Below, piece after piece: positions 1-62,439 of a stretch of 62,439 nucleotides of DNA (the stretch's first letter is position 1; each line of letters starts with the position of its first letter). The stretch is taken from assembly GCA_030607575.1 (NCBI GenBank), contig JAUWJS010000002.1, positions 1 to 62,439 on the forward strand, read 5' to 3'. This DNA comes from Candidatus Heimdallarchaeota archaeon. Lineage in GTDB: Archaea > Asgardarchaeota > Heimdallarchaeia > Heimdallarchaeales > Heimdallarchaeaceae. The notes below the pieces were generated by a model. The model was not told the origin of the DNA. It saw nothing but the letters and a program-made list of their open reading frames with translations, and ran no database searches. The translations under genes and the position numbers were made by a program.

Positions 1-1029
1 CTGAGGAACATTGTATGCTTCAGCTCTTGAATTACCTGTTGGTTTAAGATCAAAATAATCTGCAGAACTCCTATCTGTTAGATAAGTTTTCAATATCCCA
101 TCTTTGATGACATAATTTTTCTGCCCAGGAACTCCTTCATCATCATATTTAATGTATCCAAATGAATTAATACCTGCAGACTTTTTCAGCGAACCATCAT
201 CGATTAGATCTACACAAGGGTTTCCAATTTTTTTACCTAGTTTTCCTCTAAGAACACCAGCTGTTTGAACAAAATCACCCTCTGCGGAATGTCCAGCAGC
301 CTCATGTGCAAAGAGATGATTTATTGTTCCATCTAAAACAACAGGATATCTACCACTTTTCACCTTTGGGGCTTTTAAACCTTCTAAAGCTCTCTCTTTT
401 GCTTTCTCCCCTAATTGGTTTGGACTTCTAATATCAATTAACTCTACACCACCAATATGACCTATTCTACTTCTCCCTTCTATGGTTTCAGAACCTTCTC
501 TGGCAACAGATAGAGCATACATCATTACGTAAGGAACTTCATAAATAATCTTTGTTCCTTCTGTAGTAGCCAAAGTCATTCTTCTAAGAACTTCTCTGAA
601 AAAGGATGTTCTAGATTTGATCTTGTCATCCTCTTGAGCTTTATCAGCTTCTAGTGTAAATTCTATTTTTTCATCAAAACCCGTGTTATCCAGTTTTTTC
701 TTCTGTTCTCCTGTAAAATTGTCTTCAACAACTTTCACTTTAACTAGAGAGATGTCTTTTTTCTTCTGCTTCAGATTAAGCTTGTTTGCTTTTAGAGCCA
801 TATCTATTACATCTTCATATTTCTCTAAAGGTCCATAAGCAAAACCCCATGCTCCTTCATTTAAAATTCTAATTCCTAAACCTGATTCGATTCCAGTAGT
901 ACTAGCTTCTACTCTCCCATTTACTGTTCGAATCTGAGTCATAAGTGAATTTTCTGCTCTTATGTCTCCATAAGGTATTTGTAAATCATGCAATTTCTGT
1001 AATGCTTTATCAACAACATCTTGAGACAT
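1..1029 (-). CDS. TldD/PmbA-family metalloprotease, N-terminal 343 codons (3' end runs off the left window edge)
   Basis: Not in the ORF track because it is truncated. My translation of the minus strand from ATG 1029..1027 gives MSQDVVDKALQKLHDLQIPYGDIRAENS...GLGIRILNEGAWGFAY...PVVLDGTINHLFAHEAAGHSAEGDFV...YDDEGVPGQKNYVIKDGILKTYLTDR, open to position 1. The HEAxGH motif and overall pattern are TldD-like. Confidence 0.7.
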   Translation of the reverse strand, partial: MSQDVVDKALQKLHDLQIPYGDIRAENSLMTQIRTVNGRVEASTTGIESGLGIRILNEGAWGFAYGPLEKYEDVIDMALKANKLNLKQKKKDISLVKVKVVEDNFTGEQKKKLDNTGFDEKIEFTLEADKAQEDDKIKSRTSFFREVLRRMTLATTEGTKIIYEVPYVMMYALSVAREGSETIEGRSRIGHIGGVELIDIRSPNQLGEKAKERALEGLKAPKVKSGRYPVVLDGTINHLFAHEAAGHSAEGDFVQTAGVLRGKLGKKIGNPCVDLIDDGSLKKSAGINSFGYIKYDDEGVPGQKNYVIKDGILKTYLTDRSSADYFDLKPTGNSRAEAYNVPQ

Positions 1030-1138
1030 TATTATCATCCCGATAAAACATAGGTCAATTATAAAAGTATTCAAATGAAGTACTGTTTGTCTATTAATTA
1101 TGAAATAAACTTAAAATGAATATAATTATCTGTTAAAT

Positions 1139-1972
1139 ATGGATTTGAATCTAGCAGGAAAGCATATTTTATTGACAGGAGGTACTGGAGGGATAGGGAG
1201 GGCTATTATTGACCAGTTAGTTGAAGAAGCTGCTAAAGTAACTATTCATTATAATACTAATATTGTGAGTGCTACTGAGATACAAAACAAATATGATTCA
1301 AGTGACGTTTTCCTTGTTCAAGGTGATTTGAGAAAAGAAAATGATATTGAAAATCTTTTCTTTCTAGCAAATGATCATTTTGGCAGAATTGATAACTTAA
1401 TCGCTAATGCTGGTATTTGGAGTTCTGAATCTACTCTTACATCTGAATTAAGTTTAGATCGATGGAATAATACTTTAGGTGTTAACTTAACAGGTGTGTT
1501 TCTTTGTGTAAGAGCTTTTTTTAGAAATCTAATTAAATATCCAGGGAAATCCGCTTCAATGGTTCTCGTAGGTTCTACAGCTGGTTTTTTTGGTGAAGCT
1601 GGACAAGCGGATTATTCTGCTTCCAAAGCTGCTCTAATGTATGGACTAACGAAAACTTGGAAAAATGAGATAATCCATTATGTGGAAATGGGTAGAGTTA
1701 ATTCCGTTGGTCCAGGATGGGTTCTTACAGAAATGGTTGGGGAATCATTAGAGGACATGGAAGAAGTAAGAAAAATTCTACAGACAATACCTATGCAAAA
1801 AATTGCATCAGCTACTGATGTAGCAAATACAGTTTTGTTCTTATTATCTGATAAAGCTTCAGGTCATATAAGTGGTGAATCTCTTCTAGTAAGCGGTGGT
1901 ATGGAAGGAAGGGTTCTTTTTGATAAATCTAATGTGGATTTGAGTTATTTTAAAAAGAAAAATAATGGTTAA
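1139..1972 (+). CDS. Short-chain dehydrogenase/reductase (FabG-like SDR)
   Basis: 277 aa. Has the Rossmann motif TGGTGGIGRAI, IANAG, and the catalytic YSASK (YxxxK) motif of classical SDRs. Confidence 0.75.
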   Translation: MDLNLAGKHILLTGGTGGIGRAIIDQLVEEAAKVTIHYNTNIVSATEIQNKYDSSDVFLVQGDLRKENDIENLFFLANDHFGRIDNLIANAGIWSSESTLTSELSLDRWNNTLGVNLTGVFLCVRAFFRNLIKYPGKSASMVLVGSTAGFFGEAGQADYSASKAALMYGLTKTWKNEIIHYVEMGRVNSVGPGWVLTEMVGESLEDMEEVRKILQTIPMQKIASATDVANTVLFLLSDKASGHISGESLLVSGGMEGRVLFDKSNVDLSYFKKKNNG

Positions 1973-2022
1973 TAGAAGTATATATCAATAGCAAACTTTT
2001 TTTTACTTTATCAAATGTTCTC

Positions 2023-2745
2023 ATGATGTCAAAATCTCTTCATCTTAAAGAAGTTGAGTCTAATTACTCCACTGTTCTAGAAAAAATTCACAATAGTGCA
2101 AGACTTACTGGAAGAGATGGTTCAGATATTACACTTGTGGGAGTAACTAAGAGAATTGCTTTTGACAGGATAAAGCCGGCTCTAGACGCAGGTTTAAGGA
2201 TAATTGGGGAAATTATAAGCACTGAATTGAAGAAAAAAATACTTAAGATCAAGGAATACTCACCTTCATCAAAAATTCATGTTGTAGGTCAGATGCAGTC
2301 AAATAAAGTCAAATATTCTGTTGAGCGATGTAATTTAATTCAAAGTGTACAAAGTAGTAAAATCCTATCTTTGATAAATAAATATGCACAGAAACTAGAT
2401 TTAGTTTATCCCATTCTTTTACAAGTCGATTTAAGTCAAGCAGAAAGAAGAAAAGGTTTGAATCGTCAGGAAGTTATCAAATATCTAGAAGAGATTAAAA
2501 AACTCAATCATATAGAGGTTCAAGGAATTATGACAATTGCTCCTCTTGAATATGAACTAGAAGAAGTTTTACTAAGTAAGTTCTTTGAGAGAACAAATTC
2601 CATTTTTCAGAAAGAGATTAAACCTCGAATTTCAGTTGATTCTCCCATAATTTCAATGGGAATGTCAAGTGATTATGAAATTGCAATAAAGCACGGTTCT
2701 AACATGGTCAGAGTAGGTACAGCTATATTTGGACCACGAATATGA
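2023..2745 (+). CDS. yggS: YggS/PROSC-family pyridoxal-phosphate homeostasis protein
   Basis: 240 aa. LVGVTKRI gives the PLP-lysine context and VGQMQSNKVKY resembles HxIGxLQxNK. Size fits a single alanine-racemase-N-type barrel. Confidence 0.7.
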   Translation: MMSKSLHLKEVESNYSTVLEKIHNSARLTGRDGSDITLVGVTKRIAFDRIKPALDAGLRIIGEIISTELKKKILKIKEYSPSSKIHVVGQMQSNKVKYSVERCNLIQSVQSSKILSLINKYAQKLDLVYPILLQVDLSQAERRKGLNRQEVIKYLEEIKKLNHIEVQGIMTIAPLEYELEEVLLSKFFERTNSIFQKEIKPRISVDSPIISMGMSSDYEIAIKHGSNMVRVGTAIFGPRI

Positions 2746-2921
2746 ATTCTTCTTCGAATAGTTAAGCATTATTTAAAAAACATGTAATGCAAGTTAGCAA
2801 TAATGCCTATTTGTCTCTGTTAAAGGCTGATTTGACTATTTTGGAACAAAGAAAGAAATTACCTAAAAATATATTCATGTGAAATAGAAGATCATTCAAG
2901 AAACTTTATCTTTAATTTTCT

Positions 2922-5900
2922 TCATTGTTTGTCCTCTACTATTGCTGTGGGGTATTCAGACAATCTGAATAATGCTTCTTTTATCGTTTCTGATAAATCT
3001 ATAATATTTGTTTCACCATTTTCTATGAGATAGGAAATTACTGCTTTCATCCCTTCAAGTACTGGACCTGTATTTTCATCAAATTTCATTCTTGCTACAA
3101 ATCCAACTATATCACTCATAACAATCAATCGATCTCTGTATTCATCCATTTCTCTCTTATAATCTGGTTCTAGATAAAGTCTGATTTCCCAATCTTTGGG
3201 GAGGCTAATTACTGAAACATTTGGAAATTTCAAGATATCCATTACTTCAGCTCTTGTTGAAAATACCTCCTTTGGGAAATCACCTAATACGATATAATAT
3301 CCATTAATATCACTTGACAATTCAAGATCGTTTTTGATGAATAAAGTACTAGTTAATCTTCCATAAGTATCAATCATCTTTGTAAAAGTATTTCCTAGAA
3401 CCCTCATGTTTAAGTAAAGATTGTTTTCAAATTCCATTCTAGAGCGACTTTTACTCCAAGCTTGAAGAACTGAATCTGCTACTCTTTTCTCACCACTTAT
3501 CATCTGATTATAGGAATCATCGATTACATATTCTGGTATTCTTCTGTATAGAAGGATTGAAATTGCGATTTCCATGAAATTCTTAGGTAATTCTGCAATT
3601 TCTTGTGGATTGATTCTGTTTACAGTATCAATAATCTCTTTAAGACTTTGTTTTTCAGAAATAGTAAGCTTTCCATATTCCAATTTTTGTATTTTGAATA
3701 CATCTCCAATCCATTTGGAAGCTTTTCTACCAACTTCTGATAAGTGAGACGACAAATTAACACTTACATCTTTTGACCAGCTTTCAACCATTTTAGTCAT
3801 CTGATCATTCAAAGGATTCCAGTTTTTGATTAACATTCTTCGTATATATTTGAGTTCTTTGAGAGATTTACTATAAAGTCTCATTGCTTTCTTTTTGTAA
3901 TTCAAATCATTTCTTCTTAGATTGGAGAATCCATTAAGTAATTCTTGTAAGATTCTATATATTTTTGGTGCATAGATATTCCAGCTTTCTTGGCATCTCT
4001 CATGGAAATTTTTCCCCCTGAATCTTTGTGGAATATCGTGTATAATTGGAAATGATGGAAAGCCGTTTTGAATATCTGGTAATCTGTGAGCTGGTGTTAG
4101 TTTTCCAGCCATTTCACGATTAAAAACAGTTATCAGAGTATCGAGTTGATGGTATACTTCTCCTTCAAAGTGAAACATTTTCTGAAGATAAGTACTAATC
4201 ATTCCTCTAAGAATTGCCTTTGAATATGCTCTTTTTAGAACTCTTGTATTTATCAGACATGTAGTAAGAAATTCTGCATCTTGTTCAGCAGCTCTAAGTG
4301 GAATAATTGTGTTAGCTAAATTTATAGTTACATTTTGCTTCTGTAACAATTCTGTTGAAGAAATAGTTCTTCCATCAAATCGAAGTTTAGTTCCTTTAAA
4401 GAATGATCTCTTTAACTGCACAGGAACTGAATTTACAAAAACTTTGATTTCTCCTTCATCAATAGCAGCACCTATGAGATCAGTGGAACTCAGATTCATT
4501 TGTTTTTGAGTTTCGTAACCTCTGCCTTTTAGATCATCCATAATTTTAGATAGAATACTAACAAAAACTGTTTTTGGGGCAATTTGTCTGAAAGAATTAA
4601 CCATAAAAGAAAAGATGTCTCCTAAGCTTGCATTAAACAGCTGGTCTTTGATAATTTTTTCTAGGGTTGTGATAATAGCTCTTTCCAAAGCACTTGCAAA
4701 TAAGACTGATTCTTCAATATTTGACAATTCTAATTGTTTACCTACACCCATAGTAATGAATTTATCAGATAGTTGCTTCAGCCACTTTGGTTGTAAAACT
4801 GTCAGTTTAGAAAGTCGTTCCTTTATCAAGGCTCTTTTTACACTGATAGAAGTTACTTTTCCTTTAGATCCTTTGCTTTTAATAGAAGAAAGTTTCTTCT
4901 CACCCAAAATGGAAAAAGTAAAATCAATAATTGCATTCCAAATACTTGGTGGTAGTTTCTTTCCTATGAAAGGTTTGATAAGTTGAGTATAAAACATTCG
5001 AGCACTTTGAAGAGCTAAAGGTGAGACATCTTCAATTAAGGCATCGCATATCATAGAACCTGGATTTGGTACTTCAGCTGCTATGGTTATCTGGTTTTGG
5101 ATTGAAGAGAAAAGGTTAACATCTCTATAATCAATTAGAGAACATAAAGGTTCATCTTTTGCTAATGCATAGACTATCTCCTTAGCTAAGTTATGAGCTA
5201 TGAATGAACTAGCAGAATGGATTTCATCAATTGTTAGTTTCTTAAGTTGAGTTACAACCTTCTTTTTCAGGTTCTTTGCAAGATATCTGTCTATCAGCTC
5301 TTGTGGCTTAATGTCTTTGCTCTTAAGATTTCTTTCAATGCTATTTCGAATTTCTTCGATTACAAACCTTGGTCGCTCATACTCAACGAGAACAAAAGGA
5401 TCCTTAATTATAATCTGATTAAGTATGTCTTGTGCTACCATTTGAACTAAAAGTTGACGTTTGAAGGGAACTATTGCTCCTTTATCCCATGAATTTTCAT
5501 CCTCTCCTAACCACGTCCTCAAATCTTTTAACTGTGCAACTGTAGGAAATTTTATCTCATCAGTTTCCAAAATTTTGATGTTTTTGTTGATTAATTCATT
5601 CAACCCCCTATTGTTCGAAGATATAGATAATTTCTGCTTTGCAATTGTACAAGCTTTCAGGAATGCTTTTGAGACAAAATCTGGTGAAATCATTTTTCCT
5701 ATAGCCATGTTTTGGTGAAAATTCGGTGTGAGAACAATAAATTTGCAGAAAGAAAGAGCCAACTCTTGAACAAGTTGCTCCTCTATTTTGCTAATCTTTC
5801 CTGGTTGGTTTGATTTTACTACATATTGAACAACTACATTATCCGCTTCTTCTGCTAAAGTGAAAGTTCCAAATTTAACATACTCATTTTCCCCAGTCAT

Positions 5901-6107
5901 AAATTGGGAATTGGTTACTTCTACTTCAGTAGTCATTAAGGTTTGTAAAGATAGTAAGATTCCTTGCATCATGCTGGAATCTTTAGCAAGACCCCCTATT
6001 GTGGCAAAACTTATACCAGCATCGCTTCCTGCTGAAATCCATAAATCATAGGGAAAGTGTTTAGACATAAACCTCACATATTGTACGTTGTAACTAAACG
6101 TTCTCAA
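2922..6107 (-). CDS. Large orphan protein (1061 aa) with longin/roadblock-like N-terminal domain and long helical body
   Basis: Uninterrupted 1061-codon ORF. Residues ~15-160 (LWISAGSDAGISFATIGGL..MMQGILLSLQTLMTTEV..YVKFGTFTLAEEADNVVVQYVVKS..EEQLVQELALSFCKF) follow the beta-beta-alpha-beta-beta-beta-alpha pattern of longin/roadblock domains. No catalytic motif recognised. Met14 (MSKHF) is an alternative start. Confidence 0.6.
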   Translation of the reverse strand: MRTFSYNVQYVRFMSKHFPYDLWISAGSDAGISFATIGGLAKDSSMMQGILLSLQTLMTTEVEVTNSQFMTGENEYVKFGTFTLAEEADNVVVQYVVKSNQPGKISKIEEQLVQELALSFCKFIVLTPNFHQNMAIGKMISPDFVSKAFLKACTIAKQKLSISSNNRGLNELINKNIKILETDEIKFPTVAQLKDLRTWLGEDENSWDKGAIVPFKRQLLVQMVAQDILNQIIIKDPFVLVEYERPRFVIEEIRNSIERNLKSKDIKPQELIDRYLAKNLKKKVVTQLKKLTIDEIHSASSFIAHNLAKEIVYALAKDEPLCSLIDYRDVNLFSSIQNQITIAAEVPNPGSMICDALIEDVSPLALQSARMFYTQLIKPFIGKKLPPSIWNAIIDFTFSILGEKKLSSIKSKGSKGKVTSISVKRALIKERLSKLTVLQPKWLKQLSDKFITMGVGKQLELSNIEESVLFASALERAIITTLEKIIKDQLFNASLGDIFSFMVNSFRQIAPKTVFVSILSKIMDDLKGRGYETQKQMNLSSTDLIGAAIDEGEIKVFVNSVPVQLKRSFFKGTKLRFDGRTISSTELLQKQNVTINLANTIIPLRAAEQDAEFLTTCLINTRVLKRAYSKAILRGMISTYLQKMFHFEGEVYHQLDTLITVFNREMAGKLTPAHRLPDIQNGFPSFPIIHDIPQRFRGKNFHERCQESWNIYAPKIYRILQELLNGFSNLRRNDLNYKKKAMRLYSKSLKELKYIRRMLIKNWNPLNDQMTKMVESWSKDVSVNLSSHLSEVGRKASKWIGDVFKIQKLEYGKLTISEKQSLKEIIDTVNRINPQEIAELPKNFMEIAISILLYRRIPEYVIDDSYNQMISGEKRVADSVLQAWSKSRSRMEFENNLYLNMRVLGNTFTKMIDTYGRLTSTLFIKNDLELSSDINGYYIVLGDFPKEVFSTRAEVMDILKFPNVSVISLPKDWEIRLYLEPDYKREMDEYRDRLIVMSDIVGFVARMKFDENTGPVLEGMKAVISYLIENGETNIIDLSETIKEALFRLSEYPTAIVEDKQ

Positions 6108-6273
6108 TTCTTAATTTTTGTGTTCTTTAATATTGTTTTGCCTAATGGTAATCGCAAAAGAATAATGAGGAATAAATATTTTGAGATTTACTTTCCATTT
6201 AGATAACAGAAAGTTTAAGAATTAATCATATACAAGTTAGAGTAATCAATTCATTAATTTATGTGAATTCAAG

Positions 6274-6588
6274 ATGGGCGAAACCACATCAACTGTCAGA
6301 ATTAGAAGACTTGTATTGGATGTTTTAAAACCTCATCAACCAAGGATGGATGTTTTAGCTTATGCAGTTGCTGAATTATCTGGTGTAGATTCTGTTAACG
6401 TTACAAGAACAGAAACTGATTCAAGCACAGAAGGAATTGTTGTTACCATTGTCGGTGACAATCTAATCTACAAAGATATTGAAGATGTTTTGAGAGATTA
6501 TGGATCTTCAATTCATTCAGTCGATGAAGTAGTAGCAGGTGAAGAAATAATCGACACTGTAGCACTTCCTGATGAAGAAGAAAGGTAA
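6274..6588 (+). CDS. DUF211-family small archaeal protein
   Basis: 104 aa. IRRLVLDVLKPHQP followed by VDSVNVT...IVVTIVG matches my recollection of the conserved archaeal DUF211 (COG1888) pattern. Confidence 0.55.
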   Translation: MGETTSTVRIRRLVLDVLKPHQPRMDVLAYAVAELSGVDSVNVTRTETDSSTEGIVVTIVGDNLIYKDIEDVLRDYGSSIHSVDEVVAGEEIIDTVALPDEEER

Positions 6589-6656
6589 TTCCTTTATTTT
6601 CATAAGAAAAAATCAAACTGAAATCGCTATATCATGGGGTAATAAAGTTTTTTAAT

Positions 6657-7262
6657 TCATAGAATCTTTGCTGCTTTGATACCTAACTCAAAGGCTTTTA
6701 GATTCTGTTCAACATATTTTACAGGAACACGTTGTTTTAGAGCATTTCTTAATTCGTCTTCTGTTAGAGGAAACTCTTCTACTTGAGATAATGCTCCTAG
6801 AAGTACTATATTCTGTGTTAGAGCTAATCCTGCTTCAATAGCTAGGTTTTCAGCTTCAATCATTACTAATTTTACATCGAATTTTGTAATGTTTTCTTCT
6901 ATTTTTTCTTTAGCATTTTCTGCAGCTTCTTTATCTTTTTTCCATGAGATAGGAAAGAGAACTGTGTTAGATGTAATTGCAATTCCACCAGGTTTTAGAA
7001 ATTTCATATATCTCAAAGATTCATTTTGCTCCAAACCAACTAAGACTTCACAGGTTCCTATAGGATTAGTTGGTGAATGTAGTTTTTCTCCAATTTTTAG
7101 ATTAGTAACCACAGATCCACCTTTTTGAGCCATTCCATGAACCTCAGATCCTAGAACATGTAAGCCTTTCTTCCTTGCTGCTATCACAATAATATCTGTG
7201 ATAGTTAGAATACCTTGACCTCCTACTCCACAAACAATCATTTGGTAAGTTTTACTCATCAA
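6657..7262 (-). CDS. iorB: Indolepyruvate:ferredoxin oxidoreductase beta subunit
   Basis: 201 aa. The N-terminal CGVGGQGILT motif belongs to the 2-oxoacid:ferredoxin oxidoreductase gamma/IorB family. Its start overlaps the upstream iorA stop by 11 nt. Confidence 0.75.
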   Translation of the reverse strand: MMSKTYQMIVCGVGGQGILTITDIIVIAARKKGLHVLGSEVHGMAQKGGSVVTNLKIGEKLHSPTNPIGTCEVLVGLEQNESLRYMKFLKPGGIAITSNTVLFPISWKKDKEAAENAKEKIEENITKFDVKLVMIEAENLAIEAGLALTQNIVLLGALSQVEEFPLTEDELRNALKQRVPVKYVEQNLKAFELGIKAAKIL

Positions 7263-9114
7263 TATCTACCGCCTTTGATATCGCTTCTACAGGGCAAATT
7301 TGCGAACAAACACTACATCCCGTGCACATTGAAGGGTCAATGATAGAATATTTCTTGCCTTTAGAATTAGTTTCGATACTCCAAGATATAGCTGGACACT
7401 GGTATTGAACAATACATGTACCACATGCAATACAAGTTTCTGGGTCAATATGATAAACTTCGATTTTCTGTCCACTTCTTCTCTGTTGTCTCCACCATTC
7501 ATTTGCACAGATTTTCCGCATTATTATTACAGTGGGACCTTCATGTTGCAACGCATCCTCAAATATCTTTTTACCATTCTCAAAATCATAAGGATCAAAT
7601 ACAACAACATATTCTACACCCAGAGATTTAGCTACTTCTGCAATATCAATATTCTCTGTAGGATTGGGTTGAAAACCCGTCATAGCAGTCATTCGATTAT
7701 CAAGAACCAAAATATTAATGTTAGCCTTATGATAAACTGCATTTGCTAGTGCAGTTAATCCTGTATGGAAAAAAGTACTATCTCCAATATATGCAAAAAT
7801 TGGTTTGTCTTTTATCACTCTGGAAAAACCATTAGCCATACTTATTCCTGCCCCCATACAAAGAATAGTATCAGTTACCCAGGGATCAAGTGAGTAACAA
7901 CCTATATCGGAAGCGAAAATACCTTTATTTTTTCTAACAACTTTGGACAATTCCCAGAAAGCAGCTCTATGTTGGCATCCAGGACAGAATAAAGGTGGCC
8001 TAAACGGTATAAAATCAGTGATTTCTCCCTCTGCTTTTTGTATTTCTCCAACAGAAGCCAGTTCTCCACCAATGACACTTTGTAAAGCTTCAGCGACTAA
8101 TCTAGAATTTAGCTCATGATATTTCTTTGTAATTCCTGAACATTTTCCATGAATTTTTGGAACAATTCCATTTTGAATGAAAAGGGCTGAAATCCTATCT
8201 TCTAAATAGGGATCAACCTCCTCGATGAAGATAATGTTTTTCTTATCTCTAGCAAATTCAAGAATTGTTTTTTCATCCAAAGGAGCAACCATACCTAGTT
8301 TCAATATTGGGGAATCTTTATCTAATATTTCTAATGCATCTTTTACATAAGCATAAGAAATTCCGCTTGTGATAATCCCGTATTCTATACCATTTTGTCC
8401 TTCAATTACAGATAATCCGCTTTCAGGAATCCATTCCTTAATTGATTCCATCTTAGCGACTAACTTTGGATGATTTGCTCTGGCTAAGGCAGGTAAACAC
8501 TTATATCTATTGCTTTTTTCAAAATCTCCTTCTCTTAAACTAGTTTCATATTTATCAAACTGAACATCTGATCTAGCATGTGATATTCTTGTAGTTGACC
8601 TAACAACTAAGATTGATTCGAATTTTTCACTTATTTCAAATGCTAATTTTGTAAATTCTTTAGCTTCTTGTGGATTTGAAGGCTCTAAAACTGGTACTTG
8701 GGCAGAGACTCCTAACCATCTTGAATCTTGCTCATTTTGACTACTGAAGCAGTGTGGGTCATCTCCAACTAAAAGAACAAACCCACCCTTAGTACCCATA
8801 TATGCAGCACTATACAGCGCATCTGCCAAGACATTTATACCAACATGTTTGCAAGCTGTCATTGCTCTAATCCCACTTATGGACGCAGCATATGCAGTTT
8901 CAAAAGCTACCTTTTCGTTAGTGCTCCACTCTGCATAGAATCCCAATCTTTTAGATGCAGCAATTATAGCAGTACTTGCTTCGCTACTAGGAGTACCTGG
9001 ATAAGCTGCGAATAATTGAACTCCAGCTTCTATGGCCCCTCTGGCTATAGCTTCATTCCCTAGACAGAGAACTCTATTTTCTTCATTTGCAATAAGCTCT
9101 TCTAACTTAGCCAT
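7252..9114 (-). CDS. iorA: Indolepyruvate:ferredoxin oxidoreductase alpha subunit
   Basis: 620 aa. Has the TPP-binding region GDSTFFHTG, CPGCQHR, and two C-terminal 4Fe-4S motifs (CIACGTCIVQYQCP and CTGCSVCSQICP). Confidence 0.8.
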   Translation of the reverse strand: MAKLEELIANEENRVLCLGNEAIARGAIEAGVQLFAAYPGTPSSEASTAIIAASKRLGFYAEWSTNEKVAFETAYAASISGIRAMTACKHVGINVLADALYSAAYMGTKGGFVLLVGDDPHCFSSQNEQDSRWLGVSAQVPVLEPSNPQEAKEFTKLAFEISEKFESILVVRSTTRISHARSDVQFDKYETSLREGDFEKSNRYKCLPALARANHPKLVAKMESIKEWIPESGLSVIEGQNGIEYGIITSGISYAYVKDALEILDKDSPILKLGMVAPLDEKTILEFARDKKNIIFIEEVDPYLEDRISALFIQNGIVPKIHGKCSGITKKYHELNSRLVAEALQSVIGGELASVGEIQKAEGEITDFIPFRPPLFCPGCQHRAAFWELSKVVRKNKGIFASDIGCYSLDPWVTDTILCMGAGISMANGFSRVIKDKPIFAYIGDSTFFHTGLTALANAVYHKANINILVLDNRMTAMTGFQPNPTENIDIAEVAKSLGVEYVVVFDPYDFENGKKIFEDALQHEGPTVIIMRKICANEWWRQQRRSGQKIEVYHIDPETCIACGTCIVQYQCPAISWSIETNSKGKKYSIIDPSMCTGCSVCSQICPVEAISKAVDIDE

Positions 9115-9177
9115 TTATATTCAAGAGAAGGGGAAAATCGGACTAAAAAAGGATTGTGACATGAATATATTTTCAAT

Positions 9178-11106
9178 TTATTTGACTATGTTACTTGTAA
9201 GCTGAGTTTGGTAAAGGTCTCGATATTTTCCTTTTTTCTTTAATAATTCTTTATGAGAACCAATTTCAACAATTTTTCCATCATCTATGACTACTATTTG
9301 AGAGGCTGTTTTTATTGTAGATAATCTATGAGCAATAATTATAGAAGTTCTTTCACGTAACATAAGATTAATTCCTTTCTGAATTAGAGATTCAGTAATA
9401 GGATCGACAGAACTGCTACATTCATCTAAGATTAGAATACTTGGGTTTGCTATGACAGCTCGAGCAAGTGATATAAGTTGTCTTTGACCTAAAGATAACC
9501 TAGACCCTCCTTCTTTTACATCCGTATCATACCCCTCTGGGAGTTTCAAGATATAATCATGCAATCCAAGCATTAAACATACATCATATATTTCATCATC
9601 AGTTGCATCCTTTCTCCCAAACTTTAGATTATCCTTTACTGATCCACTAAAAAGATAAACATCTTGAGGAACAACAGCTATATTTTTTCTTAATGTTTCT
9701 AAATCGATTTCCTTTATGTTTATTCCATCAATACTAAGTTCTCCTTTTGTCACATCATAATAGCGTGATAATAGTTTCGTAATTGTTGTCTTACCAGCAC
9801 CCGTTTGACCAACCAAAGCTATACTTTTCCCAGGTTCTATGGTTAAATTAATATTTTTAAGAACAGGAACCTTTGGTTGATATCTGAAATGCACGGATTT
9901 TAGCTCAATAAGTCCTTTAATTTTCTTAGGGAAGAAAGGCTTTGCTGAATTCTTCACGGAAGGATCTTCGTCTAATATTTCAAATACTCTTTCAGCACTG
10001 GCAAATCCTGATTGTATGACCGTGTAGAAGGTAAAAAGACTAATTACTGGCATGAAGAATCTATTCGAGTATTCTAAAAATGCATACAGCTTTCCATAAG
10101 TAAGAGTACCAAGCGAAATAACTGAATATCCTCCGAAGATGATCACAATGGTACTCCCCAAAGCAGCTATTAGTTGTATGATCGGCATGAATAAGGAGGA
10201 AACCCCTGCAGCTTGAACATTTGCTGAATAATTTTCCTTATTTAGATTCTTAAAATTTTGAATGTTCTTTTCCTCTCTAGAAAGAGCTTTAGTTACTTTT
10301 ACTCCTGAGATTGTTTCCTGTAAATTTGCAGTAATTTGAGCAATTGCGACTCTAGTTCTTCTGTATGCTGATCTTACGCGTTTCTGGAAGAAGAATGCTA
10401 TCATAATTAGGATTGGGATTACAGTAATTGTCAAAAGAGTCATATTCACATCAAGAATGAACATCAGGACGAGAATCCAGACTAAACTAATGAAATCTGC
10501 AAAAATGTCTATGATACCTGTCGTCAATAACTCTCCTAAGGAATCTACATCATTCGTTAGTTTGGAAATTGTTCGACCAGATTCTGTCTCAGTAAAATAA
10601 TCAAAAGAAAGATATTGCAGTTTGGTAAATAAATCATTTCGAATACGATAAATCATCTTTTGTCCAAGCTTAGCAAAGAAGATTGTTCTTACTAATATCA
10701 AGATGAAATTCACAACTATGAACAATAGATACATGGCTCCCATGATTAAAAGAGAATTAGTTATCTCATTCTTAGATAGGGGGATCATAAAACTGATGCT
10801 TTTTGTTAATATTCCAATATTAGAACCATTGTAATTTGAAACATATGTGTTTCGGAAACCAGATAATATTAATTCCAAAGAACTAACATCGGTATAGGGT
10901 TTAATGAAGTAATCGATAATTTGCATCATTAGAATAGGGATAGTAGTAGTGAATAGCGAAAACACAACCACGATAGCTAGAACAGAAATTGCTTCTGATT
11001 TATAATAGCTAAAAACACTCAGAATTTTCTTAAACAAAGTCCAATCGGAATATTTTTTGTCTCGTTTTTCTTCTTCTCTCGCCATGTAGCGCATTATATG
11101 ACCCAT
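9178..11106 (-). CDS. ABC exporter, fused permease/ATPase (MsbA/MdlB-type half transporter)
   Basis: 642 aa. N-terminal six-TM domain, then Walker A GQTGAGKTT, signature LSLGQRQ and Walker B ILILDE. Confidence 0.8.
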   Translation of the reverse strand: MGHIMRYMAREEEKRDKKYSDWTLFKKILSVFSYYKSEAISVLAIVVVFSLFTTTIPILMMQIIDYFIKPYTDVSSLELILSGFRNTYVSNYNGSNIGILTKSISFMIPLSKNEITNSLLIMGAMYLLFIVVNFILILVRTIFFAKLGQKMIYRIRNDLFTKLQYLSFDYFTETESGRTISKLTNDVDSLGELLTTGIIDIFADFISLVWILVLMFILDVNMTLLTITVIPILIMIAFFFQKRVRSAYRRTRVAIAQITANLQETISGVKVTKALSREEKNIQNFKNLNKENYSANVQAAGVSSLFMPIIQLIAALGSTIVIIFGGYSVISLGTLTYGKLYAFLEYSNRFFMPVISLFTFYTVIQSGFASAERVFEILDEDPSVKNSAKPFFPKKIKGLIELKSVHFRYQPKVPVLKNINLTIEPGKSIALVGQTGAGKTTITKLLSRYYDVTKGELSIDGINIKEIDLETLRKNIAVVPQDVYLFSGSVKDNLKFGRKDATDDEIYDVCLMLGLHDYILKLPEGYDTDVKEGGSRLSLGQRQLISLARAVIANPSILILDECSSSVDPITESLIQKGINLMLRERTSIIIAHRLSTIKTASQIVVIDDGKIVEIGSHKELLKKKGKYRDLYQTQLTSNIVK

Positions 11107-12929
11107 TAATCATTACCCCCTTGAATCATGTCTTTTTGACTATGTTGATCAATTTCACCATAACTCTGTTCAAGGGTTTGGTAAATTTCTTGATAAAGTC
11201 CTTTTGAATTTATTAGTTCAGAATGTGAACCATCTTGAACAATCTTTCCTGCATCGAAAACCAAAATCCTATCTGCATAATGAACTGATGAAATTCTATG
11301 AGAAATAATAATCGTTGTTCTCCCTTTACTTAAAATGTTCAAGGCTTCTTGTATTTGAGCTTCAGTTTCAGCATCTACTGATGCCGTAGAATCATCAAAG
11401 ATAAGAATTGAGGGGTCAGTTAGAAGGGTTCTAGCAATTGAAAGTCTTTGTTTTTGACCTCCGGATAGTGTAATTCCACGATCACCAACTTTAGTATCAT
11501 AAGCGTCAGGTAATCCAGATATGAACTCATGTATTTTTGCTATTTTGCTTACCTCTATAATCTCTACATCTTCAGAATCAGGTTTTCCAAAAGCAATGTT
11601 TTCTTTGATAGTTGCGTTGAAGAGATATGTTTCCTGAAGAACCAAACCTATTTGCTTTCTCATTTTCTTTAATTTATATTGTTTGATGTTTTTACGATCA
11701 ATTAATATTTCCCCTTTAATGGGGTCATAAAATCGAGATAATAAGTTAACAAAGCTACTCTTACCACTTCCAGTACCACCTAAAATTACTATTTTTTGAC
11801 CAGCAGGTATTGAAATATTAATTCCATCTAGGATTAATCTTCCTTCTTCATATTCAAAACTTACACTCTGATAGGCTATCTCGCCCATGAACTTTGGCGG
11901 ATCTATAGCATTTGGATCTTCCTGTACTTCTCGTTTAGCTTCAATTAATTCAATAATCCTATCCCCACTAGCTAAAGCTCTTTGAAGAATCCCTACTAAC
12001 CAAGTGAGTTGTCTTGTTGGTCCAGGTAGAAGAGCGAGATATGATAAAAATGCAATGAAATCCCCTAACATAAGCTCTTGTCTGGTAACTGCTATCCCTC
12101 CAATTGCAACTACTAGAGTTGCCCCAAACCCTATTAATAATGTCATTGTTGAAAAATAAATTGCACGATAAATTTGTGTTTTAATTCTTAAATCTCTGTA
12201 AATAACATTAGATTCATCAAATTTAGCGATTTCAGATTCTTCTTGAGCAAAACCTCTTACGACGTGAGCACCTGTGACATTTTCCTGTAGTATTGATGTT
12301 ACGTCTCCAAATTGTCTTCTAGCCTGGTAGAAAAGAGGTCTAACTTTAGTACTAAACCAGTGAACTAACCATATGAAACCTGGAAACAATGCAACTTGAA
12401 TCAACCCTAGTTTCCAGCTCATGACTAGCATTGCAGCATAAGCACCAATAAAGAAAACTAAGCCATTCATTACTAATCTCAAAGTAAAACTAATCAAACT
12501 TTGAATTGCATTAAGATCTGTTGTGACTCTTGTCATTATCTGACCAGTATTCTCATCATCGTAAAATTCTAAACTCAGCTGTTGAAGAATTTCGTAGATA
12601 TCATTTCGGAGTTCAAAGATTACCTGTTGAGCATATTTAGCCGCATAGAATCGTGAGAAGTAAGTCATAATCCCACCAAAAATAGCAACGCCTAATAAAC
12701 TTAAGCCAATTGTCCAGACAAGATTAATCTTTTCATTGGGAATAGCATTATTGATTAATTCCCTAACAAGTAAGGGTGAAATTAAACCTATAATTGATGC
12801 GACAAACGAAACAACAGTAATAAGCATTAGAAATTTCTTTCTGTGTGAAATATATGGCCAGATAATCTTGAAGATTTCTTTAATAGAATGAGTTCTTTTT
12901 CGTTTTTCTAGCCATGACATCTGGTTCAA
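11106..12929 (-). CDS. ABC exporter, fused permease/ATPase (heterodimer partner)
   Basis: 607 aa. Walker A GGTGSGKSS, signature LSGGQKQR, Walker B ILIFDD. A TAATG 1-nt stop/start overlap with the downstream paralogue implies a heterodimeric pair. Confidence 0.8.
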   Translation of the reverse strand: MNQMSWLEKRKRTHSIKEIFKIIWPYISHRKKFLMLITVVSFVASIIGLISPLLVRELINNAIPNEKINLVWTIGLSLLGVAIFGGIMTYFSRFYAAKYAQQVIFELRNDIYEILQQLSLEFYDDENTGQIMTRVTTDLNAIQSLISFTLRLVMNGLVFFIGAYAAMLVMSWKLGLIQVALFPGFIWLVHWFSTKVRPLFYQARRQFGDVTSILQENVTGAHVVRGFAQEESEIAKFDESNVIYRDLRIKTQIYRAIYFSTMTLLIGFGATLVVAIGGIAVTRQELMLGDFIAFLSYLALLPGPTRQLTWLVGILQRALASGDRIIELIEAKREVQEDPNAIDPPKFMGEIAYQSVSFEYEEGRLILDGINISIPAGQKIVILGGTGSGKSSFVNLLSRFYDPIKGEILIDRKNIKQYKLKKMRKQIGLVLQETYLFNATIKENIAFGKPDSEDVEIIEVSKIAKIHEFISGLPDAYDTKVGDRGITLSGGQKQRLSIARTLLTDPSILIFDDSTASVDAETEAQIQEALNILSKGRTTIIISHRISSVHYADRILVFDAGKIVQDGSHSELINSKGLYQEIYQTLEQSYGEIDQHSQKDMIQGGND

Positions 12930-13002
12930 GTTTTCGTTTTAACGATATAAGAATTATGTTATCACATGAAGAAATGCTATTATTCACTTTGGATAAAAAC
13001 AG

Positions 13003-13010
13003 TTATAAAT
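13003..13010 (+). promoter_or_regulatory. Candidate TATA box (TTATAAAT) for the 13056-19135 operon
   Basis: TTATAAAT lies 46 nt upstream of the TTG start at 13056. A GGTGGAG Shine-Dalgarno-like element sits at 13044-13050. The same octamer lies upstream of mcm. Confidence 0.3.
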
Positions 13011-13055
13011 GTCGTTTGAACTATTCTCGTAGAATATGTTTTTGGTGGAGATAGA

Positions 13056-13925
13056 TTGAAAAATAGTAAACTAATATGTTTGACGATAATCCTTACATTC
13101 ATCATAGCTCCTGCAACAAGTAATCAAGTGACTACTATAAAAGGAGAATTTGAATTCACTGAAACATGGGACTACAAGGGGATAATTACCAGACAAAATC
13201 GCCGTGTTAGATATACCCCTATTTATGGAATTAATCCAGATATGTTAAGAACATTCATCTATTTCTTAGATGATGCCAATGATAATGATACAGCTATAGA
13301 TACTATTGTTGCATTGCATGGAATAAATCCACTACGTAATGCACCACATCACTCCCTAATATTTGAATCAACAAGTTTAGGTGCAGAATATGGATTCAAC
13401 GTAAGTTCTGAAGCAGGTATGGAATGGGTTGATGTCGAATATGATTCAGATATAGTTAATGCTAGTTCAAGTTCTTTTGACCCAGCAATAAAAGATATTT
13501 ATGATGTTGTTACAGCATCATCAAAATATTCATTACCAGAATTATATGATAATATTACTTTTCCCACTTATCTTGTTTTTCCAGTTCATATTGCCAATTT
13601 CGTCACCCAAACTGGTATAGTAGGGCATTGGAGACAAATAAATAAAGATCAGACTGTTATTAATGGTAATTTTACCACCTTTGGCGCAGATAACCCAATC
13701 TTTACTGGACCTGTGAATGAGACAGATCCGACAGATATTGCTTATCCTGAAAATCAATGGTGGCCACAATTTAATGTCACTATTGCTCAAAATGTAGAAA
13801 GAACTTCTCTTCCTCGAACACATAGCTTCCAGGTTAACTTTCCATTCACAACAATTGTTGCATCTTTGGCACTTGCTCTTGTGATATTTACATTTGTTAA
13901 GAAAAGTAGGAGGAAAACAAGATGA
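13056..13925 (+). CDS. Secreted/surface glycoprotein paralogue 1 (signal peptide, C-terminal TM anchor)
   Basis: 289 aa. Has an N-terminal hydrophobic signal (LICLTIILTFIIAPATS), 7 N-x-S/T sequons, and a C-terminal TM plus basic tail (IVASLALALVIFTFVKKSRRKTR). TTG start is preceded by GGTGGAG. Confidence 0.6.
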   Translation: MKNSKLICLTIILTFIIAPATSNQVTTIKGEFEFTETWDYKGIITRQNRRVRYTPIYGINPDMLRTFIYFLDDANDNDTAIDTIVALHGINPLRNAPHHSLIFESTSLGAEYGFNVSSEAGMEWVDVEYDSDIVNASSSSFDPAIKDIYDVVTASSKYSLPELYDNITFPTYLVFPVHIANFVTQTGIVGHWRQINKDQTVINGNFTTFGADNPIFTGPVNETDPTDIAYPENQWWPQFNVTIAQNVERTSLPRTHSFQVNFPFTTIVASLALALVIFTFVKKSRRKTR

Positions 13926-14692
13926 GAAAAATAACTCTATTCATAGTAACTCTAATGGTTACCTCTTTATTCATGTTATCATTCAACAATTCAATCAACG
14001 TTACTGCCCAAGAAACTGAAGATGAGGATTGGGATTTTACAGGTACAATGAGAATTACTAGTGATCAAAAGAGAATTCAAGTCTTTGATCCAGTAGCACA
14101 TGGATATAATGAGACATATGGTGATTTTACAACACCTTTGCTCTATATGGATGTAATAGGTTATGATACGGGTGAAGATGGAGAAATGGATATATATTAT
14201 GGATTTTATGGCACCTCTAGTCTGTTCGATTTGGCCCATATCAACTATACAACTATGAGTAATTTATTGGTAGTGAAAGTGTTTGCAAAATGGAGTTTAA
14301 GGATACCCGAAAGTTCACCTTTGGTTTGGGAAGTTCTCTATTATCCGGATCCGTTTTACGATGCTATTGCTAGTAATTTGTATCATAAAATACCAATTTA
14401 CTATGTAAATCTTACAAAAGCTGAAGGTGTTAATCTTCAGTTCAAAATTGAACTAGGGTTGAATTATACATTAGGTAATTTTACTACCTGGGGGGCAAAT
14501 AATCCAATCGTTCCATCTATGCCTACGTTTCCTGGGTATAATGTTTCTGTTCCAGTGTTTACAGCAAATTTACCTATTAGAGAAATTCAAGCCTCGCCTT
14601 TCTTCTCAGATCCACTAACTTATGTGACAATTGTAACAATGTTTTTCTTCTTGAGTTATTATGTTAAGAAGAGGGGAAAAAGAACGGGATAG
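13922..14692 (+). CDS. Secreted/surface glycoprotein paralogue 2
   Basis: 256 aa. ATGA stop/start overlap with the previous gene, and AGGAGG lies 8 nt upstream. Has a signal peptide, 8 N-x-S/T sequons and a C-terminal TM plus KKRGKRTG tail. Shares DWDFTG/TWDYKG and GNFTTWGANNPI/GNFTTFGADNPI with paralogue 1. Confidence 0.6.
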   Translation: MRKITLFIVTLMVTSLFMLSFNNSINVTAQETEDEDWDFTGTMRITSDQKRIQVFDPVAHGYNETYGDFTTPLLYMDVIGYDTGEDGEMDIYYGFYGTSSLFDLAHINYTTMSNLLVVKVFAKWSLRIPESSPLVWEVLYYPDPFYDAIASNLYHKIPIYYVNLTKAEGVNLQFKIELGLNYTLGNFTTWGANNPIVPSMPTFPGYNVSVPVFTANLPIREIQASPFFSDPLTYVTIVTMFFFLSYYVKKRGKRTG

Positions 14693-14755
14693 TAGAACAG
14701 TTTTTGATTCCCAAACATTTTTATCTTTCTTTCTATTACATCTTTATGAATTGGG

Positions 14756-15436
14756 TTGATTGGATTATCATACATTGCTTCAATATTGTTAGTCTCAATT
14801 TTTAGCTTAACACTAGCAATTTTCATAGTTATTCCAAATATCTTCAAAATTAAACAATATATTTGGCTAAGCGTGAAAATATCACTCATAGTAATTTGTG
14901 CTATTCTGGTTATCTCATTCGTTGAGACAAAAATAGACGCTTATTACTTTCTAGGAAGCTTTTTTGGTGTTGGATTTCTGATTAAAGGAATATTGATGTC
15001 TAATAGATTAAGCTTTGTTGTATTTCTAGTAAGTTTTATGTCCTTTTCGTTTGTATTTTTGTCTATTGGCAATGTAATTATGTTTGTTTTCAGTCTCTGT
15101 TTCTCCTATCTCTTCATATTTGGCATAACTGCCTTTAATTTGTATGACTCAAAAGCTAAAGAAACAATTTTGGAAGATATTAAAGGATTTCAAACTATAA
15201 GTTTTATAACTTTACTTGCTTTCCCAGTGATTACTGTATACATACTTTATTTCTTATCAGAGAATCAAGTAATATGGATAGAGAAAACATCTTTCTTCGA
15301 TTTGTTCAACAAGAACAGTGATGCAATTACTTTCCTGATTGTAGGAATTATCTTTTTGTTAACAATAACATTTGTGTTTGTTTTAGATTTACATGCTCAA
15401 GATAAGAAAAGGATGGATGAACCATGGTATTCTTAA
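14756..15436 (+). CDS. Polytopic membrane protein, unknown function (occupies the NuoJ position but is not recognisably NuoJ)
   Basis: 226 aa, almost entirely hydrophobic with about 6-7 TM segments. The TTG start is uncertain. Confidence 0.45.
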   Translation: MIGLSYIASILLVSIFSLTLAIFIVIPNIFKIKQYIWLSVKISLIVICAILVISFVETKIDAYYFLGSFFGVGFLIKGILMSNRLSFVVFLVSFMSFSFVFLSIGNVIMFVFSLCFSYLFIFGITAFNLYDSKAKETILEDIKGFQTISFITLLAFPVITVYILYFLSENQVIWIEKTSFFDLFNKNSDAITFLIVGIIFLLTITFVFVLDLHAQDKKRMDEPWYS

Positions 15437-15696
15437 GTTATCTAATTGCCCTGAGTCTCATTTGCTTCTGTTTAGGCTTGCTATTATTAATGTTCTCAAA
15501 ATCAAAAATTCAAATAAATATGAGTTTTATCTTTCTCTTTTTATCAGGTATTTTTCTTATATCTAGCTCGATTATTAGTACTGATATTGTTTTATTCTTC
15601 TTATTAGGCTTAGTTTCAATTACTATACTCTTGGCTTTTCATTTCAGAGATCAGTTATTATCAAATAATCATGTAGAAGAGGAGGGAGGAAATTGA
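15424..15696 (+). CDS. NuoK/MrpC-like small 3-TM membrane protein (degenerate)
   Basis: 90 aa with 3 TM segments. SLICFCLGLLLLMFSKSKIQ..MSFIFLFLSG aligns by eye with NuoK ILFVLGLTGLVIRRNLL..LIGLEIMINA. The two conserved membrane glutamates appear replaced (F, I/T). Confidence 0.45.
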   Translation: MVFLSYLIALSLICFCLGLLLLMFSKSKIQINMSFIFLFLSGIFLISSSIISTDIVLFFLLGLVSITILLAFHFRDQLLSNNHVEEEGGN

Positions 15697-17639
15697 ATAC
15701 CATAACTGTCTTACTAATTGCTCAAGTTTCAATTTTGATCGGTTTACCTGTATTTAGACGTCTATTAGTGTTTTCAGATAACGATAAGATTAGGGTAAGA
15801 AAAATTTATTCAAGTATTGTGTCTCTTTCTTTGGCTGGATTCTCTATTATTATATTTGCACTTACCATACATTATCTAAACGTAAATGATCTTTCAACCC
15901 TAACAGAGGAAATAACCTTATTTTCCATATCTGGATATAATTTTGCTCTCGGATTTCAATTAACTCAAATTCAAGTTCTTCTGTTTGTAGGCATTACTTC
16001 TGCTGTAGCTTTGATAAATTTCTATTTGGTATGGAGTCAGGAGAAATGGACTATTGATCAAGTAGATAGAATCTCTATTTACTCGGTGGTTTCTATTCTA
16101 GTTATCTTATCTCCAAACTTCTTTCAATTACTGTTCTTCTTAATTGTGGCTGATTTAGTCCTAATTGAATTGTTTTACAGTTTGAATCAAGAAGAAAGTA
16201 AGCAGAAGAACTTGAAGATAATGACTGCTTCATTGGGTGTTGGAGATTTCCTGATTTGTATGGCATTCATACTTCTTTTCAGAAGATCAAAAAGCTTTGA
16301 TTTTGACATTATTTTGAGTGATATTCAGTACAAATTTTTCATTTTTAAACCATATTTTATTGTTCTTTGTTGCTTGTTTCTTCTAGGTATATTAGCAAAA
16401 AGTTCTTTGTTCCCATTTCACAGCTGGCTACCTAATATTTGTTCTAAAGAATCTACCTGGAAATTTAGTCCTATAATGGTCAATATTATTCTTGGAATAT
16501 CACTCATCTTCATTTCCCCAATATACAACTTACTTGTAGTTGTGCCAAATTATTATGCTTGGTATGGTATAATATTTTCTGTAATTGCAACATTTTTCGC
16601 CATATTTCTGACAAAGGAATTTGAAAAACAGATTCTCGTTTTCACTTCTTCTGTAGGTTTGTTATTAGTTTCAATTGGAATTGGAAACCTGGCTAGTGCT
16701 TTTCAGTTTTTGATGATGTTGCCTTTTGCTTTTCTGGGCCTTGTGATTCTTTCATCAAAATCTATAAACATACACCTAGATCCTCCTACTGATCAAATAA
16801 GTAAAAAAATCATCAGATCAATAGCTAATGTTATCTTTGTTACAATTGTTATGATCTCAATAATTTCAGTAATTCCTTTTAGCAGTAGTTTACTTACTTT
16901 GGGTTATCTATTCACTTCTAATATTATAGATTTGAGTCTTCTTGTTTACATTTTAACCATTAGTTTAATTTTGGGCATAACTTTAATCTGTATTCAAATA
17001 AGTTTGAAATATTTCAAACAAAATCTCTTCATGAAACTAAGATTTTCAGAGTTGTTTCCACTTATAATGATTCTAGTTTTCTTATCAGCAATTAGTGTTC
17101 TCTATCCTTTTTATAACATTTTAAATCCATTTTCATTACCTCTTAATTTCTCCCAGGAAAGCCTTTTCATTGCTCTTATCCCAATTTTTGTAGGATGGTT
17201 TGTTATCCTTGTTTCATACATTGTTATTGAGTTATTTGCTGAAAAATTCTTAATATATCTCAAAAAATTTTCAACTAAGATTCAGGAACAATTGAGTAAA
17301 ATATACTATTTCGAATTTATTTTCTCACCTATTAATTGGGTAATTGTTCAAATCATAATTCCTTCAGCAATCTGGTTTTATGTAAATGTGATTAGAGGTT
17401 TTATTTACAAGGTTATAATAGTCAGTATCTTCAAATTTTTCTTCTATCTAGCAAACCTCGTTAAGGATTTTGTAACTAATGTTGCAGTTCCACGTACTGT
17501 AAATTTCTTTAAGAGAAGCTCTCAGTTTATTCAAAGCTTGGAAAGTGCTAAACTAAAAACTCAGCTACTTTATATAATCCTAGGACTTGGGATAATGTTT
17601 GCTATTACAATTATTCTTTATGCTGGAGGTATAATCTGA
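15693..17639 (+). CDS. NuoL/MrpA-like antiporter-type membrane subunit (divergent)
   Basis: 648 aa. LGILAKSSLFPFHSWLPN matches the GAxGKSAQxPLHxWLP core of PF00361-type subunits. FALGFQLTQIQVLLFVGITSAVALINFY matches the N-terminal NuoL pattern. The C-terminus (YYFEFIFSPINW ... LESAKLKTQLLYIILGLG) resembles the NuoL lateral helix plus final TM. TTG start is preceded by GAGGAGGGAGGA. Confidence 0.6.
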   Translation: MNTITVLLIAQVSILIGLPVFRRLLVFSDNDKIRVRKIYSSIVSLSLAGFSIIIFALTIHYLNVNDLSTLTEEITLFSISGYNFALGFQLTQIQVLLFVGITSAVALINFYLVWSQEKWTIDQVDRISIYSVVSILVILSPNFFQLLFFLIVADLVLIELFYSLNQEESKQKNLKIMTASLGVGDFLICMAFILLFRRSKSFDFDIILSDIQYKFFIFKPYFIVLCCLFLLGILAKSSLFPFHSWLPNICSKESTWKFSPIMVNIILGISLIFISPIYNLLVVVPNYYAWYGIIFSVIATFFAIFLTKEFEKQILVFTSSVGLLLVSIGIGNLASAFQFLMMLPFAFLGLVILSSKSINIHLDPPTDQISKKIIRSIANVIFVTIVMISIISVIPFSSSLLTLGYLFTSNIIDLSLLVYILTISLILGITLICIQISLKYFKQNLFMKLRFSELFPLIMILVFLSAISVLYPFYNILNPFSLPLNFSQESLFIALIPIFVGWFVILVSYIVIELFAEKFLIYLKKFSTKIQEQLSKIYYFEFIFSPINWVIVQIIIPSAIWFYVNVIRGFIYKVIIVSIFKFFFYLANLVKDFVTNVAVPRTVNFFKRSSQFIQSLESAKLKTQLLYIILGLGIMFAITIILYAGGII

Positions 17640-19135
17640 TGAGTTATCCACTTTCATTCTTGTACGATTTCCTACCTCTTGAAATTCTTCTACTGGGAAT
17701 CATCTTAATTATCGGTTTGGGGTCATTCTCTTCTAAGATTATCAAAAAATTCCCGTTTCTTATGACAAGGATGAGAATTGTTTATGGTTATATTGCTCTT
17801 ATTTCAAGTATTATTGCAGTTATAGTGTATAGCTACATATATACACCAATAGATAGTACTTATGTAATTGCATTTAATTTGACCATAACAGCTTTTACTT
17901 CAGGACTATTTTATGCTGTTTCATTTGCTATCATTATTGGGATTTTCTTATCTATTGTTGAAATAGAGTTGAAATTTAGGAAAAGCTATATGCTTTTTGT
18001 CTCTTTGCTTTTAATAGAATCCAGTACTATATTCATTACTGCTGCAAATTCATTGGTGTTCGTTTTCTTTGGTTTTGTATTGGTTTTTACTGGAATGAAT
18101 TTCTTTATAAGAAACTTTACATCAACAATGCCCGATAAAAAGAAATCTTTCATCGGGAACTATCTAACTTTGAGTAGTTTAGCTCTATCTTTATTGTTTA
18201 TAGGTTTTGCAGCTCATTCCCTTTCAGGAAATTCCTTTCTATTGTCAATAGAAAACACCACATTACGTCTTTGGGAGTTCATAAGCGAGATATTCATAGT
18301 ATCTGGATTATTAGTTCTAGTTGGAGGTCCTCCTTTCCACTTTATCTTTTTTGAATCGGAGAATGAGAAATTTAATGCAATAACACAGATAATTCTTTCA
18401 GTTCAGAAAGGTTTGACCTTAGCTTTCTTAATTAAATATACTTTAACTATTGCAGAATCATCATTTTCAGTAGTTTTGATTTGGTTATTCACGGTTTGTG
18501 GGGTTGTCTATGTTCTTTGGGGAGTATTGGCTTCCATGACAGTAAAAAGATTACAGAAATTAGTACACTATATCAGCATCATATTTGTGGGGATAATACT
18601 TCTTATTTTATCCGATTTATTTTCTCCCATCCTCACAGAAGAATTGATAAATCTAACATTGAAGACTGCATTTTATGGAGTACTGGCATTTATTCTTTCG
18701 TTAACATTTTCTATATCCTCAATAGGTGTAATTTCAAAGGGTTTCAAATCAGATGAAATACAAATTTTAAGAGAAGTTGGAAGAAATTCTATTTCTCAAT
18801 TCCTTATACTGGTACTTAATGTACTATTAATGTTTGCTGCACCTTCATCAATACTTCTCGTCTCTCAGAAAATTGTTTTTCCTGATTTCTTCTCGCCAAG
18901 AATGTATGCTACAGCTGTGATTCTTCTTTTAGGCGTGGTTTTTTCATTAGTCTATCTTATTAGGTTGCTAAGATCTATCTTCTTTATTCCAATTCAGAGA
19001 AGTCAAGAGTTCTCTTCACCTGAACCAGCAGTGTTTATAGGCTCTTTTATTGCTCTGATTCTTATAGTTGCTGTGGTGATTTTTATAAAACAATTCTTAG
19101 TTTTCTGCAGTTTGATTTGGATAAACCTAGTTTAG
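17639..19135 (+). CDS. NuoN/MrpD-like antiporter-type membrane subunit (highly degenerate)
   Basis: 498 aa polytopic protein. GGPPFHFIFFES corresponds to the (K)xxxxPFHxWxPD core, but the preceding Lys and following acidic/Pro residues are lost. ATGA overlap with the upstream gene, and GGAGGT lies 8 nt upstream. Confidence 0.45.
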   Translation: MSYPLSFLYDFLPLEILLLGIILIIGLGSFSSKIIKKFPFLMTRMRIVYGYIALISSIIAVIVYSYIYTPIDSTYVIAFNLTITAFTSGLFYAVSFAIIIGIFLSIVEIELKFRKSYMLFVSLLLIESSTIFITAANSLVFVFFGFVLVFTGMNFFIRNFTSTMPDKKKSFIGNYLTLSSLALSLLFIGFAAHSLSGNSFLLSIENTTLRLWEFISEIFIVSGLLVLVGGPPFHFIFFESENEKFNAITQIILSVQKGLTLAFLIKYTLTIAESSFSVVLIWLFTVCGVVYVLWGVLASMTVKRLQKLVHYISIIFVGIILLILSDLFSPILTEELINLTLKTAFYGVLAFILSLTFSISSIGVISKGFKSDEIQILREVGRNSISQFLILVLNVLLMFAAPSSILLVSQKIVFPDFFSPRMYATAVILLLGVVFSLVYLIRLLRSIFFIPIQRSQEFSSPEPAVFIGSFIALILIVAVVIFIKQFLVFCSLIWINLV

Positions 19136-19159
19136 CAATTTCGACAATTCAATAAGTTT

Positions 19160-20164
19160 TTGAATATAGACACTCGAATTAACTTGATTGGAGTGACTTC
19201 TACTAAGCTGAATCTTCCATTAGAGGTAGATCAAATAAATTCTTACCTATCTGATTTAAGAAATCATAGTCCATTTGATGATGAAATCAATGATTTAATT
19301 GATCAAATTCTTCAAAATGGCGGTAAAAGGATTAGACCTCTAATCTGCCTTCTTTCATTTGAGATGATATCAAATGAACAGCGCAATGATACGAGTTTAG
19401 CTGCAGCTTGTTCTCTAGAAGTTATTCATAATGCATCACTGTTAATTGATGATATTTTCGATAAAGATATTTTTCGAAGAAAAGAAAAATCTTTCTACTT
19501 AAAATATTCCACTTTCGCAGCACTTTCAATTTCTTATTCCCTAAGTAGTTTAGCATTAAGCTTAGCTTCTAAAACTAACGTTATTGAAATAGTTGATGAG
19601 TTAATTAAGGCAATTCATATACTATCAACTTCATTATTTTTAGAGCAAAAATTCCGGTCTGGAAAGAATAAGATGACTCAAGAGGAAGCGCTTCAGCTAA
19701 TTGATAGAAAAACTTCAAGTTTATTTGAAGCAGCCTCTGTTATTGGCGTTCTTCTAGGAAATAGCTCAAAAAAGGATAGAGAATCTATGAAGCTCTTTGG
19801 GAAATTATTTGGAAGGGCATTTCAATTGAAAGATGATTATTTCTCTTTGACTTCTGAGCAGAATGATTTGGGAAAATCAGGTGTTTGGACTGATATCTCG
19901 AACCGTATTCAAACCTATATAGTTTTAGAAGCAATGGATCTGGTCTCTCCTGATGAGAAGGAAATTTTAAATGACTATTATATTGATAAGAAAGACTTTC
20001 CAACTGAAAAAATTAAATCTATACTTGTAAATTCTGGAGCTCTTGAAATAGTAAAGAATCAAATATCTCAGTATATCAGTGAAGCAATTGCGATTCTTAA
20101 TATGTTTTCTAAAAGTCCTTCAAGAGATAAATTAATCGAAATAACAAATCTTTTACACATTTAA
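19160..20164 (+). CDS. trans-Polyprenyl diphosphate synthase family protein with atypical second Asp-rich motif
   Basis: 334 aa. GGKRIRP; first Asp-rich motif EVIHNASLLIDDIFD; second motif reads FQLKDDYFS (DDxxS rather than DDxxD) followed by LGKSG. TTG start, no in-frame ATG nearby. Confidence 0.7.
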   Translation: MNIDTRINLIGVTSTKLNLPLEVDQINSYLSDLRNHSPFDDEINDLIDQILQNGGKRIRPLICLLSFEMISNEQRNDTSLAAACSLEVIHNASLLIDDIFDKDIFRRKEKSFYLKYSTFAALSISYSLSSLALSLASKTNVIEIVDELIKAIHILSTSLFLEQKFRSGKNKMTQEEALQLIDRKTSSLFEAASVIGVLLGNSSKKDRESMKLFGKLFGRAFQLKDDYFSLTSEQNDLGKSGVWTDISNRIQTYIVLEAMDLVSPDEKEILNDYYIDKKDFPTEKIKSILVNSGALEIVKNQISQYISEAIAILNMFSKSPSRDKLIEITNLLHI

Positions 20165-20179
20165 AAAAAGAAGTAGGAA

Positions 20180-21259
20180 CTATTCAGATCTAATTCCTTG
20201 TATATACTCACTAAACCAGATATGTGCTGTGTATCTATCTGTTGTAACAGGCGGAGCTTTGAACCCATAAGCACAGATTGAACTTATTGGACCACTTCCT
20301 GCTCGATTAATAGCTACTTTTGTTGCTCTTATTACATCTACAAGGGTTCCCGCAGCATTAGGACCATCTAAAGTTTCTAATCTAATATCTATTTTAACTG
20401 GCATCTCCATGAATCCTTCTCCTAGTATCCAGAAATGACCCACGCGCCTATTTCCTAAGAATTCCAAATAATCTGAAGTCCCACTTGCAAGATTAATATC
20501 ATTGCCAAAAGATTGTTTAATGCTCCTTTCTTTTACTTCACGTTTGTATTGTTTTCTATCATCATCAAGTGTATTCAGCGTATCAAGCCCCCCAGCAACA
20601 TCTAGTTGATAAGTGTCTTTTATAATAACCCCTTGTTCCCTTAAAACATCTAGAAACCCTTTATGAAGAACAGTTCCTCCAGCTAAGGATTGTAAATCAT
20701 CACCTAGAACACATACATTTGCTTTTTTGAATTTTCTTGCCCAACTAGGGTTGTTAGCAATACTAGTAGGTGTACAATTTATGAATGCTACTTCTGCATC
20801 AAGAGCTGCTTGAGCATATGTTTCAACGGCATTTTCTGCACCTGAAGGAAGAGCACAAATAAGAATCTCAGATTCTGAATCCTTTAATATTTCAACAACA
20901 TTTGCTTCAGAACCCTCTGCTACCTTTATGACTTCAAGCAGATGATTTGAAAGACCATCCTTCAAAGGTCCTTTATGAACTTTAACATTGGTCTTTTCAA
21001 CTTTCACAAATTGGGGAGTACTATTGATTGGTGCAAATATAGCCTCTTCTAAATCTTTTCCGACCTTATCAGTATCAACATCAAAAGCAGCAACAATTCG
21101 AATATTCTTAGCTTCATAACTACTGATTTTCGGATAAAGAAGTTTTTCCTTTTTATCTTCAAAGATATTAAGATAATTAATGCCTTGAAGTAAACCTGAA
21201 GCAATATTCCCGATACCGGCGATTGCTATTTTTATAACGTCATTTTTCACCATTAACAC
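20180..21259 (-). CDS. Inositol-3-phosphate synthase-like paralogue (divergent)
   Basis: 359 aa, collinear with the upstream ino1 (IAIAGIGNIASGLLQG, LGDDLQSLAGGTVLH, GPNAAGTLVDVIR). Substitutions fall at positions conserved in the canonical copy (GDDIKSQ -> GDDLQSL; NIGGNTDF -> DVAGGLDT). Confidence 0.6.
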   Translation of the reverse strand: MLMVKNDVIKIAIAGIGNIASGLLQGINYLNIFEDKKEKLLYPKISSYEAKNIRIVAAFDVDTDKVGKDLEEAIFAPINSTPQFVKVEKTNVKVHKGPLKDGLSNHLLEVIKVAEGSEANVVEILKDSESEILICALPSGAENAVETYAQAALDAEVAFINCTPTSIANNPSWARKFKKANVCVLGDDLQSLAGGTVLHKGFLDVLREQGVIIKDTYQLDVAGGLDTLNTLDDDRKQYKREVKERSIKQSFGNDINLASGTSDYLEFLGNRRVGHFWILGEGFMEMPVKIDIRLETLDGPNAAGTLVDVIRATKVAINRAGSGPISSICAYGFKAPPVTTDRYTAHIWFSEYIQGIRSE

Positions 21260-21260
21260 C

Positions 21261-22367
21261 TCAGTTAGTTATTTCTCCTCTTATGAATTTTTCAACGAGT
21301 TCTTTAGCTTCTGAATCTCTTATTTGTTCAGGAGGATGCTTAAAGAAGTAACTAGAAACTCCTATTAGAGGACCACCAATATTTCTATCTAATGCAATTT
21401 TCAAAGATCTTATTACATCGATCATAACACCAGCACTATTAGGTGAATCTTGCACACTCAATTTTAGCTGAGCTGTAATAGGTTGTTCCCCAAAGTTCCT
21501 ACCTTTTAACCAAAGATAACATATTTTTTCATCATCTAGAAAGGGAACATAATCAGAAGGGCCAATTCTAGTAGGAACTTCATAAGGTAACATGCTTGTA
21601 ACAGCTTCAGTTTTTGAAATTCTCTTTGTAGTTAGTCTGTATTCCTTTTTCATGTTTTCGAAATCTGTATTTCCACCAATATTCAGTTGAAAAGTTTCAT
21701 CCAGCTTTATTCCTCTATCATGAGCTAGTGAAACAAGAACACGATGTAATATTGTTGCACCAAGCTGAGATTTTATATCATCTCCTGCAACAGGTATATT
21801 CTTATCAGTGAATTTTTGACCCCATTCAGGTTTTGAAGCTATAAATGCTGGAATTCCATTTGCAAAAGCTACGTTTGTATCTAATGCAGCTTGTGCATAA
21901 ACTTTTGATGCTTCTTCACTTCCTACAGGAAGGAAGTTGACTAACACATCTGCATTAGATTCTTTTAAAGTATCTACAATATTTACAGGTTGCATTTCTG
22001 AGGGATCATAACAGTGAAATGATTCCATCATATGTGGAGCAACTCCATCATTAATAGGACCAGGTTTAACAGTAATTCCCTTATGAGGGACATCTGAAAA
22101 CTTATTACAGACATTAGGACTTTGCCAGATAGCCTCAGATATATCTTTACCAATCTTCTTAGTGTTAACCTCAAAAGCAGCTACTACTTCAACATCTGAA
22201 ATATGATACTCACCAAACCTAACATGCATAATCCCGGGTACGAAATCGTTCTCATCAGCATTTTGGTAATATTCTAAACCTTGTACCAGAGCTGATGCAC
22301 AGTTACCAAGACCAGCAATTGCTACTTTAACTTTTTTCGACATGAGTTCACCCTTTTCTTCAAACAC
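21261..22367 (-). CDS. ino1: myo-Inositol-3-phosphate synthase
   Basis: 368 aa. VAIAGLGNCASALVQGLEYY, GIMHVRFGEYH, YLPVGSEEASKVYAQAALD, GDDIKSQLGATILHRVL, ISKTEAVTS and DSPNSAGVMIDVIR closely parallel bacterial/archaeal Ino1 such as the mycobacterial enzyme. Confidence 0.85.
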   Translation of the reverse strand: MFEEKGELMSKKVKVAIAGLGNCASALVQGLEYYQNADENDFVPGIMHVRFGEYHISDVEVVAAFEVNTKKIGKDISEAIWQSPNVCNKFSDVPHKGITVKPGPINDGVAPHMMESFHCYDPSEMQPVNIVDTLKESNADVLVNFLPVGSEEASKVYAQAALDTNVAFANGIPAFIASKPEWGQKFTDKNIPVAGDDIKSQLGATILHRVLVSLAHDRGIKLDETFQLNIGGNTDFENMKKEYRLTTKRISKTEAVTSMLPYEVPTRIGPSDYVPFLDDEKICYLWLKGRNFGEQPITAQLKLSVQDSPNSAGVMIDVIRSLKIALDRNIGGPLIGVSSYFFKHPPEQIRDSEAKELVEKFIRGEITN

Positions 22368-22438
22368 GAAAATTAATTTGAACTAATTGAGCAAAGGAAC
22401 GTTATGCTTTTAAAAAGTTTTACCCTATATATGTTAAT

Positions 22439-23359
22439 ATGTCCTCAAAAAGAAAAACTATTCTCATTACTGGTGGGTTAGGACAAATTGGATATTACCT
22501 TTATGAGGAATTAAAGAGTCAATATAATCTCTGCATACTAGATAATAAATCAACATCCAAATTTGAACCTCCAGAAGATGTTATTTTTATTGAAGGTGAT
22601 ATCGTAGATAGTGAGGTTTTTTCAAAACTTCCTGAGATTGATTTTGTGATTCACCTAGCAGCACAAATCAGTATTGAGAAATCTACTCAATCTCCACTTT
22701 TTGATGCAGAAATCAATGTAATGGGGACTTTAAATGTTTTAGAATATGCTTTAAAACAGAATGTTCAGAAATTCATTTATATCAGCTCTGCGGCAATCTT
22801 TGGGCATCCAGAATCCCTTCCAATTACTGAAGACCATCCTAGAAATCCACTTTCTCCATATGGTTTGAGCAAGTCAGTAGCAGAGAAATATGTCAAGCTT
22901 TTTTCAGAACTATATAACCTGAATACTGCTATAGTTATTCCTTTTAATTTGTACAGCCCAATTCAAGCTGAAGATGATCCCTATGCTGGTGTAATTTACA
23001 AATTCATTAAACAAGTGAAACAAGGAAAACCACCCATTATTCAAGGAAAAGGTGACCAATCAAGAGATTTTGTGCATGTTAAGGATGCGGCTAAAGCTAT
23101 AAAACTAGTTCTTGAAGCTGTCAAAGGAGATATTACCATGTTTAATATTGGCTCAGGTAAATCAACCACAATAAATGATTTGGCTAAATTAATTATTGAA
23201 ATCAGTGGAAAAGATTTAGTCCCTCAGTATACAGATGCAAGACTAGGGGACATTGACCATAGTTACTCTTCAATTGACTGTGCAAAGAGAGAACTGAACT
23301 ATAATCCGGTTATTACTTTAAAAGAAGGTTTAGAAGAACTCTATTTGAAGCTGCAATAA
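22439..23359 (+). CDS. NAD-dependent sugar-nucleotide epimerase/dehydratase (GalE-like)
   Basis: 306 aa. Rossmann motif ILITGGLGQIGYYL and catalytic YGLSK (YxxxK); extended-SDR length. Confidence 0.75.
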   Translation: MSSKRKTILITGGLGQIGYYLYEELKSQYNLCILDNKSTSKFEPPEDVIFIEGDIVDSEVFSKLPEIDFVIHLAAQISIEKSTQSPLFDAEINVMGTLNVLEYALKQNVQKFIYISSAAIFGHPESLPITEDHPRNPLSPYGLSKSVAEKYVKLFSELYNLNTAIVIPFNLYSPIQAEDDPYAGVIYKFIKQVKQGKPPIIQGKGDQSRDFVHVKDAAKAIKLVLEAVKGDITMFNIGSGKSTTINDLAKLIIEISGKDLVPQYTDARLGDIDHSYSSIDCAKRELNYNPVITLKEGLEELYLKLQ

Positions 23360-23406
23360 ATTTCTTTTGTTACAAAAAGTAAAAATATAACTTATTCTTT
23401 ATAATA

Positions 23407-25215
23407 TTGATGCCAGATTTTGTTATCGATACAAATTTCTATATTAGTGGGTTTCAAACTTTACCTAATACATTCTCCAAATTTGCTAAAGCTTCCAAAG
23501 CTCTCAAATTTGAAATTTATATGACATCCTATATTAAGAATGAAATGAGGTTTTTTCTTCAAAGGGAAATTACACCTCATGTAAAAATAGTAGATGTAGA
23601 TCATTCGGAATTTCAAAAGTTTCTTCACAAAGTGCATAAACATACAACAAACCTTCCACAAAAACCAGATTTGTCTGTCATTTACTTAGCTGATAAATTG
23701 GGTGCAACTATTGTGAGTAGTGATTTAAAGCTTCTAGAAACAGCTGAATTGATTGGAATTCCAACACATACAAACAGCGCATTCACCAAATTTATTCTTG
23801 AAGAGAACAAAGACCCTACTTTGAATTCATTTCTTAAAGAACTGGAGAATAAGTTGCTGACGGCAGAAATTCGATATTCAATTGAGAGTACAAACAGATA
23901 TGATCCAGTAAAAAGAATTAGAAAAATAATAGATTCTGCAATATCTGTTATTAGGAGTGAATATGAAGAAAAAATGACACAGTTGGCTCAAAGTGATTTA
24001 CCTGAAACAGATGGTTTTTCAATTGAATCCTTACAATTAAAGGAGCTCCTTACTGAAGTTCAAAGTGATTTACAACGCTTAGAAGATGATTTTAACTCAG
24101 GTAAATATATGGAATTAGAAGCTGAATTATTAGCTAGAATTCGAGAAATAACTGACTATTTAGTGGATTGGAAACTTGCTATTGATAATATAGAAGATCA
24201 CATAATCTATAATGAATCTCTTCAACTTTTAGGTCGACTACATTATTTGTCTTGCATCAGTTTAGTTGAAAATAAGAAAGTTGATCTTGCGAGAGTCTAC
24301 ATGGATAAATTGATCATGATATTATTACAAAACTCAGAAGCAAACGAAAAATATGGAATAGATGTTCATTTCTTGCGGATGATTATTTTACTTTTATCAG
24401 GACAATTTCAGAGATTGAATTCCTACTTCACTCCAGCTTTTGAGGATGAATGTAACGAATACCAGAGAGCTGATGTTGTCAATGTTATAAGGGCACTAAT
24501 CTTGCTAACTGTTATTCTAGGAGGGGAAAAAGCAGTAGAAACAGCTAAAGATTATGATTATGATAACATTGAATTTATCAATCAACTTGGGTTTAAATTC
24601 ATGCAGTTAGAAGATTTACAGAAAGCTGCTTTAATGTTTGAGCAAACCTTTTACCTTTCTCTTAATTCCAAAAATAGAGGATTATGTATTGCTAGCTTAG
24701 AATATCTAAGTTGGTTATATTTCTCTGGTTTTCATCCAGCTAAATCAGTCATTCAAAATCTATATGAAATTTTGATTAAGAAATTTCCAGAGATCAAATC
24801 TAGTTATCAAGTCAGTTTACAGGTTACAAGTAAACCCAAAGATTTAGAGAATTTCACTTCATCTACATATCAACCTCTTTCTGCACTAGCAATAGATTTG
24901 AAATCTCCTCTTTATTGCGTAGGAATCTCTTATATGAAAGAGAAAAACAAAATCAAGCCATTAATTAAAGTGATGAACTGGGGGATGATGGCTAGAATTG
25001 GCATTATAGATGAGAATCAAGAATTAGTTCGAAATTCAACTCTTGGTAATACTATTCATCTTATTGATGGTAAATTCAAAATTGTACCTGCTTCATCCCA
25101 TTTTAGAAAACAACATGATGTAGAGTTGATTTTGCATATAGACCACGTTTCCCAGCCAACAATATTGTGTAGATCTCCTGGAGGATGGGAGTTAACAACT
25201 ATTGCTGACGAGTGA
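23407..25215 (+). CDS. PIN-domain protein with coiled-coil, helical-repeat and C-terminal beta-rich regions (unknown function)
   Basis: 602 aa. The N-terminal ~135 aa look like a PIN fold (FVIDTNFY, NEMRFF, IVSSDLKLLETAELIGIP). The rest has no recognised motif. The likely true start is ATG at 23410. Confidence 0.5.
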   Translation: MMPDFVIDTNFYISGFQTLPNTFSKFAKASKALKFEIYMTSYIKNEMRFFLQREITPHVKIVDVDHSEFQKFLHKVHKHTTNLPQKPDLSVIYLADKLGATIVSSDLKLLETAELIGIPTHTNSAFTKFILEENKDPTLNSFLKELENKLLTAEIRYSIESTNRYDPVKRIRKIIDSAISVIRSEYEEKMTQLAQSDLPETDGFSIESLQLKELLTEVQSDLQRLEDDFNSGKYMELEAELLARIREITDYLVDWKLAIDNIEDHIIYNESLQLLGRLHYLSCISLVENKKVDLARVYMDKLIMILLQNSEANEKYGIDVHFLRMIILLLSGQFQRLNSYFTPAFEDECNEYQRADVVNVIRALILLTVILGGEKAVETAKDYDYDNIEFINQLGFKFMQLEDLQKAALMFEQTFYLSLNSKNRGLCIASLEYLSWLYFSGFHPAKSVIQNLYEILIKKFPEIKSSYQVSLQVTSKPKDLENFTSSTYQPLSALAIDLKSPLYCVGISYMKEKNKIKPLIKVMNWGMMARIGIIDENQELVRNSTLGNTIHLIDGKFKIVPASSHFRKQHDVELILHIDHVSQPTILCRSPGGWELTTIADE

Positions 25216-25268
25216 ATTGAAACTAATACTTCCGAAATTCTTTTTATAGTTAATGCAGAAGAGAACAT

Positions 25269-25988
25269 ATGGAAGTAGTTGAAACAGGGATAATTGGATT
25301 AGATGGAATTCTTGGTGGGGGACTACCTAAAGGGAGAACCATTCTAGTTGCAGGCCCTGCTGGAGCCGGAAAATCTACATTTGGCATGCAATTTCTTTAT
25401 CATGGTATCGTATCAGGTGGAGAAAGTGGAATTTTTGTTTCATTCGATGAACATCCCGAACATGTACGAGAAGAAGCTTTGAATTTTGGTTGGAACCTAA
25501 ATGATATTGAAAAGGATAATCTACTTGTAATTATTGATGGTTTTAGCCCTAGAGCTGGAGTCAGTTCAGAAGAGGAATATCAAACACCTGTAGATGTTGA
25601 CGAACTTATTACTCAGTTAGTAGAAATAATTGATAAGACTTCAGCTGAAAGAGTTGTCATTGACAGTATAACAGCTTTAGCTTTATCTATGACAGATGAA
25701 CAACAAATCAGGAAACAAATTCTCAAACTCAGTGCAGTTATGTCTTCTTTAGAATGTACAACTGTCTTAACAAGTGAAATGAGAAGTGGAGTAGTAAGTA
25801 GATTTGGTGTTGAAGAATTCATGAGTCAAGGAGTTATAGTCTTGAATTATGAATATAGAAATAATGTTGCCATACGCAGTATGAATATCCGCAAAATGCG
25901 TGGCTTGAAGCACGAAATGTCTGAAAGACCATTTTCTATAACTCCAAATGGTATAGAAGTTTATGCAAGTGAGCAATTCTACTTTTAG
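25269..25988 (+). CDS. RecA-superfamily ATPase, single-domain KaiC/aRadC-like
   Basis: 239 aa. GIIGLDGILGGGLPKG, Walker A VAGPAGAGKST and Walker B RVVIDSITAL; typical archaeal KaiC-like size. Confidence 0.75.
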   Translation: MEVVETGIIGLDGILGGGLPKGRTILVAGPAGAGKSTFGMQFLYHGIVSGGESGIFVSFDEHPEHVREEALNFGWNLNDIEKDNLLVIIDGFSPRAGVSSEEEYQTPVDVDELITQLVEIIDKTSAERVVIDSITALALSMTDEQQIRKQILKLSAVMSSLECTTVLTSEMRSGVVSRFGVEEFMSQGVIVLNYEYRNNVAIRSMNIRKMRGLKHEMSERPFSITPNGIEVYASEQFYF

Positions 25989-26059
25989 TTTTATCGTAAA
26001 ATCTAGCCGTTGATAGTAAGATTTAAAATAAGCTGTAAGATGCACCAGATAGTGATTAA

Positions 26060-26278
26060 ATGGGTAATATTCGAACAAGCCAAGTAAAACGGTTATCCAA
26101 ACAAATTGTAAGAGATTTTCATGACCAACTCAATACAGAATTTGAAAACAACAAACATGTAGTTGAAGAAGTTTGTACCACAATGTCTAAGAAGATGCGA
26201 AACCTGATAGCTGGGTATGTTACACGCATTATGAGACAATTCAAAGATCAAAAAATACAAGTTTTAGAAGAACTCTAA
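26060..26278 (+). CDS. rps17e: Ribosomal protein eS17
   Basis: 72 aa. MGNIRTSQVKRLSKQIV...FENNKHVVEE...KKMRNLIAGYVTRIM parallels the eukaryotic/archaeal S17e consensus (MGRVRTKTVKK...NKRVCEE...KKLRNKIAGYVTHLM). Confidence 0.9.
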   Translation: MGNIRTSQVKRLSKQIVRDFHDQLNTEFENNKHVVEEVCTTMSKKMRNLIAGYVTRIMRQFKDQKIQVLEEL

Positions 26279-26369
26279 GTTCATTATTAGATTCTTTTTA
26301 TCTACTCTTTCTTAAGAAAGCATATGATTCAAGGAAAATATATATACTGACAGAAAGAGACACCCTTCA

Positions 26370-28109
26370 ATGAAAAGACTACCTTTATATTCAAAGCTTG
26401 CTGCATTATTTCTAAACTTTTTTTGTTTCGTAACAGGTATTATTTATTTTGCTTATCCAAATAATTCGCATTTTTGGAATTTTGCAGGAATCGTCTACAT
26501 TTTAACTATTCTCTTTGACAGCTCCATTGTTCTTTATGTGGGAAAAAAATTAAATCCAGAAATGAAAATTGTAAAAAGGTTTCGTATAGCATCTTATGGA
26601 TATTATTTTTTTGTAGTTATTGCTTATTTCCTTATTTTCTTTGCTAATTTTATAGGATATGGACCTAATCCATCTTCAAATGTAGCAATTGGACTTATGA
26701 TAGGAGTTGGTTATTTTGGAATTTTACTCTATCCTTCATTTTTAATTGTGTTCTCCCTTCTTAAATTTAAAAATGAAATGTTAGATTATTCTGAGAAAAT
26801 TACTTCAGAGAAAAAATCATTGAAGAATGTAATTTTACTTATTCTAAGAGCTGTTATAGTATTAATCTGTGTAATTTCTCTATCTTTAGGAATTTTGGTA
26901 GATATAACTATAATCAACCCAAACACTTTGAGGTTTTTAGGTTTCGGATTAGGTGTTTTTGCAGCTCAAACTGGTCTTTTTTTTGGTCTTGGATGTATAG
27001 GTTCAACATTTCTAATATTATACACAATCCGAAGGTATACTAAATTTTTTAAAACTAAAATCACATCTATTTCAGTTTTAGGATTTTCTGTAGCCATATT
27101 ATGTTTTATGCCTTTATTTTCAACTCCATCTTTCAGTGCAGCAGCATATAATGATTTCTCAGATGCATATAATCCATATTTTGGAGGAAGCTGGGAAACT
27201 ACAATCGATTCATCTGGTTTCAAAGATTTCTTCCTGAAAAATCCATTTCAACTGACTGGGTATTTTCTAGGTAGTGGAAATCCTTCTTGTGTCATTATTC
27301 CGGATATATTGTATTTTGATGGAAGTACTAGTAATTATTCAGTTGACCAAAATATACAACTCTTCTTTGATGCTTATTTACCACCTAACAGTGGTGTTGG
27401 ATTGCCTGGTGAAAATTCAACAATTATTAGAATACACGGAGGTGGTTGGGTTCTTGGAGATAAGAATTTAATGAACATAAGAATGATGAATAGATATCTT
27501 GCTGCTCAAGGATATTGTGTGTTCGATATTCAGTATGGATTAAATAACGTGTCTAATCTGATGGGAGGATTTTCAGTAGGTCCTGAATATGTTTTCGGTA
27601 ATTTTACACTAGATGATATTATGCGACATATTGGTAATTTCACTCTGTTCTTAGAAACTCATTCTTTTGAATATGGGTCTAATCTTGATTCAGTCTTCAT
27701 TTCAGGAGGTTCATCAGGAGGTCAACTTACCGGTGCTGTGGCTTTAAGCATAGATTCTGGAAATTATACTAGTACTTTTTCCAATGCAATGACAATAAAA
27801 GGATTGATTCCTTATTATCCTGCAAACAATATCACAGCAGATTTTGCTATTGGTAGTAAAGCAAAATGGGCTGATCCAAATCTTTTAGTAGTATCTGACT
27901 CCCCTCCAAGTTTGCTATTCCAAGGAGCTAAAGATAACTTAATCAGAGAATCTTTAAGATTTCAGAAAACATATAGTGATTTGGGAAGAAGCGATTGTGC
28001 AGTATTAATATTTCCATATGCTGGTCATGCAAATGATCTTTACTTCCCTGGGTATTATAATCAAGTGTTTCTCTACTATATGGAGCGGTTTTTGTATCTG
28101 TACCATTGA
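26370..28109 (+). CDS. Membrane-anchored alpha/beta-hydrolase (HSL-type esterase/lipase-like)
   Basis: 579 aa. About 250 aa of N-terminal TM helices, then the IHGGGWVLGD oxyanion-hole motif, the GGSSGG nucleophile elbow (GxSxG) and a C-terminal AGHAND histidine. Confidence 0.65.
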   Translation: MKRLPLYSKLAALFLNFFCFVTGIIYFAYPNNSHFWNFAGIVYILTILFDSSIVLYVGKKLNPEMKIVKRFRIASYGYYFFVVIAYFLIFFANFIGYGPNPSSNVAIGLMIGVGYFGILLYPSFLIVFSLLKFKNEMLDYSEKITSEKKSLKNVILLILRAVIVLICVISLSLGILVDITIINPNTLRFLGFGLGVFAAQTGLFFGLGCIGSTFLILYTIRRYTKFFKTKITSISVLGFSVAILCFMPLFSTPSFSAAAYNDFSDAYNPYFGGSWETTIDSSGFKDFFLKNPFQLTGYFLGSGNPSCVIIPDILYFDGSTSNYSVDQNIQLFFDAYLPPNSGVGLPGENSTIIRIHGGGWVLGDKNLMNIRMMNRYLAAQGYCVFDIQYGLNNVSNLMGGFSVGPEYVFGNFTLDDIMRHIGNFTLFLETHSFEYGSNLDSVFISGGSSGGQLTGAVALSIDSGNYTSTFSNAMTIKGLIPYYPANNITADFAIGSKAKWADPNLLVVSDSPPSLLFQGAKDNLIRESLRFQKTYSDLGRSDCAVLIFPYAGHANDLYFPGYYNQVFLYYMERFLYLYH

Positions 28110-28199
28110 CTTCTATTCCTATTATTTTGTCCATTCGAATAGCACTAAACACTGGAAATTTAGGAAAAAGATATTAACTTAGTAGCCGAAAATCTTATC

Positions 28200-29447
28200 A
28201 TGCCATTTAGTTCTCGAATACCTAATTTTTACAATCTCTCAATGGAAGAAAAACGAAATAAAATTGCAGATTTATGCAATTTAACTAATGAAGAAATCGA
28301 AATTCTAAAAGGACAAGGTATCAAAGATGAAACTCTTAGTTACTTGATTGAGAATATGATCGGTAGAGTTGTTTTGCCATTAGGAATTGCAACCAATTTC
28401 ACAGTCAATGGAAGAGATCATCTTGTCCCGATGGCCGTGGAAGAGTCTTCTATTGTAGCAGCTGCAAGTCACGCAGCAAAAATAGCTAGAAAGAAGGGAG
28501 GATTTGAAGCAGAATATACGGGTTCAATAGCTATTGGACAAATCCAAATATTAGGTATAGACGATTTCAAAACAGCTTCTTCAAACATTCTTATGAATAA
28601 AGATAATTTGCTAGAACTTGCTAATTCAACAAATGAAAAACTGGTAGATCTAGGAGGTGGAGCCAAAGATATTGAAATTTGTGAAGTAGATGGAAAGATT
28701 GAGAAATACTTGGTGGTTCATTTAATTGTTGATGTAAAAGATGCTATGGGAGCAAATGCAGTAAATACAATGTTAGAGAAAATTAAATCTGAGATAGAGG
28801 ACTTTACTTCTGGAGAAGTTTTGCTTAAAATAATCTCTAATTATGCAGTTCGAAGATTGGTTAAAGTCAAAGCTGTTTTTGATAAGGAAGATTTGGGTGG
28901 AGAAGATATTGTTGATAAAATTCTTTTAGCACATGATTTTGCAGACCATGATATTTACAGATGTACAACTCATAATAAAGGGATTATGAATGGAATAACA
29001 GCTGTTCTACTAGCTACAGGTAATGATTCAAGAGCTGTAGAAGCAGGAGCTCATGCTTTTGCTGTTAAAGAAGGAAGATACAGATCATTGTCTAGATTTG
29101 AGAAGAATAAAGATGGTGATTTAGTAGGTTATCTTGAAGTACCAACTTTTGTAGGAATCCTAGGTGGTGCAATGAATGTTAATCCAATTTACAAACTTTC
29201 TTTCAAAATAATGGGTATTCAAAGTGTTAAAGAATTTGCAGAAGTATTAGGCGCAGTTGGTTTAGCTCAAAATCTGGCAGCACTTAGGGCGTTGTGTTCA
29301 GAAGGAATTCAAAAAGGTCATATGAGCTTACATGCAAGAAACATTGCAATTACTGCTGGAGCAAAAGGTGAAAATATTGAAAGAATTGCTCAACAAATGA
29401 TAAAAGAAGAAAAAATCTCTTTTGACAGAGCAAAAGAACTTCTTTAG
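28200..29447 (+). CDS. HMG-CoA reductase, class II type
   Basis: 415 aa. ENMIGRVVLPLGIATNFTVNGRDHLVPMAVEESSIVAA, DVKDAMGANAVNTM, GILGGA and GHMSLHARNIAITAGA match class II (MvaA-like) rather than class I signatures. Confidence 0.85.
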   Translation: MPFSSRIPNFYNLSMEEKRNKIADLCNLTNEEIEILKGQGIKDETLSYLIENMIGRVVLPLGIATNFTVNGRDHLVPMAVEESSIVAAASHAAKIARKKGGFEAEYTGSIAIGQIQILGIDDFKTASSNILMNKDNLLELANSTNEKLVDLGGGAKDIEICEVDGKIEKYLVVHLIVDVKDAMGANAVNTMLEKIKSEIEDFTSGEVLLKIISNYAVRRLVKVKAVFDKEDLGGEDIVDKILLAHDFADHDIYRCTTHNKGIMNGITAVLLATGNDSRAVEAGAHAFAVKEGRYRSLSRFEKNKDGDLVGYLEVPTFVGILGGAMNVNPIYKLSFKIMGIQSVKEFAEVLGAVGLAQNLAALRALCSEGIQKGHMSLHARNIAITAGAKGENIERIAQQMIKEEKISFDRAKELL

Positions 29448-29494
29448 ATGTTAAACTAGAGAAAATATGAAAAACTTTTATTCTAATCTGTTTA

Positions 29495-30337
29495 TTGAGA
29501 ATTATGGATAAAGAAAAAGCTAAGATAGAAGCAGATAAACCTGTCTTCGAAGAGGGAAAACAATATCATATTGAATGCAAACCTGGAGATTTGAAAGGAC
29601 CTGTACTTCTTCCTGGAGATCCTGAGAGAGCGAGAAGAATAGCTGGAACATGGGAGGAGTTTAAGGAAATTGCAGCTCATAGGCAATACTTTTCCTATAC
29701 AGGCAAAGTTCATGGATTTCCAATTAGCGTTACATCTACAGGTATTGGAACACCCGCTTGTGAAATAGCCATTACAGAATTACTCAATATTGGTTGTGAT
29801 ACTTTCATAAGAGTAGGCTCTACAGGTGCTATTCAACCGGGATTAGAATTAGGAGATCTGATAATTAACACAGCTGCAGTCAAGATGGAGGGATCTAGCA
29901 AATATTACGTGCCAGCAGATTACCCAGCTTCAGCACACTATGAAGTCATTCTAGCACTTATAGAAGCATGTGAAGTTTTAGGATTTACATATCATTTAGG
30001 AGTAGCTGCCTCATCTTCCAGTTTTTATCTTGGACAAGGAAGACCAGGATATAAAGATTATAAGATATCGAAAACAGATAAAATTGTCCCAGACCTCCAA
30101 AAGATGGGGGTAATGAATCTCGAAATGGAAGCGTCACATATATTTACATTAGGTCAAATCTATGGAGCTAGAACTGGAGCTATTTGTGCCGTGTATGCAA
30201 ACAGAGTTTCTAATGAATTTGGAACAAAAGGAGAAAAAGAAGCAATAACAGCTGCAAATTATGCAGTCAAAGTTCTAGCAGAAATGGATGAAGAAAAAAG
30301 CAATAAAGGGACAAAGCACTGGTACAGAATGAAATGA
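29495..30337 (+). CDS. Nucleoside phosphorylase (uridine phosphorylase-like, PNP_UDP_1 family)
   Basis: 280 aa. LLPGDPERA, SVTSTGIG, IRVGSTGAIQ and NLEMEAS motifs. The probable true start is ATG at 29504 (MDKEK). Confidence 0.7.
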   Translation: MRIMDKEKAKIEADKPVFEEGKQYHIECKPGDLKGPVLLPGDPERARRIAGTWEEFKEIAAHRQYFSYTGKVHGFPISVTSTGIGTPACEIAITELLNIGCDTFIRVGSTGAIQPGLELGDLIINTAAVKMEGSSKYYVPADYPASAHYEVILALIEACEVLGFTYHLGVAASSSSFYLGQGRPGYKDYKISKTDKIVPDLQKMGVMNLEMEASHIFTLGQIYGARTGAICAVYANRVSNEFGTKGEKEAITAANYAVKVLAEMDEEKSNKGTKHWYRMK

Positions 30338-30403
30338 GTGGGTTTTTAATAGATATTTTTAATTAATCCAAACGTCTAATTAATTAACTTTTGAGGGAGG
30401 GAG

Positions 30404-30438
30404 GGTGAATCCCTGCAAAATGAGTATAGGGATTCACC
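30404..30438. other. Perfect 11-bp hairpin (GGTGAATCCCT / AGGGATTCACC, 13-nt loop) in a convergent intergenic region
   Basis: Read directly: 30404-30414 pairs with 30428-30438. It is immediately preceded by GAGGGAGGGAGGG (30393-30405). Confidence 0.6.
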
Positions 30439-30534
30439 AAGATACCTTCCTTTTCAACTTTATAAACTCTTCGCAAAAGACGATAAGAACCACTAAAACC
30501 TTGTTCTTTGGGAGTATTAAGGCTTATTTGCATT

Positions 30535-31302
30535 TTACATTTTAGCAATGCCAGGGAAGTAATAATCTCCTGATTCTTCTTCCAGTATTGCTAAATCCAT
30601 CTTCATCATCAACGTCAACGTGCTTTGAGCTCTTTCCATTGACCATCCTAAATGACTTGCAACTTTATCCACTGATAATGATGGTAATCCTGTAGCTAGC
30701 ATTAATATCTCTTGTATATCATTTGACATTTCGATTGGTTTGAATCTAATCAAAACCTCTTCTTCTCCAAGATCTACTTTTGGTGGTATTACTTCTTTCT
30801 CTTCTAGTTTACGTATTACTTCTAGAATCTCCCCAGTTCCTACCTTCCAGTTTGGTCTTGTTTCCCTAAAGTAATCTATGAGGTTCACAACTGTAATTGC
30901 ACTACCAATATCCTCTAGTTCTTCAGTTCCTATGACCATTATTTCTTGAACAAGTTTTTGTTTGAATTCATCTTTACCAAACAACATTGGAGTTTTTACT
31001 TTGCCTGCAGTTCCTATTGTTTCTGCCATTCCTGCTCTTTTACGAAGTTCAAGTACCTTACCAACTAGCATTTTAGAAGCTATAAGATCTTTTTCTGATT
31101 TCTTTTCAATCCTCTCTATTCCTTCTTCAAAGACTTCTTTCCTTCTTTCTTCATCTTGCCTTTGAGCATCCTTCAGCCCTGCATCAAATGATTTGTAAGC
31201 ATCTGAAATATCTGAACGAATGTCTTTTTTTTCTTCTTTTTGCTTCTTTTGTTTGCCATTTCTTTTATCAGGTACCATTATTATCAAAATGAATCTAGCC
31301 AC
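30535..31302 (-). CDS. EAP30/Vps22-Vps36-like (ESCRT-II-type) tandem winged-helix protein
   Basis: 255 aa. Lys/Glu-rich N-terminus, then two WH-like units. EILEVIRKLEEKEV..VLIRFKPIEMSNDIQEILMLAT..LSVDKVASHLGWSMERAQSTLTLMMKMDLAILEEESGDYYFPGI aligns by eye with human SNF8 DLIRAIKKLKALG..YLIQSVPAELNMDHTVVLQLAE..VTVSEIKASLKWETERARQVLEHLLKEGLAWLD..HYWLPALF. Confidence 0.6.
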   Translation of the reverse strand: MARFILIIMVPDKRNGKQKKQKEEKKDIRSDISDAYKSFDAGLKDAQRQDEERRKEVFEEGIERIEKKSEKDLIASKMLVGKVLELRKRAGMAETIGTAGKVKTPMLFGKDEFKQKLVQEIMVIGTEELEDIGSAITVVNLIDYFRETRPNWKVGTGEILEVIRKLEEKEVIPPKVDLGEEEVLIRFKPIEMSNDIQEILMLATGLPSLSVDKVASHLGWSMERAQSTLTLMMKMDLAILEEESGDYYFPGIAKM

Positions 31303-31447
31303 CCTTATATAAAAAAATATTCAATTAAGTACATCAAAACGTTTTTAGTCAATATGAAAATATGGCATTATTGAAGAAGAGAATAATGAAATAAACTTTA
31401 GGGTGAATTACTTTATTTTTAGTACTCAAAATTACAAGGCGTAAATA

Positions 31448-32806
31448 ATGAACGATATAAATATTACAGCTTACGGTGCTACTGATTATGTAGGAAGAAG
31501 CAGTTTTCTTCTACACAATAGAGACCATAATATACTTCTAGACTGTGGTCTACAATTGGTTTCTAAACAATTATCTGTTGCTCCAAAAGGAGTAGATAGT
31601 ATAGCACACAAAGTTGATTCAGTTCTTCTAAGTCATGCACATATAGATCACTCTGGATATATGCCAGCTTTATCTAAGCATGGTTTTAAAGGAAATTACT
31701 ACATGACTCATCCTACTAAGGAAATAGTTTACAAACTCTGGCTAGATCATCTAAAAATTGAAGGAAGAAGACATTGGTCAGAGTCTGATTTGGATAAAGT
31801 ATTTCAAAGTATAAAAACTACAGAATATGAAAAACCATTCAAAGTAGCAGATGGAATTACTGCACGTTTAATTAATGCTGGGCATGTTCTAGGAGCAGCT
31901 CAAATACTTCTCGATTGGGAAGGAACATTGATTCTCTATACTGCTGATATAAATGATAGAATAACTCCTATGTTTGATGGATATGATTTGCCAGATGAGG
32001 AAATAGATATTCTATTAATAGAATCTACCAATGGAGATCGCTATGTACCTGAGAGATCAAAGATAGATGTTGGTCTTCGACTTATGGCTAAACAAATAAC
32101 AGATGAAAAAAATAAAATGCTTTTACCATCTTTTGCAGTAGGTAGGTCTCAGGAAACGTTGATCACCTTAGCTTTAGATGACGATTTGGATGATGTACCT
32201 ATTTACATAGACGGAATGATAAACCATATGAATATGGTTACAGAACACTTTCTAAGTGATAAGTGGGTATCTAAACGTTTTCTCAGTCAGTTGAACGACG
32301 CAGGTCTTTATTCACCTTTCGAAAAACAAAATTTTATTCCTGTTCCCTCAATTTCAAACAGAACACACAATTCTAGAAAATACATCTCAAAAAATGAAGA
32401 GGGATCAATCATTGTTACTACTTCTGGTATGCTAGAAGGCGGTCCTATTCACACTTATTTGGAACTATGTGGGACCAATCCTAATAATGTCCTAGGATTT
32501 ACTGGCTACCAAGTAGAAGGAACAACTGGAAGAGACATATATGATGGGAACAAAAACATTACACTTCAAACAAGCTATGGGCAACCAAAGAAAATCCACT
32601 TAAAGGCAAAAGTAATGAAATTCCCATATTCTGGACATAGTTCAGTAGATGGTTTGAAAGCAGTAATGGAGAAAACAAGAGCAGATGAGATTGTTTTAAT
32701 TCATGGCGATAAAAGAAATCAAGAATACATTCTCAACTATGTCAAGGATGTTGCTAAACCAAGAATCCTGCAGGAAGAAGTACCTATCAAGTTAGTGAGT
32801 TTGTAG
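31448..32806 (+). CDS. Metallo-beta-lactamase/beta-CASP ribonuclease (aCPSF2-like)
   Basis: 452 aa. HAHIDHSGY (HxHxDH), later GH and HGD motifs; the length fits the short archaeal beta-CASP group. Confidence 0.7.
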   Translation: MNDINITAYGATDYVGRSSFLLHNRDHNILLDCGLQLVSKQLSVAPKGVDSIAHKVDSVLLSHAHIDHSGYMPALSKHGFKGNYYMTHPTKEIVYKLWLDHLKIEGRRHWSESDLDKVFQSIKTTEYEKPFKVADGITARLINAGHVLGAAQILLDWEGTLILYTADINDRITPMFDGYDLPDEEIDILLIESTNGDRYVPERSKIDVGLRLMAKQITDEKNKMLLPSFAVGRSQETLITLALDDDLDDVPIYIDGMINHMNMVTEHFLSDKWVSKRFLSQLNDAGLYSPFEKQNFIPVPSISNRTHNSRKYISKNEEGSIIVTTSGMLEGGPIHTYLELCGTNPNNVLGFTGYQVEGTTGRDIYDGNKNITLQTSYGQPKKIHLKAKVMKFPYSGHSSVDGLKAVMEKTRADEIVLIHGDKRNQEYILNYVKDVAKPRILQEEVPIKLVSL

Positions 32807-32807
32807 A

Positions 32808-33449
32808 ATGAAAATTAACAATCCTCCTTATCTGCAGATTGCATTAGATTTGGTCAACAAGACAGAATTGGAAAGGATTTTATCAGAAATTCCAGAATCA
32901 GATAAAATTCTATTAGAAGCAGGAACACCTCTGATTAAAAAATTCGGGATTGATATTGTGAAATTTATACGTGAATTTCATCCATTTTCATATTCTATTG
33001 CAGATATGAAGACACTAGATGTGGGCTGGTTAGAGGTTCAAATTGCAGCAGAAGCTTCAGCGAATGCTGTAGCAATAAGTGGATTAGCCCCTTATGAAAC
33101 CCTTATTTCATCAATTGAAGAAGCTGAAAAAAGAAATGTTGATATTTTATTAGATTGTATAAACGTTGAATCACCATCTACAATTCTTGAGAATTTAACA
33201 AAGAAACCAGAAGTTGTACTTTTTCATAGAGGAATAGACCAAGAGGGAAAAGTAGATCATCCTTGGAATAAAATTAAAATAATCAGAGAAAGGTTTCCAG
33301 AATGTAAAATAGCTGTTGCTGGAGGACTAAATCTCGAAACAAGTTCTCGAGCTCTCAATAATGGAGCAGACATTATAATTGTTGGTAGAGCAATTACTCA
33401 AGCAGAAAACATTAAAGTCACAATTAACAAATTTCTTCATTTGCTTTAA
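32808..33449 (+). CDS. hps: 3-Hexulose-6-phosphate synthase (OMP-decarboxylase fold)
   Basis: 213 aa. YLQIALDL, IADMKTLDVGWLEVQIAAEA, AVAGGL and IIVGRAIT match HPS family motifs. Confidence 0.7.
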   Translation: MKINNPPYLQIALDLVNKTELERILSEIPESDKILLEAGTPLIKKFGIDIVKFIREFHPFSYSIADMKTLDVGWLEVQIAAEASANAVAISGLAPYETLISSIEEAEKRNVDILLDCINVESPSTILENLTKKPEVVLFHRGIDQEGKVDHPWNKIKIIRERFPECKIAVAGGLNLETSSRALNNGADIIIVGRAITQAENIKVTINKFLHLL

Positions 33450-33471
33450 GAAGAAAATCAGTTTAGATTCA

Positions 33472-34365
33472 TTAGAATTCATGCATTGTCCCCTTGTACC
33501 TGATTTTTGAATATATTTTCTTGTAGGTTAAATCAAACAGAATCAAAATTATTATTGACATAAGTATTAACATAACAACTGACCCCCAAACTATACCATT
33601 AATAAGAGTTCCTTGTCCAAATAAACAGAGTCTAAATGATTGAACAGCGAGCGTCATCGGAGAGATATATGCAATTATTCTCAACCAATCAGGGAAGAGG
33701 GAGAGAGGAAAAAGACTTCCACTTAATAGATGCATAACACCTATAATTACCATAGAAATCTCTCTTCCCCTCTTCACAAGTATGGTTACGTTTGCAGCCA
33801 ATAGAGATAGGGAAAAGAAAAAGAAAATGACGCAAACTATAACCAACAGAAAGGATAGAACAGATAAAAGGCTAAGATTGAGACCTCTGAAAACCGGAAA
33901 AATCAGAAGAACAGGAATATAATAAATAAATGAAAATACTAAACTATAAAACACTTCAAATGTGATTTCAGAAACAAAATATTTTTTCAGGCCAAAGGGT
34001 TGAGTTGCTAAAGTTTCGAACGTACCTTGCTTCATCTCACTTGTGAAACTGTTCATTGATTTCTTGAGTATACGAGTAGATATATCTACTAACATGCTCC
34101 CTGCAAAAATATATGTCACACTACTCACAATGTAACCATCTTGGCTTATGGATTGGTTGGGAACAAGGTTACCTATGTAAAAGAATAAACTAGCAACTGC
34201 GAAAGTATTTACAAATCCTAAAAATAATGTAAACTTATACTGCCATATTATCTTTATATTTCTGTAAAAAGTTGCTTTAAATCCCATCCAAAAAGATGTG
34301 GATAAATCTGAATGTTGGAATTCTTCAATTACTGTGCTAGCCTTTTTTGTTGACATTAGTACCAA
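33472..34365 (-). CDS. ABC-2 type transporter permease
   Basis: 297 aa with 6 predicted TM segments. Downstream of the ABC ATPase and overlaps the preceding permease by 10 nt. Confidence 0.55.
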   Translation of the reverse strand: MVLMSTKKASTVIEEFQHSDLSTSFWMGFKATFYRNIKIIWQYKFTLFLGFVNTFAVASLFFYIGNLVPNQSISQDGYIVSSVTYIFAGSMLVDISTRILKKSMNSFTSEMKQGTFETLATQPFGLKKYFVSEITFEVFYSLVFSFIYYIPVLLIFPVFRGLNLSLLSVLSFLLVIVCVIFFFFSLSLLAANVTILVKRGREISMVIIGVMHLLSGSLFPLSLFPDWLRIIAYISPMTLAVQSFRLCLFGQGTLINGIVWGSVVMLILMSIIILILFDLTYKKIYSKIRYKGTMHEF

Positions 34366-35117
34366 TCTACTTTATTGTGCTTTTTCGAATGAGTAATACT
34401 TTTAGAAGCCAAGAAAATAGCTACAATTCCGAAAAATACAGAGGAAATTAACAAGATCATGCTGTTTGTTACAATTAGCTGCCAATTATTTTGATCTGCT
34501 AAAACAATTGAATGCAAAGCTTCCAAACCATACGTCAAAGGAAGCGTTCTAGATATGATCATCGGAAACCCCTTAAGTAATGATATTGGAAAAACAATTC
34601 CTGTGAATGTTATTGTAAGTTGATATAGTAAGGGAACTAGCCCACTATTTTTTTGATAGTAAATTGTGAATGAAGCAAAAATCATTGAAATTGACATATG
34701 AGCTATCAAAATTAACAAGAATAGTAAGATAACTAACATTACTTCTTGAATTGAAATAACATAAAAACTTCCCATGAATAAATAAGCTAAGAACAAAGCT
34801 GCAAAAACAGAAAGTGAAGAAAGAAAAACACCAGCTAAAGTACTACCTATAGAATACTCAATAAAGTTGAATTGAAGCAATAAATAAGACCAAGTTCCTG
34901 AAGCTATTTCATTGTAAATACTCCCACAAACGGTTGCCAGAGATGTCCCTATAATCATCTGCAAACTTAAACCTAGAAAACAAAATTCTAAATAGGTCGA
35001 TGGAATTCCAAATACAGTCATGTCCGGATTCATTTTACTAAAGAAGAAGTACATAACGATTGTAACAAGATTTAGGATAAATGTCATTAAATAGCTGCTT
35101 TTGTAACTCAATGCCAT
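34356..35117 (-). CDS. ABC-2 type transporter permease
   Basis: 253 aa polytopic membrane protein, in an operon with the ATPase at 35222-36301. Confidence 0.55.
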   Translation of the reverse strand: MALSYKSSYLMTFILNLVTIVMYFFFSKMNPDMTVFGIPSTYLEFCFLGLSLQMIIGTSLATVCGSIYNEIASGTWSYLLLQFNFIEYSIGSTLAGVFLSSLSVFAALFLAYLFMGSFYVISIQEVMLVILLFLLILIAHMSISMIFASFTIYYQKNSGLVPLLYQLTITFTGIVFPISLLKGFPMIISRTLPLTYGLEALHSIVLADQNNWQLIVTNSMILLISSVFFGIVAIFLASKSITHSKKHNKVDWY

Positions 35118-35221
35118 TTTTATTTTTGATTTGAAAATGATACTAATTCTTGAAAAGGGGTTACTTTTCTTAGATGCATAATTAAAGGAATTAAGTACAT
35201 CTACAAGTGGGTATATAATTT

Positions 35222-36301
35222 CTATACATCCTCCTCTTGCAATGGGAAAGTAAAGATCTCTTCTCTTGTATTTGAATTTCGAATTTCGTCACTTTTGTTT
35301 AAAGCTAGAAAAGCTAAGAATGATTCTTTGAGACTAGGCATATACGGTGCTATTTTGTAGATTTCTCCACTAGCACGTAAGATTAGTACAGTAATCCTTG
35401 ATATTGTATCATTAAGAGAGTGATCTATTGGACGAACTGTTGCTTCATAAACAAAATTCAAACCATCCTTTTCCTTTAGTGAAGTAATCTCAGCTCCTGC
35501 TGAATCTCTAACAAGTCTTTTGAAAATTTCAGTAGGTAATTGAGACATCCTAAATCCATCTGTTGGAAGTGGAGGTAAGGAGAAGATTAAATGAACATAT
35601 TCCTGAATGGCTTTCTGCTTGAAGATCTTTGGAGGACAATCTTGGATAATTTTTCCAGAATCAATAAGAATCAATCTAGAAGTAAGTTCATCTATTTCTG
35701 GGAAATTGTGACTTGTAAGGAGGATTGTTGTTCCAAATTCTCTATTGAATTCATTTAGTAAGTCTTTTGCCTTCTCTGAACTTTCAGCATCGAAACCTAG
35801 AGTTGGCTCATCTAATAATAAGACTTTAGGAAAGGGAACTAAGGATCTGATGAGAAGAACTTTGGCTTTCATACCTGTAGAAAGCTTCATTATTAGGGTA
35901 TTTTTTTTCTCCTCCAAATCGAAATAATTCAAGAGAGATTGGATTCTTTTCTTTGCTACCGTTTTACTTAAACCACTTAAAGTTCCATAGAACATTAAAT
36001 TGTCTAAAACTGATAGTCTATAATACAAACTCCTTCCACCTGTTTCTCCAAAAACAGCTCCAATAATCTGCCTGATTTTCTTATCCTCTTTAATTGAAAT
36101 ACCATCAATGTAAGCTTCTCCACTTGAAGGAAGAAGAAGAGTTGTAAGAATCTTTGTAAGTGTTGTTTTGCCAGCTCCGTTTGGGCCTAGAAGCCCCACA
36201 AATGAGCCCTCTTTGATTTTCAATGATACATTATTTAATGCATTTATTTTTTTTCCCTTTTTTGTAAATTGTTTACTTATGCTTTCAATCTCTATTGACA
36301 C
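35222..36301 (-). CDS. ABC transporter ATP-binding protein with ~130-aa C-terminal extension
   Basis: 359 aa. Walker A GPNGAGKTT, signature LSTGMKAK, Walker B LLLDEPT, plus an unassigned C-terminal domain. Confidence 0.8.
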   Translation of the reverse strand: MSIEIESISKQFTKKGKKINALNNVSLKIKEGSFVGLLGPNGAGKTTLTKILTTLLLPSSGEAYIDGISIKEDKKIRQIIGAVFGETGGRSLYYRLSVLDNLMFYGTLSGLSKTVAKKRIQSLLNYFDLEEKKNTLIMKLSTGMKAKVLLIRSLVPFPKVLLLDEPTLGFDAESSEKAKDLLNEFNREFGTTILLTSHNFPEIDELTSRLILIDSGKIIQDCPPKIFKQKAIQEYVHLIFSLPPLPTDGFRMSQLPTEIFKRLVRDSAGAEITSLKEKDGLNFVYEATVRPIDHSLNDTISRITVLILRASGEIYKIAPYMPSLKESFLAFLALNKSDEIRNSNTREEIFTFPLQEEDV

Positions 36302-36365
36302 ATTGCTTCACATAGACTGAAATATTTAAGCTCAACAAAATGAAAGGAATAGAATTCTCCTTCAA

Positions 36366-37727
36366 TCAAACAGAATTTTTCAATTCACCTTTCTTGAAAA
36401 TGAAGTAAAAAATTACTGTTATTGTCAGTATGATTCCAGTAATCCACGCAAATAACCAAGGATAGATTGGAGATATATTGTATAGAATTGTAGACAAATA
36501 GGTTGTACTTGTAATACCTAAGAAGAAACCTGTAGTTATAATTGAATAAATTATTGAGAAATGCGCTTTTGGTAATTCATATGTCAAGATTGTAAATACT
36601 ATTGGAAAAAACAATGCATGTCCAATGTTTTTAATAAATAATACTGAAGCATATACATATGCATTGCTTGGAATTAAGAATATGAGTAAATAATTCAAAG
36701 TAATAATAACAGATGCGCTAAGAAGGAGTGTTTTATTAGTTTTAGGTTTATTTGATATTATCCATCCCACGAACGGTGAAATAAGGACAAAACTTAACTG
36801 AGACAAACCTAAAATGGTTCCAATCGTTCTTTGGGTTAGAAAAAGGATATTTTTGCCATAAAGAGAGATTACAGGATCTGTTATACCTGAGATTACTCCA
36901 AATATAATGAAACTTAATGTGAAAAAGATAAGTGTTCTAGATTTGAATATTTTGAAATCTAATCTTGTTTTGTCACCTTTTTTAATATCTATTCTTCTGA
37001 CAAAATGAATTGTTTCAGCTTTTCCCTCAACAAAAAGAAGTTGAAATACTACTAAACCTAAAATTGCCACAATGAAACCAGATAATAGCATAACATAACC
37101 TGGAAGGAAATCTAGAACGAAACCTAAACTGATTGCTCCTATTAGTGTTCCTAATCTTCCAGAACTAGAAATAAGAGAGTTGTACAACCCTTTGTACTTA
37201 GACTTCAAATCAGACAATAGCGATCTACTGCATAAACCAAAGACATTATTCGTGAGTCTTAACATTACAAAAAACAATGCTAGAAGAGCAGTGTTATCTG
37301 TTAAGGCTAGTGAACCTACCGAACAAATCAACAAAATATATGATGCAACAATAGAAACTTTACGACCAAACTTTTCAACAAGCCAAGCGCTTGGAACTCT
37401 TCCAATTAGACCAGCAAATGTATAAGCTGTTGCTATAATCCCCCATCGAATTAATACTTCTGTTTCAATTCCTGATGTAAAATCGTTCAATTCATTGGGA
37501 AAGAAGTTATCAAATGACATGAAGAATGCATAGTTCATCATTTGAAAAGAAACTCTTTCTTGAATGTAAAGCGGAAATAGTTGTCTTATTGACATAAATA
37601 TTGCAAAACTGAGAAACTGTGATGTGAAAAAAGCTACTACTTCCCTAGTTTCGGGAGCTTTAAGAAGAGCTTTTATGTTCATTTGAATTTCAGTAGGAGG
37701 GGAAAGTTCAGTTTCTAGAGTAGGCAT
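36366..37727 (-). CDS. MFS-type transporter
   Basis: 453 aa with ~12 TM segments. The loop motif GRVPSAWLVEKFGRK resembles the MFS GxxxDRxGRK motif. Confidence 0.6.
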   Translation of the reverse strand: MPTLETELSPPTEIQMNIKALLKAPETREVVAFFTSQFLSFAIFMSIRQLFPLYIQERVSFQMMNYAFFMSFDNFFPNELNDFTSGIETEVLIRWGIIATAYTFAGLIGRVPSAWLVEKFGRKVSIVASYILLICSVGSLALTDNTALLALFFVMLRLTNNVFGLCSRSLLSDLKSKYKGLYNSLISSSGRLGTLIGAISLGFVLDFLPGYVMLLSGFIVAILGLVVFQLLFVEGKAETIHFVRRIDIKKGDKTRLDFKIFKSRTLIFFTLSFIIFGVISGITDPVISLYGKNILFLTQRTIGTILGLSQLSFVLISPFVGWIISNKPKTNKTLLLSASVIITLNYLLIFLIPSNAYVYASVLFIKNIGHALFFPIVFTILTYELPKAHFSIIYSIITTGFFLGITSTTYLSTILYNISPIYPWLFAWITGIILTITVIFYFIFKKGELKNSV

Positions 37728-37784
37728 TAAATCAACTCAGTCTTATAGGTATTTTGATTACAAGTTAGATGAACTATAAAAGAT

Positions 37785-38696
37785 TCATTTTCTTTGCAGA
37801 AGCTCAGCATATATTTTTTCTGCTAGCTCATTTGCTTCTTTAGAGTTAGTTACAAGTTCGATTTCAGCTGCTGTCTGAACCCCAAGCTTTAGTTCAACAG
37901 CTCTCGCTATTTGTTCTTGTTGGAAGATATTACCTCTAGAAACTTCAGGTGTTGTACCTAAAATTCGTAATAATGCAACTCCAACAGCATCAATAGCTAC
38001 TCGATCTGTAGAAGCTAATACCACATTAGCTTCATTTATAGTACCTCTAGCTGGCCCCCCATCAACAAAAGCAGATACTCCATCCATAATAATTAAGTCT
38101 GGAGTAAAAGCAGTGTTTATTTCTGCTATCATTTTCCTTGTGTGTGGAGAGCTATGTAATTCCTGCATGTGGGCGTTTCCATCTAGATTTCTTTTTGGAA
38201 CTAAGCCAGTAGCGTTCTTTAAACTAAAAGTAAAATGCCCCCCGAATTGATGTGTTTTCAAGCAACATGTCTCAACAATACATTCTGCATCTTGATAGAT
38301 TTTTGCAAACAAGAAGCCATTTTTCCAATGACTATCATTAGGGATAATATGTACATACTCTTCTAATGGAACCTCAGCTAAATTTACTACTTTAAAGTTT
38401 AACTCCTCTGCTAATTCAAATAAACCTTTTTGCTTCATGCATCCATGTGTGTCAACAGGTCCACTTCGTTCAGCTACTGTAATGCTTTTAGCTCCCATAT
38501 CGTAAAGTTTGGTGATTAGTGATTTCAGCACAACCATAGATGTAGAAGCTGGAGGAGGATCGGCTGTGTTAAAATTAGGTTTTAGAACAACCTTTTTTCC
38601 TTTAACAGGGTTGATTCCTAATAAATCTATTACTTGATATGTTCCTTCTTCTCTATTATCAGTATACACAACTGCTACCTGCGACATCGTCATCAT
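37785..38696 (-). CDS. DUF362-domain protein
   Basis: 303 aa. VVLKPNFNTADPPPASTS and later IIMDGV..DRVAIDAVG patterns match my recollection of DUF362. Confidence 0.5.
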   Translation of the reverse strand: MMTMSQVAVVYTDNREEGTYQVIDLLGINPVKGKKVVLKPNFNTADPPPASTSMVVLKSLITKLYDMGAKSITVAERSGPVDTHGCMKQKGLFELAEELNFKVVNLAEVPLEEYVHIIPNDSHWKNGFLFAKIYQDAECIVETCCLKTHQFGGHFTFSLKNATGLVPKRNLDGNAHMQELHSSPHTRKMIAEINTAFTPDLIIMDGVSAFVDGGPARGTINEANVVLASTDRVAIDAVGVALLRILGTTPEVSRGNIFQQEQIARAVELKLGVQTAAEIELVTNSKEANELAEKIYAELLQRK

Positions 38697-38791
38697 GTGA
38701 GATGAGAAAAACAGCTATATATTGTTTTCTTGTTTTTGATAATCACTTTAATGAATAACAAGATTAAAAAAATAAGGCCAAATTATAGCTC

Positions 38792-40354
38792 ATGAGTATA
38801 GAATTATTTGCAGATTTAATTATTAAGAACGCAAATATTTGGACACTTAATGATGAAAATCCAAAAGTGGAAGCTATTGCTATTTATTCGGACATTATAC
38901 TTAAAGTCGCTTCAAATGAGGAAATAGAGAATCTAATAGGACCATCAACTAAGGTTTTAGATGTTGAAAATAAAACAGTCCTACCAGGTTTTATTGATGC
39001 TCATACACATATTGCATGGAATGGCATGAATAAGGTACATCTTGATTTAAGTCAGACTAAAAGTATTAATGAAACATTAGATTTAGTAAAAAATGAAATC
39101 AAGAAAAAGAAACCTGGAGAGTGGATTATTGGTAGATCTTGGGATCAGAGCAATTGGTTAGAACAAAGATATCTGACAGCAGCTGATTTAGACCCTTTAA
39201 GTCCTGAAAATCCCGTTATTCTTCGGCACGTATCTGGACATTTTGAAGTTGTTAATAGCCTTGGTTTCACACGTTTAAGTTTATCTAAGGATCAGAAAGG
39301 AGTTGATGTTGATGGGGAAGGAAAGATAATTGGAACATTAAGGGATATAGACCTCTCAGGTAAAAAAGAAATCCGACCAACTTATGAGGATTTCATTAAA
39401 GGATTAGGTTATGGAATGGACGAATGTCTAAGTCTAGGAATAACTTCTGTACATGACAATATAACCTTCGAGAATTTACCAGCTTACAATTTTCTTGCTA
39501 AAAAAAATGATTTGAAGATTAGAGTATATGGTATTGTATACGAAGATATGATTGATGAGATAGCTAAGCTGGGAATTAATCGTACATTTGGCGATAAATG
39601 GTTTAGAATTGGCGCATGTAAATTGATGACAGATGGAGCTATAAGTTCTAGAACAGCTTATTTGTTTGATGATTATGTTGACATGGAAGGCGAAAAAGGT
39701 TTTGCACTATATGATGACCAAAGATTAGATGAGATGGTTTTGAAAGTTCACAATGCTGACCTTCAAATTGCTGCTCATGCAATTGGTGATAAAGCTATTT
39801 CCAAACTAATTTCAGCAATAGAGCGAAATTTAGATGCAATTGAATGTAAAAATTCCTTGCATAGGATAGAACATGCTGAACTGTTATTAGAAGAAGATGC
39901 AATACGATCAAAAGAATATGGATTAGTGATGTCAATGCAACCAAACTTTGTTTGGAGGTGGGGGATGATTAATGTCAATGGTATGTATGAACAGAGACTT
40001 GGGAGAGAAAAAACTATGATTAACAATCCTTTTCGTTGGGTTCTTGATAATAATATATTACTTATTTTCGGGAGTGATGGTATGCCTTTGGGTCCAATAT
40101 ATGGCATTAAAGGAGCAATATTTCATCCTAATGAAGAACAAAGATTATCTCTGGAAGAAGCAATAAAATGTTACACATACTATCCAGCTGTAGTATCTGG
40201 AGAAGAGAAGATCAAAGGAATGATAAAGGAAAGCATGCTTGCGGATATTGTTATTCTAAACCGCAACTTAGACGAGATTGAACTAGAAGAATTTCATGAT
40301 GTTGAAGTGTTATACACAATTGTAGGAGGAAAAATCTCATACATAAGGGATTGA
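38792..40354 (+). CDS. Metal-dependent amidohydrolase (Amidohydro_3 / YtcJ-like)
   Basis: 520 aa. LPGFIDAHTHI metal-binding motif, later AAHAIGD and HAE; C-terminal GSDG. Confidence 0.7.
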   Translation: MSIELFADLIIKNANIWTLNDENPKVEAIAIYSDIILKVASNEEIENLIGPSTKVLDVENKTVLPGFIDAHTHIAWNGMNKVHLDLSQTKSINETLDLVKNEIKKKKPGEWIIGRSWDQSNWLEQRYLTAADLDPLSPENPVILRHVSGHFEVVNSLGFTRLSLSKDQKGVDVDGEGKIIGTLRDIDLSGKKEIRPTYEDFIKGLGYGMDECLSLGITSVHDNITFENLPAYNFLAKKNDLKIRVYGIVYEDMIDEIAKLGINRTFGDKWFRIGACKLMTDGAISSRTAYLFDDYVDMEGEKGFALYDDQRLDEMVLKVHNADLQIAAHAIGDKAISKLISAIERNLDAIECKNSLHRIEHAELLLEEDAIRSKEYGLVMSMQPNFVWRWGMINVNGMYEQRLGREKTMINNPFRWVLDNNILLIFGSDGMPLGPIYGIKGAIFHPNEEQRLSLEEAIKCYTYYPAVVSGEEKIKGMIKESMLADIVILNRNLDEIELEEFHDVEVLYTIVGGKISYIRD

Positions 40355-40362
40355 TTGTCTCA

Positions 40363-41475
40363 TTAGAATTTTTTAGTAATAATTGTAATAACATCTTCAT
40401 CTTGAATAACGTGGGCTAGGCCGACTCGCTGATTTGGATGTTTAGAACTTTTACCAGAAACAATTGCATAACGGAACTCTGATGCAAAACTTCTATGTAT
40501 TTTATCACATATATACTTAACAGTTGAATTTCGTTTAACAATCAAAGGTTCTTCATAATCTGTTTTTTGTCCCTGTTTCTTTAGATAAATTTTTATCAAT
40601 TCAAGGCGTTCGACTATTTCATCTTTGAGGGCTTCGAGATTTTCACCAGTTAATGCACTGATAATCATAGCATCTGGAAACTTTCCTTTGATTTTCCTTA
40701 TTTGTTTTTTTGAAATTAAGTCAACTTTATTCACAATAATAAGAATCTTTGGATAAACTCGATTACCCTCTAAAATATCTATTAACTCATCAACTGTTGG
40801 ATCACTGCGAACAGTTACAGCTGCATTCATGATTTTATATTCTCTTAAAATACCCTTGAATGTTCTTTCAGTCATATGTGTAAGCTTAGTTAAAGTAGAG
40901 AGCGCAATCCCTCCTCTATCTTTCTTTTTTATTCGAATATAGGGTTTTGTTTTTCCTGGTCTAATGGCAACAATATGCAATTCTCTCATAATTTTCTCAT
41001 AGTAATCAGTAGGTTTTTTAGGATCCATTATGATTATAATCATATCTGCTCCTCGAGCTACAGCTAGGACTTCTTTTCCTCTCCCTTTACCTGAACTAGC
41101 CTCTTCTATAATACCCGGTAGGTCAATTATTTGGACTTGCGTCCCCTTGTGAAACATTATTCCTGGAATTGCTGAAGTTGTAGTAAAAGCATAGTGCCCA
41201 ATTTTTGATTTTTTACTAGTGATGTTGGAAATGAGTGTGGATTTACCTGTTGACGGAAATCCAATCAAAACTGCGGAGCCATCTCCAGCTTTCTTAACAT
41301 CGAAACCATGCCTACCTCCACCAGACTTAGAAAATTGTGCATCTAATTTCTTCCTACGTAATTTTGCAAGCTTAGATTTCAAAACTCCAAGATGATGCTC
41401 AGTAGACTTGTTTTTTTGAGTTCTCGAAATTTGGTCTTCAATGTCAAGAATCTTTTCATCTATAGCTGAACTCAT
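40363..41475 (-). CDS. DRG/Rbg-family Obg-like GTPase with C-terminal TGS domain
   Basis: 370 aa. G1 GFPSTGKST, G3 DLPGI, G4 NKVD, and an N-terminal coiled region (QKNKSTEHHLGVLKSKLAKLRR) typical of DRG proteins. Confidence 0.8.
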   Translation of the reverse strand: MSSAIDEKILDIEDQISRTQKNKSTEHHLGVLKSKLAKLRRKKLDAQFSKSGGGRHGFDVKKAGDGSAVLIGFPSTGKSTLISNITSKKSKIGHYAFTTTSAIPGIMFHKGTQVQIIDLPGIIEEASSGKGRGKEVLAVARGADMIIIIMDPKKPTDYYEKIMRELHIVAIRPGKTKPYIRIKKKDRGGIALSTLTKLTHMTERTFKGILREYKIMNAAVTVRSDPTVDELIDILEGNRVYPKILIIVNKVDLISKKQIRKIKGKFPDAMIISALTGENLEALKDEIVERLELIKIYLKKQGQKTDYEEPLIVKRNSTVKYICDKIHRSFASEFRYAIVSGKSSKHPNQRVGLAHVIQDEDVITIITKKF

Positions 41476-41730
41476 CCCTAAAACCTGTTTCTAACCAGTA
41501 TAATTATTGTGAATATGGAAAGTATTTAGATTTAACGATTAGCGTTGTCTTGAATTTTCATTGCTGATTGAATATCTGATTAATTCAGTAAAATTATGAT
41601 GGATTAAAGTAATGTTAAGACAAAAAGTACTATTGATATATAAATGTTGTACTCATTTTTTCGTTAACCGAGCATTATATTTAAATAATCATTAACTTAA
41701 TACAAATTGAAAATTAGGGGTGGTTTTTAA

Positions 41731-42012
41731 TTGACTGAAACGCTTGAATTAAGTGAAGAAAAAGTAATAATCGCATTGGCAAAAGCTTTATCGTCTCCTA
41801 CACGGTTTAAAATTGTAAAATTGCTTCTTGATAAAGAAATGGATATATCAAGTATAGCTAAGAAAATGAAACAAACTGAAGCAAATACTTCAGCACAGAT
41901 CAAATACTTAGAACGGGCAGGGGTGCTTGATTCGCGTTATGAACCCGGTGCTCATGGTGTCAGAAAGGTTTGTAAGACGAAAGTGAATAAAATAATTCTA
42001 AATATACTTTAG
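41731..42012 (+). CDS. ArsR-like winged-helix transcription regulator
   Basis: 93 aa. LSSPTRFKIVKLLLDKEMDISSIAKKMKQTEANTSAQIKYLERAGVL fits the ArsR/SmtB HTH pattern. Confidence 0.5.
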   Translation: MTETLELSEEKVIIALAKALSSPTRFKIVKLLLDKEMDISSIAKKMKQTEANTSAQIKYLERAGVLDSRYEPGAHGVRKVCKTKVNKIILNIL

Positions 42013-42019
42013 TTTTTTT

Positions 42020-42559
42020 TTATTCTTTTTTTGCTATAAGAGCAATATCTTCTATTGAGAGATTCCATGTTTTAACTATTTTAAATCCACCTTTTTTAAC
42101 CATGTTTTTTAAAATCTTAATGTTATATATCTTTTTCAGAGCAGTTAAAACAAGATAACCTTTCTTTCTTATTATATCATGACACTCTTCAATCGTTTTT
42201 TGTGGATTGCTTAAATTTTGGACTACTGAAATGCAAGTGACAAAGTCTCCACTTTCTTCTCGAAAAGGGAGAAATTCACAATCCGCACAGACGAAAAAAC
42301 CTAGAGGATATTTGTTTCTCCCAACTTTCAGCATCTCTAATGATATATCATTTACAATAATTGTGATATTTTCCTGTTTTAGATAGTTAAGAAGTAATCC
42401 TGTACCTCCGCCCACATCATAAATAATTGCCTTTTCTTCAATATCGATATCAGAGAATATTTCGAAATACTTCTGTTTCTGTATAGCAGTGTATCTACTC
42501 TCATATTGCTCTGCAGTTGAATCGTATTTATGCCTTACTTCGTACTTCTTATTACTCAT
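42020..42559 (-). CDS. Class I SAM-dependent methyltransferase
   Basis: 179 aa. Motif I YDVGGGTGLL followed by a DIS acidic loop. Confidence 0.7.
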   Translation of the reverse strand: MSNKKYEVRHKYDSTAEQYESRYTAIQKQKYFEIFSDIDIEEKAIIYDVGGGTGLLLNYLKQENITIIVNDISLEMLKVGRNKYPLGFFVCADCEFLPFREESGDFVTCISVVQNLSNPQKTIEECHDIIRKKGYLVLTALKKIYNIKILKNMVKKGGFKIVKTWNLSIEDIALIAKKE

Positions 42560-42613
42560 TCAAATAAATATAATAAAGAAAAGAATTTTAAGTCATACTC
42601 TTACAACATATTG

Positions 42614-43516
42614 ATGCCAATAAAACTGCGTGGAGCTAAAGTGCTGAAAGACCTCTCAAATATGGACTTTAGGGTTTTGAATATGATTGAGACACTTCTT
42701 CGAAAAGGAGAGTATGCTCCCGTAGATAAAATTGTTATTTATTCAGGCTATAGAGCTAAAGATGTTGATCTAATCTTATCTAAATTGAATAAAATGAAAC
42801 TGACTCGCAGATGGAAAGGACAATTTGTTGGTTATTCCTTAACTTTGTCAGGATTTGATGCTTTAGCACTCAATACACTCTACAATAAGAAAATCGTTTT
42901 TGGTGTAGGGCAAACTAGGGGAGTAGGAAAAGAGAGCGACATTTACCATGCAATCGATTTTGAAGAAAATGAAATAATAATTAAGATCAATCGAACTGGT
43001 AGAGCTAGTTTCCAACAAATAAAGAGAAAAAGAGATTTTCTTGAAAACAGATTTCACTATTCAATGTTCTCAATTGCTGAAATTGCAGCTAAAAGGGAGT
43101 ACAAGATTCTAGAAAATTTAAAGGGTAACAATCTACCTATACCTAATGTTATAGGACATAATAGACACATCTTTGCAATGGACTTTGTTGAAGGTAGAGA
43201 ACTTGTAAATGTGCAGCATATTAAGAAACCAATTAAAACTCTCGAAAGAATAATAGAATTTGCAAAAACTCTTTATCAGAAATTTAACATAGTACATGCG
43301 GATTTAACAGAATTCAATATTATGTATGATGAAGAAACTGGAAAGATAACAGTTATTGACTTCCCCCAAGCTGTTCAAACAGATCATCCTGAAGCTACTG
43401 TTCTTTTAAGAAGAGATTTTACCCATCTCTTAGGCTATTTTGGGAAAAAATGGGGGATTAGTACAGATGAAGTTGAAACTGTTATAGAATATGTTATGGG
43501 AAATAAAAGAAGGTGA
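42614..43516 (+). CDS. rio2: Rio2-type atypical serine protein kinase (N-terminal winged helix + RIO domain)
   Basis: The track ORF begins at 42530 and overlaps the opposite-strand methyltransferase. ATG at 42614 (MPIKLRGAKVLKDLSNMDFRVLNMIE) gives a typical Rio2 N-terminus. RIO motifs: GVGKESDIY, IIKINR, VHADLTEFNIM, VIDFPQ. Confidence 0.8.
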   Translation: MPIKLRGAKVLKDLSNMDFRVLNMIETLLRKGEYAPVDKIVIYSGYRAKDVDLILSKLNKMKLTRRWKGQFVGYSLTLSGFDALALNTLYNKKIVFGVGQTRGVGKESDIYHAIDFEENEIIIKINRTGRASFQQIKRKRDFLENRFHYSMFSIAEIAAKREYKILENLKGNNLPIPNVIGHNRHIFAMDFVEGRELVNVQHIKKPIKTLERIIEFAKTLYQKFNIVHADLTEFNIMYDEETGKITVIDFPQAVQTDHPEATVLLRRDFTHLLGYFGKKWGISTDEVETVIEYVMGNKRR

Positions 43517-45645
43517 TTGAAATTTCTGATTCTGAAATCATTAGTGTTGGTGTTGATATCTTACCTCAATCATCGCCTTCTAAGATAGCCAAATACTCAG
43601 TTTGCGTTTATGATGGTGTAAATGATATTATAATACAGAAATATGAAAAGGTTAACTTACAGAAATTGATAGGCATAGTTAGAAGTTCTCAAGCTCACTA
43701 TCTTGCTAGCGATAATATCTATGAATTGGTTAAGAATCCATCTCAAATTCCTCATTTATGTCTTCAACTTCAACCCAATACAAAACTAGTTCAAATAACA
43801 GGATCACCTGTTCATGGTTTTACTCCTCTCACTAAGCTAATGAAACAACATGGTTTGAATGTTTCCGGGAAACTTTTTCCACTAGTTGCAGCTGAAGCGT
43901 GTGCTATTTTAGCGAGTAGAAAATTGGGGTACATTGTAGAACCTTTTGAGAATGAAACAAAGATTATTGTATCTAGATCAAGATCTAAAGGACCTGGAGG
44001 ATGGTCTCAAAAACGTTATAGTAGGCTGTATGATACCACAATAAACCAAGAAGCGAAGAAAATAGAAAGCAATTTAATTGAGAGAAGATTTGATTTCGAT
44101 AAAAACGTAACTAAAAGTAAATTTGGAGCTCAGAAAGTTGTATTTAGTGTGTACTCTCCAATCTCTGAGATAACAAAGATTGTAAAAAAACAGAGAGGGG
44201 AACTCTGTCGAGTTAATATCTATCCTGTTAATAAAGAAAGAGTAGAGTTCATCCCTCTATCTCAACAAGTACAAACAAAATCTTCTTTGAGAAGATTAAT
44301 TGTTGGGATAGATCCCGGTTTAACAATTGGATTATCAATTATGGATTTGAATGGAAGAATCCTAAAAATTAATAGCTATCGAGAAGCGAGTAGAGGACAG
44401 ATAATTCGCGAAATAACCTATTATGGTAAGCCTTCATTAATTTGTGTTGATGTTTATCCTTATCCAGCTTATGTTGAGAAAATTTCTGCTGCTCTAAACT
44501 CCAGACTTTATACACCAAGAAGCGTGATGACAGTTTCAGAGAAGAATGAGATATCTAGAAAGCTTGCTATGCAACAAGGTATTAATGTAAAAAATGCTCA
44601 TCAGAGAGATTCTCTTGCTTCTGCTTACAAAGGATATGCTAAATTTCGATCAGAATTCGAAAGGATTGAAAGAAATTATCGAGATGTGTACGATAAATCT
44701 ATTAGAGATGAGATAAAAGACTTGTTAGTTAAGGGAAAAACACTTACTGATGCAATTGAAGAAATAAATCAATCATTAACTGTTGATAAGACGATTAAAG
44801 AAAAAATAGTCAAACCAACCTTAAAACAAGAATCTGAACCAGATGTAGTAGAAATCAAGAAAGAATTTGATGTCCTTCAAGAGCAATTAGATTGGGAGAG
44901 GAGCAAAAATACAGAACTTTATTCTGAAATCAAAGATTTAGAGGAGAAACTTGAGAATCTACAATTTAGGTTAGATGAAGATAAATCAGAATATGTTGAA
45001 AAGATTCAGAAAGAGAAGGCATATATTATCCTAAAGAATCAAATCTCACATTACAAAGAGAGAATCAACCTTTTAGAAAATGAAATTGAAAGATATTCAG
45101 ATAGGATTGACGAACTGAAGAGAGTTGTTTGGCTCAGAGGTCATGAAGGATGGGTTCCACTTAAGGTGATAAGAAAATTCACTCAAAATGAGATTGAAAG
45201 AACAGCTGAGAACTATGGATTAGGACCTGGAGATATAGTTCTTATACTCGATACAACAGGTGGAGGAGGTCAAACAGCTGAAAAGCTATTTTCTTACAAA
45301 ATTAAAGCTGTAATTGGGGATGTTGATCACCTTTCTTATAATGCAAGAAAGAAACTTATTGAATCTCAAGTACCGATAGCTAAACAAGATGATGTAGAGA
45401 TCATTAGAATTGATGAAATTGCCATAATAAAAGAAGATGATTTAAACAAATTAATTTCTGAAGCTAAGGAGGAGATTGACCTTATCCTAACAGAGAAAAA
45501 AGAAAGTTTTTTGGACAATTTAGTAGATGAATATAGAAAAGAACGAGAAATCGAAATTAAAGAACAGGACAAATCATTTTCTCGTGAAAGAAGACAGAAT
45601 AATCAAGCTCGTCTTGAAGCTGAAAATGGTGAGTTAGAAGATTAA
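43513..45645 (+). CDS. DUF460/COG2433-like protein: RNase-H-fold (RuvC/YqgF-like) domain plus long coiled coil
   Basis: 710 aa. LIVGIDPGLTIGLSIMDLNGRIL is the RNase-H-like first-strand Asp motif. The central region is Glu/Lys-rich coiled coil. GTGA start/stop overlap with rio2. Confidence 0.5.
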   Translation: MIEISDSEIISVGVDILPQSSPSKIAKYSVCVYDGVNDIIIQKYEKVNLQKLIGIVRSSQAHYLASDNIYELVKNPSQIPHLCLQLQPNTKLVQITGSPVHGFTPLTKLMKQHGLNVSGKLFPLVAAEACAILASRKLGYIVEPFENETKIIVSRSRSKGPGGWSQKRYSRLYDTTINQEAKKIESNLIERRFDFDKNVTKSKFGAQKVVFSVYSPISEITKIVKKQRGELCRVNIYPVNKERVEFIPLSQQVQTKSSLRRLIVGIDPGLTIGLSIMDLNGRILKINSYREASRGQIIREITYYGKPSLICVDVYPYPAYVEKISAALNSRLYTPRSVMTVSEKNEISRKLAMQQGINVKNAHQRDSLASAYKGYAKFRSEFERIERNYRDVYDKSIRDEIKDLLVKGKTLTDAIEEINQSLTVDKTIKEKIVKPTLKQESEPDVVEIKKEFDVLQEQLDWERSKNTELYSEIKDLEEKLENLQFRLDEDKSEYVEKIQKEKAYIILKNQISHYKERINLLENEIERYSDRIDELKRVVWLRGHEGWVPLKVIRKFTQNEIERTAENYGLGPGDIVLILDTTGGGGQTAEKLFSYKIKAVIGDVDHLSYNARKKLIESQVPIAKQDDVEIIRIDEIAIIKEDDLNKLISEAKEEIDLILTEKKESFLDNLVDEYRKEREIEIKEQDKSFSRERRQNNQARLEAENGELED

Positions 45646-45646
45646 A

Positions 45647-45880
45647 TTATAGCTCATCCACCGCTAATTGAACTAATAGGATGTTATTCCCTCTAACAAA
45701 GATATTCCCATATCTTGAGACTTCTTCGTCTGCAATTATTTCAATTGCGTCACTCAAGTGACAGTTCATATATTGATCAAAACTTTGTAGTTTGCCTTTG
45801 TATTTCACGTTATCTTTTAATCTAATGATTATATATTGGCCAATTACCTTTCTAAGTGTGTTAATGGGAATGCTACTCAT
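45647..45880 (-). CDS. Sm-like archaeal protein (LSm/SmAP)
   Basis: 77 aa. IIIRLKDNVKYKGKLQSFDQYMNCHLSDA ... IFVRGNNILLV gives Sm1 and Sm2 motifs. Confidence 0.8.
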   Translation of the reverse strand: MSSIPINTLRKVIGQYIIIRLKDNVKYKGKLQSFDQYMNCHLSDAIEIIADEEVSRYGNIFVRGNNILLVQLAVDEL

Positions 45881-45966
45881 AATCTACACAAACTCAATTT
45901 GATATATCTCGACGGGAAGCTTGTAATTTAAAAAGCTTGCGTTTAATTATTATCCAAGCTTATTGA

Positions 45967-47469
45967 TTATGCTTCAAAGTTCTTGGCTGATTCTTCTAAA
46001 GTTCTAGTTTCTAAAGTTGTTGTTTTCCTTTTTCTTATTTTTACAAATATTGGGTGATTAACTGCATTTCCTACAATAATAGCTTCTCCTACTCCTAACG
46101 AAGTAATTGAATTCATGGTTGATCTGTCAATTCCCTCCGATGATCGCCCTATATAGTCTAAATCATAAGGATTGAGAATTCTCATTATAACATGAGTGTT
46201 ACATTGGCTGAGAGCAGTTGTAGACAGTTTCACAGGTCTTTGACTTACAAGTATTAATGATGTAAAAAATTTTCTTCCTTCTCTAGCTATTGTTTCAATA
46301 ATTGATTTTGATATTGCTAATTCTAAACGAGCTTCAGGTACAAATTGATGAGCTTCCTCCAATATAACTGTTGTAGGAGGAACTTCATTTTTCTTCCTCA
46401 TTTCAAAAATCCTATATAACAAGTAGCTAACTATCATTTGCTTCAGTTTTATACTTGTAAAATCACTCAAATCAAATATGGTGATTTTACCTGGTTTCAA
46501 AATATTTCTTAAATCTGGATTTTGTGCTGCTCCAAACAAACGAGTATTTTCAAGAGAGTAAAGCCAACCTATCAATGCTTCTTTACTTCTAGTATTCATC
46601 TGTTCATTTTTCTCGAGTTCCTCAATTATATCTCCGATTACATAGCTTTTTCCTTGTTTAACTTTGTCATGATAGAACTGGGATAAGATTTTGGATAAAT
46701 CCCTTGATTGAGCAGAAGTTATCTGGGGTTGATAAATTGCAAATTGTCTGGCAGACATTGAAGAAGTTGCAAATTGTATTAATCCACCTGGAAAGACATT
46801 AACATCTTTGAAAAATGGAGATTTTTCATCTCCAAATCCCTTATATTCTCCATGAACATCGAAAAGAACAATTGCAACCCTGCCCTGATCAGCTTTTCTA
46901 GAGAGTAATTCTTCAAGGAAAACAGACACGGCATACGATTTACCTGCACCTGAAATAGCGAGTATCGCTGCATGTTTTTGGAGAAACCTTGTAAGATTCA
47001 ATCTAACTGTAAGATCATGCTGTTCTATCTTTCCAATATTTAATCCATTTTCTTTTTCTAAACCTAGAAATTTTATCAGAGTTTTATTATCTGGAATTGA
47101 AACATTTTCTCCTGGAGAAACTGGAAATAATAATCTTTGAATACCAATTTCTGTTATAATTCCTAAGGGTTTAGCTTTTGCAATAATATATTCCCATCTA
47201 TCTGCGGGAAAAATAGAAGCTAAGGTTTTACCACTAGTTTCATAAGCTCTAACTGCAGAAGGGGAAGAAAAATATCTATTAGTTTTGTAAAGTTCAATAA
47301 CATTAGCTAGAACATCTCCATCTTCTGTTGGAACAACTACATACATTCCCTTTTGTAATTGGAACTCTTCTTCTGTTTTTGTTAAAACAAAGCTGAATTG
47401 TTCAGGATTTGGTGAATTATCTTCATCTACAATAATTGTACCTATATTCTTTTTTAACATTTTAACCAC
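45967..47469 (-). CDS. herA: HerA-type hexameric ATPase/helicase
   Basis: 500 aa. N-terminal barrel-like region, Walker A ILAISGAGKSY, Walker B TVILEEAHQFVP. Overlaps nurA by 8 nt. Confidence 0.7.
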   Translation of the reverse strand: MVKMLKKNIGTIIVDEDNSPNPEQFSFVLTKTEEEFQLQKGMYVVVPTEDGDVLANVIELYKTNRYFSSPSAVRAYETSGKTLASIFPADRWEYIIAKAKPLGIITEIGIQRLLFPVSPGENVSIPDNKTLIKFLGLEKENGLNIGKIEQHDLTVRLNLTRFLQKHAAILAISGAGKSYAVSVFLEELLSRKADQGRVAIVLFDVHGEYKGFGDEKSPFFKDVNVFPGGLIQFATSSMSARQFAIYQPQITSAQSRDLSKILSQFYHDKVKQGKSYVIGDIIEELEKNEQMNTRSKEALIGWLYSLENTRLFGAAQNPDLRNILKPGKITIFDLSDFTSIKLKQMIVSYLLYRIFEMRKKNEVPPTTVILEEAHQFVPEARLELAISKSIIETIAREGRKFFTSLILVSQRPVKLSTTALSQCNTHVIMRILNPYDLDYIGRSSEGIDRSTMNSITSLGVGEAIIVGNAVNHPIFVKIRKRKTTTLETRTLEESAKNFEA

Positions 47470-48616
47470 TTGTTTTAAATGGAAGTCTATTTCTCCTCTT
47501 TTGAAGAGAAAAACTTGTATAACCTATTTTTGAAGCAATTTCATCAACTAGGATATCAGCATCTGTTTCTTGTAATCTTGCTCGAGCATCAGCTTCTATG
47601 ATGACGCTAGGTAATCCATATTCTGGATTATATTTTGAAACAGCATTAACTAGAGATGAAATGGTTTGTGCTTGTTCATGCTCAGTTGAAAACAGAACAG
47701 GAAACTCAATTCTTAAAGGAGTATCAAACTCTGCAGTTTTCATGTAAAAACAATGAATATTAAAATCTGGAAGATCTTTATCTGAATCATCATTGAAATT
47801 TGATAACAGAAACTCAAAAGTTCTTTCATTAGTATCTAGAACTTGATAAAGTAGATCAGTATCTCTTAATTGTTTTACAATGGGTCTGTAATCTATTTCA
47901 ACCAGTTTACTGAATTCTGGTAATTTGCTTAGATGTGGTAAAATAGCAGATAATTTGTTTGTTAGTATAGCTGAACGAGAATCTTTAACAACTCCACATA
48001 GAGCAGTACGATTTTTCTGACAAAGAGTGTATAGTCTTCTGTATTGAGCCTTCAGTTTCTTATATTGACTTAATAGAAATTTACTTTGACTGATTTGACG
48101 AAGATCAATTACAGGAAGTACTGAACCATCGAGGATAATGATATCAGGATGATCTTCTTCAAGAAGGTCAATTCCACATTTTATCTCTTTTTGCATCCTC
48201 CAAATTGAAATAAGGCTTTCAATTTCATATTGTGATAAAGGTTCAATACTTGTAAGAATATCTGGAAAAGGTTGCTCTTCAGGAATATACCTTACTAATG
48301 GTTTGCTATCTTTTCTATGATAAAACAACACTCCTACTGCACGTATTAATGCGATGTCAAAATAATTTAATGATCTATGGATGACGCCACCATCAATTCC
48401 TGCAATTTTCAAACCATCTATATTTGTTTTAGGAACTTTCAGTGTGAAAAGATTATCTGAAGTTTTGATATCAAAAGCAGTAGGAAACTCAGAAGGATTG
48501 AGCTTATCCTTAACTTGTCTGAAGAGATCCTGAAACAACTTCCTATGTTCATTATAGGTTCTTATCCGTTTTGAGATGTCATCAATAGCTTCATCTATCG
48601 TATTTTTAACTGCCAT
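47462..48616 (-). CDS. nurA: NurA-type 5'-3' nuclease
   Basis: 384 aa. IAGIDGG and IIILDGS motifs and pairing with herA. Confidence 0.65.
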   Translation of the reverse strand: MAVKNTIDEAIDDISKRIRTYNEHRKLFQDLFRQVKDKLNPSEFPTAFDIKTSDNLFTLKVPKTNIDGLKIAGIDGGVIHRSLNYFDIALIRAVGVLFYHRKDSKPLVRYIPEEQPFPDILTSIEPLSQYEIESLISIWRMQKEIKCGIDLLEEDHPDIIILDGSVLPVIDLRQISQSKFLLSQYKKLKAQYRRLYTLCQKNRTALCGVVKDSRSAILTNKLSAILPHLSKLPEFSKLVEIDYRPIVKQLRDTDLLYQVLDTNERTFEFLLSNFNDDSDKDLPDFNIHCFYMKTAEFDTPLRIEFPVLFSTEHEQAQTISSLVNAVSKYNPEYGLPSVIIEADARARLQETDADILVDEIASKIGYTSFSLQKRRNRLPFKTSG

Positions 48617-48679
48617 TTATCTAACCACCACTATTAATAATCATTTTTCCATTTAAAAAGCAATAGTTTTACTTCTAAA

Positions 48680-50314
48680 TCATTTTAACATTCTATCTCT
48701 AGCAGCTTTCACAAACTCAAAGTATGGTGGTGAAGGTTTAATGGGACGGGATTGAAATTCTGGATGAAATTGTGCAGCTATGAAACACGGATGGGTTGGT
48801 AATTCGAGTGTTTCCATACGAATACCGTCTTCAGATTTTCCAGAGAAAATAAGACCATTTTTACTAAGAGTTTCTATATATTCAGGATTCACTTCATATC
48901 TATGTCTATGTCTTTCATAGATGATTGTGTTTTCATACATTTTCTCAAATTTTGATCCTTTTTCTAGAAGTATTTTATGTTTCCCTAATCTCATGGTTCC
49001 TCCTAAATCAGTAATTTGTTTTTGTTCAGGAAGAATGTCTATCACAGGATGAGAAGTAGCAGAATCAATTTCCGTTGAATTTGCATCAGACAAGTTGCAG
49101 ACATTTCTGGCGAATTCTATTGTGGCTAGCTGAAATCCATAACAAATTCCTAAAAATGGAACATTGTTCTCTCTTAGATATTTGATAACTGCTATTTTAC
49201 CCTTTACCCCTCTAGAACCAAATCCTCCCGGTACAAGAACACCATCATATTTTGATAATTCTGTTATTCTGTCTGGGTTCTTCTCATATTCTTCAGTTGA
49301 GATGAAGATAATACTAATCTTCACATTATTATGAGCAGCTGCATGATTCAAAGCTTCTTTTACGCTAATATATGAATCTACCAATTCTGCATACTTACCT
49401 GTTAAAGCAATTTTTACTTCTTTTTCAGCAGTTGAATGAATTTCTACTAATTTTTCATCTTCAGACCAATCTGCAGCAACATCCTCAAATCTAAGTTTAA
49501 GATTCAGAGTGGAACCAAACCCTTGTTTATCTAAATAGATGGGAGCTGCAAGAACTGTATCTAAATCTGGGAGAGAAAACACTGCATTTGCTGGAACATC
49601 ACAAAACATAACAATTTTTTGTTTTGCACCATCAGTTAAATCATGAGAACCCCTTGCGACAATGATGTCTGGACTTAATCCTGAAGATTGCATTTCACGA
49701 ACTGCATGTTGTGTAGGTTTGGTTTTTTGTTCTTTTAGATTTGGAGGTTCCATGATGTAAGTAACTAAAACAATAAGGGAATCCTCTCTAGGCATTTCGC
49801 GACATAATTGTCTTATAGCTTCTAGAAATGGTTGACTTTCAATATCACCTATCGTTCCCCCCACCTCTATTATGAGTGAATCCAAATCAGGATCTCTTTC
49901 AGCAATTGCTTTTATTCTTCTTTTAATTTCATCTGTTATATGTGGAATTACTTGAACAGTTTTTCCTAAGAAATCTCCCCTTCTCTCTCGTTCAATAACA
50001 CTGTGATAAACTTGACCGGTGGTAATATTTTGGTCACCTTTCATTTCAAGATTAAGAATTCTTTCATAAGTCCCCATATCAAGATCAAGTTCATAACCAT
50101 CTGCAGTAACAAAAGTCTCTCCATGTTCGTAAGGATTCATGGTTCCTGCATCTATGTTCAGATACGGATCTATCTTGATAACATTGATTGTTTTTCCTCT
50201 GACTTGGAGATTACGTCCTATAGAAGAAGTTACTACCCCCTTACCTAAACCTGAAATTAAAGCTCCACAAACGAAAATATATTTTGGCACATAAAGCATA
50301 TCGAAATAGCGCAT
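48680..50314 (-). CDS. pyrG: CTP synthase
   Basis: 544 aa. KYIFVCGALISGLGKG, glutamine amidotransferase GICYGFQ and HRHRYEVN motifs. The true start is possibly Met6. Confidence 0.9.
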   Translation of the reverse strand: MRYFDMLYVPKYIFVCGALISGLGKGVVTSSIGRNLQVRGKTINVIKIDPYLNIDAGTMNPYEHGETFVTADGYELDLDMGTYERILNLEMKGDQNITTGQVYHSVIERERRGDFLGKTVQVIPHITDEIKRRIKAIAERDPDLDSLIIEVGGTIGDIESQPFLEAIRQLCREMPREDSLIVLVTYIMEPPNLKEQKTKPTQHAVREMQSSGLSPDIIVARGSHDLTDGAKQKIVMFCDVPANAVFSLPDLDTVLAAPIYLDKQGFGSTLNLKLRFEDVAADWSEDEKLVEIHSTAEKEVKIALTGKYAELVDSYISVKEALNHAAAHNNVKISIIFISTEEYEKNPDRITELSKYDGVLVPGGFGSRGVKGKIAVIKYLRENNVPFLGICYGFQLATIEFARNVCNLSDANSTEIDSATSHPVIDILPEQKQITDLGGTMRLGKHKILLEKGSKFEKMYENTIIYERHRHRYEVNPEYIETLSKNGLIFSGKSEDGIRMETLELPTHPCFIAAQFHPEFQSRPIKPSPPYFEFVKAARDRMLK

Positions 50315-50333
50315 ATAAATATTGCTTAATCAA

Positions 50334-50906
50334 TTAGATATCCTCTTTTTCAGTTGATGACTTTACCATATTTTTCCATTTTTCGATAAATTCAGAAACC
50401 GAGTCATACAACCATTTTTCTTCAGGTGACATATTTCTGATTTGGGTTGTGATATTTCTTCCTTTACCTGCAATTTTGATGATTTTTGATAATCGCATCG
50501 TCATTAAATCTCTTAGTTTTATCTCAAGGGATTCTTTTTGACGATAGGGAACAGCTTTTCCCTTTTTCTCGTAATCATCAAACAATTGTTTCATGAGAAT
50601 ATAGAAGAAATTATTAATCTTCTGAAGATCGATATTTTCTCCCTCTTTTATGGCTAACCTGTAGAGTTCAGGGAAATCTAATTCACCTATTTCTTCCAAT
50701 TCAACATATCCTTCTTTCTGCAGAAATGTAGCTAACCAAAAAGGTATTCTGATTTTCAATCCCTTAACTAATCTTACTTTTTTAGCGCCTATGTCAAACT
50801 CTTCCATAGTTTTCAAGCATTTTACTGGAATATCAAAGTCTTCAAAATCATATTGAATTCTTTCCAACTCATTTAGAAATTTATTATCAAAAGTCAATGT
50901 TACCAC
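50334..50906 (-). CDS. GINS complex subunit (type not resolved)
   Basis: 190 aa. IRIPFWLATFLQKEGYVE resembles the LPxWLAxxLxxxGxA motif of GINS/Sld5-family subunits. Lies between hel308 and pyrG, downstream of mcm. Confidence 0.55.
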   Translation of the reverse strand: MVTLTFDNKFLNELERIQYDFEDFDIPVKCLKTMEEFDIGAKKVRLVKGLKIRIPFWLATFLQKEGYVELEEIGELDFPELYRLAIKEGENIDLQKINNFFYILMKQLFDDYEKKGKAVPYRQKESLEIKLRDLMTMRLSKIIKIAGKGRNITTQIRNMSPEEKWLYDSVSEFIEKWKNMVKSSTEKEDI

Positions 50907-50943
50907 TAGTACTCTTAATTAAATCCTTTTAAATCATCTTACT

Positions 50944-53193
50944 CTATGAAAAAAAATCATCTAGTAATTTTTGAGGAGGAATTGTATTATAATCTTCTTC
51001 TGCTTCTTCTTCTTGCTTAGAGTCTTCTGCAAGTTCAGTTTCTGAAAAACCATCACCTAGAAGATAAGAAAAGATGTTCTTAACTAATTCTTTACCAAAA
51101 CCAGAAATCTTCATAATCTCATTTGGATTTGTTTCTTTCAGAATTTCTTTTGTTTTATACCCTTTATCATAAAGTGCTCTCGCTCTCATTCTTCCTATTC
51201 CTGGAATCTGAACAAGGTCTAGTAATTCTTGTTTTATTCCATTTATCACACGATTATGAACAGCTGAAATTTGCTTAGCCATATCCTTGTAACCTAATAA
51301 TTTTGATATCTCTGAAGAAGCATAAAGGAGCCATTCTGCATTAGAAACAACCATGTAGATATCTCCACTGCCTATTCTATATCTGTCTAGCATGATATCT
51401 TCAGGAACTTCTTTAATCCAATCCTGCAAAACAAGAGACGTTTTCAGTTGACTCATGAATAACTCTAAATCAAACGATGTTTCTGGGAGATTAGCTAAAA
51501 ACTCCTCTTCATGATCACTTATGAAGTTGACCAGATTAATCTGTTCATCCTTTCTTATGGTCAAAAAACGAACATCCGGAGTTGAACAAACTAATTGGAG
51601 AAAACTTAAGTCAGTTAAATAATGCTTAGATTTAATATTTCCCTTGATGAGCCCCTCTCGTATTACAATTGCACTCATTGGATCGATGTAAAGTTGACTT
51701 ACTCTTTTACCAAAGTTTGTTGGAATTAAATAATCTGAGTCGTTAACTATAAGAGCTTCTTCCCGTAAAAAGCTTACAACTTTATTCAGAATGGAACTTA
51801 GATTAGCGGAATCTTGCTGATATCCATAAAATGTTTGACCAAAGAATTCATGTAGTTCTTCAATAGTTTGACTGTTCTCTGTTGATATCTGCCCCAAAAC
51901 TATTTTTCGTAAGGCTGGTTCAGCAGCAATTCTGGATTCAATATCTTCTACTTCTCCAGTAATATAGGTTTGATAAAGACTAGTTGCATCAAATTCATTT
52001 TTTGCAATAACAATAGCATCCCCTTCTTTGTCATATTGAGGTCTTCCAGCTCTTCCTGATTGTTGTTTAAATTCTAACACTGGAATCGGATAACTTCCTA
52101 AAGTGACATTATATCTGTAGATGCTCTTAATGATAACATATCTTGCAGGCAAATTGACTCCAGCTGCCAACGTGGGTGTAGCACTAATAATCTTAATGTT
52201 CCCTTGCTTGAAGTTATGTTCAATAATCCTTCTTTGAGCTGAATTTAATCCTGCATGATGGTAAGCCACACCATTTCTAACAAGCTGAGCCAAACCTCGT
52301 GATTGTTTTGTTTGTTCTCCTGTATTTAGAATCTCTGAAGATGTTGCATTTAGTTTCTCTTTTTCTTCTTTTGAAAGAGTTTTATTTATTCTAGCAGCTA
52401 GATTCTTAGCTGTAGATTCTGCCATGTTTCTAGTTGTGGCAAAGACTAATGCTTGATTTTTATTGCTTAATATGTAATCAGTAAGATTATTGAAACTATC
52501 CTTGAGCTTTGAAGGGATGGTAACCTCGGTACCATCACCATAAACTATGGTTTTATCAAAAAGGACTCCTTCTTTTAGTTTGACCGGTCTCCAATTACTT
52601 GAAACAAGCTCAGCTTCTAACCACCTAGCGATCTGATCAGCATTTCTAATAGTTGCACTTAGAGCTAGAATCTGTGCATCGCAAACTTGTCTTAATTGTG
52701 CTATTACTACTTCTAAAGTAGGACCTCTCGATGAATCATTTATGAGATGTACTTCGTCTGATACAATTAATCCAATCTTGTTAATCCATCGTGCTTGATG
52801 CCTAATAGCTGAATCTATTTTTTCATTGGTAGCAATAATAACGTCAGCATATTGGGCTCTTGTATCTTCTTCCTCATAATCCCCAGTGAGCAAAATAGTT
52901 TTTTTGTTTAACAAGTCAAGAAAAGATTTGAATTCCATATATTTCTCAAAAGCCAAAGCCCTTAAAGGTGAGAGATATAGTGTTTTCAATCCTGTTTCAG
53001 TAAGTTTCTTGATACTCGCAAATAATGCAAGTAAGGTTTTTCCAGAAGCTGTAGGGATTGAGACAACTAAATTAGTTCCATCAAAAAGACCTTTTTTGAC
53101 CGCTTCTTCTTGTGGTGGATAAAGTGAGGATATTCCTTCTGTGATTAATTTCTCTTTAATGATGTCAGGTAATGGAAGATCCTCTATTTTCAT
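50944..53193 (-). CDS. hel308: Hel308/Ski2-like DNA helicase
   Basis: 749 aa. Motif I PTASGKT, motif II SDEVH, SAT, motif VI QQSGRAGR, and a C-terminal helix-hairpin-helix region (IPGIGRMRA). Confidence 0.85.
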   Translation of the reverse strand: MKIEDLPLPDIIKEKLITEGISSLYPPQEEAVKKGLFDGTNLVVSIPTASGKTLLALFASIKKLTETGLKTLYLSPLRALAFEKYMEFKSFLDLLNKKTILLTGDYEEEDTRAQYADVIIATNEKIDSAIRHQARWINKIGLIVSDEVHLINDSSRGPTLEVVIAQLRQVCDAQILALSATIRNADQIARWLEAELVSSNWRPVKLKEGVLFDKTIVYGDGTEVTIPSKLKDSFNNLTDYILSNKNQALVFATTRNMAESTAKNLAARINKTLSKEEKEKLNATSSEILNTGEQTKQSRGLAQLVRNGVAYHHAGLNSAQRRIIEHNFKQGNIKIISATPTLAAGVNLPARYVIIKSIYRYNVTLGSYPIPVLEFKQQSGRAGRPQYDKEGDAIVIAKNEFDATSLYQTYITGEVEDIESRIAAEPALRKIVLGQISTENSQTIEELHEFFGQTFYGYQQDSANLSSILNKVVSFLREEALIVNDSDYLIPTNFGKRVSQLYIDPMSAIVIREGLIKGNIKSKHYLTDLSFLQLVCSTPDVRFLTIRKDEQINLVNFISDHEEEFLANLPETSFDLELFMSQLKTSLVLQDWIKEVPEDIMLDRYRIGSGDIYMVVSNAEWLLYASSEISKLLGYKDMAKQISAVHNRVINGIKQELLDLVQIPGIGRMRARALYDKGYKTKEILKETNPNEIMKISGFGKELVKNIFSYLLGDGFSETELAEDSKQEEEAEEDYNTIPPQKLLDDFFS

Positions 53194-53209
53194 TATTCAA
53201 CCACGACTA

Positions 53210-56200
53210 TCAAGCTAATTTCACAAAACCATCACTTGGAGAATAAATCTCTCCATTACTGCGAAGTTGAGTAATTACTCTGTCTACAAATTCTTCATCT
53301 ATATTTTGCTCTTTAGCTAGTTCTTTTATTCTTCTTATTGATACAACATCTGAGCTTCCCACTCGCGATTCTTCTTTCATAATATCAATGATTATTTGCA
53401 TTTTAGAACGTGAAGTCTTTGTTGTACCAGATAAAAGATAATCTATATCAACTCGACCAGTAACTGGATCTTTACCAGCTTGCTCTAATGAAGCTTTTAG
53501 GAGATTTATAGCAGCTTCAACATGATCTATGGTTACATCTTCTTTAAGAGCCATTCTTGCCTGCGATTCAGACAAACGAATAATTGCCTCTAGATATCTT
53601 GGGGTTATTGCTATTGCAGTTGTTTCATCTGTTTCTTTTCTAAGGTTAAGGTAGAATTGCTCAATTCGCTCCATGGCAGCATCAGTAAGTGAGGGTTGAA
53701 TGTGTTGTTTTGCATAACTGATATACTTTCTTAACAGATCCATATCAATCGTCGGTTCAGTATCTTCAATAACATGACCTCTTCGTAATTCCAAGATATG
53801 TCTAGCCATTCTTTTATCTGTCTCTGTATCTGGTATATCACGAATAATATAGATTAAATCAAAACGCGATAAAATAGTTGGGGGAAGATTAATGTTCTCA
53901 ACAGGTGGACGAGAATCTTCATATCTACCAAAACGAGGATTAGCAGCTGCAATAATAGCTGTTCTTGCGTTTAGCTGAGCAACAATACCAGCTTTTGCTA
54001 TACTGACGGTGTTATGAAGAACAAGTCCATGAGATATGAAATTCTCTGTTGGCTCTATGGTAACATCATAAACCCATTTAGTTGCCAGTTCCCCCTTATT
54101 ATATAGTTTTTCAATTTTAATTATCTTTACCCTATCTAACTCTATCTTTTTATTTGATACACTTGGAACTAACATACCTTTCTTAACATTTTCAGCATCA
54201 ACAGTAATAACTTCATCATTATTTAAAACATAGATTGGATGTTCAGGAGTTACTAGTAATTCTACATCATTTGAGTATATTATCCTAATAAACTCTTCAG
54301 GAGCTATGTGACGACTGACTCTATTAACATTTGTATCATATAATTTCTTGAAATCTGTAGTTAAGACATTGAAGCCAAAATTCTCTACTGGAAGAATTTC
54401 ACAATCTTTACCTATGATTTTAAATTCCTCATTTTCTTTGAAAAGATTATCAACAAAACTTCCAATTTGTAGTTTTTGACCGTCCAAAAATGATAGTTCA
54501 AAACTTGGGTGATAAGATTGTTGTTCCATCGCTTCATGAATTGCGGATCTATCAGTTGGATTCATTTTGTCAAATTCATCGATACAATTGTGAACTATGA
54601 TTCCATTGCTGGTGAAACTATGATGCCCTGGAACATATAGATCGTAAACATAATCATTATATGGTATTAATTCCGTTTTTCTTATCTTATCAATGAAAAA
54701 ATCACGCTTCAATAGTATGTCAATATTAGTGTGAGTCTTCGAATCAATTCGATCAAATAATTTCTCTTTTATCTTGGATAATTGATCTCTAGACGGTTGA
54801 TAGTTCTTCTTTTTGAAAGCATATATCGTACTCCACAAACCTTCTTGTTGAAGGATCGAAGATTCGATTGTCGAACTTATATGTTCACAAATTTTAGCTA
54901 CAGGTTCCATTGGAAGTTTATCACTATATGAAGAAATAGAATGCTTACGGAGAGGTATGTTTTTTACTTTTACACTATATTCCCTTAGATTCTCAATCAA
55001 GTTGGTTACATCTTTTCTTCCAGTAATCAACAAGCTGTCTACTTTCTTATCCTTAATTGTCACAAGCTTTCCAAAACAATCAAATCTTCTAAGAGCAAGT
55101 AAGAGAGTTTTATTCTCTTCTAGACTATTAGAAAGTAAGAAATCTATATGAACTGTTTTGTATTCTATGTTGTTTTTTTTACCGGTTTTTATGGAAAGAC
55201 AACCATCTGAATCTAAACAACCAGCAAGGAAAGCTTTTAGACACTCATCAGGCAACTTATGTAAGTTTTGTAAATCATTTTTAGTAATATAATCATAAAG
55301 AAATGCGACTAGATTAGAACCACTATAAAGTGTGGCAATTTCACCTTTTACTTCCTTTTGATTAATGAAAGATATTCTTTTTCTTATATCAACACCCAAC
55401 TGTCTATTTGAGAACATCGAATGAAATAATTTAATTTGCTCTATTTGCTTAATATTTTTTAGTGATTGAGTAATATGGATTGAGGATCTTCTATCAGATA
55501 TTCTTACCGAACCATCTCCATAAATAAAACCGAGATAGTAGGCTATTTCTGGAGTTATCTGATATATTTTAAGATTCTCTCCTGAAGATTTTCTACCAAA
55601 TTTTAATATTTTAATACTCCATTTATTATAGTGATTCAATTCTCTTAAGAATGCTTTGAATTTGCCAGCTTTAATTGCTCCCCTACCAGAGAGAAAATCT
55701 CTAGATACTCCATATTTTTTATTGAAAATGCTGAGTTTATCATATCTTTTTCTTACTAATTCTTTAAATTCAAGCTTTTGTTCATTGGATAAAATTACAA
55801 TCCAATTTTCAGGTATTATATCTAATAAAAATATTGGTTTATCGTTTTTTGGAAGCTTCAAAGGTGCTACTACATAATCACCTTCGATGAAATTGATTGC
55901 TTCTGTCCATTTTAAATCGTTTCCACTTATTAGTTTATGATCAGGCGTTAATTTTATGGAAAAACCAGATTCAAACTCTATTTTCATTATCTTTTCTTTG
56001 TATTTCTTCCGACGAATTCGGATTGAATTGGTATTTACTGTGTTGAGTTTTGAGTCTGTCGAAATTGTTGATAGTTTGATGTCGCAGATTTCTAATTTCT
56101 CACCATTTGATATAGCTTGATAGTTTTGAGTTGAATCAAAAACTGAACTAATAGGCACATACATATTATCAACAAAGATTTTTGAATCACCTGTCAAGCA

Positions 56201-58798
56201 ACATATCCCCCGATCTGCTAATACTAAAGCTCCTGCCTCTAAACCAAACTCACCAGTTTCAGCATCTCTGATAACAGCTGCAGTTAGACCTGCTGCAGAA
56301 CTTGCTTTCCCTGATGTAAGTAACCCTCTAGGTGCAAGACGATGAACATATTGAAGTAATTGACTATTATGAATAAATAATCCATTAGCAATGAAATTGT
56401 GAGTCTCTGGAACCTGTATGTCATAAACCCATTCAAAATCAGGTTTAAATCTTTCAATTGAAACTATTCTCTCCCAGAAAATATCTGAATTAACAAGCTT
56501 TTCTATTCGTTCAACTTTATCATTATGTCCGTATTTTTGAAGCTCTAGAATAATTTTCTTAAGACTAGAAATTGAAGGATTTCTGTCATTCTTTTCATAG
56601 TGTTGGTATGTACTTCGAATCAATCCCATTTGAGATTGAGACAGATTCAATTCCTTTCTTACTTCTAAAAGAATCCTATTCAAACCTGGAATTACATCAA
56701 TATTTGAATTTGAATCTAGATTTCTAGCTAATCTGTTTTTCTTATATGAATTGAAACCAATTAAATCCCCAAATCTTTTGAATTGTTCTATGGATGTAAT
56801 TTTCAGCCTAAAATATTTTTGTAACTGGGATGTTTGACTTTTAGAGTGAGTATACCCTAATTGAGAAATAATACCAAACCGATTTAAAAGAAGCTGAATA
56901 TCTTGCAGAAGCTGTTTACTAGCAGATGTTGCAGATATTGTACATCTGTTTCTTCCAACAGTACCATCAGCATCAAAATAAGCTCTTAGAAATGCTTGAA
57001 CTGACTTTTTAGGAGCTCTCATAATGATGTTTGGTACAACCTTCTTGTACGCACCCTCATAAAAACTAGGAGAAATTTCTTCTAATACTCGTCCTAATTC
57101 TATTGATGCTACATAAACATCTTTTGCACTCTTACCCTTAGGTGAACCTCTTACAGTATAGTTTATGTCACCAAATGTGTTAGTTAAACATCTTATATAA
57201 TCGTTAATTAAATCTTCTTCATTGTTTGTAAACCATACGTATGAAGATGTACTAGTCTTTTGTAAGTAGCCATCTCCACAAATATACCCTAAGAAACCAG
57301 AAAATTCAGGTGATATTTCTAATGGAACTCGAATCTTTTGAGCAGATGTCTTTCCTTTTTTGATATTTAGTTTAATATTTTCAACTGGATTAGTTATAAC
57401 ATTTCTTGGAGATGCTATGAAGTCACCTATTTTGGTTTTCATTGCTTTTTTTGATAAAATGAAACCATCTGATGTTGTATAGAACGGATGAGTCGGAGTT
57501 ACAATTAGTTCTTTTCCATTAGAAGTTTTAATCTTATACATTTCCTTTGGAGCTTTTCTTTTCCAGAAGATGTTAGTAATAGCGTTTTCTATTACTCCGT
57601 CTTTGTTCATTGTTAAAATTGGACAAGCTCCATTTGCATATGATCCATCATCAATTATTTGTTGATTGTTTTTTAGATTTTCTTCAACTAAGTCCTTTAT
57701 TGATTTAGTTTCACCATTACCTAGTAATACCTTAGAATCTCCGTGCACACACTTAGCGACCCCAGGATCTCCAATCATTAATAGGTTAGAATCCCCTCTC
57801 TGTTTCATGCCATCTGGAGCAACTCTGGATACTCCTCCAAACAGAACTGTTGCTAAAGCTTCTTTTAGTGTTTCCATCCCATAAATGGAAGGGGCAACAG
57901 ATCTGACTATTCTTCTATGGATGTTAATGTCAGTAGAAAGTTCTAAAATTTCTTGTTCTGTATCTGGATCGATATCAATCTCTTCAAACTCCTTTTCTCT
58001 CGATGAAACAAAATTTACATCTAACCAGGGGTCAAATGTTGCCAGCTTTCCTTTTTGTTTACCTTTTACTTTCATACGGAGAATTCCAGAAACGATTGCT
58101 CTATCTCCTGCTCTGACAGTATCTACTAAATCACCTATTAATCTTGCTGGGACAGATCGAGGAATTTGCCCTGGAGGAAGACTTTCTGGTTTTTCTTGAA
58201 CAGTGACAGATTGAAAATCTGTATAAATTGTATTTTTATCTTTAATTAAGAGTTTGAAAGAACTAGTATTTGTACACTGCGGATTATTGCATTTTGATGG
58301 TTCTGTGTAATATCCTCCCTCTTGTGGGACAAAATGAACTTCTTCACACCCCTTTCTAGTACATTGAAAAATACCTTGAATTAGAAGAGGTTTAACTACA
58401 GTTTGACGAATAATAATGCCTTCAACGGATAGCAATTTTCCTAAATGAACTGACCGTAAACGACGTAGATTAACTAAATCCGGAAGATTTGAAAATCGAA
58501 CATGAAATAAACCTGCGGTTTCATCACTAGTTGCATAAATATGGTCTTCAATATCCAATACCTCTACTAGTGCATCATCTGCTGCTTTGATTGTATCTTC
58601 AGGTTCTTCGCGTAGTTTTTTAGCAGATACAGGATCAAATCGTAATAAATCATCATAATTTACAAAAAGAGATAAAAGACCTTCTAAAGACATTTTTTGA
58701 ACCTGTTCAACATAAACATATCTCCCATTTTCATCCTGATATGCTTGAAAGAACTCTCTGAACCTTTCGCTTGGACTGGATTGCATATCTATGTGCAT
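53210..58798 (-). CDS. mcm: MCM replicative helicase precursor interrupted by three inteins (693-aa extein)
   Basis: 1862-aa ORF. Extein motifs after conceptual splicing: Zn finger CTRKGC..CNNPQC, Walker A GDPGVAKSQLL, Walker B CCIDEFDKM, EAMEQQTVSIAKAG, AAANP, SRFDL. Confidence 0.9.
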   Translation of the reverse strand: MHIDMQSSPSERFREFFQAYQDENGRYVYVEQVQKMSLEGLLSLFVNYDDLLRFDPVSAKKLREEPEDTIKAADDALVEVLDIEDHIYATSDETAGLFHVRFSNLPDLVNLRRLRSVHLGKLLSVEGIIIRQTVVKPLLIQGIFQCTRKGCEEVHFVPQEGGYYTEPSKCNNPQCTNTSSFKLLIKDKNTIYTDFQSVTVQEKPESLPPGQIPRSVPARLIGDLVDTVRAGDRAIVSGILRMKVKGKQKGKLATFDPWLDVNFVSSREKEFEEIDIDPDTEQEILELSTDINIHRRIVRSVAPSIYGMETLKEALATVLFGGVSRVAPDGMKQRGDSNLLMIGDPGVAKCVHGDSKVLLGNGETKSIKDLVEENLKNNQQIIDDGSYANGACPILTMNKDGVIENAITNIFWKRKAPKEMYKIKTSNGKELIVTPTHPFYTTSDGFILSKKAMKTKIGDFIASPRNVITNPVENIKLNIKKGKTSAQKIRVPLEISPEFSGFLGYICGDGYLQKTSTSSYVWFTNNEEDLINDYIRCLTNTFGDINYTVRGSPKGKSAKDVYVASIELGRVLEEISPSFYEGAYKKVVPNIIMRAPKKSVQAFLRAYFDADGTVGRNRCTISATSASKQLLQDIQLLLNRFGIISQLGYTHSKSQTSQLQKYFRLKITSIEQFKRFGDLIGFNSYKKNRLARNLDSNSNIDVIPGLNRILLEVRKELNLSQSQMGLIRSTYQHYEKNDRNPSISSLKKIILELQKYGHNDKVERIEKLVNSDIFWERIVSIERFKPDFEWVYDIQVPETHNFIANGLFIHNSQLLQYVHRLAPRGLLTSGKASSAAGLTAAVIRDAETGEFGLEAGALVLADRGICCLTGDSKIFVDNMYVPISSVFDSTQNYQAISNGEKLEICDIKLSTISTDSKLNTVNTNSIRIRRKKYKEKIMKIEFESGFSIKLTPDHKLISGNDLKWTEAINFIEGDYVVAPLKLPKNDKPIFLLDIIPENWIVILSNEQKLEFKELVRKRYDKLSIFNKKYGVSRDFLSGRGAIKAGKFKAFLRELNHYNKWSIKILKFGRKSSGENLKIYQITPEIAYYLGFIYGDGSVRISDRRSSIHITQSLKNIKQIEQIKLFHSMFSNRQLGVDIRKRISFINQKEVKGEIATLYSGSNLVAFLYDYITKNDLQNLHKLPDECLKAFLAGCLDSDGCLSIKTGKKNNIEYKTVHIDFLLSNSLEENKTLLLALRRFDCFGKLVTIKDKKVDSLLITGRKDVTNLIENLREYSVKVKNIPLRKHSISSYSDKLPMEPVAKICEHISSTIESSILQQEGLWSTIYAFKKKNYQPSRDQLSKIKEKLFDRIDSKTHTNIDILLKRDFFIDKIRKTELIPYNDYVYDLYVPGHHSFTSNGIIVHNCIDEFDKMNPTDRSAIHEAMEQQSYHPSFELSFLDGQKLQIGSFVDNLFKENEEFKIIGKDCEILPVENFGFNVLTTDFKKLYDTNVNRVSRHIAPEEFIRIIYSNDVELLVTPEHPIYVLNNDEVITVDAENVKKGMLVPSVSNKKIELDRVKIIKIEKLYNKGELATKWVYDVTIEPTENFISHGLVLHNTVSIAKAGIVAQLNARTAIIAAANPRFGRYEDSRPPVENINLPPTILSRFDLIYIIRDIPDTETDKRMARHILELRRGHVIEDTEPTIDMDLLRKYISYAKQHIQPSLTDAAMERIEQFYLNLRKETDETTAIAITPRYLEAIIRLSESQARMALKEDVTIDHVEAAINLLKASLEQAGKDPVTGRVDIDYLLSGTTKTSRSKMQIIIDIMKEESRVGSSDVVSIRRIKELAKEQNIDEEFVDRVITQLRSNGEIYSPSDGFVKLA
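54011..54517 (-). mobile_element. MCM intein 3 (169-aa mini-intein, residues 1428-1596), Ser1 nucleophile, no endonuclease domain
   Basis: HEAMEQQ|SYHPSFELSFLDG ... SHGLVLHN|TVSIAKAG. Block B is TPEHPI. Too short for a homing endonuclease. Confidence 0.8.
54587..56200 (-). mobile_element. MCM intein 2 (538 aa, residues 867-1404) immediately before Walker B, with LAGLIDADG homing endonuclease
   Basis: LADRGIC|CLTGDSKIFV ... SNGIIVHN|CIDEFDKM. Block B is TPDHKL. LAGLIDADG motifs LGFIYGDGSV and LAGCLDSDGCL. Confidence 0.85.
56366..57751 (-). mobile_element. MCM intein 1 (462 aa, residues 350-811) in the Walker A P-loop, with LAGLIDADG homing endonuclease
   Basis: GDPGVAK|CVHGDSKVLL ... FIANGLFIHN|SQLLQYV. 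Block B is TPTHPF. LAGLIDADG motifs LGYICGDGYL and LRAYFDADGTV. An extra HTH-like stretch reads LNLSQSQMGLIRSTYQHYEKNDRNPSISSLKKII. Boundaries were mapped codon by codon and are in frame. Confidence 0.85.
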
Positions 58799-58826
58799 TT
58801 GTGTCTACCCTACGCTACAAACTTCA

Positions 58827-58834
58827 ATTTATAA
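58827..58834 (-). promoter_or_regulatory. Candidate TATA box (TTATAAAT on minus strand) for mcm
   Basis: The octamer ends 28 nt upstream of the mcm ATG (58798), implying a very short or absent leader. It is the same octamer as at 13003-13010. Confidence 0.3.
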
Positions 58835-58965
58835 TCAAAGTAATAAGTCTTACTTAGTCTTAGTCTTAGATTAACTTTCAATAGATATAATTATTTATTA
58901 GTATAAAAACTAATGATAAAAATAAGCAAGTGTAAGCTTAACAAAACTAACAATTAGTGAAGTAA

Positions 58966-60306
58966 ATGACATATACACCCACACATCTAGCTGTACAAGG
59001 TATTATTGCATGGTTGTTATTATCAAAGAAGAATAAGACATACTATAAAGAACATAGATGGGAGTTTATACTCATTAATCTTGTAGCAGTTCTCCCCGAT
59101 ATAGATTTACTCTTTGGATATCACAGGTCTTACACGCACAGCTTGATTCTTCCCACCTTCATTCTTTTCAGTATGCTAGTTATAGATAAAATCAATAAAG
59201 ATGCAAGTCCAATAGAATCAGCAACTCATAAAACTGTAAGATTTGTTAAATTGGCTTCACTGATGTGGATAGTTCATATCTTTCTAGACCTAAGCTGGGG
59301 ACCACTTCTGTTATTCTGGCCCTTGGATAATAATCTGTACGATCTTTCAGTTTATCTTCGATTCAGAAATAAAGCATGGTTGTTCTTTCCATTAACCTTT
59401 GTTGGTCTGATTCCAGATTGGTCGATTTATTCCATGACTGAAGGGCAAAGGATATTTTTTATAAATCTGTCTCAAGACGAACTTCAATCAATTTATGGGG
59501 AATTTCTGGATTTATACATCGCTCAGTTCACATTTCATGTTCTCTTATTTATTGTATGGATGATAGTAATCCTATTTCCAGCATTCAGAAGAAAGAAACA
59601 GAAACCAGAAAAAGACCGGAAGAAATTTTATACAAATTTGAAAAAAACGTGGGATTTGATAAAGAGACAGCTCACACTCTTTGGGATATTTCTAATATTC
59701 TTAGGCTTAATGCTAGGACCTATAATAGGGTTGAATAGATCAATGGATTATGAAATTTCATATGAATACAAGAGTACGCAATCGATTTTCGATCCAACTC
59801 TGGGTGTAGCTTTTGTGAATAAACCTCAAGCTACTACTTTAGTTAATTTTAGTAGTGAAACAGGTTTAGTTGATTATAATGTTACAGTCCTTACTTCCAA
59901 CAATGATACTTTCATTAATTTTTTCGATAATTTTGAAAATTTGACGAACAACTACTATGATAAAAATATCACTTATGAACAGATGATTGCTTCTTATTCA
60001 ATCATAACTAATCAAGCAAAAGATGAAAGTATTTTCGAGTCCAAACTAGTTGGAGATGAAATAGCTTCTGGCATCCTTATAACCATGAATGAAACTGAGG
60101 AAGAAGAAACAGTTTTCCTAATTACATTTGTAGATGAATGGAACACAACTGAATCTTTCATTTATGAAGCTAAAATTGCTATAAATTATGTTATACATAG
60201 AAAACTAGCAGTTATAGAAGGGGGAATATTGAGTGGGATTGGGTTAGCTATAATTATTGCAGACCAAATAATCGCACTTAGAAAGAATAAGAAAACTAAA
60301 TCATGA
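58966..60306 (+). CDS. DUF457/YdjM-like membrane metal-hydrolase domain fused to an extracytoplasmic domain and C-terminal TM
   Basis: 446 aa. The N-terminus HLAVQGIIAW..VAVLPDIDLLFGYHRSYTHSL matches the YdjM-type pattern. The middle region carries several N-x-S/T sequons. Final TM GIGLAIIIADQIIAL. Confidence 0.5.
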   Translation: MTYTPTHLAVQGIIAWLLLSKKNKTYYKEHRWEFILINLVAVLPDIDLLFGYHRSYTHSLILPTFILFSMLVIDKINKDASPIESATHKTVRFVKLASLMWIVHIFLDLSWGPLLLFWPLDNNLYDLSVYLRFRNKAWLFFPLTFVGLIPDWSIYSMTEGQRIFFINLSQDELQSIYGEFLDLYIAQFTFHVLLFIVWMIVILFPAFRRKKQKPEKDRKKFYTNLKKTWDLIKRQLTLFGIFLIFLGLMLGPIIGLNRSMDYEISYEYKSTQSIFDPTLGVAFVNKPQATTLVNFSSETGLVDYNVTVLTSNNDTFINFFDNFENLTNNYYDKNITYEQMIASYSIITNQAKDESIFESKLVGDEIASGILITMNETEEEETVFLITFVDEWNTTESFIYEAKIAINYVIHRKLAVIEGGILSGIGLAIIIADQIIALRKNKKTKS

Positions 60307-61257
60307 AACTAGTTTGGTAGTTAATTCCACTAGATCGGAATTATGATTCAATTCAACCATCTTAACATTTGATAGAGAAACGATTTCATCAACAAAAGAT
60401 ACGCGTCTATATGTTCTCGCATAAACTACTCTTAAATCAGGAATACGTTGAATGGTTGGGAGTGGATTTCTTCCTGTAGTTCTTTCAAGGTCACTAATGA
60501 TATAGATAATTTTTTCTCTTGATGAGCTGTCTTTCAGCTGTTTTGTAGCTAATTGTAGAGCTTCATCTAAATCTGTTTTCCCTCCGCTTTCAATATTCAA
60601 AATTAGTTCTACTAGTTCTTCGGGTGGGATTCTCTTAGCCATCGGCTTTAACAGTTGAGCTTCTGAATCAAATTCTATTATAGCAAAATTGTCTCGTTTA
60701 ACTGAAAGCGACAAAACAGAGGCCATCAAAACAATCTGATGGATCAACTGCAAAACACTAAGACTTTTGTCAATACAAATAACAATGCTTTTCTTTCTAT
60801 CTGAAGGTTCTTTGACTACTATACAATCATAGTCTGGAACTTGCTTCCCACTACTCAACATTTTCTCAAAAGTCATTTCAATTTCCCAGGAATCTCCAGG
60901 TTCATAATTTACATATCTAGATACTGAAGATGAAATTCCCCGTCTGAGTATAGTTTTAGCTTTTTCAGTTATGAATGGTATAAGTTTCTCTAGAAGTTTC
61001 TTACGAATATCATAATTAAGATGTTTTTTTGTTCTAGAATATAGTTGAATCAGATCTTTTCCTGCAAGATTATCCAACATTTGATCAGTTAATTCAATTT
61101 TGTTAAGTATATTAGCTGCAATCATGGGATAATTGGTTGCAATAAGTCTTAAACCCTCCAGATTACTTTCCTTTGCCGCTCTTTCAGCCAATTCAATAAT
61201 ACGTGCCATATTATCTTCTTTTTTACCAAGTTCAAGATGAATCTCATTAATGGTCAT
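60301..61257 (-). CDS. von Willebrand factor A (VWA) domain protein
   Basis: 318 aa. MIDAS-like IVICIDKSLS (DxSxS), GGKTDLDEAL and IISDLERT, with an N-terminal ~140-aa helical region. Downstream of the MoxR-like ATPase. Confidence 0.65.
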   Translation of the reverse strand: MTINEIHLELGKKEDNMARIIELAERAAKESNLEGLRLIATNYPMIAANILNKIELTDQMLDNLAGKDLIQLYSRTKKHLNYDIRKKLLEKLIPFITEKAKTILRRGISSSVSRYVNYEPGDSWEIEMTFEKMLSSGKQVPDYDCIVVKEPSDRKKSIVICIDKSLSVLQLIHQIVLMASVLSLSVKRDNFAIIEFDSEAQLLKPMAKRIPPEELVELILNIESGGKTDLDEALQLATKQLKDSSSREKIIYIISDLERTTGRNPLPTIQRIPDLRVVYARTYRRVSFVDEIVSLSNVKMVELNHNSDLVELTTKLVS

Positions 61258-61322
61258 TCGACCGACATTGGATGGGAAAGTAAGAAACGGTTCATCCCCT
61301 ACAATAGATGATGTAAGGTCAC

Positions 61323-62216
61323 CTAGTCTTCTTTTTTTCGTGTAATCCTATCATCGTCATATTTGGACAAGACTTTAGAGATGATTTCTTCTACAATCTT
61401 TTCTTCGCTCTTTCTACTGGATGTTTTACATCTAATCTTTCGAGAATGAACAGATATTGCTCTCTCAATAAGTTCAATCTCATCTATTCTTTCATTTACT
61501 CTAAAGAGATATACTAATTGTATTGCTCCCCGAACCGTTGAGCCATATTCAAGCTCCGGATGATTAAGAGAAGCTTCAACAATCTCACATGATATTCGAA
61601 TAAGAAAGTTGTCTGTGCTAGATGTTCGAAGTTTTACAATTTCGATCATTTCTTCCAAAGGTTGATGAGTAACACTAATCCAAATGCAACGATCGTAGAA
61701 TGCTTTTGGTAAGGGATTTGTAGCTACAGTATCGTGAGAGTTATAGGTGAAAACGGGTATGAAACCATTCTGTGCTTTGATTTCTCCTAGCTGAGGTATA
61801 GTTATCAACTTCTCATCCAGAGCTGTTAGTACAGCATTAATAGTTTCAGAAGGAGCCCGATTAACTTCATTATAAAAAAATAATCCTCCTTCTTCCATTG
61901 CTTCAGTTAAAGGTCCTGAAATGAATGTATCTTTCGAAAAACCCTTTTCTAGTACAAGAGGGGGGTCATACCATCCCTTCAGCTTAATAGAGGTTAAACT
62001 ATCATCACCATCCACTCTAATGAAAGGTCTTTCAAGACTCTCTGCTAAAGCTTTAGCCATTTCTGTTTTTCCCGTTCCAACTGGACCTTCAATAATAATT
62101 GGTAAATCCTTTTCAATAGCTCTAACAATCATTTTCAGCTCTTTCTTTCGTCCAATGATGAGTTTTGACATTTTATCTAGAACTTCTTTTGAAACCTGAC
62201 TTCCTTTAGACATCAA
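61323..62216 (-). CDS. MoxR-like AAA+ ATPase
   Basis: 297 aa. Walker A GPVGTGKTEMAKALA, Walker B-like GLFFYNEVNRAP and sensor region TYNSHD. Paired with the VWA gene. Confidence 0.7.
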   Translation of the reverse strand: MMSKGSQVSKEVLDKMSKLIIGRKKELKMIVRAIEKDLPIIIEGPVGTGKTEMAKALAESLERPFIRVDGDDSLTSIKLKGWYDPPLVLEKGFSKDTFISGPLTEAMEEGGLFFYNEVNRAPSETINAVLTALDEKLITIPQLGEIKAQNGFIPVFTYNSHDTVATNPLPKAFYDRCIWISVTHQPLEEMIEIVKLRTSSTDNFLIRISCEIVEASLNHPELEYGSTVRGAIQLVYLFRVNERIDEIELIERAISVHSRKIRCKTSSRKSEEKIVEEIISKVLSKYDDDRITRKKED

Positions 62217-62439
62217 ATTAATATAGAGAAGGAGAAATTAAAACTCTTGTTGTGCGTGTTTTAAAAGAAAAAAAGATAGAATCATCTTGTTCATATTAGT
62301 ATTAAACATATTTAGACCGTAGGCAACTGCTGCGTGAAATCCTACCCAATCTTACCATTAGCGTTCTAATACCTGTAGAATTAGACAAAAGCACGGTTGA
62401 ACAAGTCCACTTGTTGCTGAGATATTTTCCTCGAGTTTA

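Follow-up and report, generated by a model that had tools for sequence, protein, structure and literature searches.

The gene analysed here encodes a soluble, cytosolic protein of ~1,050 residues, for which a longin-type domain at residues 1-146 is supported by the predicted order of its structural elements, by Foldseek matches in two libraries, and by a remote profile-profile match. The protein belongs to a family that is specific to Heimdallarchaeia, vertically inherited, and essentially single-copy. The best explanation, held with somewhat better than even confidence, is a longin-headed, Heimdallarchaeia-specific cytosolic protein, in which the head would dimerise and offer a docking platform for a GTPase or another partner, and the helical body would act as a scaffold.

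The uninterrupted open reading frame (ORF) covers exactly positions 2922-6107 of the minus strand. It is, as the initial annotation had it, the longest non-intein ORF in the window (the whole stretch of 62,439 nucleotides that was analysed), the sole longer one (53210-58798, 1862 aa) being that of an intein-bearing MCM. While the extent of the ORF was correctly given, its translation into a 1061-aa protein has to be revised. The first possible start is a TTG at 6107, but the ATG at 6068 is the likely true start: all 25 full-length homologues, which are 1029-1062 aa long, show an M-[ST]-K start at this position, a GAGG is located 3 nt upstream of the ATG (at 6075-6072), and the 13-residue N-terminal extension implied by the TTG is absent from every homologue compared. 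Since the homologues begin at the equivalent of this ATG, the protein counts 1048 aa. The gene is real and constrained, with strong purifying selection on all of its parts, far beyond chance: in comparison with five orthologues, omega (dN/dS) is 0.05-0.15 overall, 0.03-0.08 in the head, and 0-0.15 in the C-terminal tail. The features of the gene and of its product are listed in the table.

Table. Features of the gene and of the encoded protein, with positions in the window (AF2, AlphaFold2 model)
Feature	Position	Strand	Basis
Gene for the 1048-aa protein	2922..6068	-	Stop codon 2922-2924; orthologue starts, lengths, dN/dS
13 in-frame codons before the ATG, probably 5' leader	6069..6107	-	No homologue has them
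Longin-type domain (supported), residues 1-146	5631..6068	-	AF2, Foldseek, hhalign, omega 0.03-0.08, conservation
All-helical region I, residues 147-540, ~20 helices	4449..5630	-	AF2; per-block conservation
Beta-rich insert, residues 541-590, six short strands	4299..4448	-	AF2; without paralogue or family match
All-helical region II, residues 591-912	3333..4298	-	AF2; weak compositional PDB matches
C-terminal alpha/beta module, residues 913-1017	3018..3332	-	AF2, pLDDT 82-93 in the full-length model
C-terminal tail, residues 1018-1048	2925..3017	-	pLDDT <60; invariant columns

The full-length AlphaFold2 (AF2) model has a pLDDT of 82.1 and a pTM of 0.64. In this model, the head is composed of b1 (8-15), b2 (20-25), a1 (32-46), b3 (57-60), b4 (64-73), b5 (76-85), a2 (94-111), and a3 (117-146), which corresponds to a b-b-a-b-b-b-a-a order without a helix before b1. 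Longin domains are described as a five-stranded antiparallel sheet of topology b1-b2-a1-b3-b4-b5-a2-a3, in which b1 is not preceded by a helix and an additional helix is found at the C-terminus (PMC10933270), and the predicted element order of the head agrees with this definition. The longin pattern that had been recognised by eye at the N-terminus is found again in the AF2 secondary structure, over residues 8-146: GILLSLQTLMTTEV is predicted as helix 32-46, YVKFGTFTLAEE..VVVQYVVKS as the hairpin 64-73/76-85, and EEQLVQELALSFCKF as helix 94-111. Helix 1 and the loop that follows it are predicted with moderate to low confidence (pLDDT 51-66). Conservation within the protein is highest in the head; its family-wide conserved residues are W10, G18, G25, L38, E48, F56, G59, G67, and G124, and those that are invariant throughout the family within residues 1-150 are G18, G25, E48, and G67. 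The two more specific assignments initially offered for this domain did not hold. With one longin domain only (residues 1-146), the protein is not of the tri-longin Mon1/Ccz1 type, and neither the element order, which lacks a pre-b1 helix, nor the sequence agrees with a roadblock.

Foldseek comparison of the full-length model with the PDB also points to a longin-type fold, as the initial annotation had expected: more than 30 of the best 50 matches are longin or roadblock domains with a probability of 0.8-1.0, at a target-normalised TM score of only 0.34-0.54 and with all E values at or above 0.08, none reaching 1e-3. Among them are Sec22b (1ifq; probability 1.00, TM 0.45), LAMTOR (0.54), Ykt6, Lst4, synbindin, Fuzzy/Inturned, and Mon1-Ccz1, together with two Asgard structures, the Loki longin 8yqg and the Thor roadblock 7f8m. 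In the viral library BFVD, the top high-probability domain match is a giant-virus longin protein (probability 0.98). Foldseek gave these matches without query coordinates, and their assignment to the N-terminus relies on the element order and on subtraction via a poor model of the C-terminal module alone (pLDDT 52.6), which drew no longin or roadblock match. The Foldseek list also contains PAS/LOV and phytochrome chains (probability 0.13-0.57), and PAS, GAF, and profilin folds share their core with longin and roadblock domains, which could suggest that the head is a PAS/GAF/profilin-type sandwich sensing small molecules or signals, and the protein a sensor. This is very unlikely, as the longin/roadblock matches are more numerous and of higher probability (0.8-1.0) in both libraries, the head has the longin element order and is linked by profile-profile comparison with a longin-like family, and the protein has no output domain.

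Longin GAPs (FLCN, SMCR8, C9orf72, and NPRL2) have a catalytic arginine finger and, in the loop between b1 and b2, a GP motif (PMC12290439). Neither is present in this head: the b1-b2 loop reads G14-S15-D16-A17-G18 (GSDAG), and no Arg is conserved within residues 1-146 of the family alignment.

A link at the sequence level is provided by profile-profile comparison. Using hhalign, the head profile A5 was matched to the alignment of a pan-Asgard longin-like domain (built from 16-30 genomes) with a probability of 89.9-92.5% and an E value of 5e-7 to 2e-6, over ~100 columns that span b2-a1-b3-b4-b5-a2, and the head was matched to an independent alignment of 12 paralogues of this domain from its own genome with a probability of 82.8%. 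For comparison, the reversed profile gave 0.1-0.2%, 30 column shuffles gave 3.6% at most, and other segments of the same protein gave less than 1%. The link needs the broad family profile, the close homologues alone (A4) yielding 0.3-3%. As judged from these profiles, the head is a divergent, sequence-cryptic member of an unannotated pan-Asgard longin-like domain family, and it is this profile-profile match that is new here. The domain was detected in 390 of the 400 Asgard genomes sampled, with ~10 or more copies per genome, and its helix 1 carries the motif D-x-x-L-[IL]-x-G-F-L-x-A-I-x-x-F. The present genome harbours ~20 longin-like proteins and seven genuine roadblock genes; five of the six sub-threshold matches to Pfam Fuz_longin_1 in this genome fall on ORFs with the pan-Asgard domain. 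Among the asCOGs of Liu et al. 2021 (bioRxiv 10.1101/2020.10.19.343400), those of the 'Roadblock/LC7 superfamily' probably include this domain.

Curated longin and roadblock families (PF13774, PF19036, PF03259, Sybindin, and others) gave no match at E<=1 when the whole protein, nine distant members, and 18 N-terminal domains were scanned with hmmscan, and genome scans with PF19036 and PF13774 miss this gene. Between the head and the roadblock proteins of its own genome, the hhalign probability was 0.2%, a weak control because three of the seven aligned sequences were wrong-strand fragments. Searches of Pfam, NCBIfam, and PADLOC with the protein, and of PDB sequences with the protein and profiles A1, A2, A5, and A6, returned only compositional matches, which are those of residues ~590-790 with apolipoproteins, syntaxin Habc, Cog5, and other helical bundles of the PDB, at E 1e-5 or weaker. 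No enzymatic motif emerged from these four libraries, as had been noted at the outset.

The protein is not the orphan it had been taken for. In a search of 400 Asgard genomes with profile A2, the family was found in 69, usually with one copy each. It is present in nearly every genome of the four GTDB families of its own order (f1-f4), and of a fifth in the same class (f5), and was not found in two further families of this class (f6-f7). The rest of the phylum yielded only five weak matches with this profile (E about 1e-6), to the helical region 593-780; apart from these, the family is confined to Heimdallarchaeia. A second word-indexed search, run with profile A2, reached no wider than the first, and phmmer against 1.84 billion representatives returned no eukaryotic relative, its 31 matches all being members of this family or fragments thereof. 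The 25 full-length homologues share 47-96% identity, and distant relatives, ~1000 aa long, share 22-26%; all named members are annotated as 'hypothetical protein'. Throughout the 400 genomes, the head profile was seen exclusively inside ORFs of ~950-1080 aa (shorter where contigs are cut), and never as a stand-alone domain. Three candidates for stand-alone heads (P0052-P0054) were rejected as contig-end fragments. No paralogue of any segment of the protein was found in its own genome, and no internal duplication was detected, either between the head and the C-terminal module or among all segment pairs. Divergence within the family follows taxonomy.

The GC content of the gene is similar to that of its surroundings, and its neighbours are housekeeping genes. 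The comparison of 18 loci from five GTDB families revealed no conserved neighbour family beyond within-genus synteny, and no GTPase gene as a conserved neighbour. An EAP30 gene is located elsewhere in the window, and nothing in the analysis connects it with the present gene. Being large, unannotated, and lineage-restricted, the protein might belong to an anti-virus defence system or derive from a mobile element, and one relative of 1808 aa (P0028) carries a partial tandem duplication. This relative was considered as a new fusion, a reading that was rejected, since it consists only of one complete copy and, behind it, a partial one without longin. A defence or mobile origin is nevertheless exceedingly improbable. 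The number of PADLOC families matched was 0, and the body has no structural match in the viral Foldseek library, so that the homology to defence or phage-derived proteins considered in the initial annotation is absent from both, while the longin fold is present. Moreover, the gene is single-copy and near-universal in its order, with a divergence that tracks taxonomy, and it combines strong purifying selection with native composition and housekeeping neighbours.

Behind the head, ~900 residues (~85% of the protein) have no recognisable relative. Region I contains a Lys-rich loop (~391-420), poorly conserved and predicted with low confidence. Distant relatives match residues ~4-420 best, the head and region I being the best conserved parts in them. 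Region II is made of long helices (625-654, 688-715, 724-767, and 877-910) and of a conserved Pro-rich loop (655-687). A helical spacer of ~700 aa had been proposed between two terminal modules; AF2 indeed predicts ~770 helical residues, although the small beta insert interrupts them. The second alpha/beta module expected near the C-terminus was recovered as well, the last ~135 aa forming an alpha/beta unit in AF2. The module comprises strands 918-920, 923-932, 951-955, and 959-965, arranged in two hairpins (918-932 and 951-965), and helices 939-945, 968-975 (short), and 984-1017 (long). When residues 860-1048 were modelled alone (pLDDT 52.6) to look for a roadblock or DENN fold, the Foldseek matches, such as MutS and I-DmoI, all had a probability of 0.28 or less and carried no meaning, which leaves the module without an assigned fold. 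Profile comparison revealed no similarity of the module with either the head or the longin-like family. In the tail, I1023, D1024, E1027, K1030, E1031, F1034, S1037, Y1039, and P1040 are invariant in the 25 close homologues, and this segment may be a helix that binds a partner or folds back. Neither a transmembrane segment nor a lipid-anchor signal was found in the protein, the maximum for a 19-residue Kyte-Doolittle window being 1.27.

In the mechanism proposed for the docking platform, the head would dimerise via helix 1 and the edge of the sheet, in the manner of longin/roadblock proteins from eukaryotes and Asgard archaea, to form either a homodimer or a dimer with one of the ~20 longin-like or seven roadblock proteins of the genome. 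The dimer surface would dock either a partner helix or a small GTPase of Arf-, Rab-, or Rag-like type, and the large helical body would constitute a scaffold positioning other factors. The protein might thereby act as a GEF, a GAP, an effector, or a GTPase-independent adaptor. For the trafficking, GEF, or GTPase-regulatory role suggested in the initial annotation, the basis is what longin domains do in other proteins; it can thus only be inferred, because neither the fold of the C-terminal module nor the neighbours give it support.

Longin and roadblock domains also have roles unrelated to GTPases (PMC10933270), and the protein might accordingly be a GTPase-independent structural or adaptor protein, in which the head would only oligomerise or clamp a partner helix, and the body would be a scaffold with a cytoskeletal, tethering, or membrane-associated function. 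Its models would be LC7-type roadblocks, which hold the dynein intermediate chain or LAMTOR1 in a clamp, and longin SNAREs, which fold back onto a helix of their own. The body fits such a role, in that it consists mostly of long helices and that its weak matches are solely amphipathic bundles (apolipoproteins, syntaxin Habc, and Cog5); the conserved, low-confidence C-terminal helix could have its docking site on the head, there is no linked GTPase gene, and the head lacks the catalytic motifs of GAP-type longins. Nevertheless, the helical-bundle matches are compositional, restricted to the PDB, and at E 1e-5 or weaker, CATCHR or SNARE structures are absent from the top Foldseek matches, and the protein lacks both a transmembrane segment and a lipid-anchor signal. 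This alternative is possible but doubtful, and the dimerising docking platform remains the preferred reading.

The family is unusual in being a large core gene, found in one copy in nearly all genomes of an order, with a longin head that is invisible to the curated libraries searched (Pfam and NCBIfam), and with another 85% that has no known relative. The analysis also flags an abundant Asgard longin-like domain for which no Pfam model scores above threshold. If the GTPase-platform reading is true, it would concern a core gene of one Asgard lineage placed near eukaryotes. The finding of a partner GTPase would make the family a tractable, conserved test case for pre-eukaryotic longin platforms; if there is no such partner, the longin domain would have been recruited to a different conserved cellular function.

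Longin and roadblock domains are platforms for the GTPase switches by which eukaryotes control nutrient signalling and membrane traffic. They are known to be numerous in Asgard archaea, most of the described cases being small proteins, GTPase fusions, or proteins recognisable by sequence. The best structural matches of the present protein are Sec22b (1ifq), Ykt6 (3bw6), synbindin (2zmv), and LAMTOR2/3, with Foldseek probabilities of 0.95-1.00 at TM 0.34-0.54. Longin SNAREs and TRAPP subunits have the same b-b-a-b-b-b-a-a order as the head, but neither they nor the roadblock proteins of Ragulator share sequence similarity with it. The subunits of TRAPP and Ragulator are small and consist of a single domain, whereas the present protein counts 1048 aa. 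This size and the lack of a transmembrane anchor led to the rejection of a longin SNARE (e.g., Sec22b, Ykt6, or VAMP7, ~200 aa and anchored). Roadblock/LC7 proteins (MglB, LAMTOR, PF03259; a-b-b-a-b-b-b) carry an N-terminal helix ahead of b1 that is missing from the head, and this class was rejected on that ground and for want of a Pfam match.

The curated model nearest to the Asgard domain family of the head is Fuz_longin_1 (PF19036), i.e., the first longin domain of Mon1, Fuzzy, and HPS1, which are subunits of tri-longin Rab-GEFs, and the Foldseek matches include chains of Fuzzy/Inturned and of Mon1-Ccz1. The present protein differs from these in that it is missed by PF19036, has one longin domain instead of three, carries a helical body, and has no known Ccz1/Inturned-like partner. 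A tri-longin Rab-GEF subunit (Mon1/Ccz1, Fuzzy/Inturned, HPS1/HPS4) was rejected, residues 147-912 being helical except for the 50-aa beta insert, with no segment that resembles the head.

The longin-DENN regulators (FLCN/FNIP and SMCR8/C9orf72), NPRL2/3 of GATOR1, and Heimdallarchaeial FLCN-like relatives share the same build, a longin head and a distant C-terminal alpha/beta module, and GATOR1, C9orf72-SMCR8, and Lst4 chains appear in the Foldseek list of the full-length model. Their linker is disordered, whereas the 770 intervening residues of the present protein are predicted as ordered helices; no DENN protein is among the 50 Foldseek matches listed for the isolated C-terminal module (pLDDT 52.6), and Pfam gave no DENN match. 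A more specific proposal, which is unlikely, would be a Heimdallarchaeia-specific, single-chain protein that regulates an Asgard GTPase of Arf-, Rab-, or Rag-like type or serves as its docking platform, joining a Mon1/Fuzzy-type head to the body, the C-terminal module, and the conserved helix; it would be an archaeal counterpart, and possibly a relative, of the tri-longin GEFs or longin-DENN complexes. With the pan-Asgard longin-like domain, the head has in common the element order, the Gly of the b1-b2 hairpin, and the acidic residue that opens helix 1, but it is too diverged for HMMER, which gave one marginal match in 400 genomes. That domain is usually found at the C-terminus of varied multidomain proteins, whereas the present head is N-terminal, single-copy, and mounted on one body of ~900 aa.

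The minus strand of the window holds a long open frame, which could begin as early as a TTG at 6107. This frame, initially annotated as encoding a 1061-aa protein, is real, and only its start has to be moved. All 25 full-length homologues retrieved from a 5.8-billion-protein collection (1029-1062 aa) start with M-[ST]-K, in alignment with an ATG at 6068, and a GAGG lies 3 nt upstream of this codon; the protein is, therefore, taken to be 1048 aa long. In a codon-level comparison with five orthologues, dN/dS was 0.05-0.15 overall and 0.03-0.08 over residues 1-146; the frame is a genuine gene, constrained over its full length. Its GC content is similar to that of the surrounding DNA. It is indeed, as first reported, the longest ORF of the window that is free of inteins, the one longer ORF encoding an intein-interrupted archaeal MCM helicase, with Intein_splicing matches in three stretches, plus LAGLIDADG_3 and Hint.

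Coordinates of the predicted segments of the protein and of the other features mentioned in the text
Feature	Location	Strand	Description	Basis
Open frame studied	window 2922-6107	-
N-terminal domain	residues 8-146		two strands, helix, three strands, two helices; no helix ahead of first strand	AlphaFold2
First helical part	residues 147-540		helical	AlphaFold2
Insert	residues 541-590		small, six strands	AlphaFold2
Second helical part	residues 591-912		helical, several helices of 28-44 residues	AlphaFold2
C-terminal unit	residues 913-1017		alpha/beta, two hairpins and three helices	AlphaFold2
C-terminal end	last 30 residues		modelled with low confidence; close homologues share nine invariant positions	AlphaFold2, alignment
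Lys-rich loop	residues 391-420; window 4809-4898	-	KKLSSIKSKGSKGKVTSISVKRALIKERLSK
MCM helicase with inteins	window 53210-58798	-	1862-aa ORF
Pan-Asgard longin-like domain, own genome	C40:38354-44299		1982-aa ORF
Pan-Asgard longin-like domain, own genome	C40:21034-21711
Pan-Asgard longin-like domain, own genome	C117:4218-4946
Pan-Asgard longin-like domain, other Asgard genome	L068:3457-5679	-

The full-length AlphaFold2 model, built on a 25-sequence alignment, has a mean pLDDT of 82.1 and a pTM of 0.64. The predicted element order of residues 8-146 is that of a longin domain, and the N-terminal domain (the head, residues 1-146) is very probably one. The elements picked by eye in the initial annotation fall, in the model, on the first two helices and the b4-b5 hairpin of this domain, and those of the second alpha/beta module proposed near the C-terminus on strands and helices of the C-terminal unit. 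Roadblock domains, unlike longin domains, begin with a helix (PMC10933270). The roadblock-like N-terminus suggested at first is disfavored by this element order, and a comparison with the roadblock proteins of the same genome, in which the alignment is partly flawed, also speaks against it.

In the Foldseek comparison with the PDB, no E-value of the full-length model came down to 1e-3. Despite these E-values, the match list is unambiguous in kind: longin or roadblock domains constitute more than 30 of the best 50 matches and hold nearly all the high probabilities. They include Sec22b (probability 1.00, TM 0.45), LAMTOR subunits (TM up to 0.54), dynein LC7, Ykt6, Lst4, synbindin, Fuzzy/Inturned, Mon1-Ccz1, and GATOR1, as well as two Asgard structures, 8yqg (Lokiarchaeal longin) and 7f8m (Thorarchaeal roadblock). 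Whole-chain matches (JetABC, RNF213, RyR1, etc.) have probabilities of 0.06 or less. In a viral-protein library, the best high-probability domain match is a giant-virus longin protein (0.98). As Foldseek gave no query coordinates, the longin matches are attributed to the N-terminus by element order and by subtraction, using a poor model of the C-terminal 189 residues alone (pLDDT 52.6), for which no longin, roadblock, or DENN domain appears among the 50 listed matches, all with probabilities of 0.28 or less. The poor quality of this isolated model suggests that the C-terminal module is not independent of the remaining sequence.

More specific identities were also considered. The protein is no tri-longin protein of the Mon1/Ccz1 type, as there is only one longin domain and no segment of the protein resembles another. 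A GAP-type longin is likewise rejected: GSDAG, and not a GP motif, occupies the b1-b2 loop, and no arginine is conserved in the head, where the residues invariant family-wide are G18, G25, E48, and G67. A SNARE is disfavored by the length of 1048 residues and the lack of a membrane anchor.

Sequence searches found no Pfam, NCBIfam, or PADLOC family and no transmembrane segment in the protein, and no paralogue of any part of the body (the remaining ~900 residues) in its own genome. Neither the sequence nor a family profile matched a PDB chain, except that the helical segment ~590-790 gave low-complexity-type matches to helical bundles, among them apolipoproteins. Homology to prokaryotic defense or phage-derived proteins, mentioned in the initial annotation, was looked for with PADLOC and the viral-protein fold library and was not found. 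The absence of a PADLOC family, of any phage-like match to the body in that library, and the core distribution of the gene in its lineage argue against defense or mobile DNA.

Within the body, the Lys-rich loop has the lowest pLDDT; its basic character, not its sequence, is conserved in close homologues, and it is absent from distant members. It is a candidate contact to membrane or nucleic acid. One distant family member, P0028 (an 1808-aa protein on ENA contigs of as much as 2.85 Mb), is a tandem fusion of a complete copy (residues 6-1028) and a second copy devoid of the longin head and of about the first 340 residues. This partial copy suggests that residues ~350-1048 constitute a separable structural unit; being a full and a partial copy of the same protein, P0028 is no informative fusion.

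The protein, initially described as an orphan, belongs to a family that its whole-protein profile detects in 69 of 400 Asgard genomes. A single-query phmmer search of 1.84 billion cluster representatives returned only 31 matches, all family members or fragments, typically of ~1000 aa, the distant ones sharing 22-26% identity over the full length. Those that are named are annotated as 'hypothetical protein', and their MAGs are assigned to Heimdallarchaeota, Heimdallarchaeaceae, or Kariarchaeaceae, with inconsistent submitter labels (e.g., Thor, Odin) in a few cases. Nearly all genomes of four GTDB families in the window's order match the profile over the full length, usually in single copy. One further family of the same class is also positive (ORFs of ~970 aa, best conserved in the N-terminal ~420 residues), two others of that class gave no match in the 400-genome scan, and in the rest of the phylum the helical 593-780 region alone was matched, weakly and five times (E about 1e-6). 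Ca. Heimdallarchaeum endolithica and aukensis, whose genomes are closed, have one copy apiece. This distribution makes it a vertically inherited core gene of Heimdallarchaeia. Two to three paralogues occur in some genomes (G041-G043 of GTDB family f3; also G050), and one copy in almost all others.

Close relatives keep the window's neighbors, namely DUF211 upstream on the opposite strand and a YggS-type PLP protein and an SDR downstream, followed by pyruvate:ferredoxin oxidoreductase and ABC transporters. Around a 48%-identical orthologue, the neighbors differ from those of the window. When 18 loci, drawn from five GTDB families, were compared all against all, no neighbor family was common to more than one genus; the gene stands without conserved neighbors. 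The locus of that orthologue (L003, a GCA_054001415.1 contig) has HMG-CoA reductase and PNP/UDP phosphorylase on one flank, and an epimerase, four unannotated ORFs, a polyprenyl synthase, and two inositol-1-phosphate synthases on the other. Genes with the same annotations sit 7-24 kb off in the window (13056-30337), and a loose regional linkage has thus been retained in the family despite rearrangement. The own genome (2.5 Mb, 88%-complete) has seven Roadblock/LC7 (PF03259) genes (contigs C21, C74, C99, C180, C161, C48, and C35), none near the studied gene.

The protein thus combines a longin head, its most constrained part, with a unique ~900-residue body, in a single-copy gene that is core to its lineage. 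Conservation of the head is strongest in helix 1, the b1-b2 hairpin, and strands b3-b5; in known longin/roadblock proteins, these elements make up the surfaces for dimerization and for binding a GTPase or a helix. The head could dimerize and dock a partner helix or a small GTPase, while the body would act as a scaffold and the conserved C-terminal helix as a candidate contact, intramolecular or with a partner. A GTPase-linked role is a tentative proposal, rather doubtful at present; no GTPase, roadblock, or longin gene was linked to the gene in the neighborhood comparisons, and the main rival is a structural or adaptor role independent of GTPases.

The roadblock/longin superfamily is well documented in Asgard archaea, with 130 asCOGs (Liu et al. 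2021) and reported structures (PMC10933270), and this kind of protein is, therefore, already known. A full-text literature search on Asgard longin, Mon1, and Fuzzy proteins found no description of this architecture, and the combination of an N-terminal, cryptic longin domain with a large, otherwise unmatched body, core to Heimdallarchaeia, appears undescribed. A head profile built from close and distant family members occurs, over the 400 Asgard genomes, only within large ORFs of the family (about 950-1080 aa unless cut by a contig end), never alone; one marginal extra match falls on a 740-aa wHTH protein from another Asgard lineage, in its C-terminal domain. This last domain turned out to be a widespread, pan-Asgard longin-like domain of ~125 aa, to which profile-profile comparison connects the head (Prob 89.9-92.5%, E 5e-7 to 2e-6), along some 100 columns from b2 to helix 2. 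The domain has a predicted longin-like element order and the helix-1 motif D-x-x-L-[IL]-x-G-F-L-x-A-I-x-x-F; 390 of the 400 genomes encode it, typically in at least 10 copies each and mostly C-terminal in large multidomain proteins; the own genome has ~20 such ORFs. An independent alignment restricted to own-genome paralogues gave 82.8%, compared with 0.1-0.2% for the reversed head profile, at most 3.6% for 30 column-shuffled ones, and <1% for other segments of the same protein. The signal requires the broad head profile, close homologues alone yielding 0.3-3%. No Pfam model matches the pan-Asgard domain above threshold, Fuz_longin_1 and SLM4 being weak only; of the six sub-threshold Fuz_longin_1 matches in the own genome, the best of which scores 24.4 bits against a cut-off of 26.1, five lie in ORFs with this domain. 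The profile-profile link is new here and, with its clean controls and these Fuz_longin_1 matches, makes a strongly diverged member of the Asgard longin-like clade the best description of the head; the nearest curated relative of this clade is the first longin domain of Mon1/Fuzzy/HPS1.

What the first reader, a model, noticed from the sequence alone, without database searches (positions are those of the whole stretch)
13056..19135. Orphan complex-I/Mrp-like membrane module with apparently dead proton-channel residues, co-operonic with two secreted glycoproteins
Six plus-strand genes are translationally coupled: ATGA overlaps at 13922 and 17639, 13-nt and 4-nt overlaps at 15424 and 15693, and AGGAGG/GGAGG boxes 7-8 nt before internal starts.

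The last three resemble NuoK (90 aa, 3 TM), NuoL/MrpA (648 aa) and NuoN/MrpD (498 aa). The NuoL-like protein has LGILAKSSLFPFHSWLPN plus a C-terminal lateral-helix-like LESAKLKTQLLYIILGLG. The NuoN-like protein has GGPPFHFIFFES.

By-eye alignment suggests the residues that define ion translocation are largely replaced:
- both NuoK glutamates are gone;
- the TM5 Glu of the WEG/LEL motif reads Val in both large subunits;
- the TM7 Lys is missing in the NuoN-like protein but kept in the NuoL-like one;
- the AMxGPTPVSAL segment after the PFHxWLP core is unrecognisable.

No NuoH/A, Q-module, hydrogenase or MrpE/F/G genes are adjacent. Instead the operon opens with two paralogous, heavily sequon-decorated extracellular proteins and an unassignable 226-aa polytopic protein. 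A membrane arm without a redox or antiporter partner, wired to surface proteins, is not a described architecture. It could be a scaffold, a sensor, or a novel conformationally coupled surface machine.
Basis: partly seen in the sequence, partly recalled or inferred. Interest (0 to 1): 0.78.

Follow-up and report, generated by a model that had tools for sequence, protein, structure and literature searches.

The report
Orphan, degenerate complex-I membrane arm
A small group of Heimdall (Asgard) archaea carries a conserved, unannotated gene cluster for a stripped-down, heavily mutated copy of the membrane half of respiratory complex I, sitting next to two surface glycoproteins of unknown fold. It probably no longer pumps protons in the usual way, and what it does instead is open.

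Summary
The six ORFs are real, under purifying selection, and conserved in order in every related locus examined. All of these come from Heimdallarchaeota MAGs, apart from one short contig labelled Thorarchaeota.

**Homology**
- Family profiles place the 648-aa protein in the NuoL/ND5/NdhF class (E 2e-21).
- They place the 498-aa protein in the NuoN/ND2 class (E 8e-16).
- The 90-aa and 226-aa proteins are probably NuoK- and NuoJ-like, from gene order, topology and best-but-non-significant matches.
- Some relatives carry an extra NuoM-like gene, which gives the nuoJKLMN order.

**Charged residues: "dead" is only partly right**
- Lost: both NuoK glutamates, the NuoN TM5-Glu/TM7-Lys pair, and the NuoL TM12 Lys-Asp exit.
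- Kept: in the L-like protein, a TM5 acid shifted by one helical turn plus the TM7 Lys/Arg; in the N-like protein, the TM8 Lys/Arg.

**Context**
- No NuoH/A, Q-module, hydrogenase or MrpEFG gene lies in the 62-kb window.
- The two paralogous type-I glycoproteins have no known fold.
- A conserved promoter-like spacer separates them from the Nuo-like genes, so "six coupled genes" is overstated.
- The surrounding ~20 kb is syntenic in every locus long enough to show it, so the link between the glycoproteins and the Nuo-like genes stays unproven.

**Verdict:** a new variant of a known kind, function unknown.

The parts
13003..13013 (+). TATA-box-like promoter element TTATAAATGTC, about 50 nt upstream of the first gene. 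An SD-like GGTGGAG lies at 13044-13050.
   Evidence: Sequence read. TTTATAAATGTC is invariant in all 8 aligned orthologous upstream regions, including the most divergent locus. SD-like box seen.
13056..13925 (+). S1: 289-aa type-I membrane glycoprotein candidate with signal peptide, beta-rich ectodomain, C-terminal TM helix and basic tail.
   Evidence: ORF. No Pfam or NCBIfam hit. AF2 pLDDT 80 with helix 3-21, beta-rich core and helix 262-288. No fold match in PDB or BFVD. 7 sequons, enriched and conserved. dN/dS about 0.3.
13922..14692 (+). S2: 256-aa paralogue of S1, coupled to it by an ATGA overlap.
   Evidence: Reciprocal phmmer hits between the S1 and S2 families. 8 sequons, with NLT163 and NFT186 conserved 15/15. 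S1/S2 occur as adjacent pairs across Heimdallarchaeota.
14710..14725 (+). Conserved BRE/TATA-like element (CCCAAAC-ATTTTTATC) in the 63-nt S2-J spacer; probable internal promoter for J-K-L-N.
   Evidence: Spacer of 55-64 nt in all loci. The element is conserved in 9 of 10 aligned loci. The J start lacks an SD box, unlike the other internal starts. The promoter function is inferred, not shown.
14756..15436 (+). J-like: 226-aa polytopic protein with 7 predicted helices; probable NuoJ/ND6 counterpart with two extra N-terminal helices.
   Evidence: It sits immediately before the K-like gene, as in nuoJKLMN. AF2 pLDDT 71. The top Foldseek PDB hit is E. coli NuoJ 7p63_J (E 0.92, prob 0.69), with three other NuoJ/NdhG chains (four entries) in the top 25. 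hhalign J 63-177 against NuoJ 5-119 gives p 0.18. No PF00499 hit. Assignment inconclusive.
15424..15696 (+). K-like: 90-aa, 3-TM protein; probable NuoK/ND4L counterpart lacking both membrane glutamates.
   Evidence: The top PDB hit of the family profile is NdhE/ND4L 6hum_E (E 0.16). Collinear faint PF00420 hits in 3 of 5 orthologues. hhalign register 4-42 against 4-42, p 0.066. The only family-wide conserved charged residue is D76, after TM3.
15693..17639 (+). L-like: 648-aa NuoL/ND5/NdhF-class antiporter-like subunit with a C-terminal extension and a last TM helix.
   Evidence: NCBIfam NdhF 2.3e-15 and NuoL 3e-6 over 14-641. PDB profile hits NdhF at 2.4e-21, all top hits are L/ND5 class, MrpA only 5e-3. 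Residue map. Only 132 hits at E<=1e-3 among 1.84 billion representatives.
17639..19135 (+). N-like: 498-aa NuoN/ND2-class antiporter-like subunit.
   Evidence: NCBIfam NuoN 2.6e-5, full length. Family HMM against E. coli NuoN 1e-12 and NuoM 6e-10. PDB profile hits plant Nad2 at 7.6e-16, with most top hits (the best 13) ND2/NuoN/NdhB class. Orthologues in L015 and L018 pass the PF00361 gathering score. Residue map.

Best explanation
The locus encodes a self-contained, lineage-specific membrane complex descended from the nuoJKLMN half of a complex-I-type operon.

**Shown**
- The L-like and N-like proteins are homologues of ND5/NuoL and ND2/NuoN. In some relatives an M-like protein is also present.
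- The gene order is that of nuoJ-K-L-(M)-N.
- All genes are under purifying selection.
- The canonical charged residues are retained only in part.

**Inferred**
- The subunits assemble side by side as in the complex I membrane arm: J/K, then N, then (M), then L, strapped by the C-terminal extension and last helix of L.
- The chain that receives the signal from the quinone site is gone. In complex I that chain is J-Glu55, K-Glu36, K-Glu72 and the N-Glu133/Lys217 pair.
- The proposed proton exit, L-Lys399/Asp400, is also gone.
- The complex therefore most likely no longer works as a redox-driven pump or a canonical antiporter.
- What survives is a short buried set of charges around the N-L boundary: N TM8 Lys/Arg, a variable N TM12 Lys, and L TM5 Asp with L TM7 Lys/Arg. 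These would act as inter-subunit salt bridges or as a pH- or voltage-responsive switch.
- The whole complex would serve as a membrane platform.

**More weakly inferred**
- The neighbouring S1-S2 glycoprotein pair forms a heterodimer on the outer face and is the partner of this platform.
For: **Homology and subunit class**
- Searches place the L-like protein with ND5/NuoL (E 2e-21) and the N-like protein with ND2/NuoN (E 8e-16).
- One search places the M-like protein with the ND4/MrpD class.

**Gene order**
- The order is identical to a canonical nuoH-I-J-K-L-M-N operon.
- L018, L019 and L025 carry J-K-L-M-N.

**NuoJ and NuoK assignments (best available hits, not significant)**.

**Residue maps**. 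E. coli residue numbering was checked against PMC9271201 for the antiporter-like-subunit and NuoK residues and against PMC8357420 for the J-K-N carboxylate chain.
- L-like: E144 position is hydrophobic, but D/E at +3 is present in all 16 members.
- L-like: K229 -> K/R in all members.
- L-like: H254, H338, K342, K399 and D400 are lost in all members. H334 becomes Q/H at the neighbouring position.
- N-like: E133 and K217 are lost in all members.
- N-like: H224 is kept and K247 -> K/R in all members. K395 is variable.
- K-like and J-like have no conserved acidic residue in any predicted TM segment.

**Selection**: dN/dS 0.12-0.42 for all six genes.

**Absence of partner genes**: no partner redox or Mrp genes in 62 kb.

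**Distribution**: the six-gene order is present in every locus examined, all Heimdallarchaeota apart from one short contig labelled Thorarchaeota.

**S1/S2 as outward-facing glycoproteins**.
Against: - No structure of the L-like or N-like protein, or of the assembly, was predicted here. Assembly, the lateral helix and the positions of the retained charges rest on sequence alignment alone.
- The TM5 acid in L-like is shifted by only one helical turn and its TM7 Lys is intact, so an active half-channel is not excluded.
- Non-canonical residues could rebuild an ion path.
- The J and K assignments are statistically non-significant.
- S1-S2 seem to have their own promoter and J-K-L-N another.
- The S1/S2 membrane anchors are less conserved than their ectodomains (0.41 against 0.52-0.60 mean pairwise identity).
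- The surrounding ~20 kb is syntenic in every locus long enough to show it, so the physical link between S1/S2 and the module is unproven.
- The rest of the genome could not be searched for a partner nuo or hydrogenase cluster.
Confidence: 0.45

Rival explanations
1. It is an active, highly divergent Mrp-like secondary cation/proton antiporter or ion channel. It uses a non-canonical ion path through the retained L-like TM5 Asp/TM7 Lys and N-like TM8 Lys/Arg (plus the TM12 Lys where present). S1/S2 are accessory or unrelated.
For: - Stand-alone antiporter modules built from NuoL/N/K/J-like parts exist in Mrp (established knowledge).
- Family-wide conservation of D154, K236, H243 and N142/Q145 in the L-like protein, and of K/R257, H234 and Q256 in the N-like protein.
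- Purifying selection on all six genes.
- E. coli complex I still pumps with an altered distal residue, E407K in NuoM (PMC9271201). The residue set is therefore not absolutely rigid.
Against: - No MrpE/F/G genes are present.
- The best matches are to complex I classes; MrpA scores only 5e-3.
- No single subunit keeps both a TM7/TM8 lysine and a TM12 lysine or glutamate across the family.
- Both NuoK-type glutamates are absent.
Confidence: 0.2
2. It is the separately encoded distal part of the membrane arm of the organism's own complex-I-like or group-4 [NiFe]-hydrogenase enzyme. The peripheral and proximal genes (nuoA/B/C/D/H/I) lie elsewhere in the genome.
For: [quoted passage not shown]
- The L-like and N-like proteins match specifically the ND5 and ND2 classes.
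- The gene order is that of nuoJKLMN.
Against: - The residues that would transmit the signal from a Q or hydrogenase module are all missing: K-Glu36/72 and the N-Glu133/Lys217 pair.
- The proteins are so divergent that Pfam fails on all six window proteins.
- Only 132 of 1.84 billion representatives match the L-like profile at E<=1e-3.
- No nuoH/A lies nearby, although J and K normally pack against H and A.
Confidence: 0.15
3. The adjacency of the glycoprotein pair and the Nuo-like genes is only inherited synteny. S1-S2 and J-K-L-N are two unrelated transcription units with unrelated functions.
For: - A conserved promoter-like element lies in the S2-J spacer, and the J start has no SD box.
- A similar element precedes the next gene, polyprenyl synthase.
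- The whole neighbourhood is conserved in every locus long enough to show it: 1047-1061-aa ORF, DUF211, POR, two ABC exporters, polyprenyl synthase and two inositol-1-phosphate synthases.
- The S1/S2 anchors evolve like generic anchors.
Against: - Both gene sets have the same narrow distribution, Heimdallarchaeota apart from one short contig labelled Thorarchaeota, and were found together in every locus examined.
- They share the same strand, always with a 55-64-nt spacer.
- No locus has one set without the other.
Confidence: 0.35

Closest known systems
Membrane arm of respiratory complex I (NuoJ/K/L/M/N = ND6/ND4L/ND5/ND4/ND2)
   Same: - The gene order is J-K-L-(M)-N.
- The L-like protein is closest to ND5/NuoL/NdhF.
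- The N-like protein is closest to ND2/NuoN/NdhB.
- Both large subunits carry the PFH motif at the TM7-TM8 junction.
- The L-like TM7 Lys and the N-like TM8 Lys are kept.
- The L-like protein is collinear with the NuoL model almost to its end, including a C-terminal extension and a last TM helix.
   Different: - No NuoH, NuoA or Q/N-module genes are nearby.
- The E-channel carboxylates and the NuoN TM5/TM7 ion pair are lost.
- The NuoL TM11 His/Lys and the TM12 Lys-Asp are lost.
- The GPTPVSAL segment is unrecognisable.
- The J-like protein has two extra helices.
- Divergence is so high that Pfam models miss all six window proteins.
- The window's lineage lacks the M subunit.
- The cluster sits next to two surface glycoprotein genes.
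Mrp (Mnh/Sha/Pha) multisubunit cation/proton antiporter
   Same: A stand-alone membrane complex without a redox module, built from NuoL-like, NuoN/M-like, NuoK-like and NuoJ-like parts.
   Different: - No MrpE, F or G.
- The J-like part is not fused to the L-like subunit as it is in MrpA.
- Sequence affinity is to complex I classes (MrpA E 5e-3 against NdhF 2e-21).
- The canonical lysines and glutamates are incomplete.
Heimdallarchaeial complex-I-like / group 4 [NiFe]-hydrogenase complexes and MBH/MBS
   Same: Same organisms, and the same superfamily of membrane subunits. The M-like protein of relatives best matches the MBS and NdhD/MrpD classes.
   Different: Those clusters carry NuoB/C/D/I(H) catalytic subunits. 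This one has none within 62 kb, and its coupling residues are degenerate.
NDH-1MS (NdhD3/NdhF3/CupA/CupS) and DAB (DabB/DabA) CO2-hydration systems
   Same: A precedent for antiporter-like subunits paired with a non-redox soluble partner.
   Different: - No CupA or DabA (PF10070) homologue is present.
- The candidate partners here face outward and are glycosylated.
- They carry no conserved Cys or His that could bind a metal.

Membership tests
Antiporter-like subunits of complex I/Mrp (PF00361, NuoL/M/N, MrpA/D) | Significant similarity to the family profile over the 14-TM core | tested here: met
   The window proteins miss Pfam PF00361. However:
- The L-like protein hits NCBIfam NdhF at 2.3e-15, and its family profile hits NdhF at 2.4e-21.
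- The N-like family profile hits Nad2 at 7.6e-16 and E. coli NuoN at 1e-12.
- Orthologues in L015 and L018 score 47-51 bits against the PF00361 gathering score of 21.5.
Antiporter-like subunits of complex I/Mrp (PF00361, NuoL/M/N, MrpA/D) | Complete set of conserved charged residues: TM5 Glu, TM7 Lys, TM8 Lys/His, TM12 Lys/Glu | tested here: not met
   - L-like: TM5 acid shifted by +3, TM7 K/R kept, TM8/TM11/TM12 residues lost.
- N-like: TM5 Glu and TM7 Lys lost, TM8 K/R kept, TM12 variable.
- M-like of relatives: TM5 Glu kept, TM7 and TM8 Lys lost.
NuoL/ND5 class | C-terminal extension with a long lateral helix and a terminal anchor helix (TM16) | tested here: inconclusive
   - The NCBIfam NuoL model aligns 14-641 to 7-611 of 615.
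- A linker of about 105 residues (518-622) has amphipathic stretches, followed by a hydrophobic last helix at 623-648.
NuoK/ND4L (PF00420) | About 100 aa, 3 TM helices, sequence similarity to the family | tested here: inconclusive
   - 90 aa with 3 hydrophobic segments.
- The top PDB hit of the family profile is NdhE, but at E 0.16.
- PF00420 hits at E 1.8-4.5 in 3 of 5 orthologues.
- hhalign p 0.066.
NuoK/ND4L (PF00420) | Membrane-embedded glutamates (E. coli E36 and E72) | tested here: not met
   Position 36 reads Ile/Leu in the collinear alignment. No conserved acidic residue lies in any TM segment of the family.
NuoJ/ND6 (PF00499) | Sequence or fold similarity to NuoJ (5 TM, TM3 with conserved Tyr/Gly) | tested here: inconclusive
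   - No PF00499 hit and no PDB sequence hit.
- The Foldseek top hit is NuoJ 7p63_J at E 0.92, with three other NuoJ/NdhG chains (four entries) in the top 25.
- hhalign p 0.18.
- An invariant Tyr118 lies one residue from the position aligned with NuoJ Tyr59.
Respiratory complex I / group 4 hydrogenase (whole enzyme) | NuoH and NuoA plus the Q-module (NuoB/C/D/I) encoded with the membrane subunits | tested here: not met
   No such gene is present in the cluster, in the 62-kb window, or in the 10-kb flanks of related loci. The rest of the genome is not testable with these tools.
Mrp antiporter | MrpE, MrpF and MrpG subunits, and MrpA with a fused C-terminal domain plus MrpB | tested here: not met
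   No Pfam or NCBIfam hit to Mrp/Mnh E/F/G or MrpB/MbhD/E in any cluster protein. The L-like profile hits MrpA only at 5e-3, behind 20 complex I chains.
DAB / NDH-1MS CO2-hydration modules | DabA (PF10070) or CupA partner next to the antiporter-like subunit | tested here: not met
   S1 and S2 have no Pfam or NCBIfam hits and no fold match. They have no conserved Cys or His.

The most novel reading that the evidence does not exclude
A complex-I-derived membrane arm has been repurposed in Heimdallarchaeia as an energy- or gradient-coupled transducer. Its residual buried charge pair or axis would respond to the proton motive force and drive or gate an outward-facing S1-S2 glycoprotein heterodimer. 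This would be a new class of energised cell-surface machine, functionally analogous to Mot/Ton/Tol but built from antiporter-like subunits.
Probability: 0.12. Interest if true: 0.85.

Novelty: new variant of a known kind. Interest (0 to 1): 0.6.

Why it matters
- Antiporter-like subunits are the least understood part of complex I. This would be a natural complex that keeps the architecture but has lost the input chain and the proposed proton exit, while remaining under selection. It is a ready-made test of which charges are structural and which are catalytic.
- It occurs in Heimdallarchaeia, the archaeal group closest to eukaryotes, whose respiratory complexes are under active study. Automated annotation misses it: the window's proteins fail Pfam (some orthologues of the N-like protein do pass PF00361), and public records call the proteins hypothetical.
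- It could affect inventories of complex I subunits in these genomes. It may explain, or be confused with, the reported 'short' membrane arms.
- If the surface glycoproteins are true partners, this would be a new way of using this ancient module.

Tried and rejected
- **Pfam on the six window proteins:** no hit. This would wrongly suggest no homology; deeper family profiles were needed.
- **hhalign of shallow alignments against single E. coli subunits:** uninformative.
- **PDB profile search with the shallow 4-sequence N-like alignment:** no true hit. The 8-sequence alignment succeeded.
- **AF2 with sequences translated from fetched loci:** This cost a third homology search to obtain admissible J-like sequences.
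- **S1 model against PDB and BFVD:** nothing below E 0.1, so no functional lead came from the fold.
- **J-like profile against PDB sequences:** nothing.
- **Literature searches for a description of this cluster:** none found.
- **Rejected idea: DAB/NDH-1MS-like CO2 hydration.** There is no DabA/CupA and no metal ligands.
- **Rejected idea: pseudogenised remnant.** dN/dS is 0.12-0.42 and the reading frames are intact in every locus examined.
- **Rejected idea: Mrp membership.** MrpEFG are absent and the class affinity is to complex I.
- **Considered but untestable:** a role linked to the neighbouring polyprenyl synthase, inositol-phosphate synthases and ABC exporters. Each seems to have its own promoter, and all are simply syntenic.

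Full report
**What is in the sequence**

I call them S1, S2, J-like, K-like, L-like and N-like.

| Name | Coordinates | Length |
|---|---|---|
| S1 | 13056-13925 | 289 aa |
| S2 | 13922-14692 | 256 aa |
| J-like | 14756-15436 | 226 aa |
| K-like | 15424-15696 | 90 aa |
| L-like | 15693-17639 | 648 aa |
| N-like | 17639-19135 | 498 aa |

The junctions are as follows:
- S1/S2: 4-nt ATGA overlap.
- S2/J: 63-nt gap.
- J/K: 13-nt overlap.
- K/L: 4-nt overlap.
- N to the next gene, a polyprenyl synthase (PF00348, 4.6e-46): 24 nt.

AGGAGG/GGAGG boxes precede the S2, L and N starts. The J start has none.

**Transcription signals**

Three conserved promoter-like elements were found by aligning orthologous intergenic regions.
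- An invariant TTTATAAATGTC lies about 50 nt upstream of S1 (window 13003-13013).
- A conserved CCCAAAC-TTTTTAT element sits inside the S2-J spacer (14710-14725).
- A similar CAATAA-TTTTT element follows the N-like stop.

The most economical reading is two adjacent units, S1-S2 and J-K-L-N. The polyprenyl synthase would be transcribed separately. This is inferred from conservation, not shown.

**Organism and distribution**

The L-like protein has only six close relatives in a 5.8-billion-protein index. In a filter-free search of 1.84 billion representatives its profile finds about 16 family clusters. Beyond these it finds only weak matches to ordinary NuoL/M/N proteins, 132 hits in all at E<=1e-3.

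Genome hits are all 'Candidatus Heimdallarchaeota' MAGs, including AB_125. The S1/S2 and J-like families are equally restricted. One short contig is labelled Thorarchaeota.

Every locus examined has the same six genes in the same order. Wherever the contig reaches far enough, the neighbours are the same too:
- a 1047-1061-aa ORF without Pfam hits;
- DUF211;
- 2-oxoacid:ferredoxin oxidoreductase subunits;
- two divergently transcribed ABC exporters;
- polyprenyl synthase;
- two inositol-1-phosphate synthases;
- an epimerase.

Three loci (L018, L019, L025) carry one extra PF00361 gene between L-like and N-like. The order there is J-K-L-M-N. This is the same order as in a canonical nuoH-I-J-K-L-M-N operon fetched for comparison.

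**Homology**

None of the six window proteins hits Pfam, so family profiles were needed.

- **L-like.** The single protein hits the NCBIfam NdhF model at 2.3e-15 and the NuoL model at 3e-6 over residues 14-641. An 8-sequence family profile hits cyanobacterial NdhF at 2.4e-21. The next 12 hits are all ND5/NuoL/NdhF chains. MrpA appears only at 5e-3.
- **N-like.** The family profile hits plant Nad2 at 7.6e-16 over its full length, followed by ND2/NuoN/NdhB chains. It hits E. coli NuoN at 1e-12 and NuoM at 6e-10. Orthologues in L015 and L018 pass the PF00361 gathering score.
- **M-like (relatives only).** It best matches MBS, NdhD and MrpD chains.
- **K-like.** The top PDB hit of the family profile, out of 177,635 sequences, is NdhE/ND4L, but at E 0.16. 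Faint collinear PF00420 hits recur in three orthologues. hhalign against two NuoK sequences gives p 0.066 in perfect register.
- **J-like.** There is no sequence hit. Its AF2 model (pLDDT 71) has E. coli NuoJ as the top Foldseek hit (E 0.92, probability 0.69). Three other NuoJ/NdhG chains (four entries) are among the top 25. hhalign places J-like helices 3-7 on NuoJ helices 1-5 (p 0.18).

The L and N assignments are secure. The K and J assignments are probable, and rest mainly on gene order, size and topology.

**Charged residues**

E. coli numbering was checked against PMC9271201 for the antiporter-like-subunit and NuoK residues and against PMC8357420 for the J-K-N carboxylate chain. Family HMM alignments give this map.

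| Subunit | Lost | Kept or changed |
|---|---|---|
| L-like | H254, H338, K342, K399 and D400 lost in all members | E144 position is Ile/Leu/Val/Phe, but an Asp/Glu 3 residues later (D154) is present in all 16 members. K229 is K or R in all (K236). D178 is D in the window's clade and N in distant members. H334 is Q/H at the adjacent position. |
| N-like | E133 -> V/I/L in all. K217 -> L/S/Q in all | H224 kept in all (H234). K247 -> K/R in all (K257). H305 -> F/Y/H. K395 variable (Q410-K411 in the window) |
| M-like | TM7 Lys and TM8 Lys | TM5 Glu kept |
| K-like, J-like | No conserved acidic residue in any predicted membrane segment | (none) |

The pattern is coherent.
- The proximal chain is gone. 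In complex I this chain links the quinone site to the first antiporter: J-Glu55, K-Glu36, K-Glu72, N-Glu133 (PMC8357420).
- The proposed distal proton exit in NuoL (K399/D400; PMC9271201) is also gone.
- Charges near the N-(M)-L boundaries remain.

'Dead' is therefore an overstatement, but no subunit has a complete canonical path. All six genes are under purifying selection (dN/dS 0.12-0.42; the neighbouring polyprenyl synthase gives 0.11).

**The two surface proteins**

- S1 and S2 are paralogues.
- Each has an N-terminal signal-peptide-like helix and a C-terminal hydrophobic helix followed by a Lys/Arg tail.
- Both are enriched in N-X-S/T sequons, several of them conserved.
- The AF2 model of S1 (70-sequence alignment, pLDDT 80, pTM 0.69) is a beta-rich domain.
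- It has no match in PDB or BFVD.
- There are no conserved Cys or His residues, which argues against a metal or redox site.
- Their membrane anchors are less conserved than the ectodomains.

**Context**

The 62-kb window has no nuoA/B/C/D/H/I, hydrogenase, mbh or mrp genes. Where public records name any of these proteins, the name is 'hypothetical protein'. No paper describing this cluster was found.

[quoted passage not shown] The idea that this module supplies the missing part therefore cannot be dismissed. Its own J- and K-like genes and the loss of every coupling residue argue against it.

**Interpretation**

The best reading (confidence about 0.45) is a self-standing, complex-I-derived membrane platform that has given up canonical proton pumping. 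Its retained boundary charges would be structural or would act as a switch. The S1-S2 pair would be a possible outward-facing partner.

The rivals are:
- an active non-canonical antiporter (0.2);
- the detached distal arm of a complex-I-like enzyme encoded elsewhere (0.15);
- S1-S2 merely syntenic and not a partner (0.35). This rival is orthogonal to the other two.

The finding is real and unannotated. It is a new variant of a known kind, and its function remains open.

Noticed in passing
L018:8232-9713, L019:6188-7660, L025:13794-15272: Some relatives carry an additional, degenerate NuoM/ND4/MrpD-class gene between the L-like and N-like genes. This gives a nuoJKLMN-like order. The window's lineage has apparently lost it.
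   Followed up: yes
window 19150-19162: A conserved CAATAA(G/C)TTTTT promoter-like element overlaps the mechanically called TTG start (19160) of the polyprenyl synthase. In other loci the start lies 30-45 nt downstream of this element. The true start in the window is probably about 19184-19193.
   Followed up: partly
window 53210-58798 (-): An MCM replicative helicase gene of 1862 aa. It is interrupted by several inteins: three Intein_splicing stretches, LAGLIDADG endonuclease domains and a Hint module.
   Followed up: no
window 30535-31302 (-): An EAP30/Vps36-family (ESCRT-II-like) protein, a eukaryotic signature protein typical of Asgard archaea.
   Followed up: no
window 2922-6107 (-): A 1061-aa ORF with no Pfam hit. 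It is conserved at 1047-1049 aa at the same position in every related locus that reaches it.
   Followed up: no
window 20180-22367 (-): Two tandem paralogous inositol-1-phosphate synthase genes lie directly after the polyprenyl synthase, with HMG-CoA reductase at 28200-29447. The inositol-1-phosphate synthase/polyprenyl synthase arrangement next to the cluster is conserved in every related locus that reaches it.
   Followed up: partly
window 12930-12960: An invariant AACGAT(A/T)T(A/T)A element lies close to the start of the divergently transcribed ABC exporter pair (9178-12929, - strand). It is probably their promoter, sharing the 126-nt intergenic region with the S1 promoter.
   Followed up: partly
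window 15400-15436: The J-like protein ends in a family-wide conserved KKRxDE(P)WYS tail. Its coding sequence overlaps the K-like start by 13 nt, so part of this conservation may come from dual coding.
   Followed up: no
window 45967-48616 (-) and 50334-53193 (-): A HerA-NurA pair, a GINS (Sld5-family) gene and a Hel308-like helicase lie next to the intein-rich MCM. Together they form a replication and repair gene neighbourhood.
   Followed up: no
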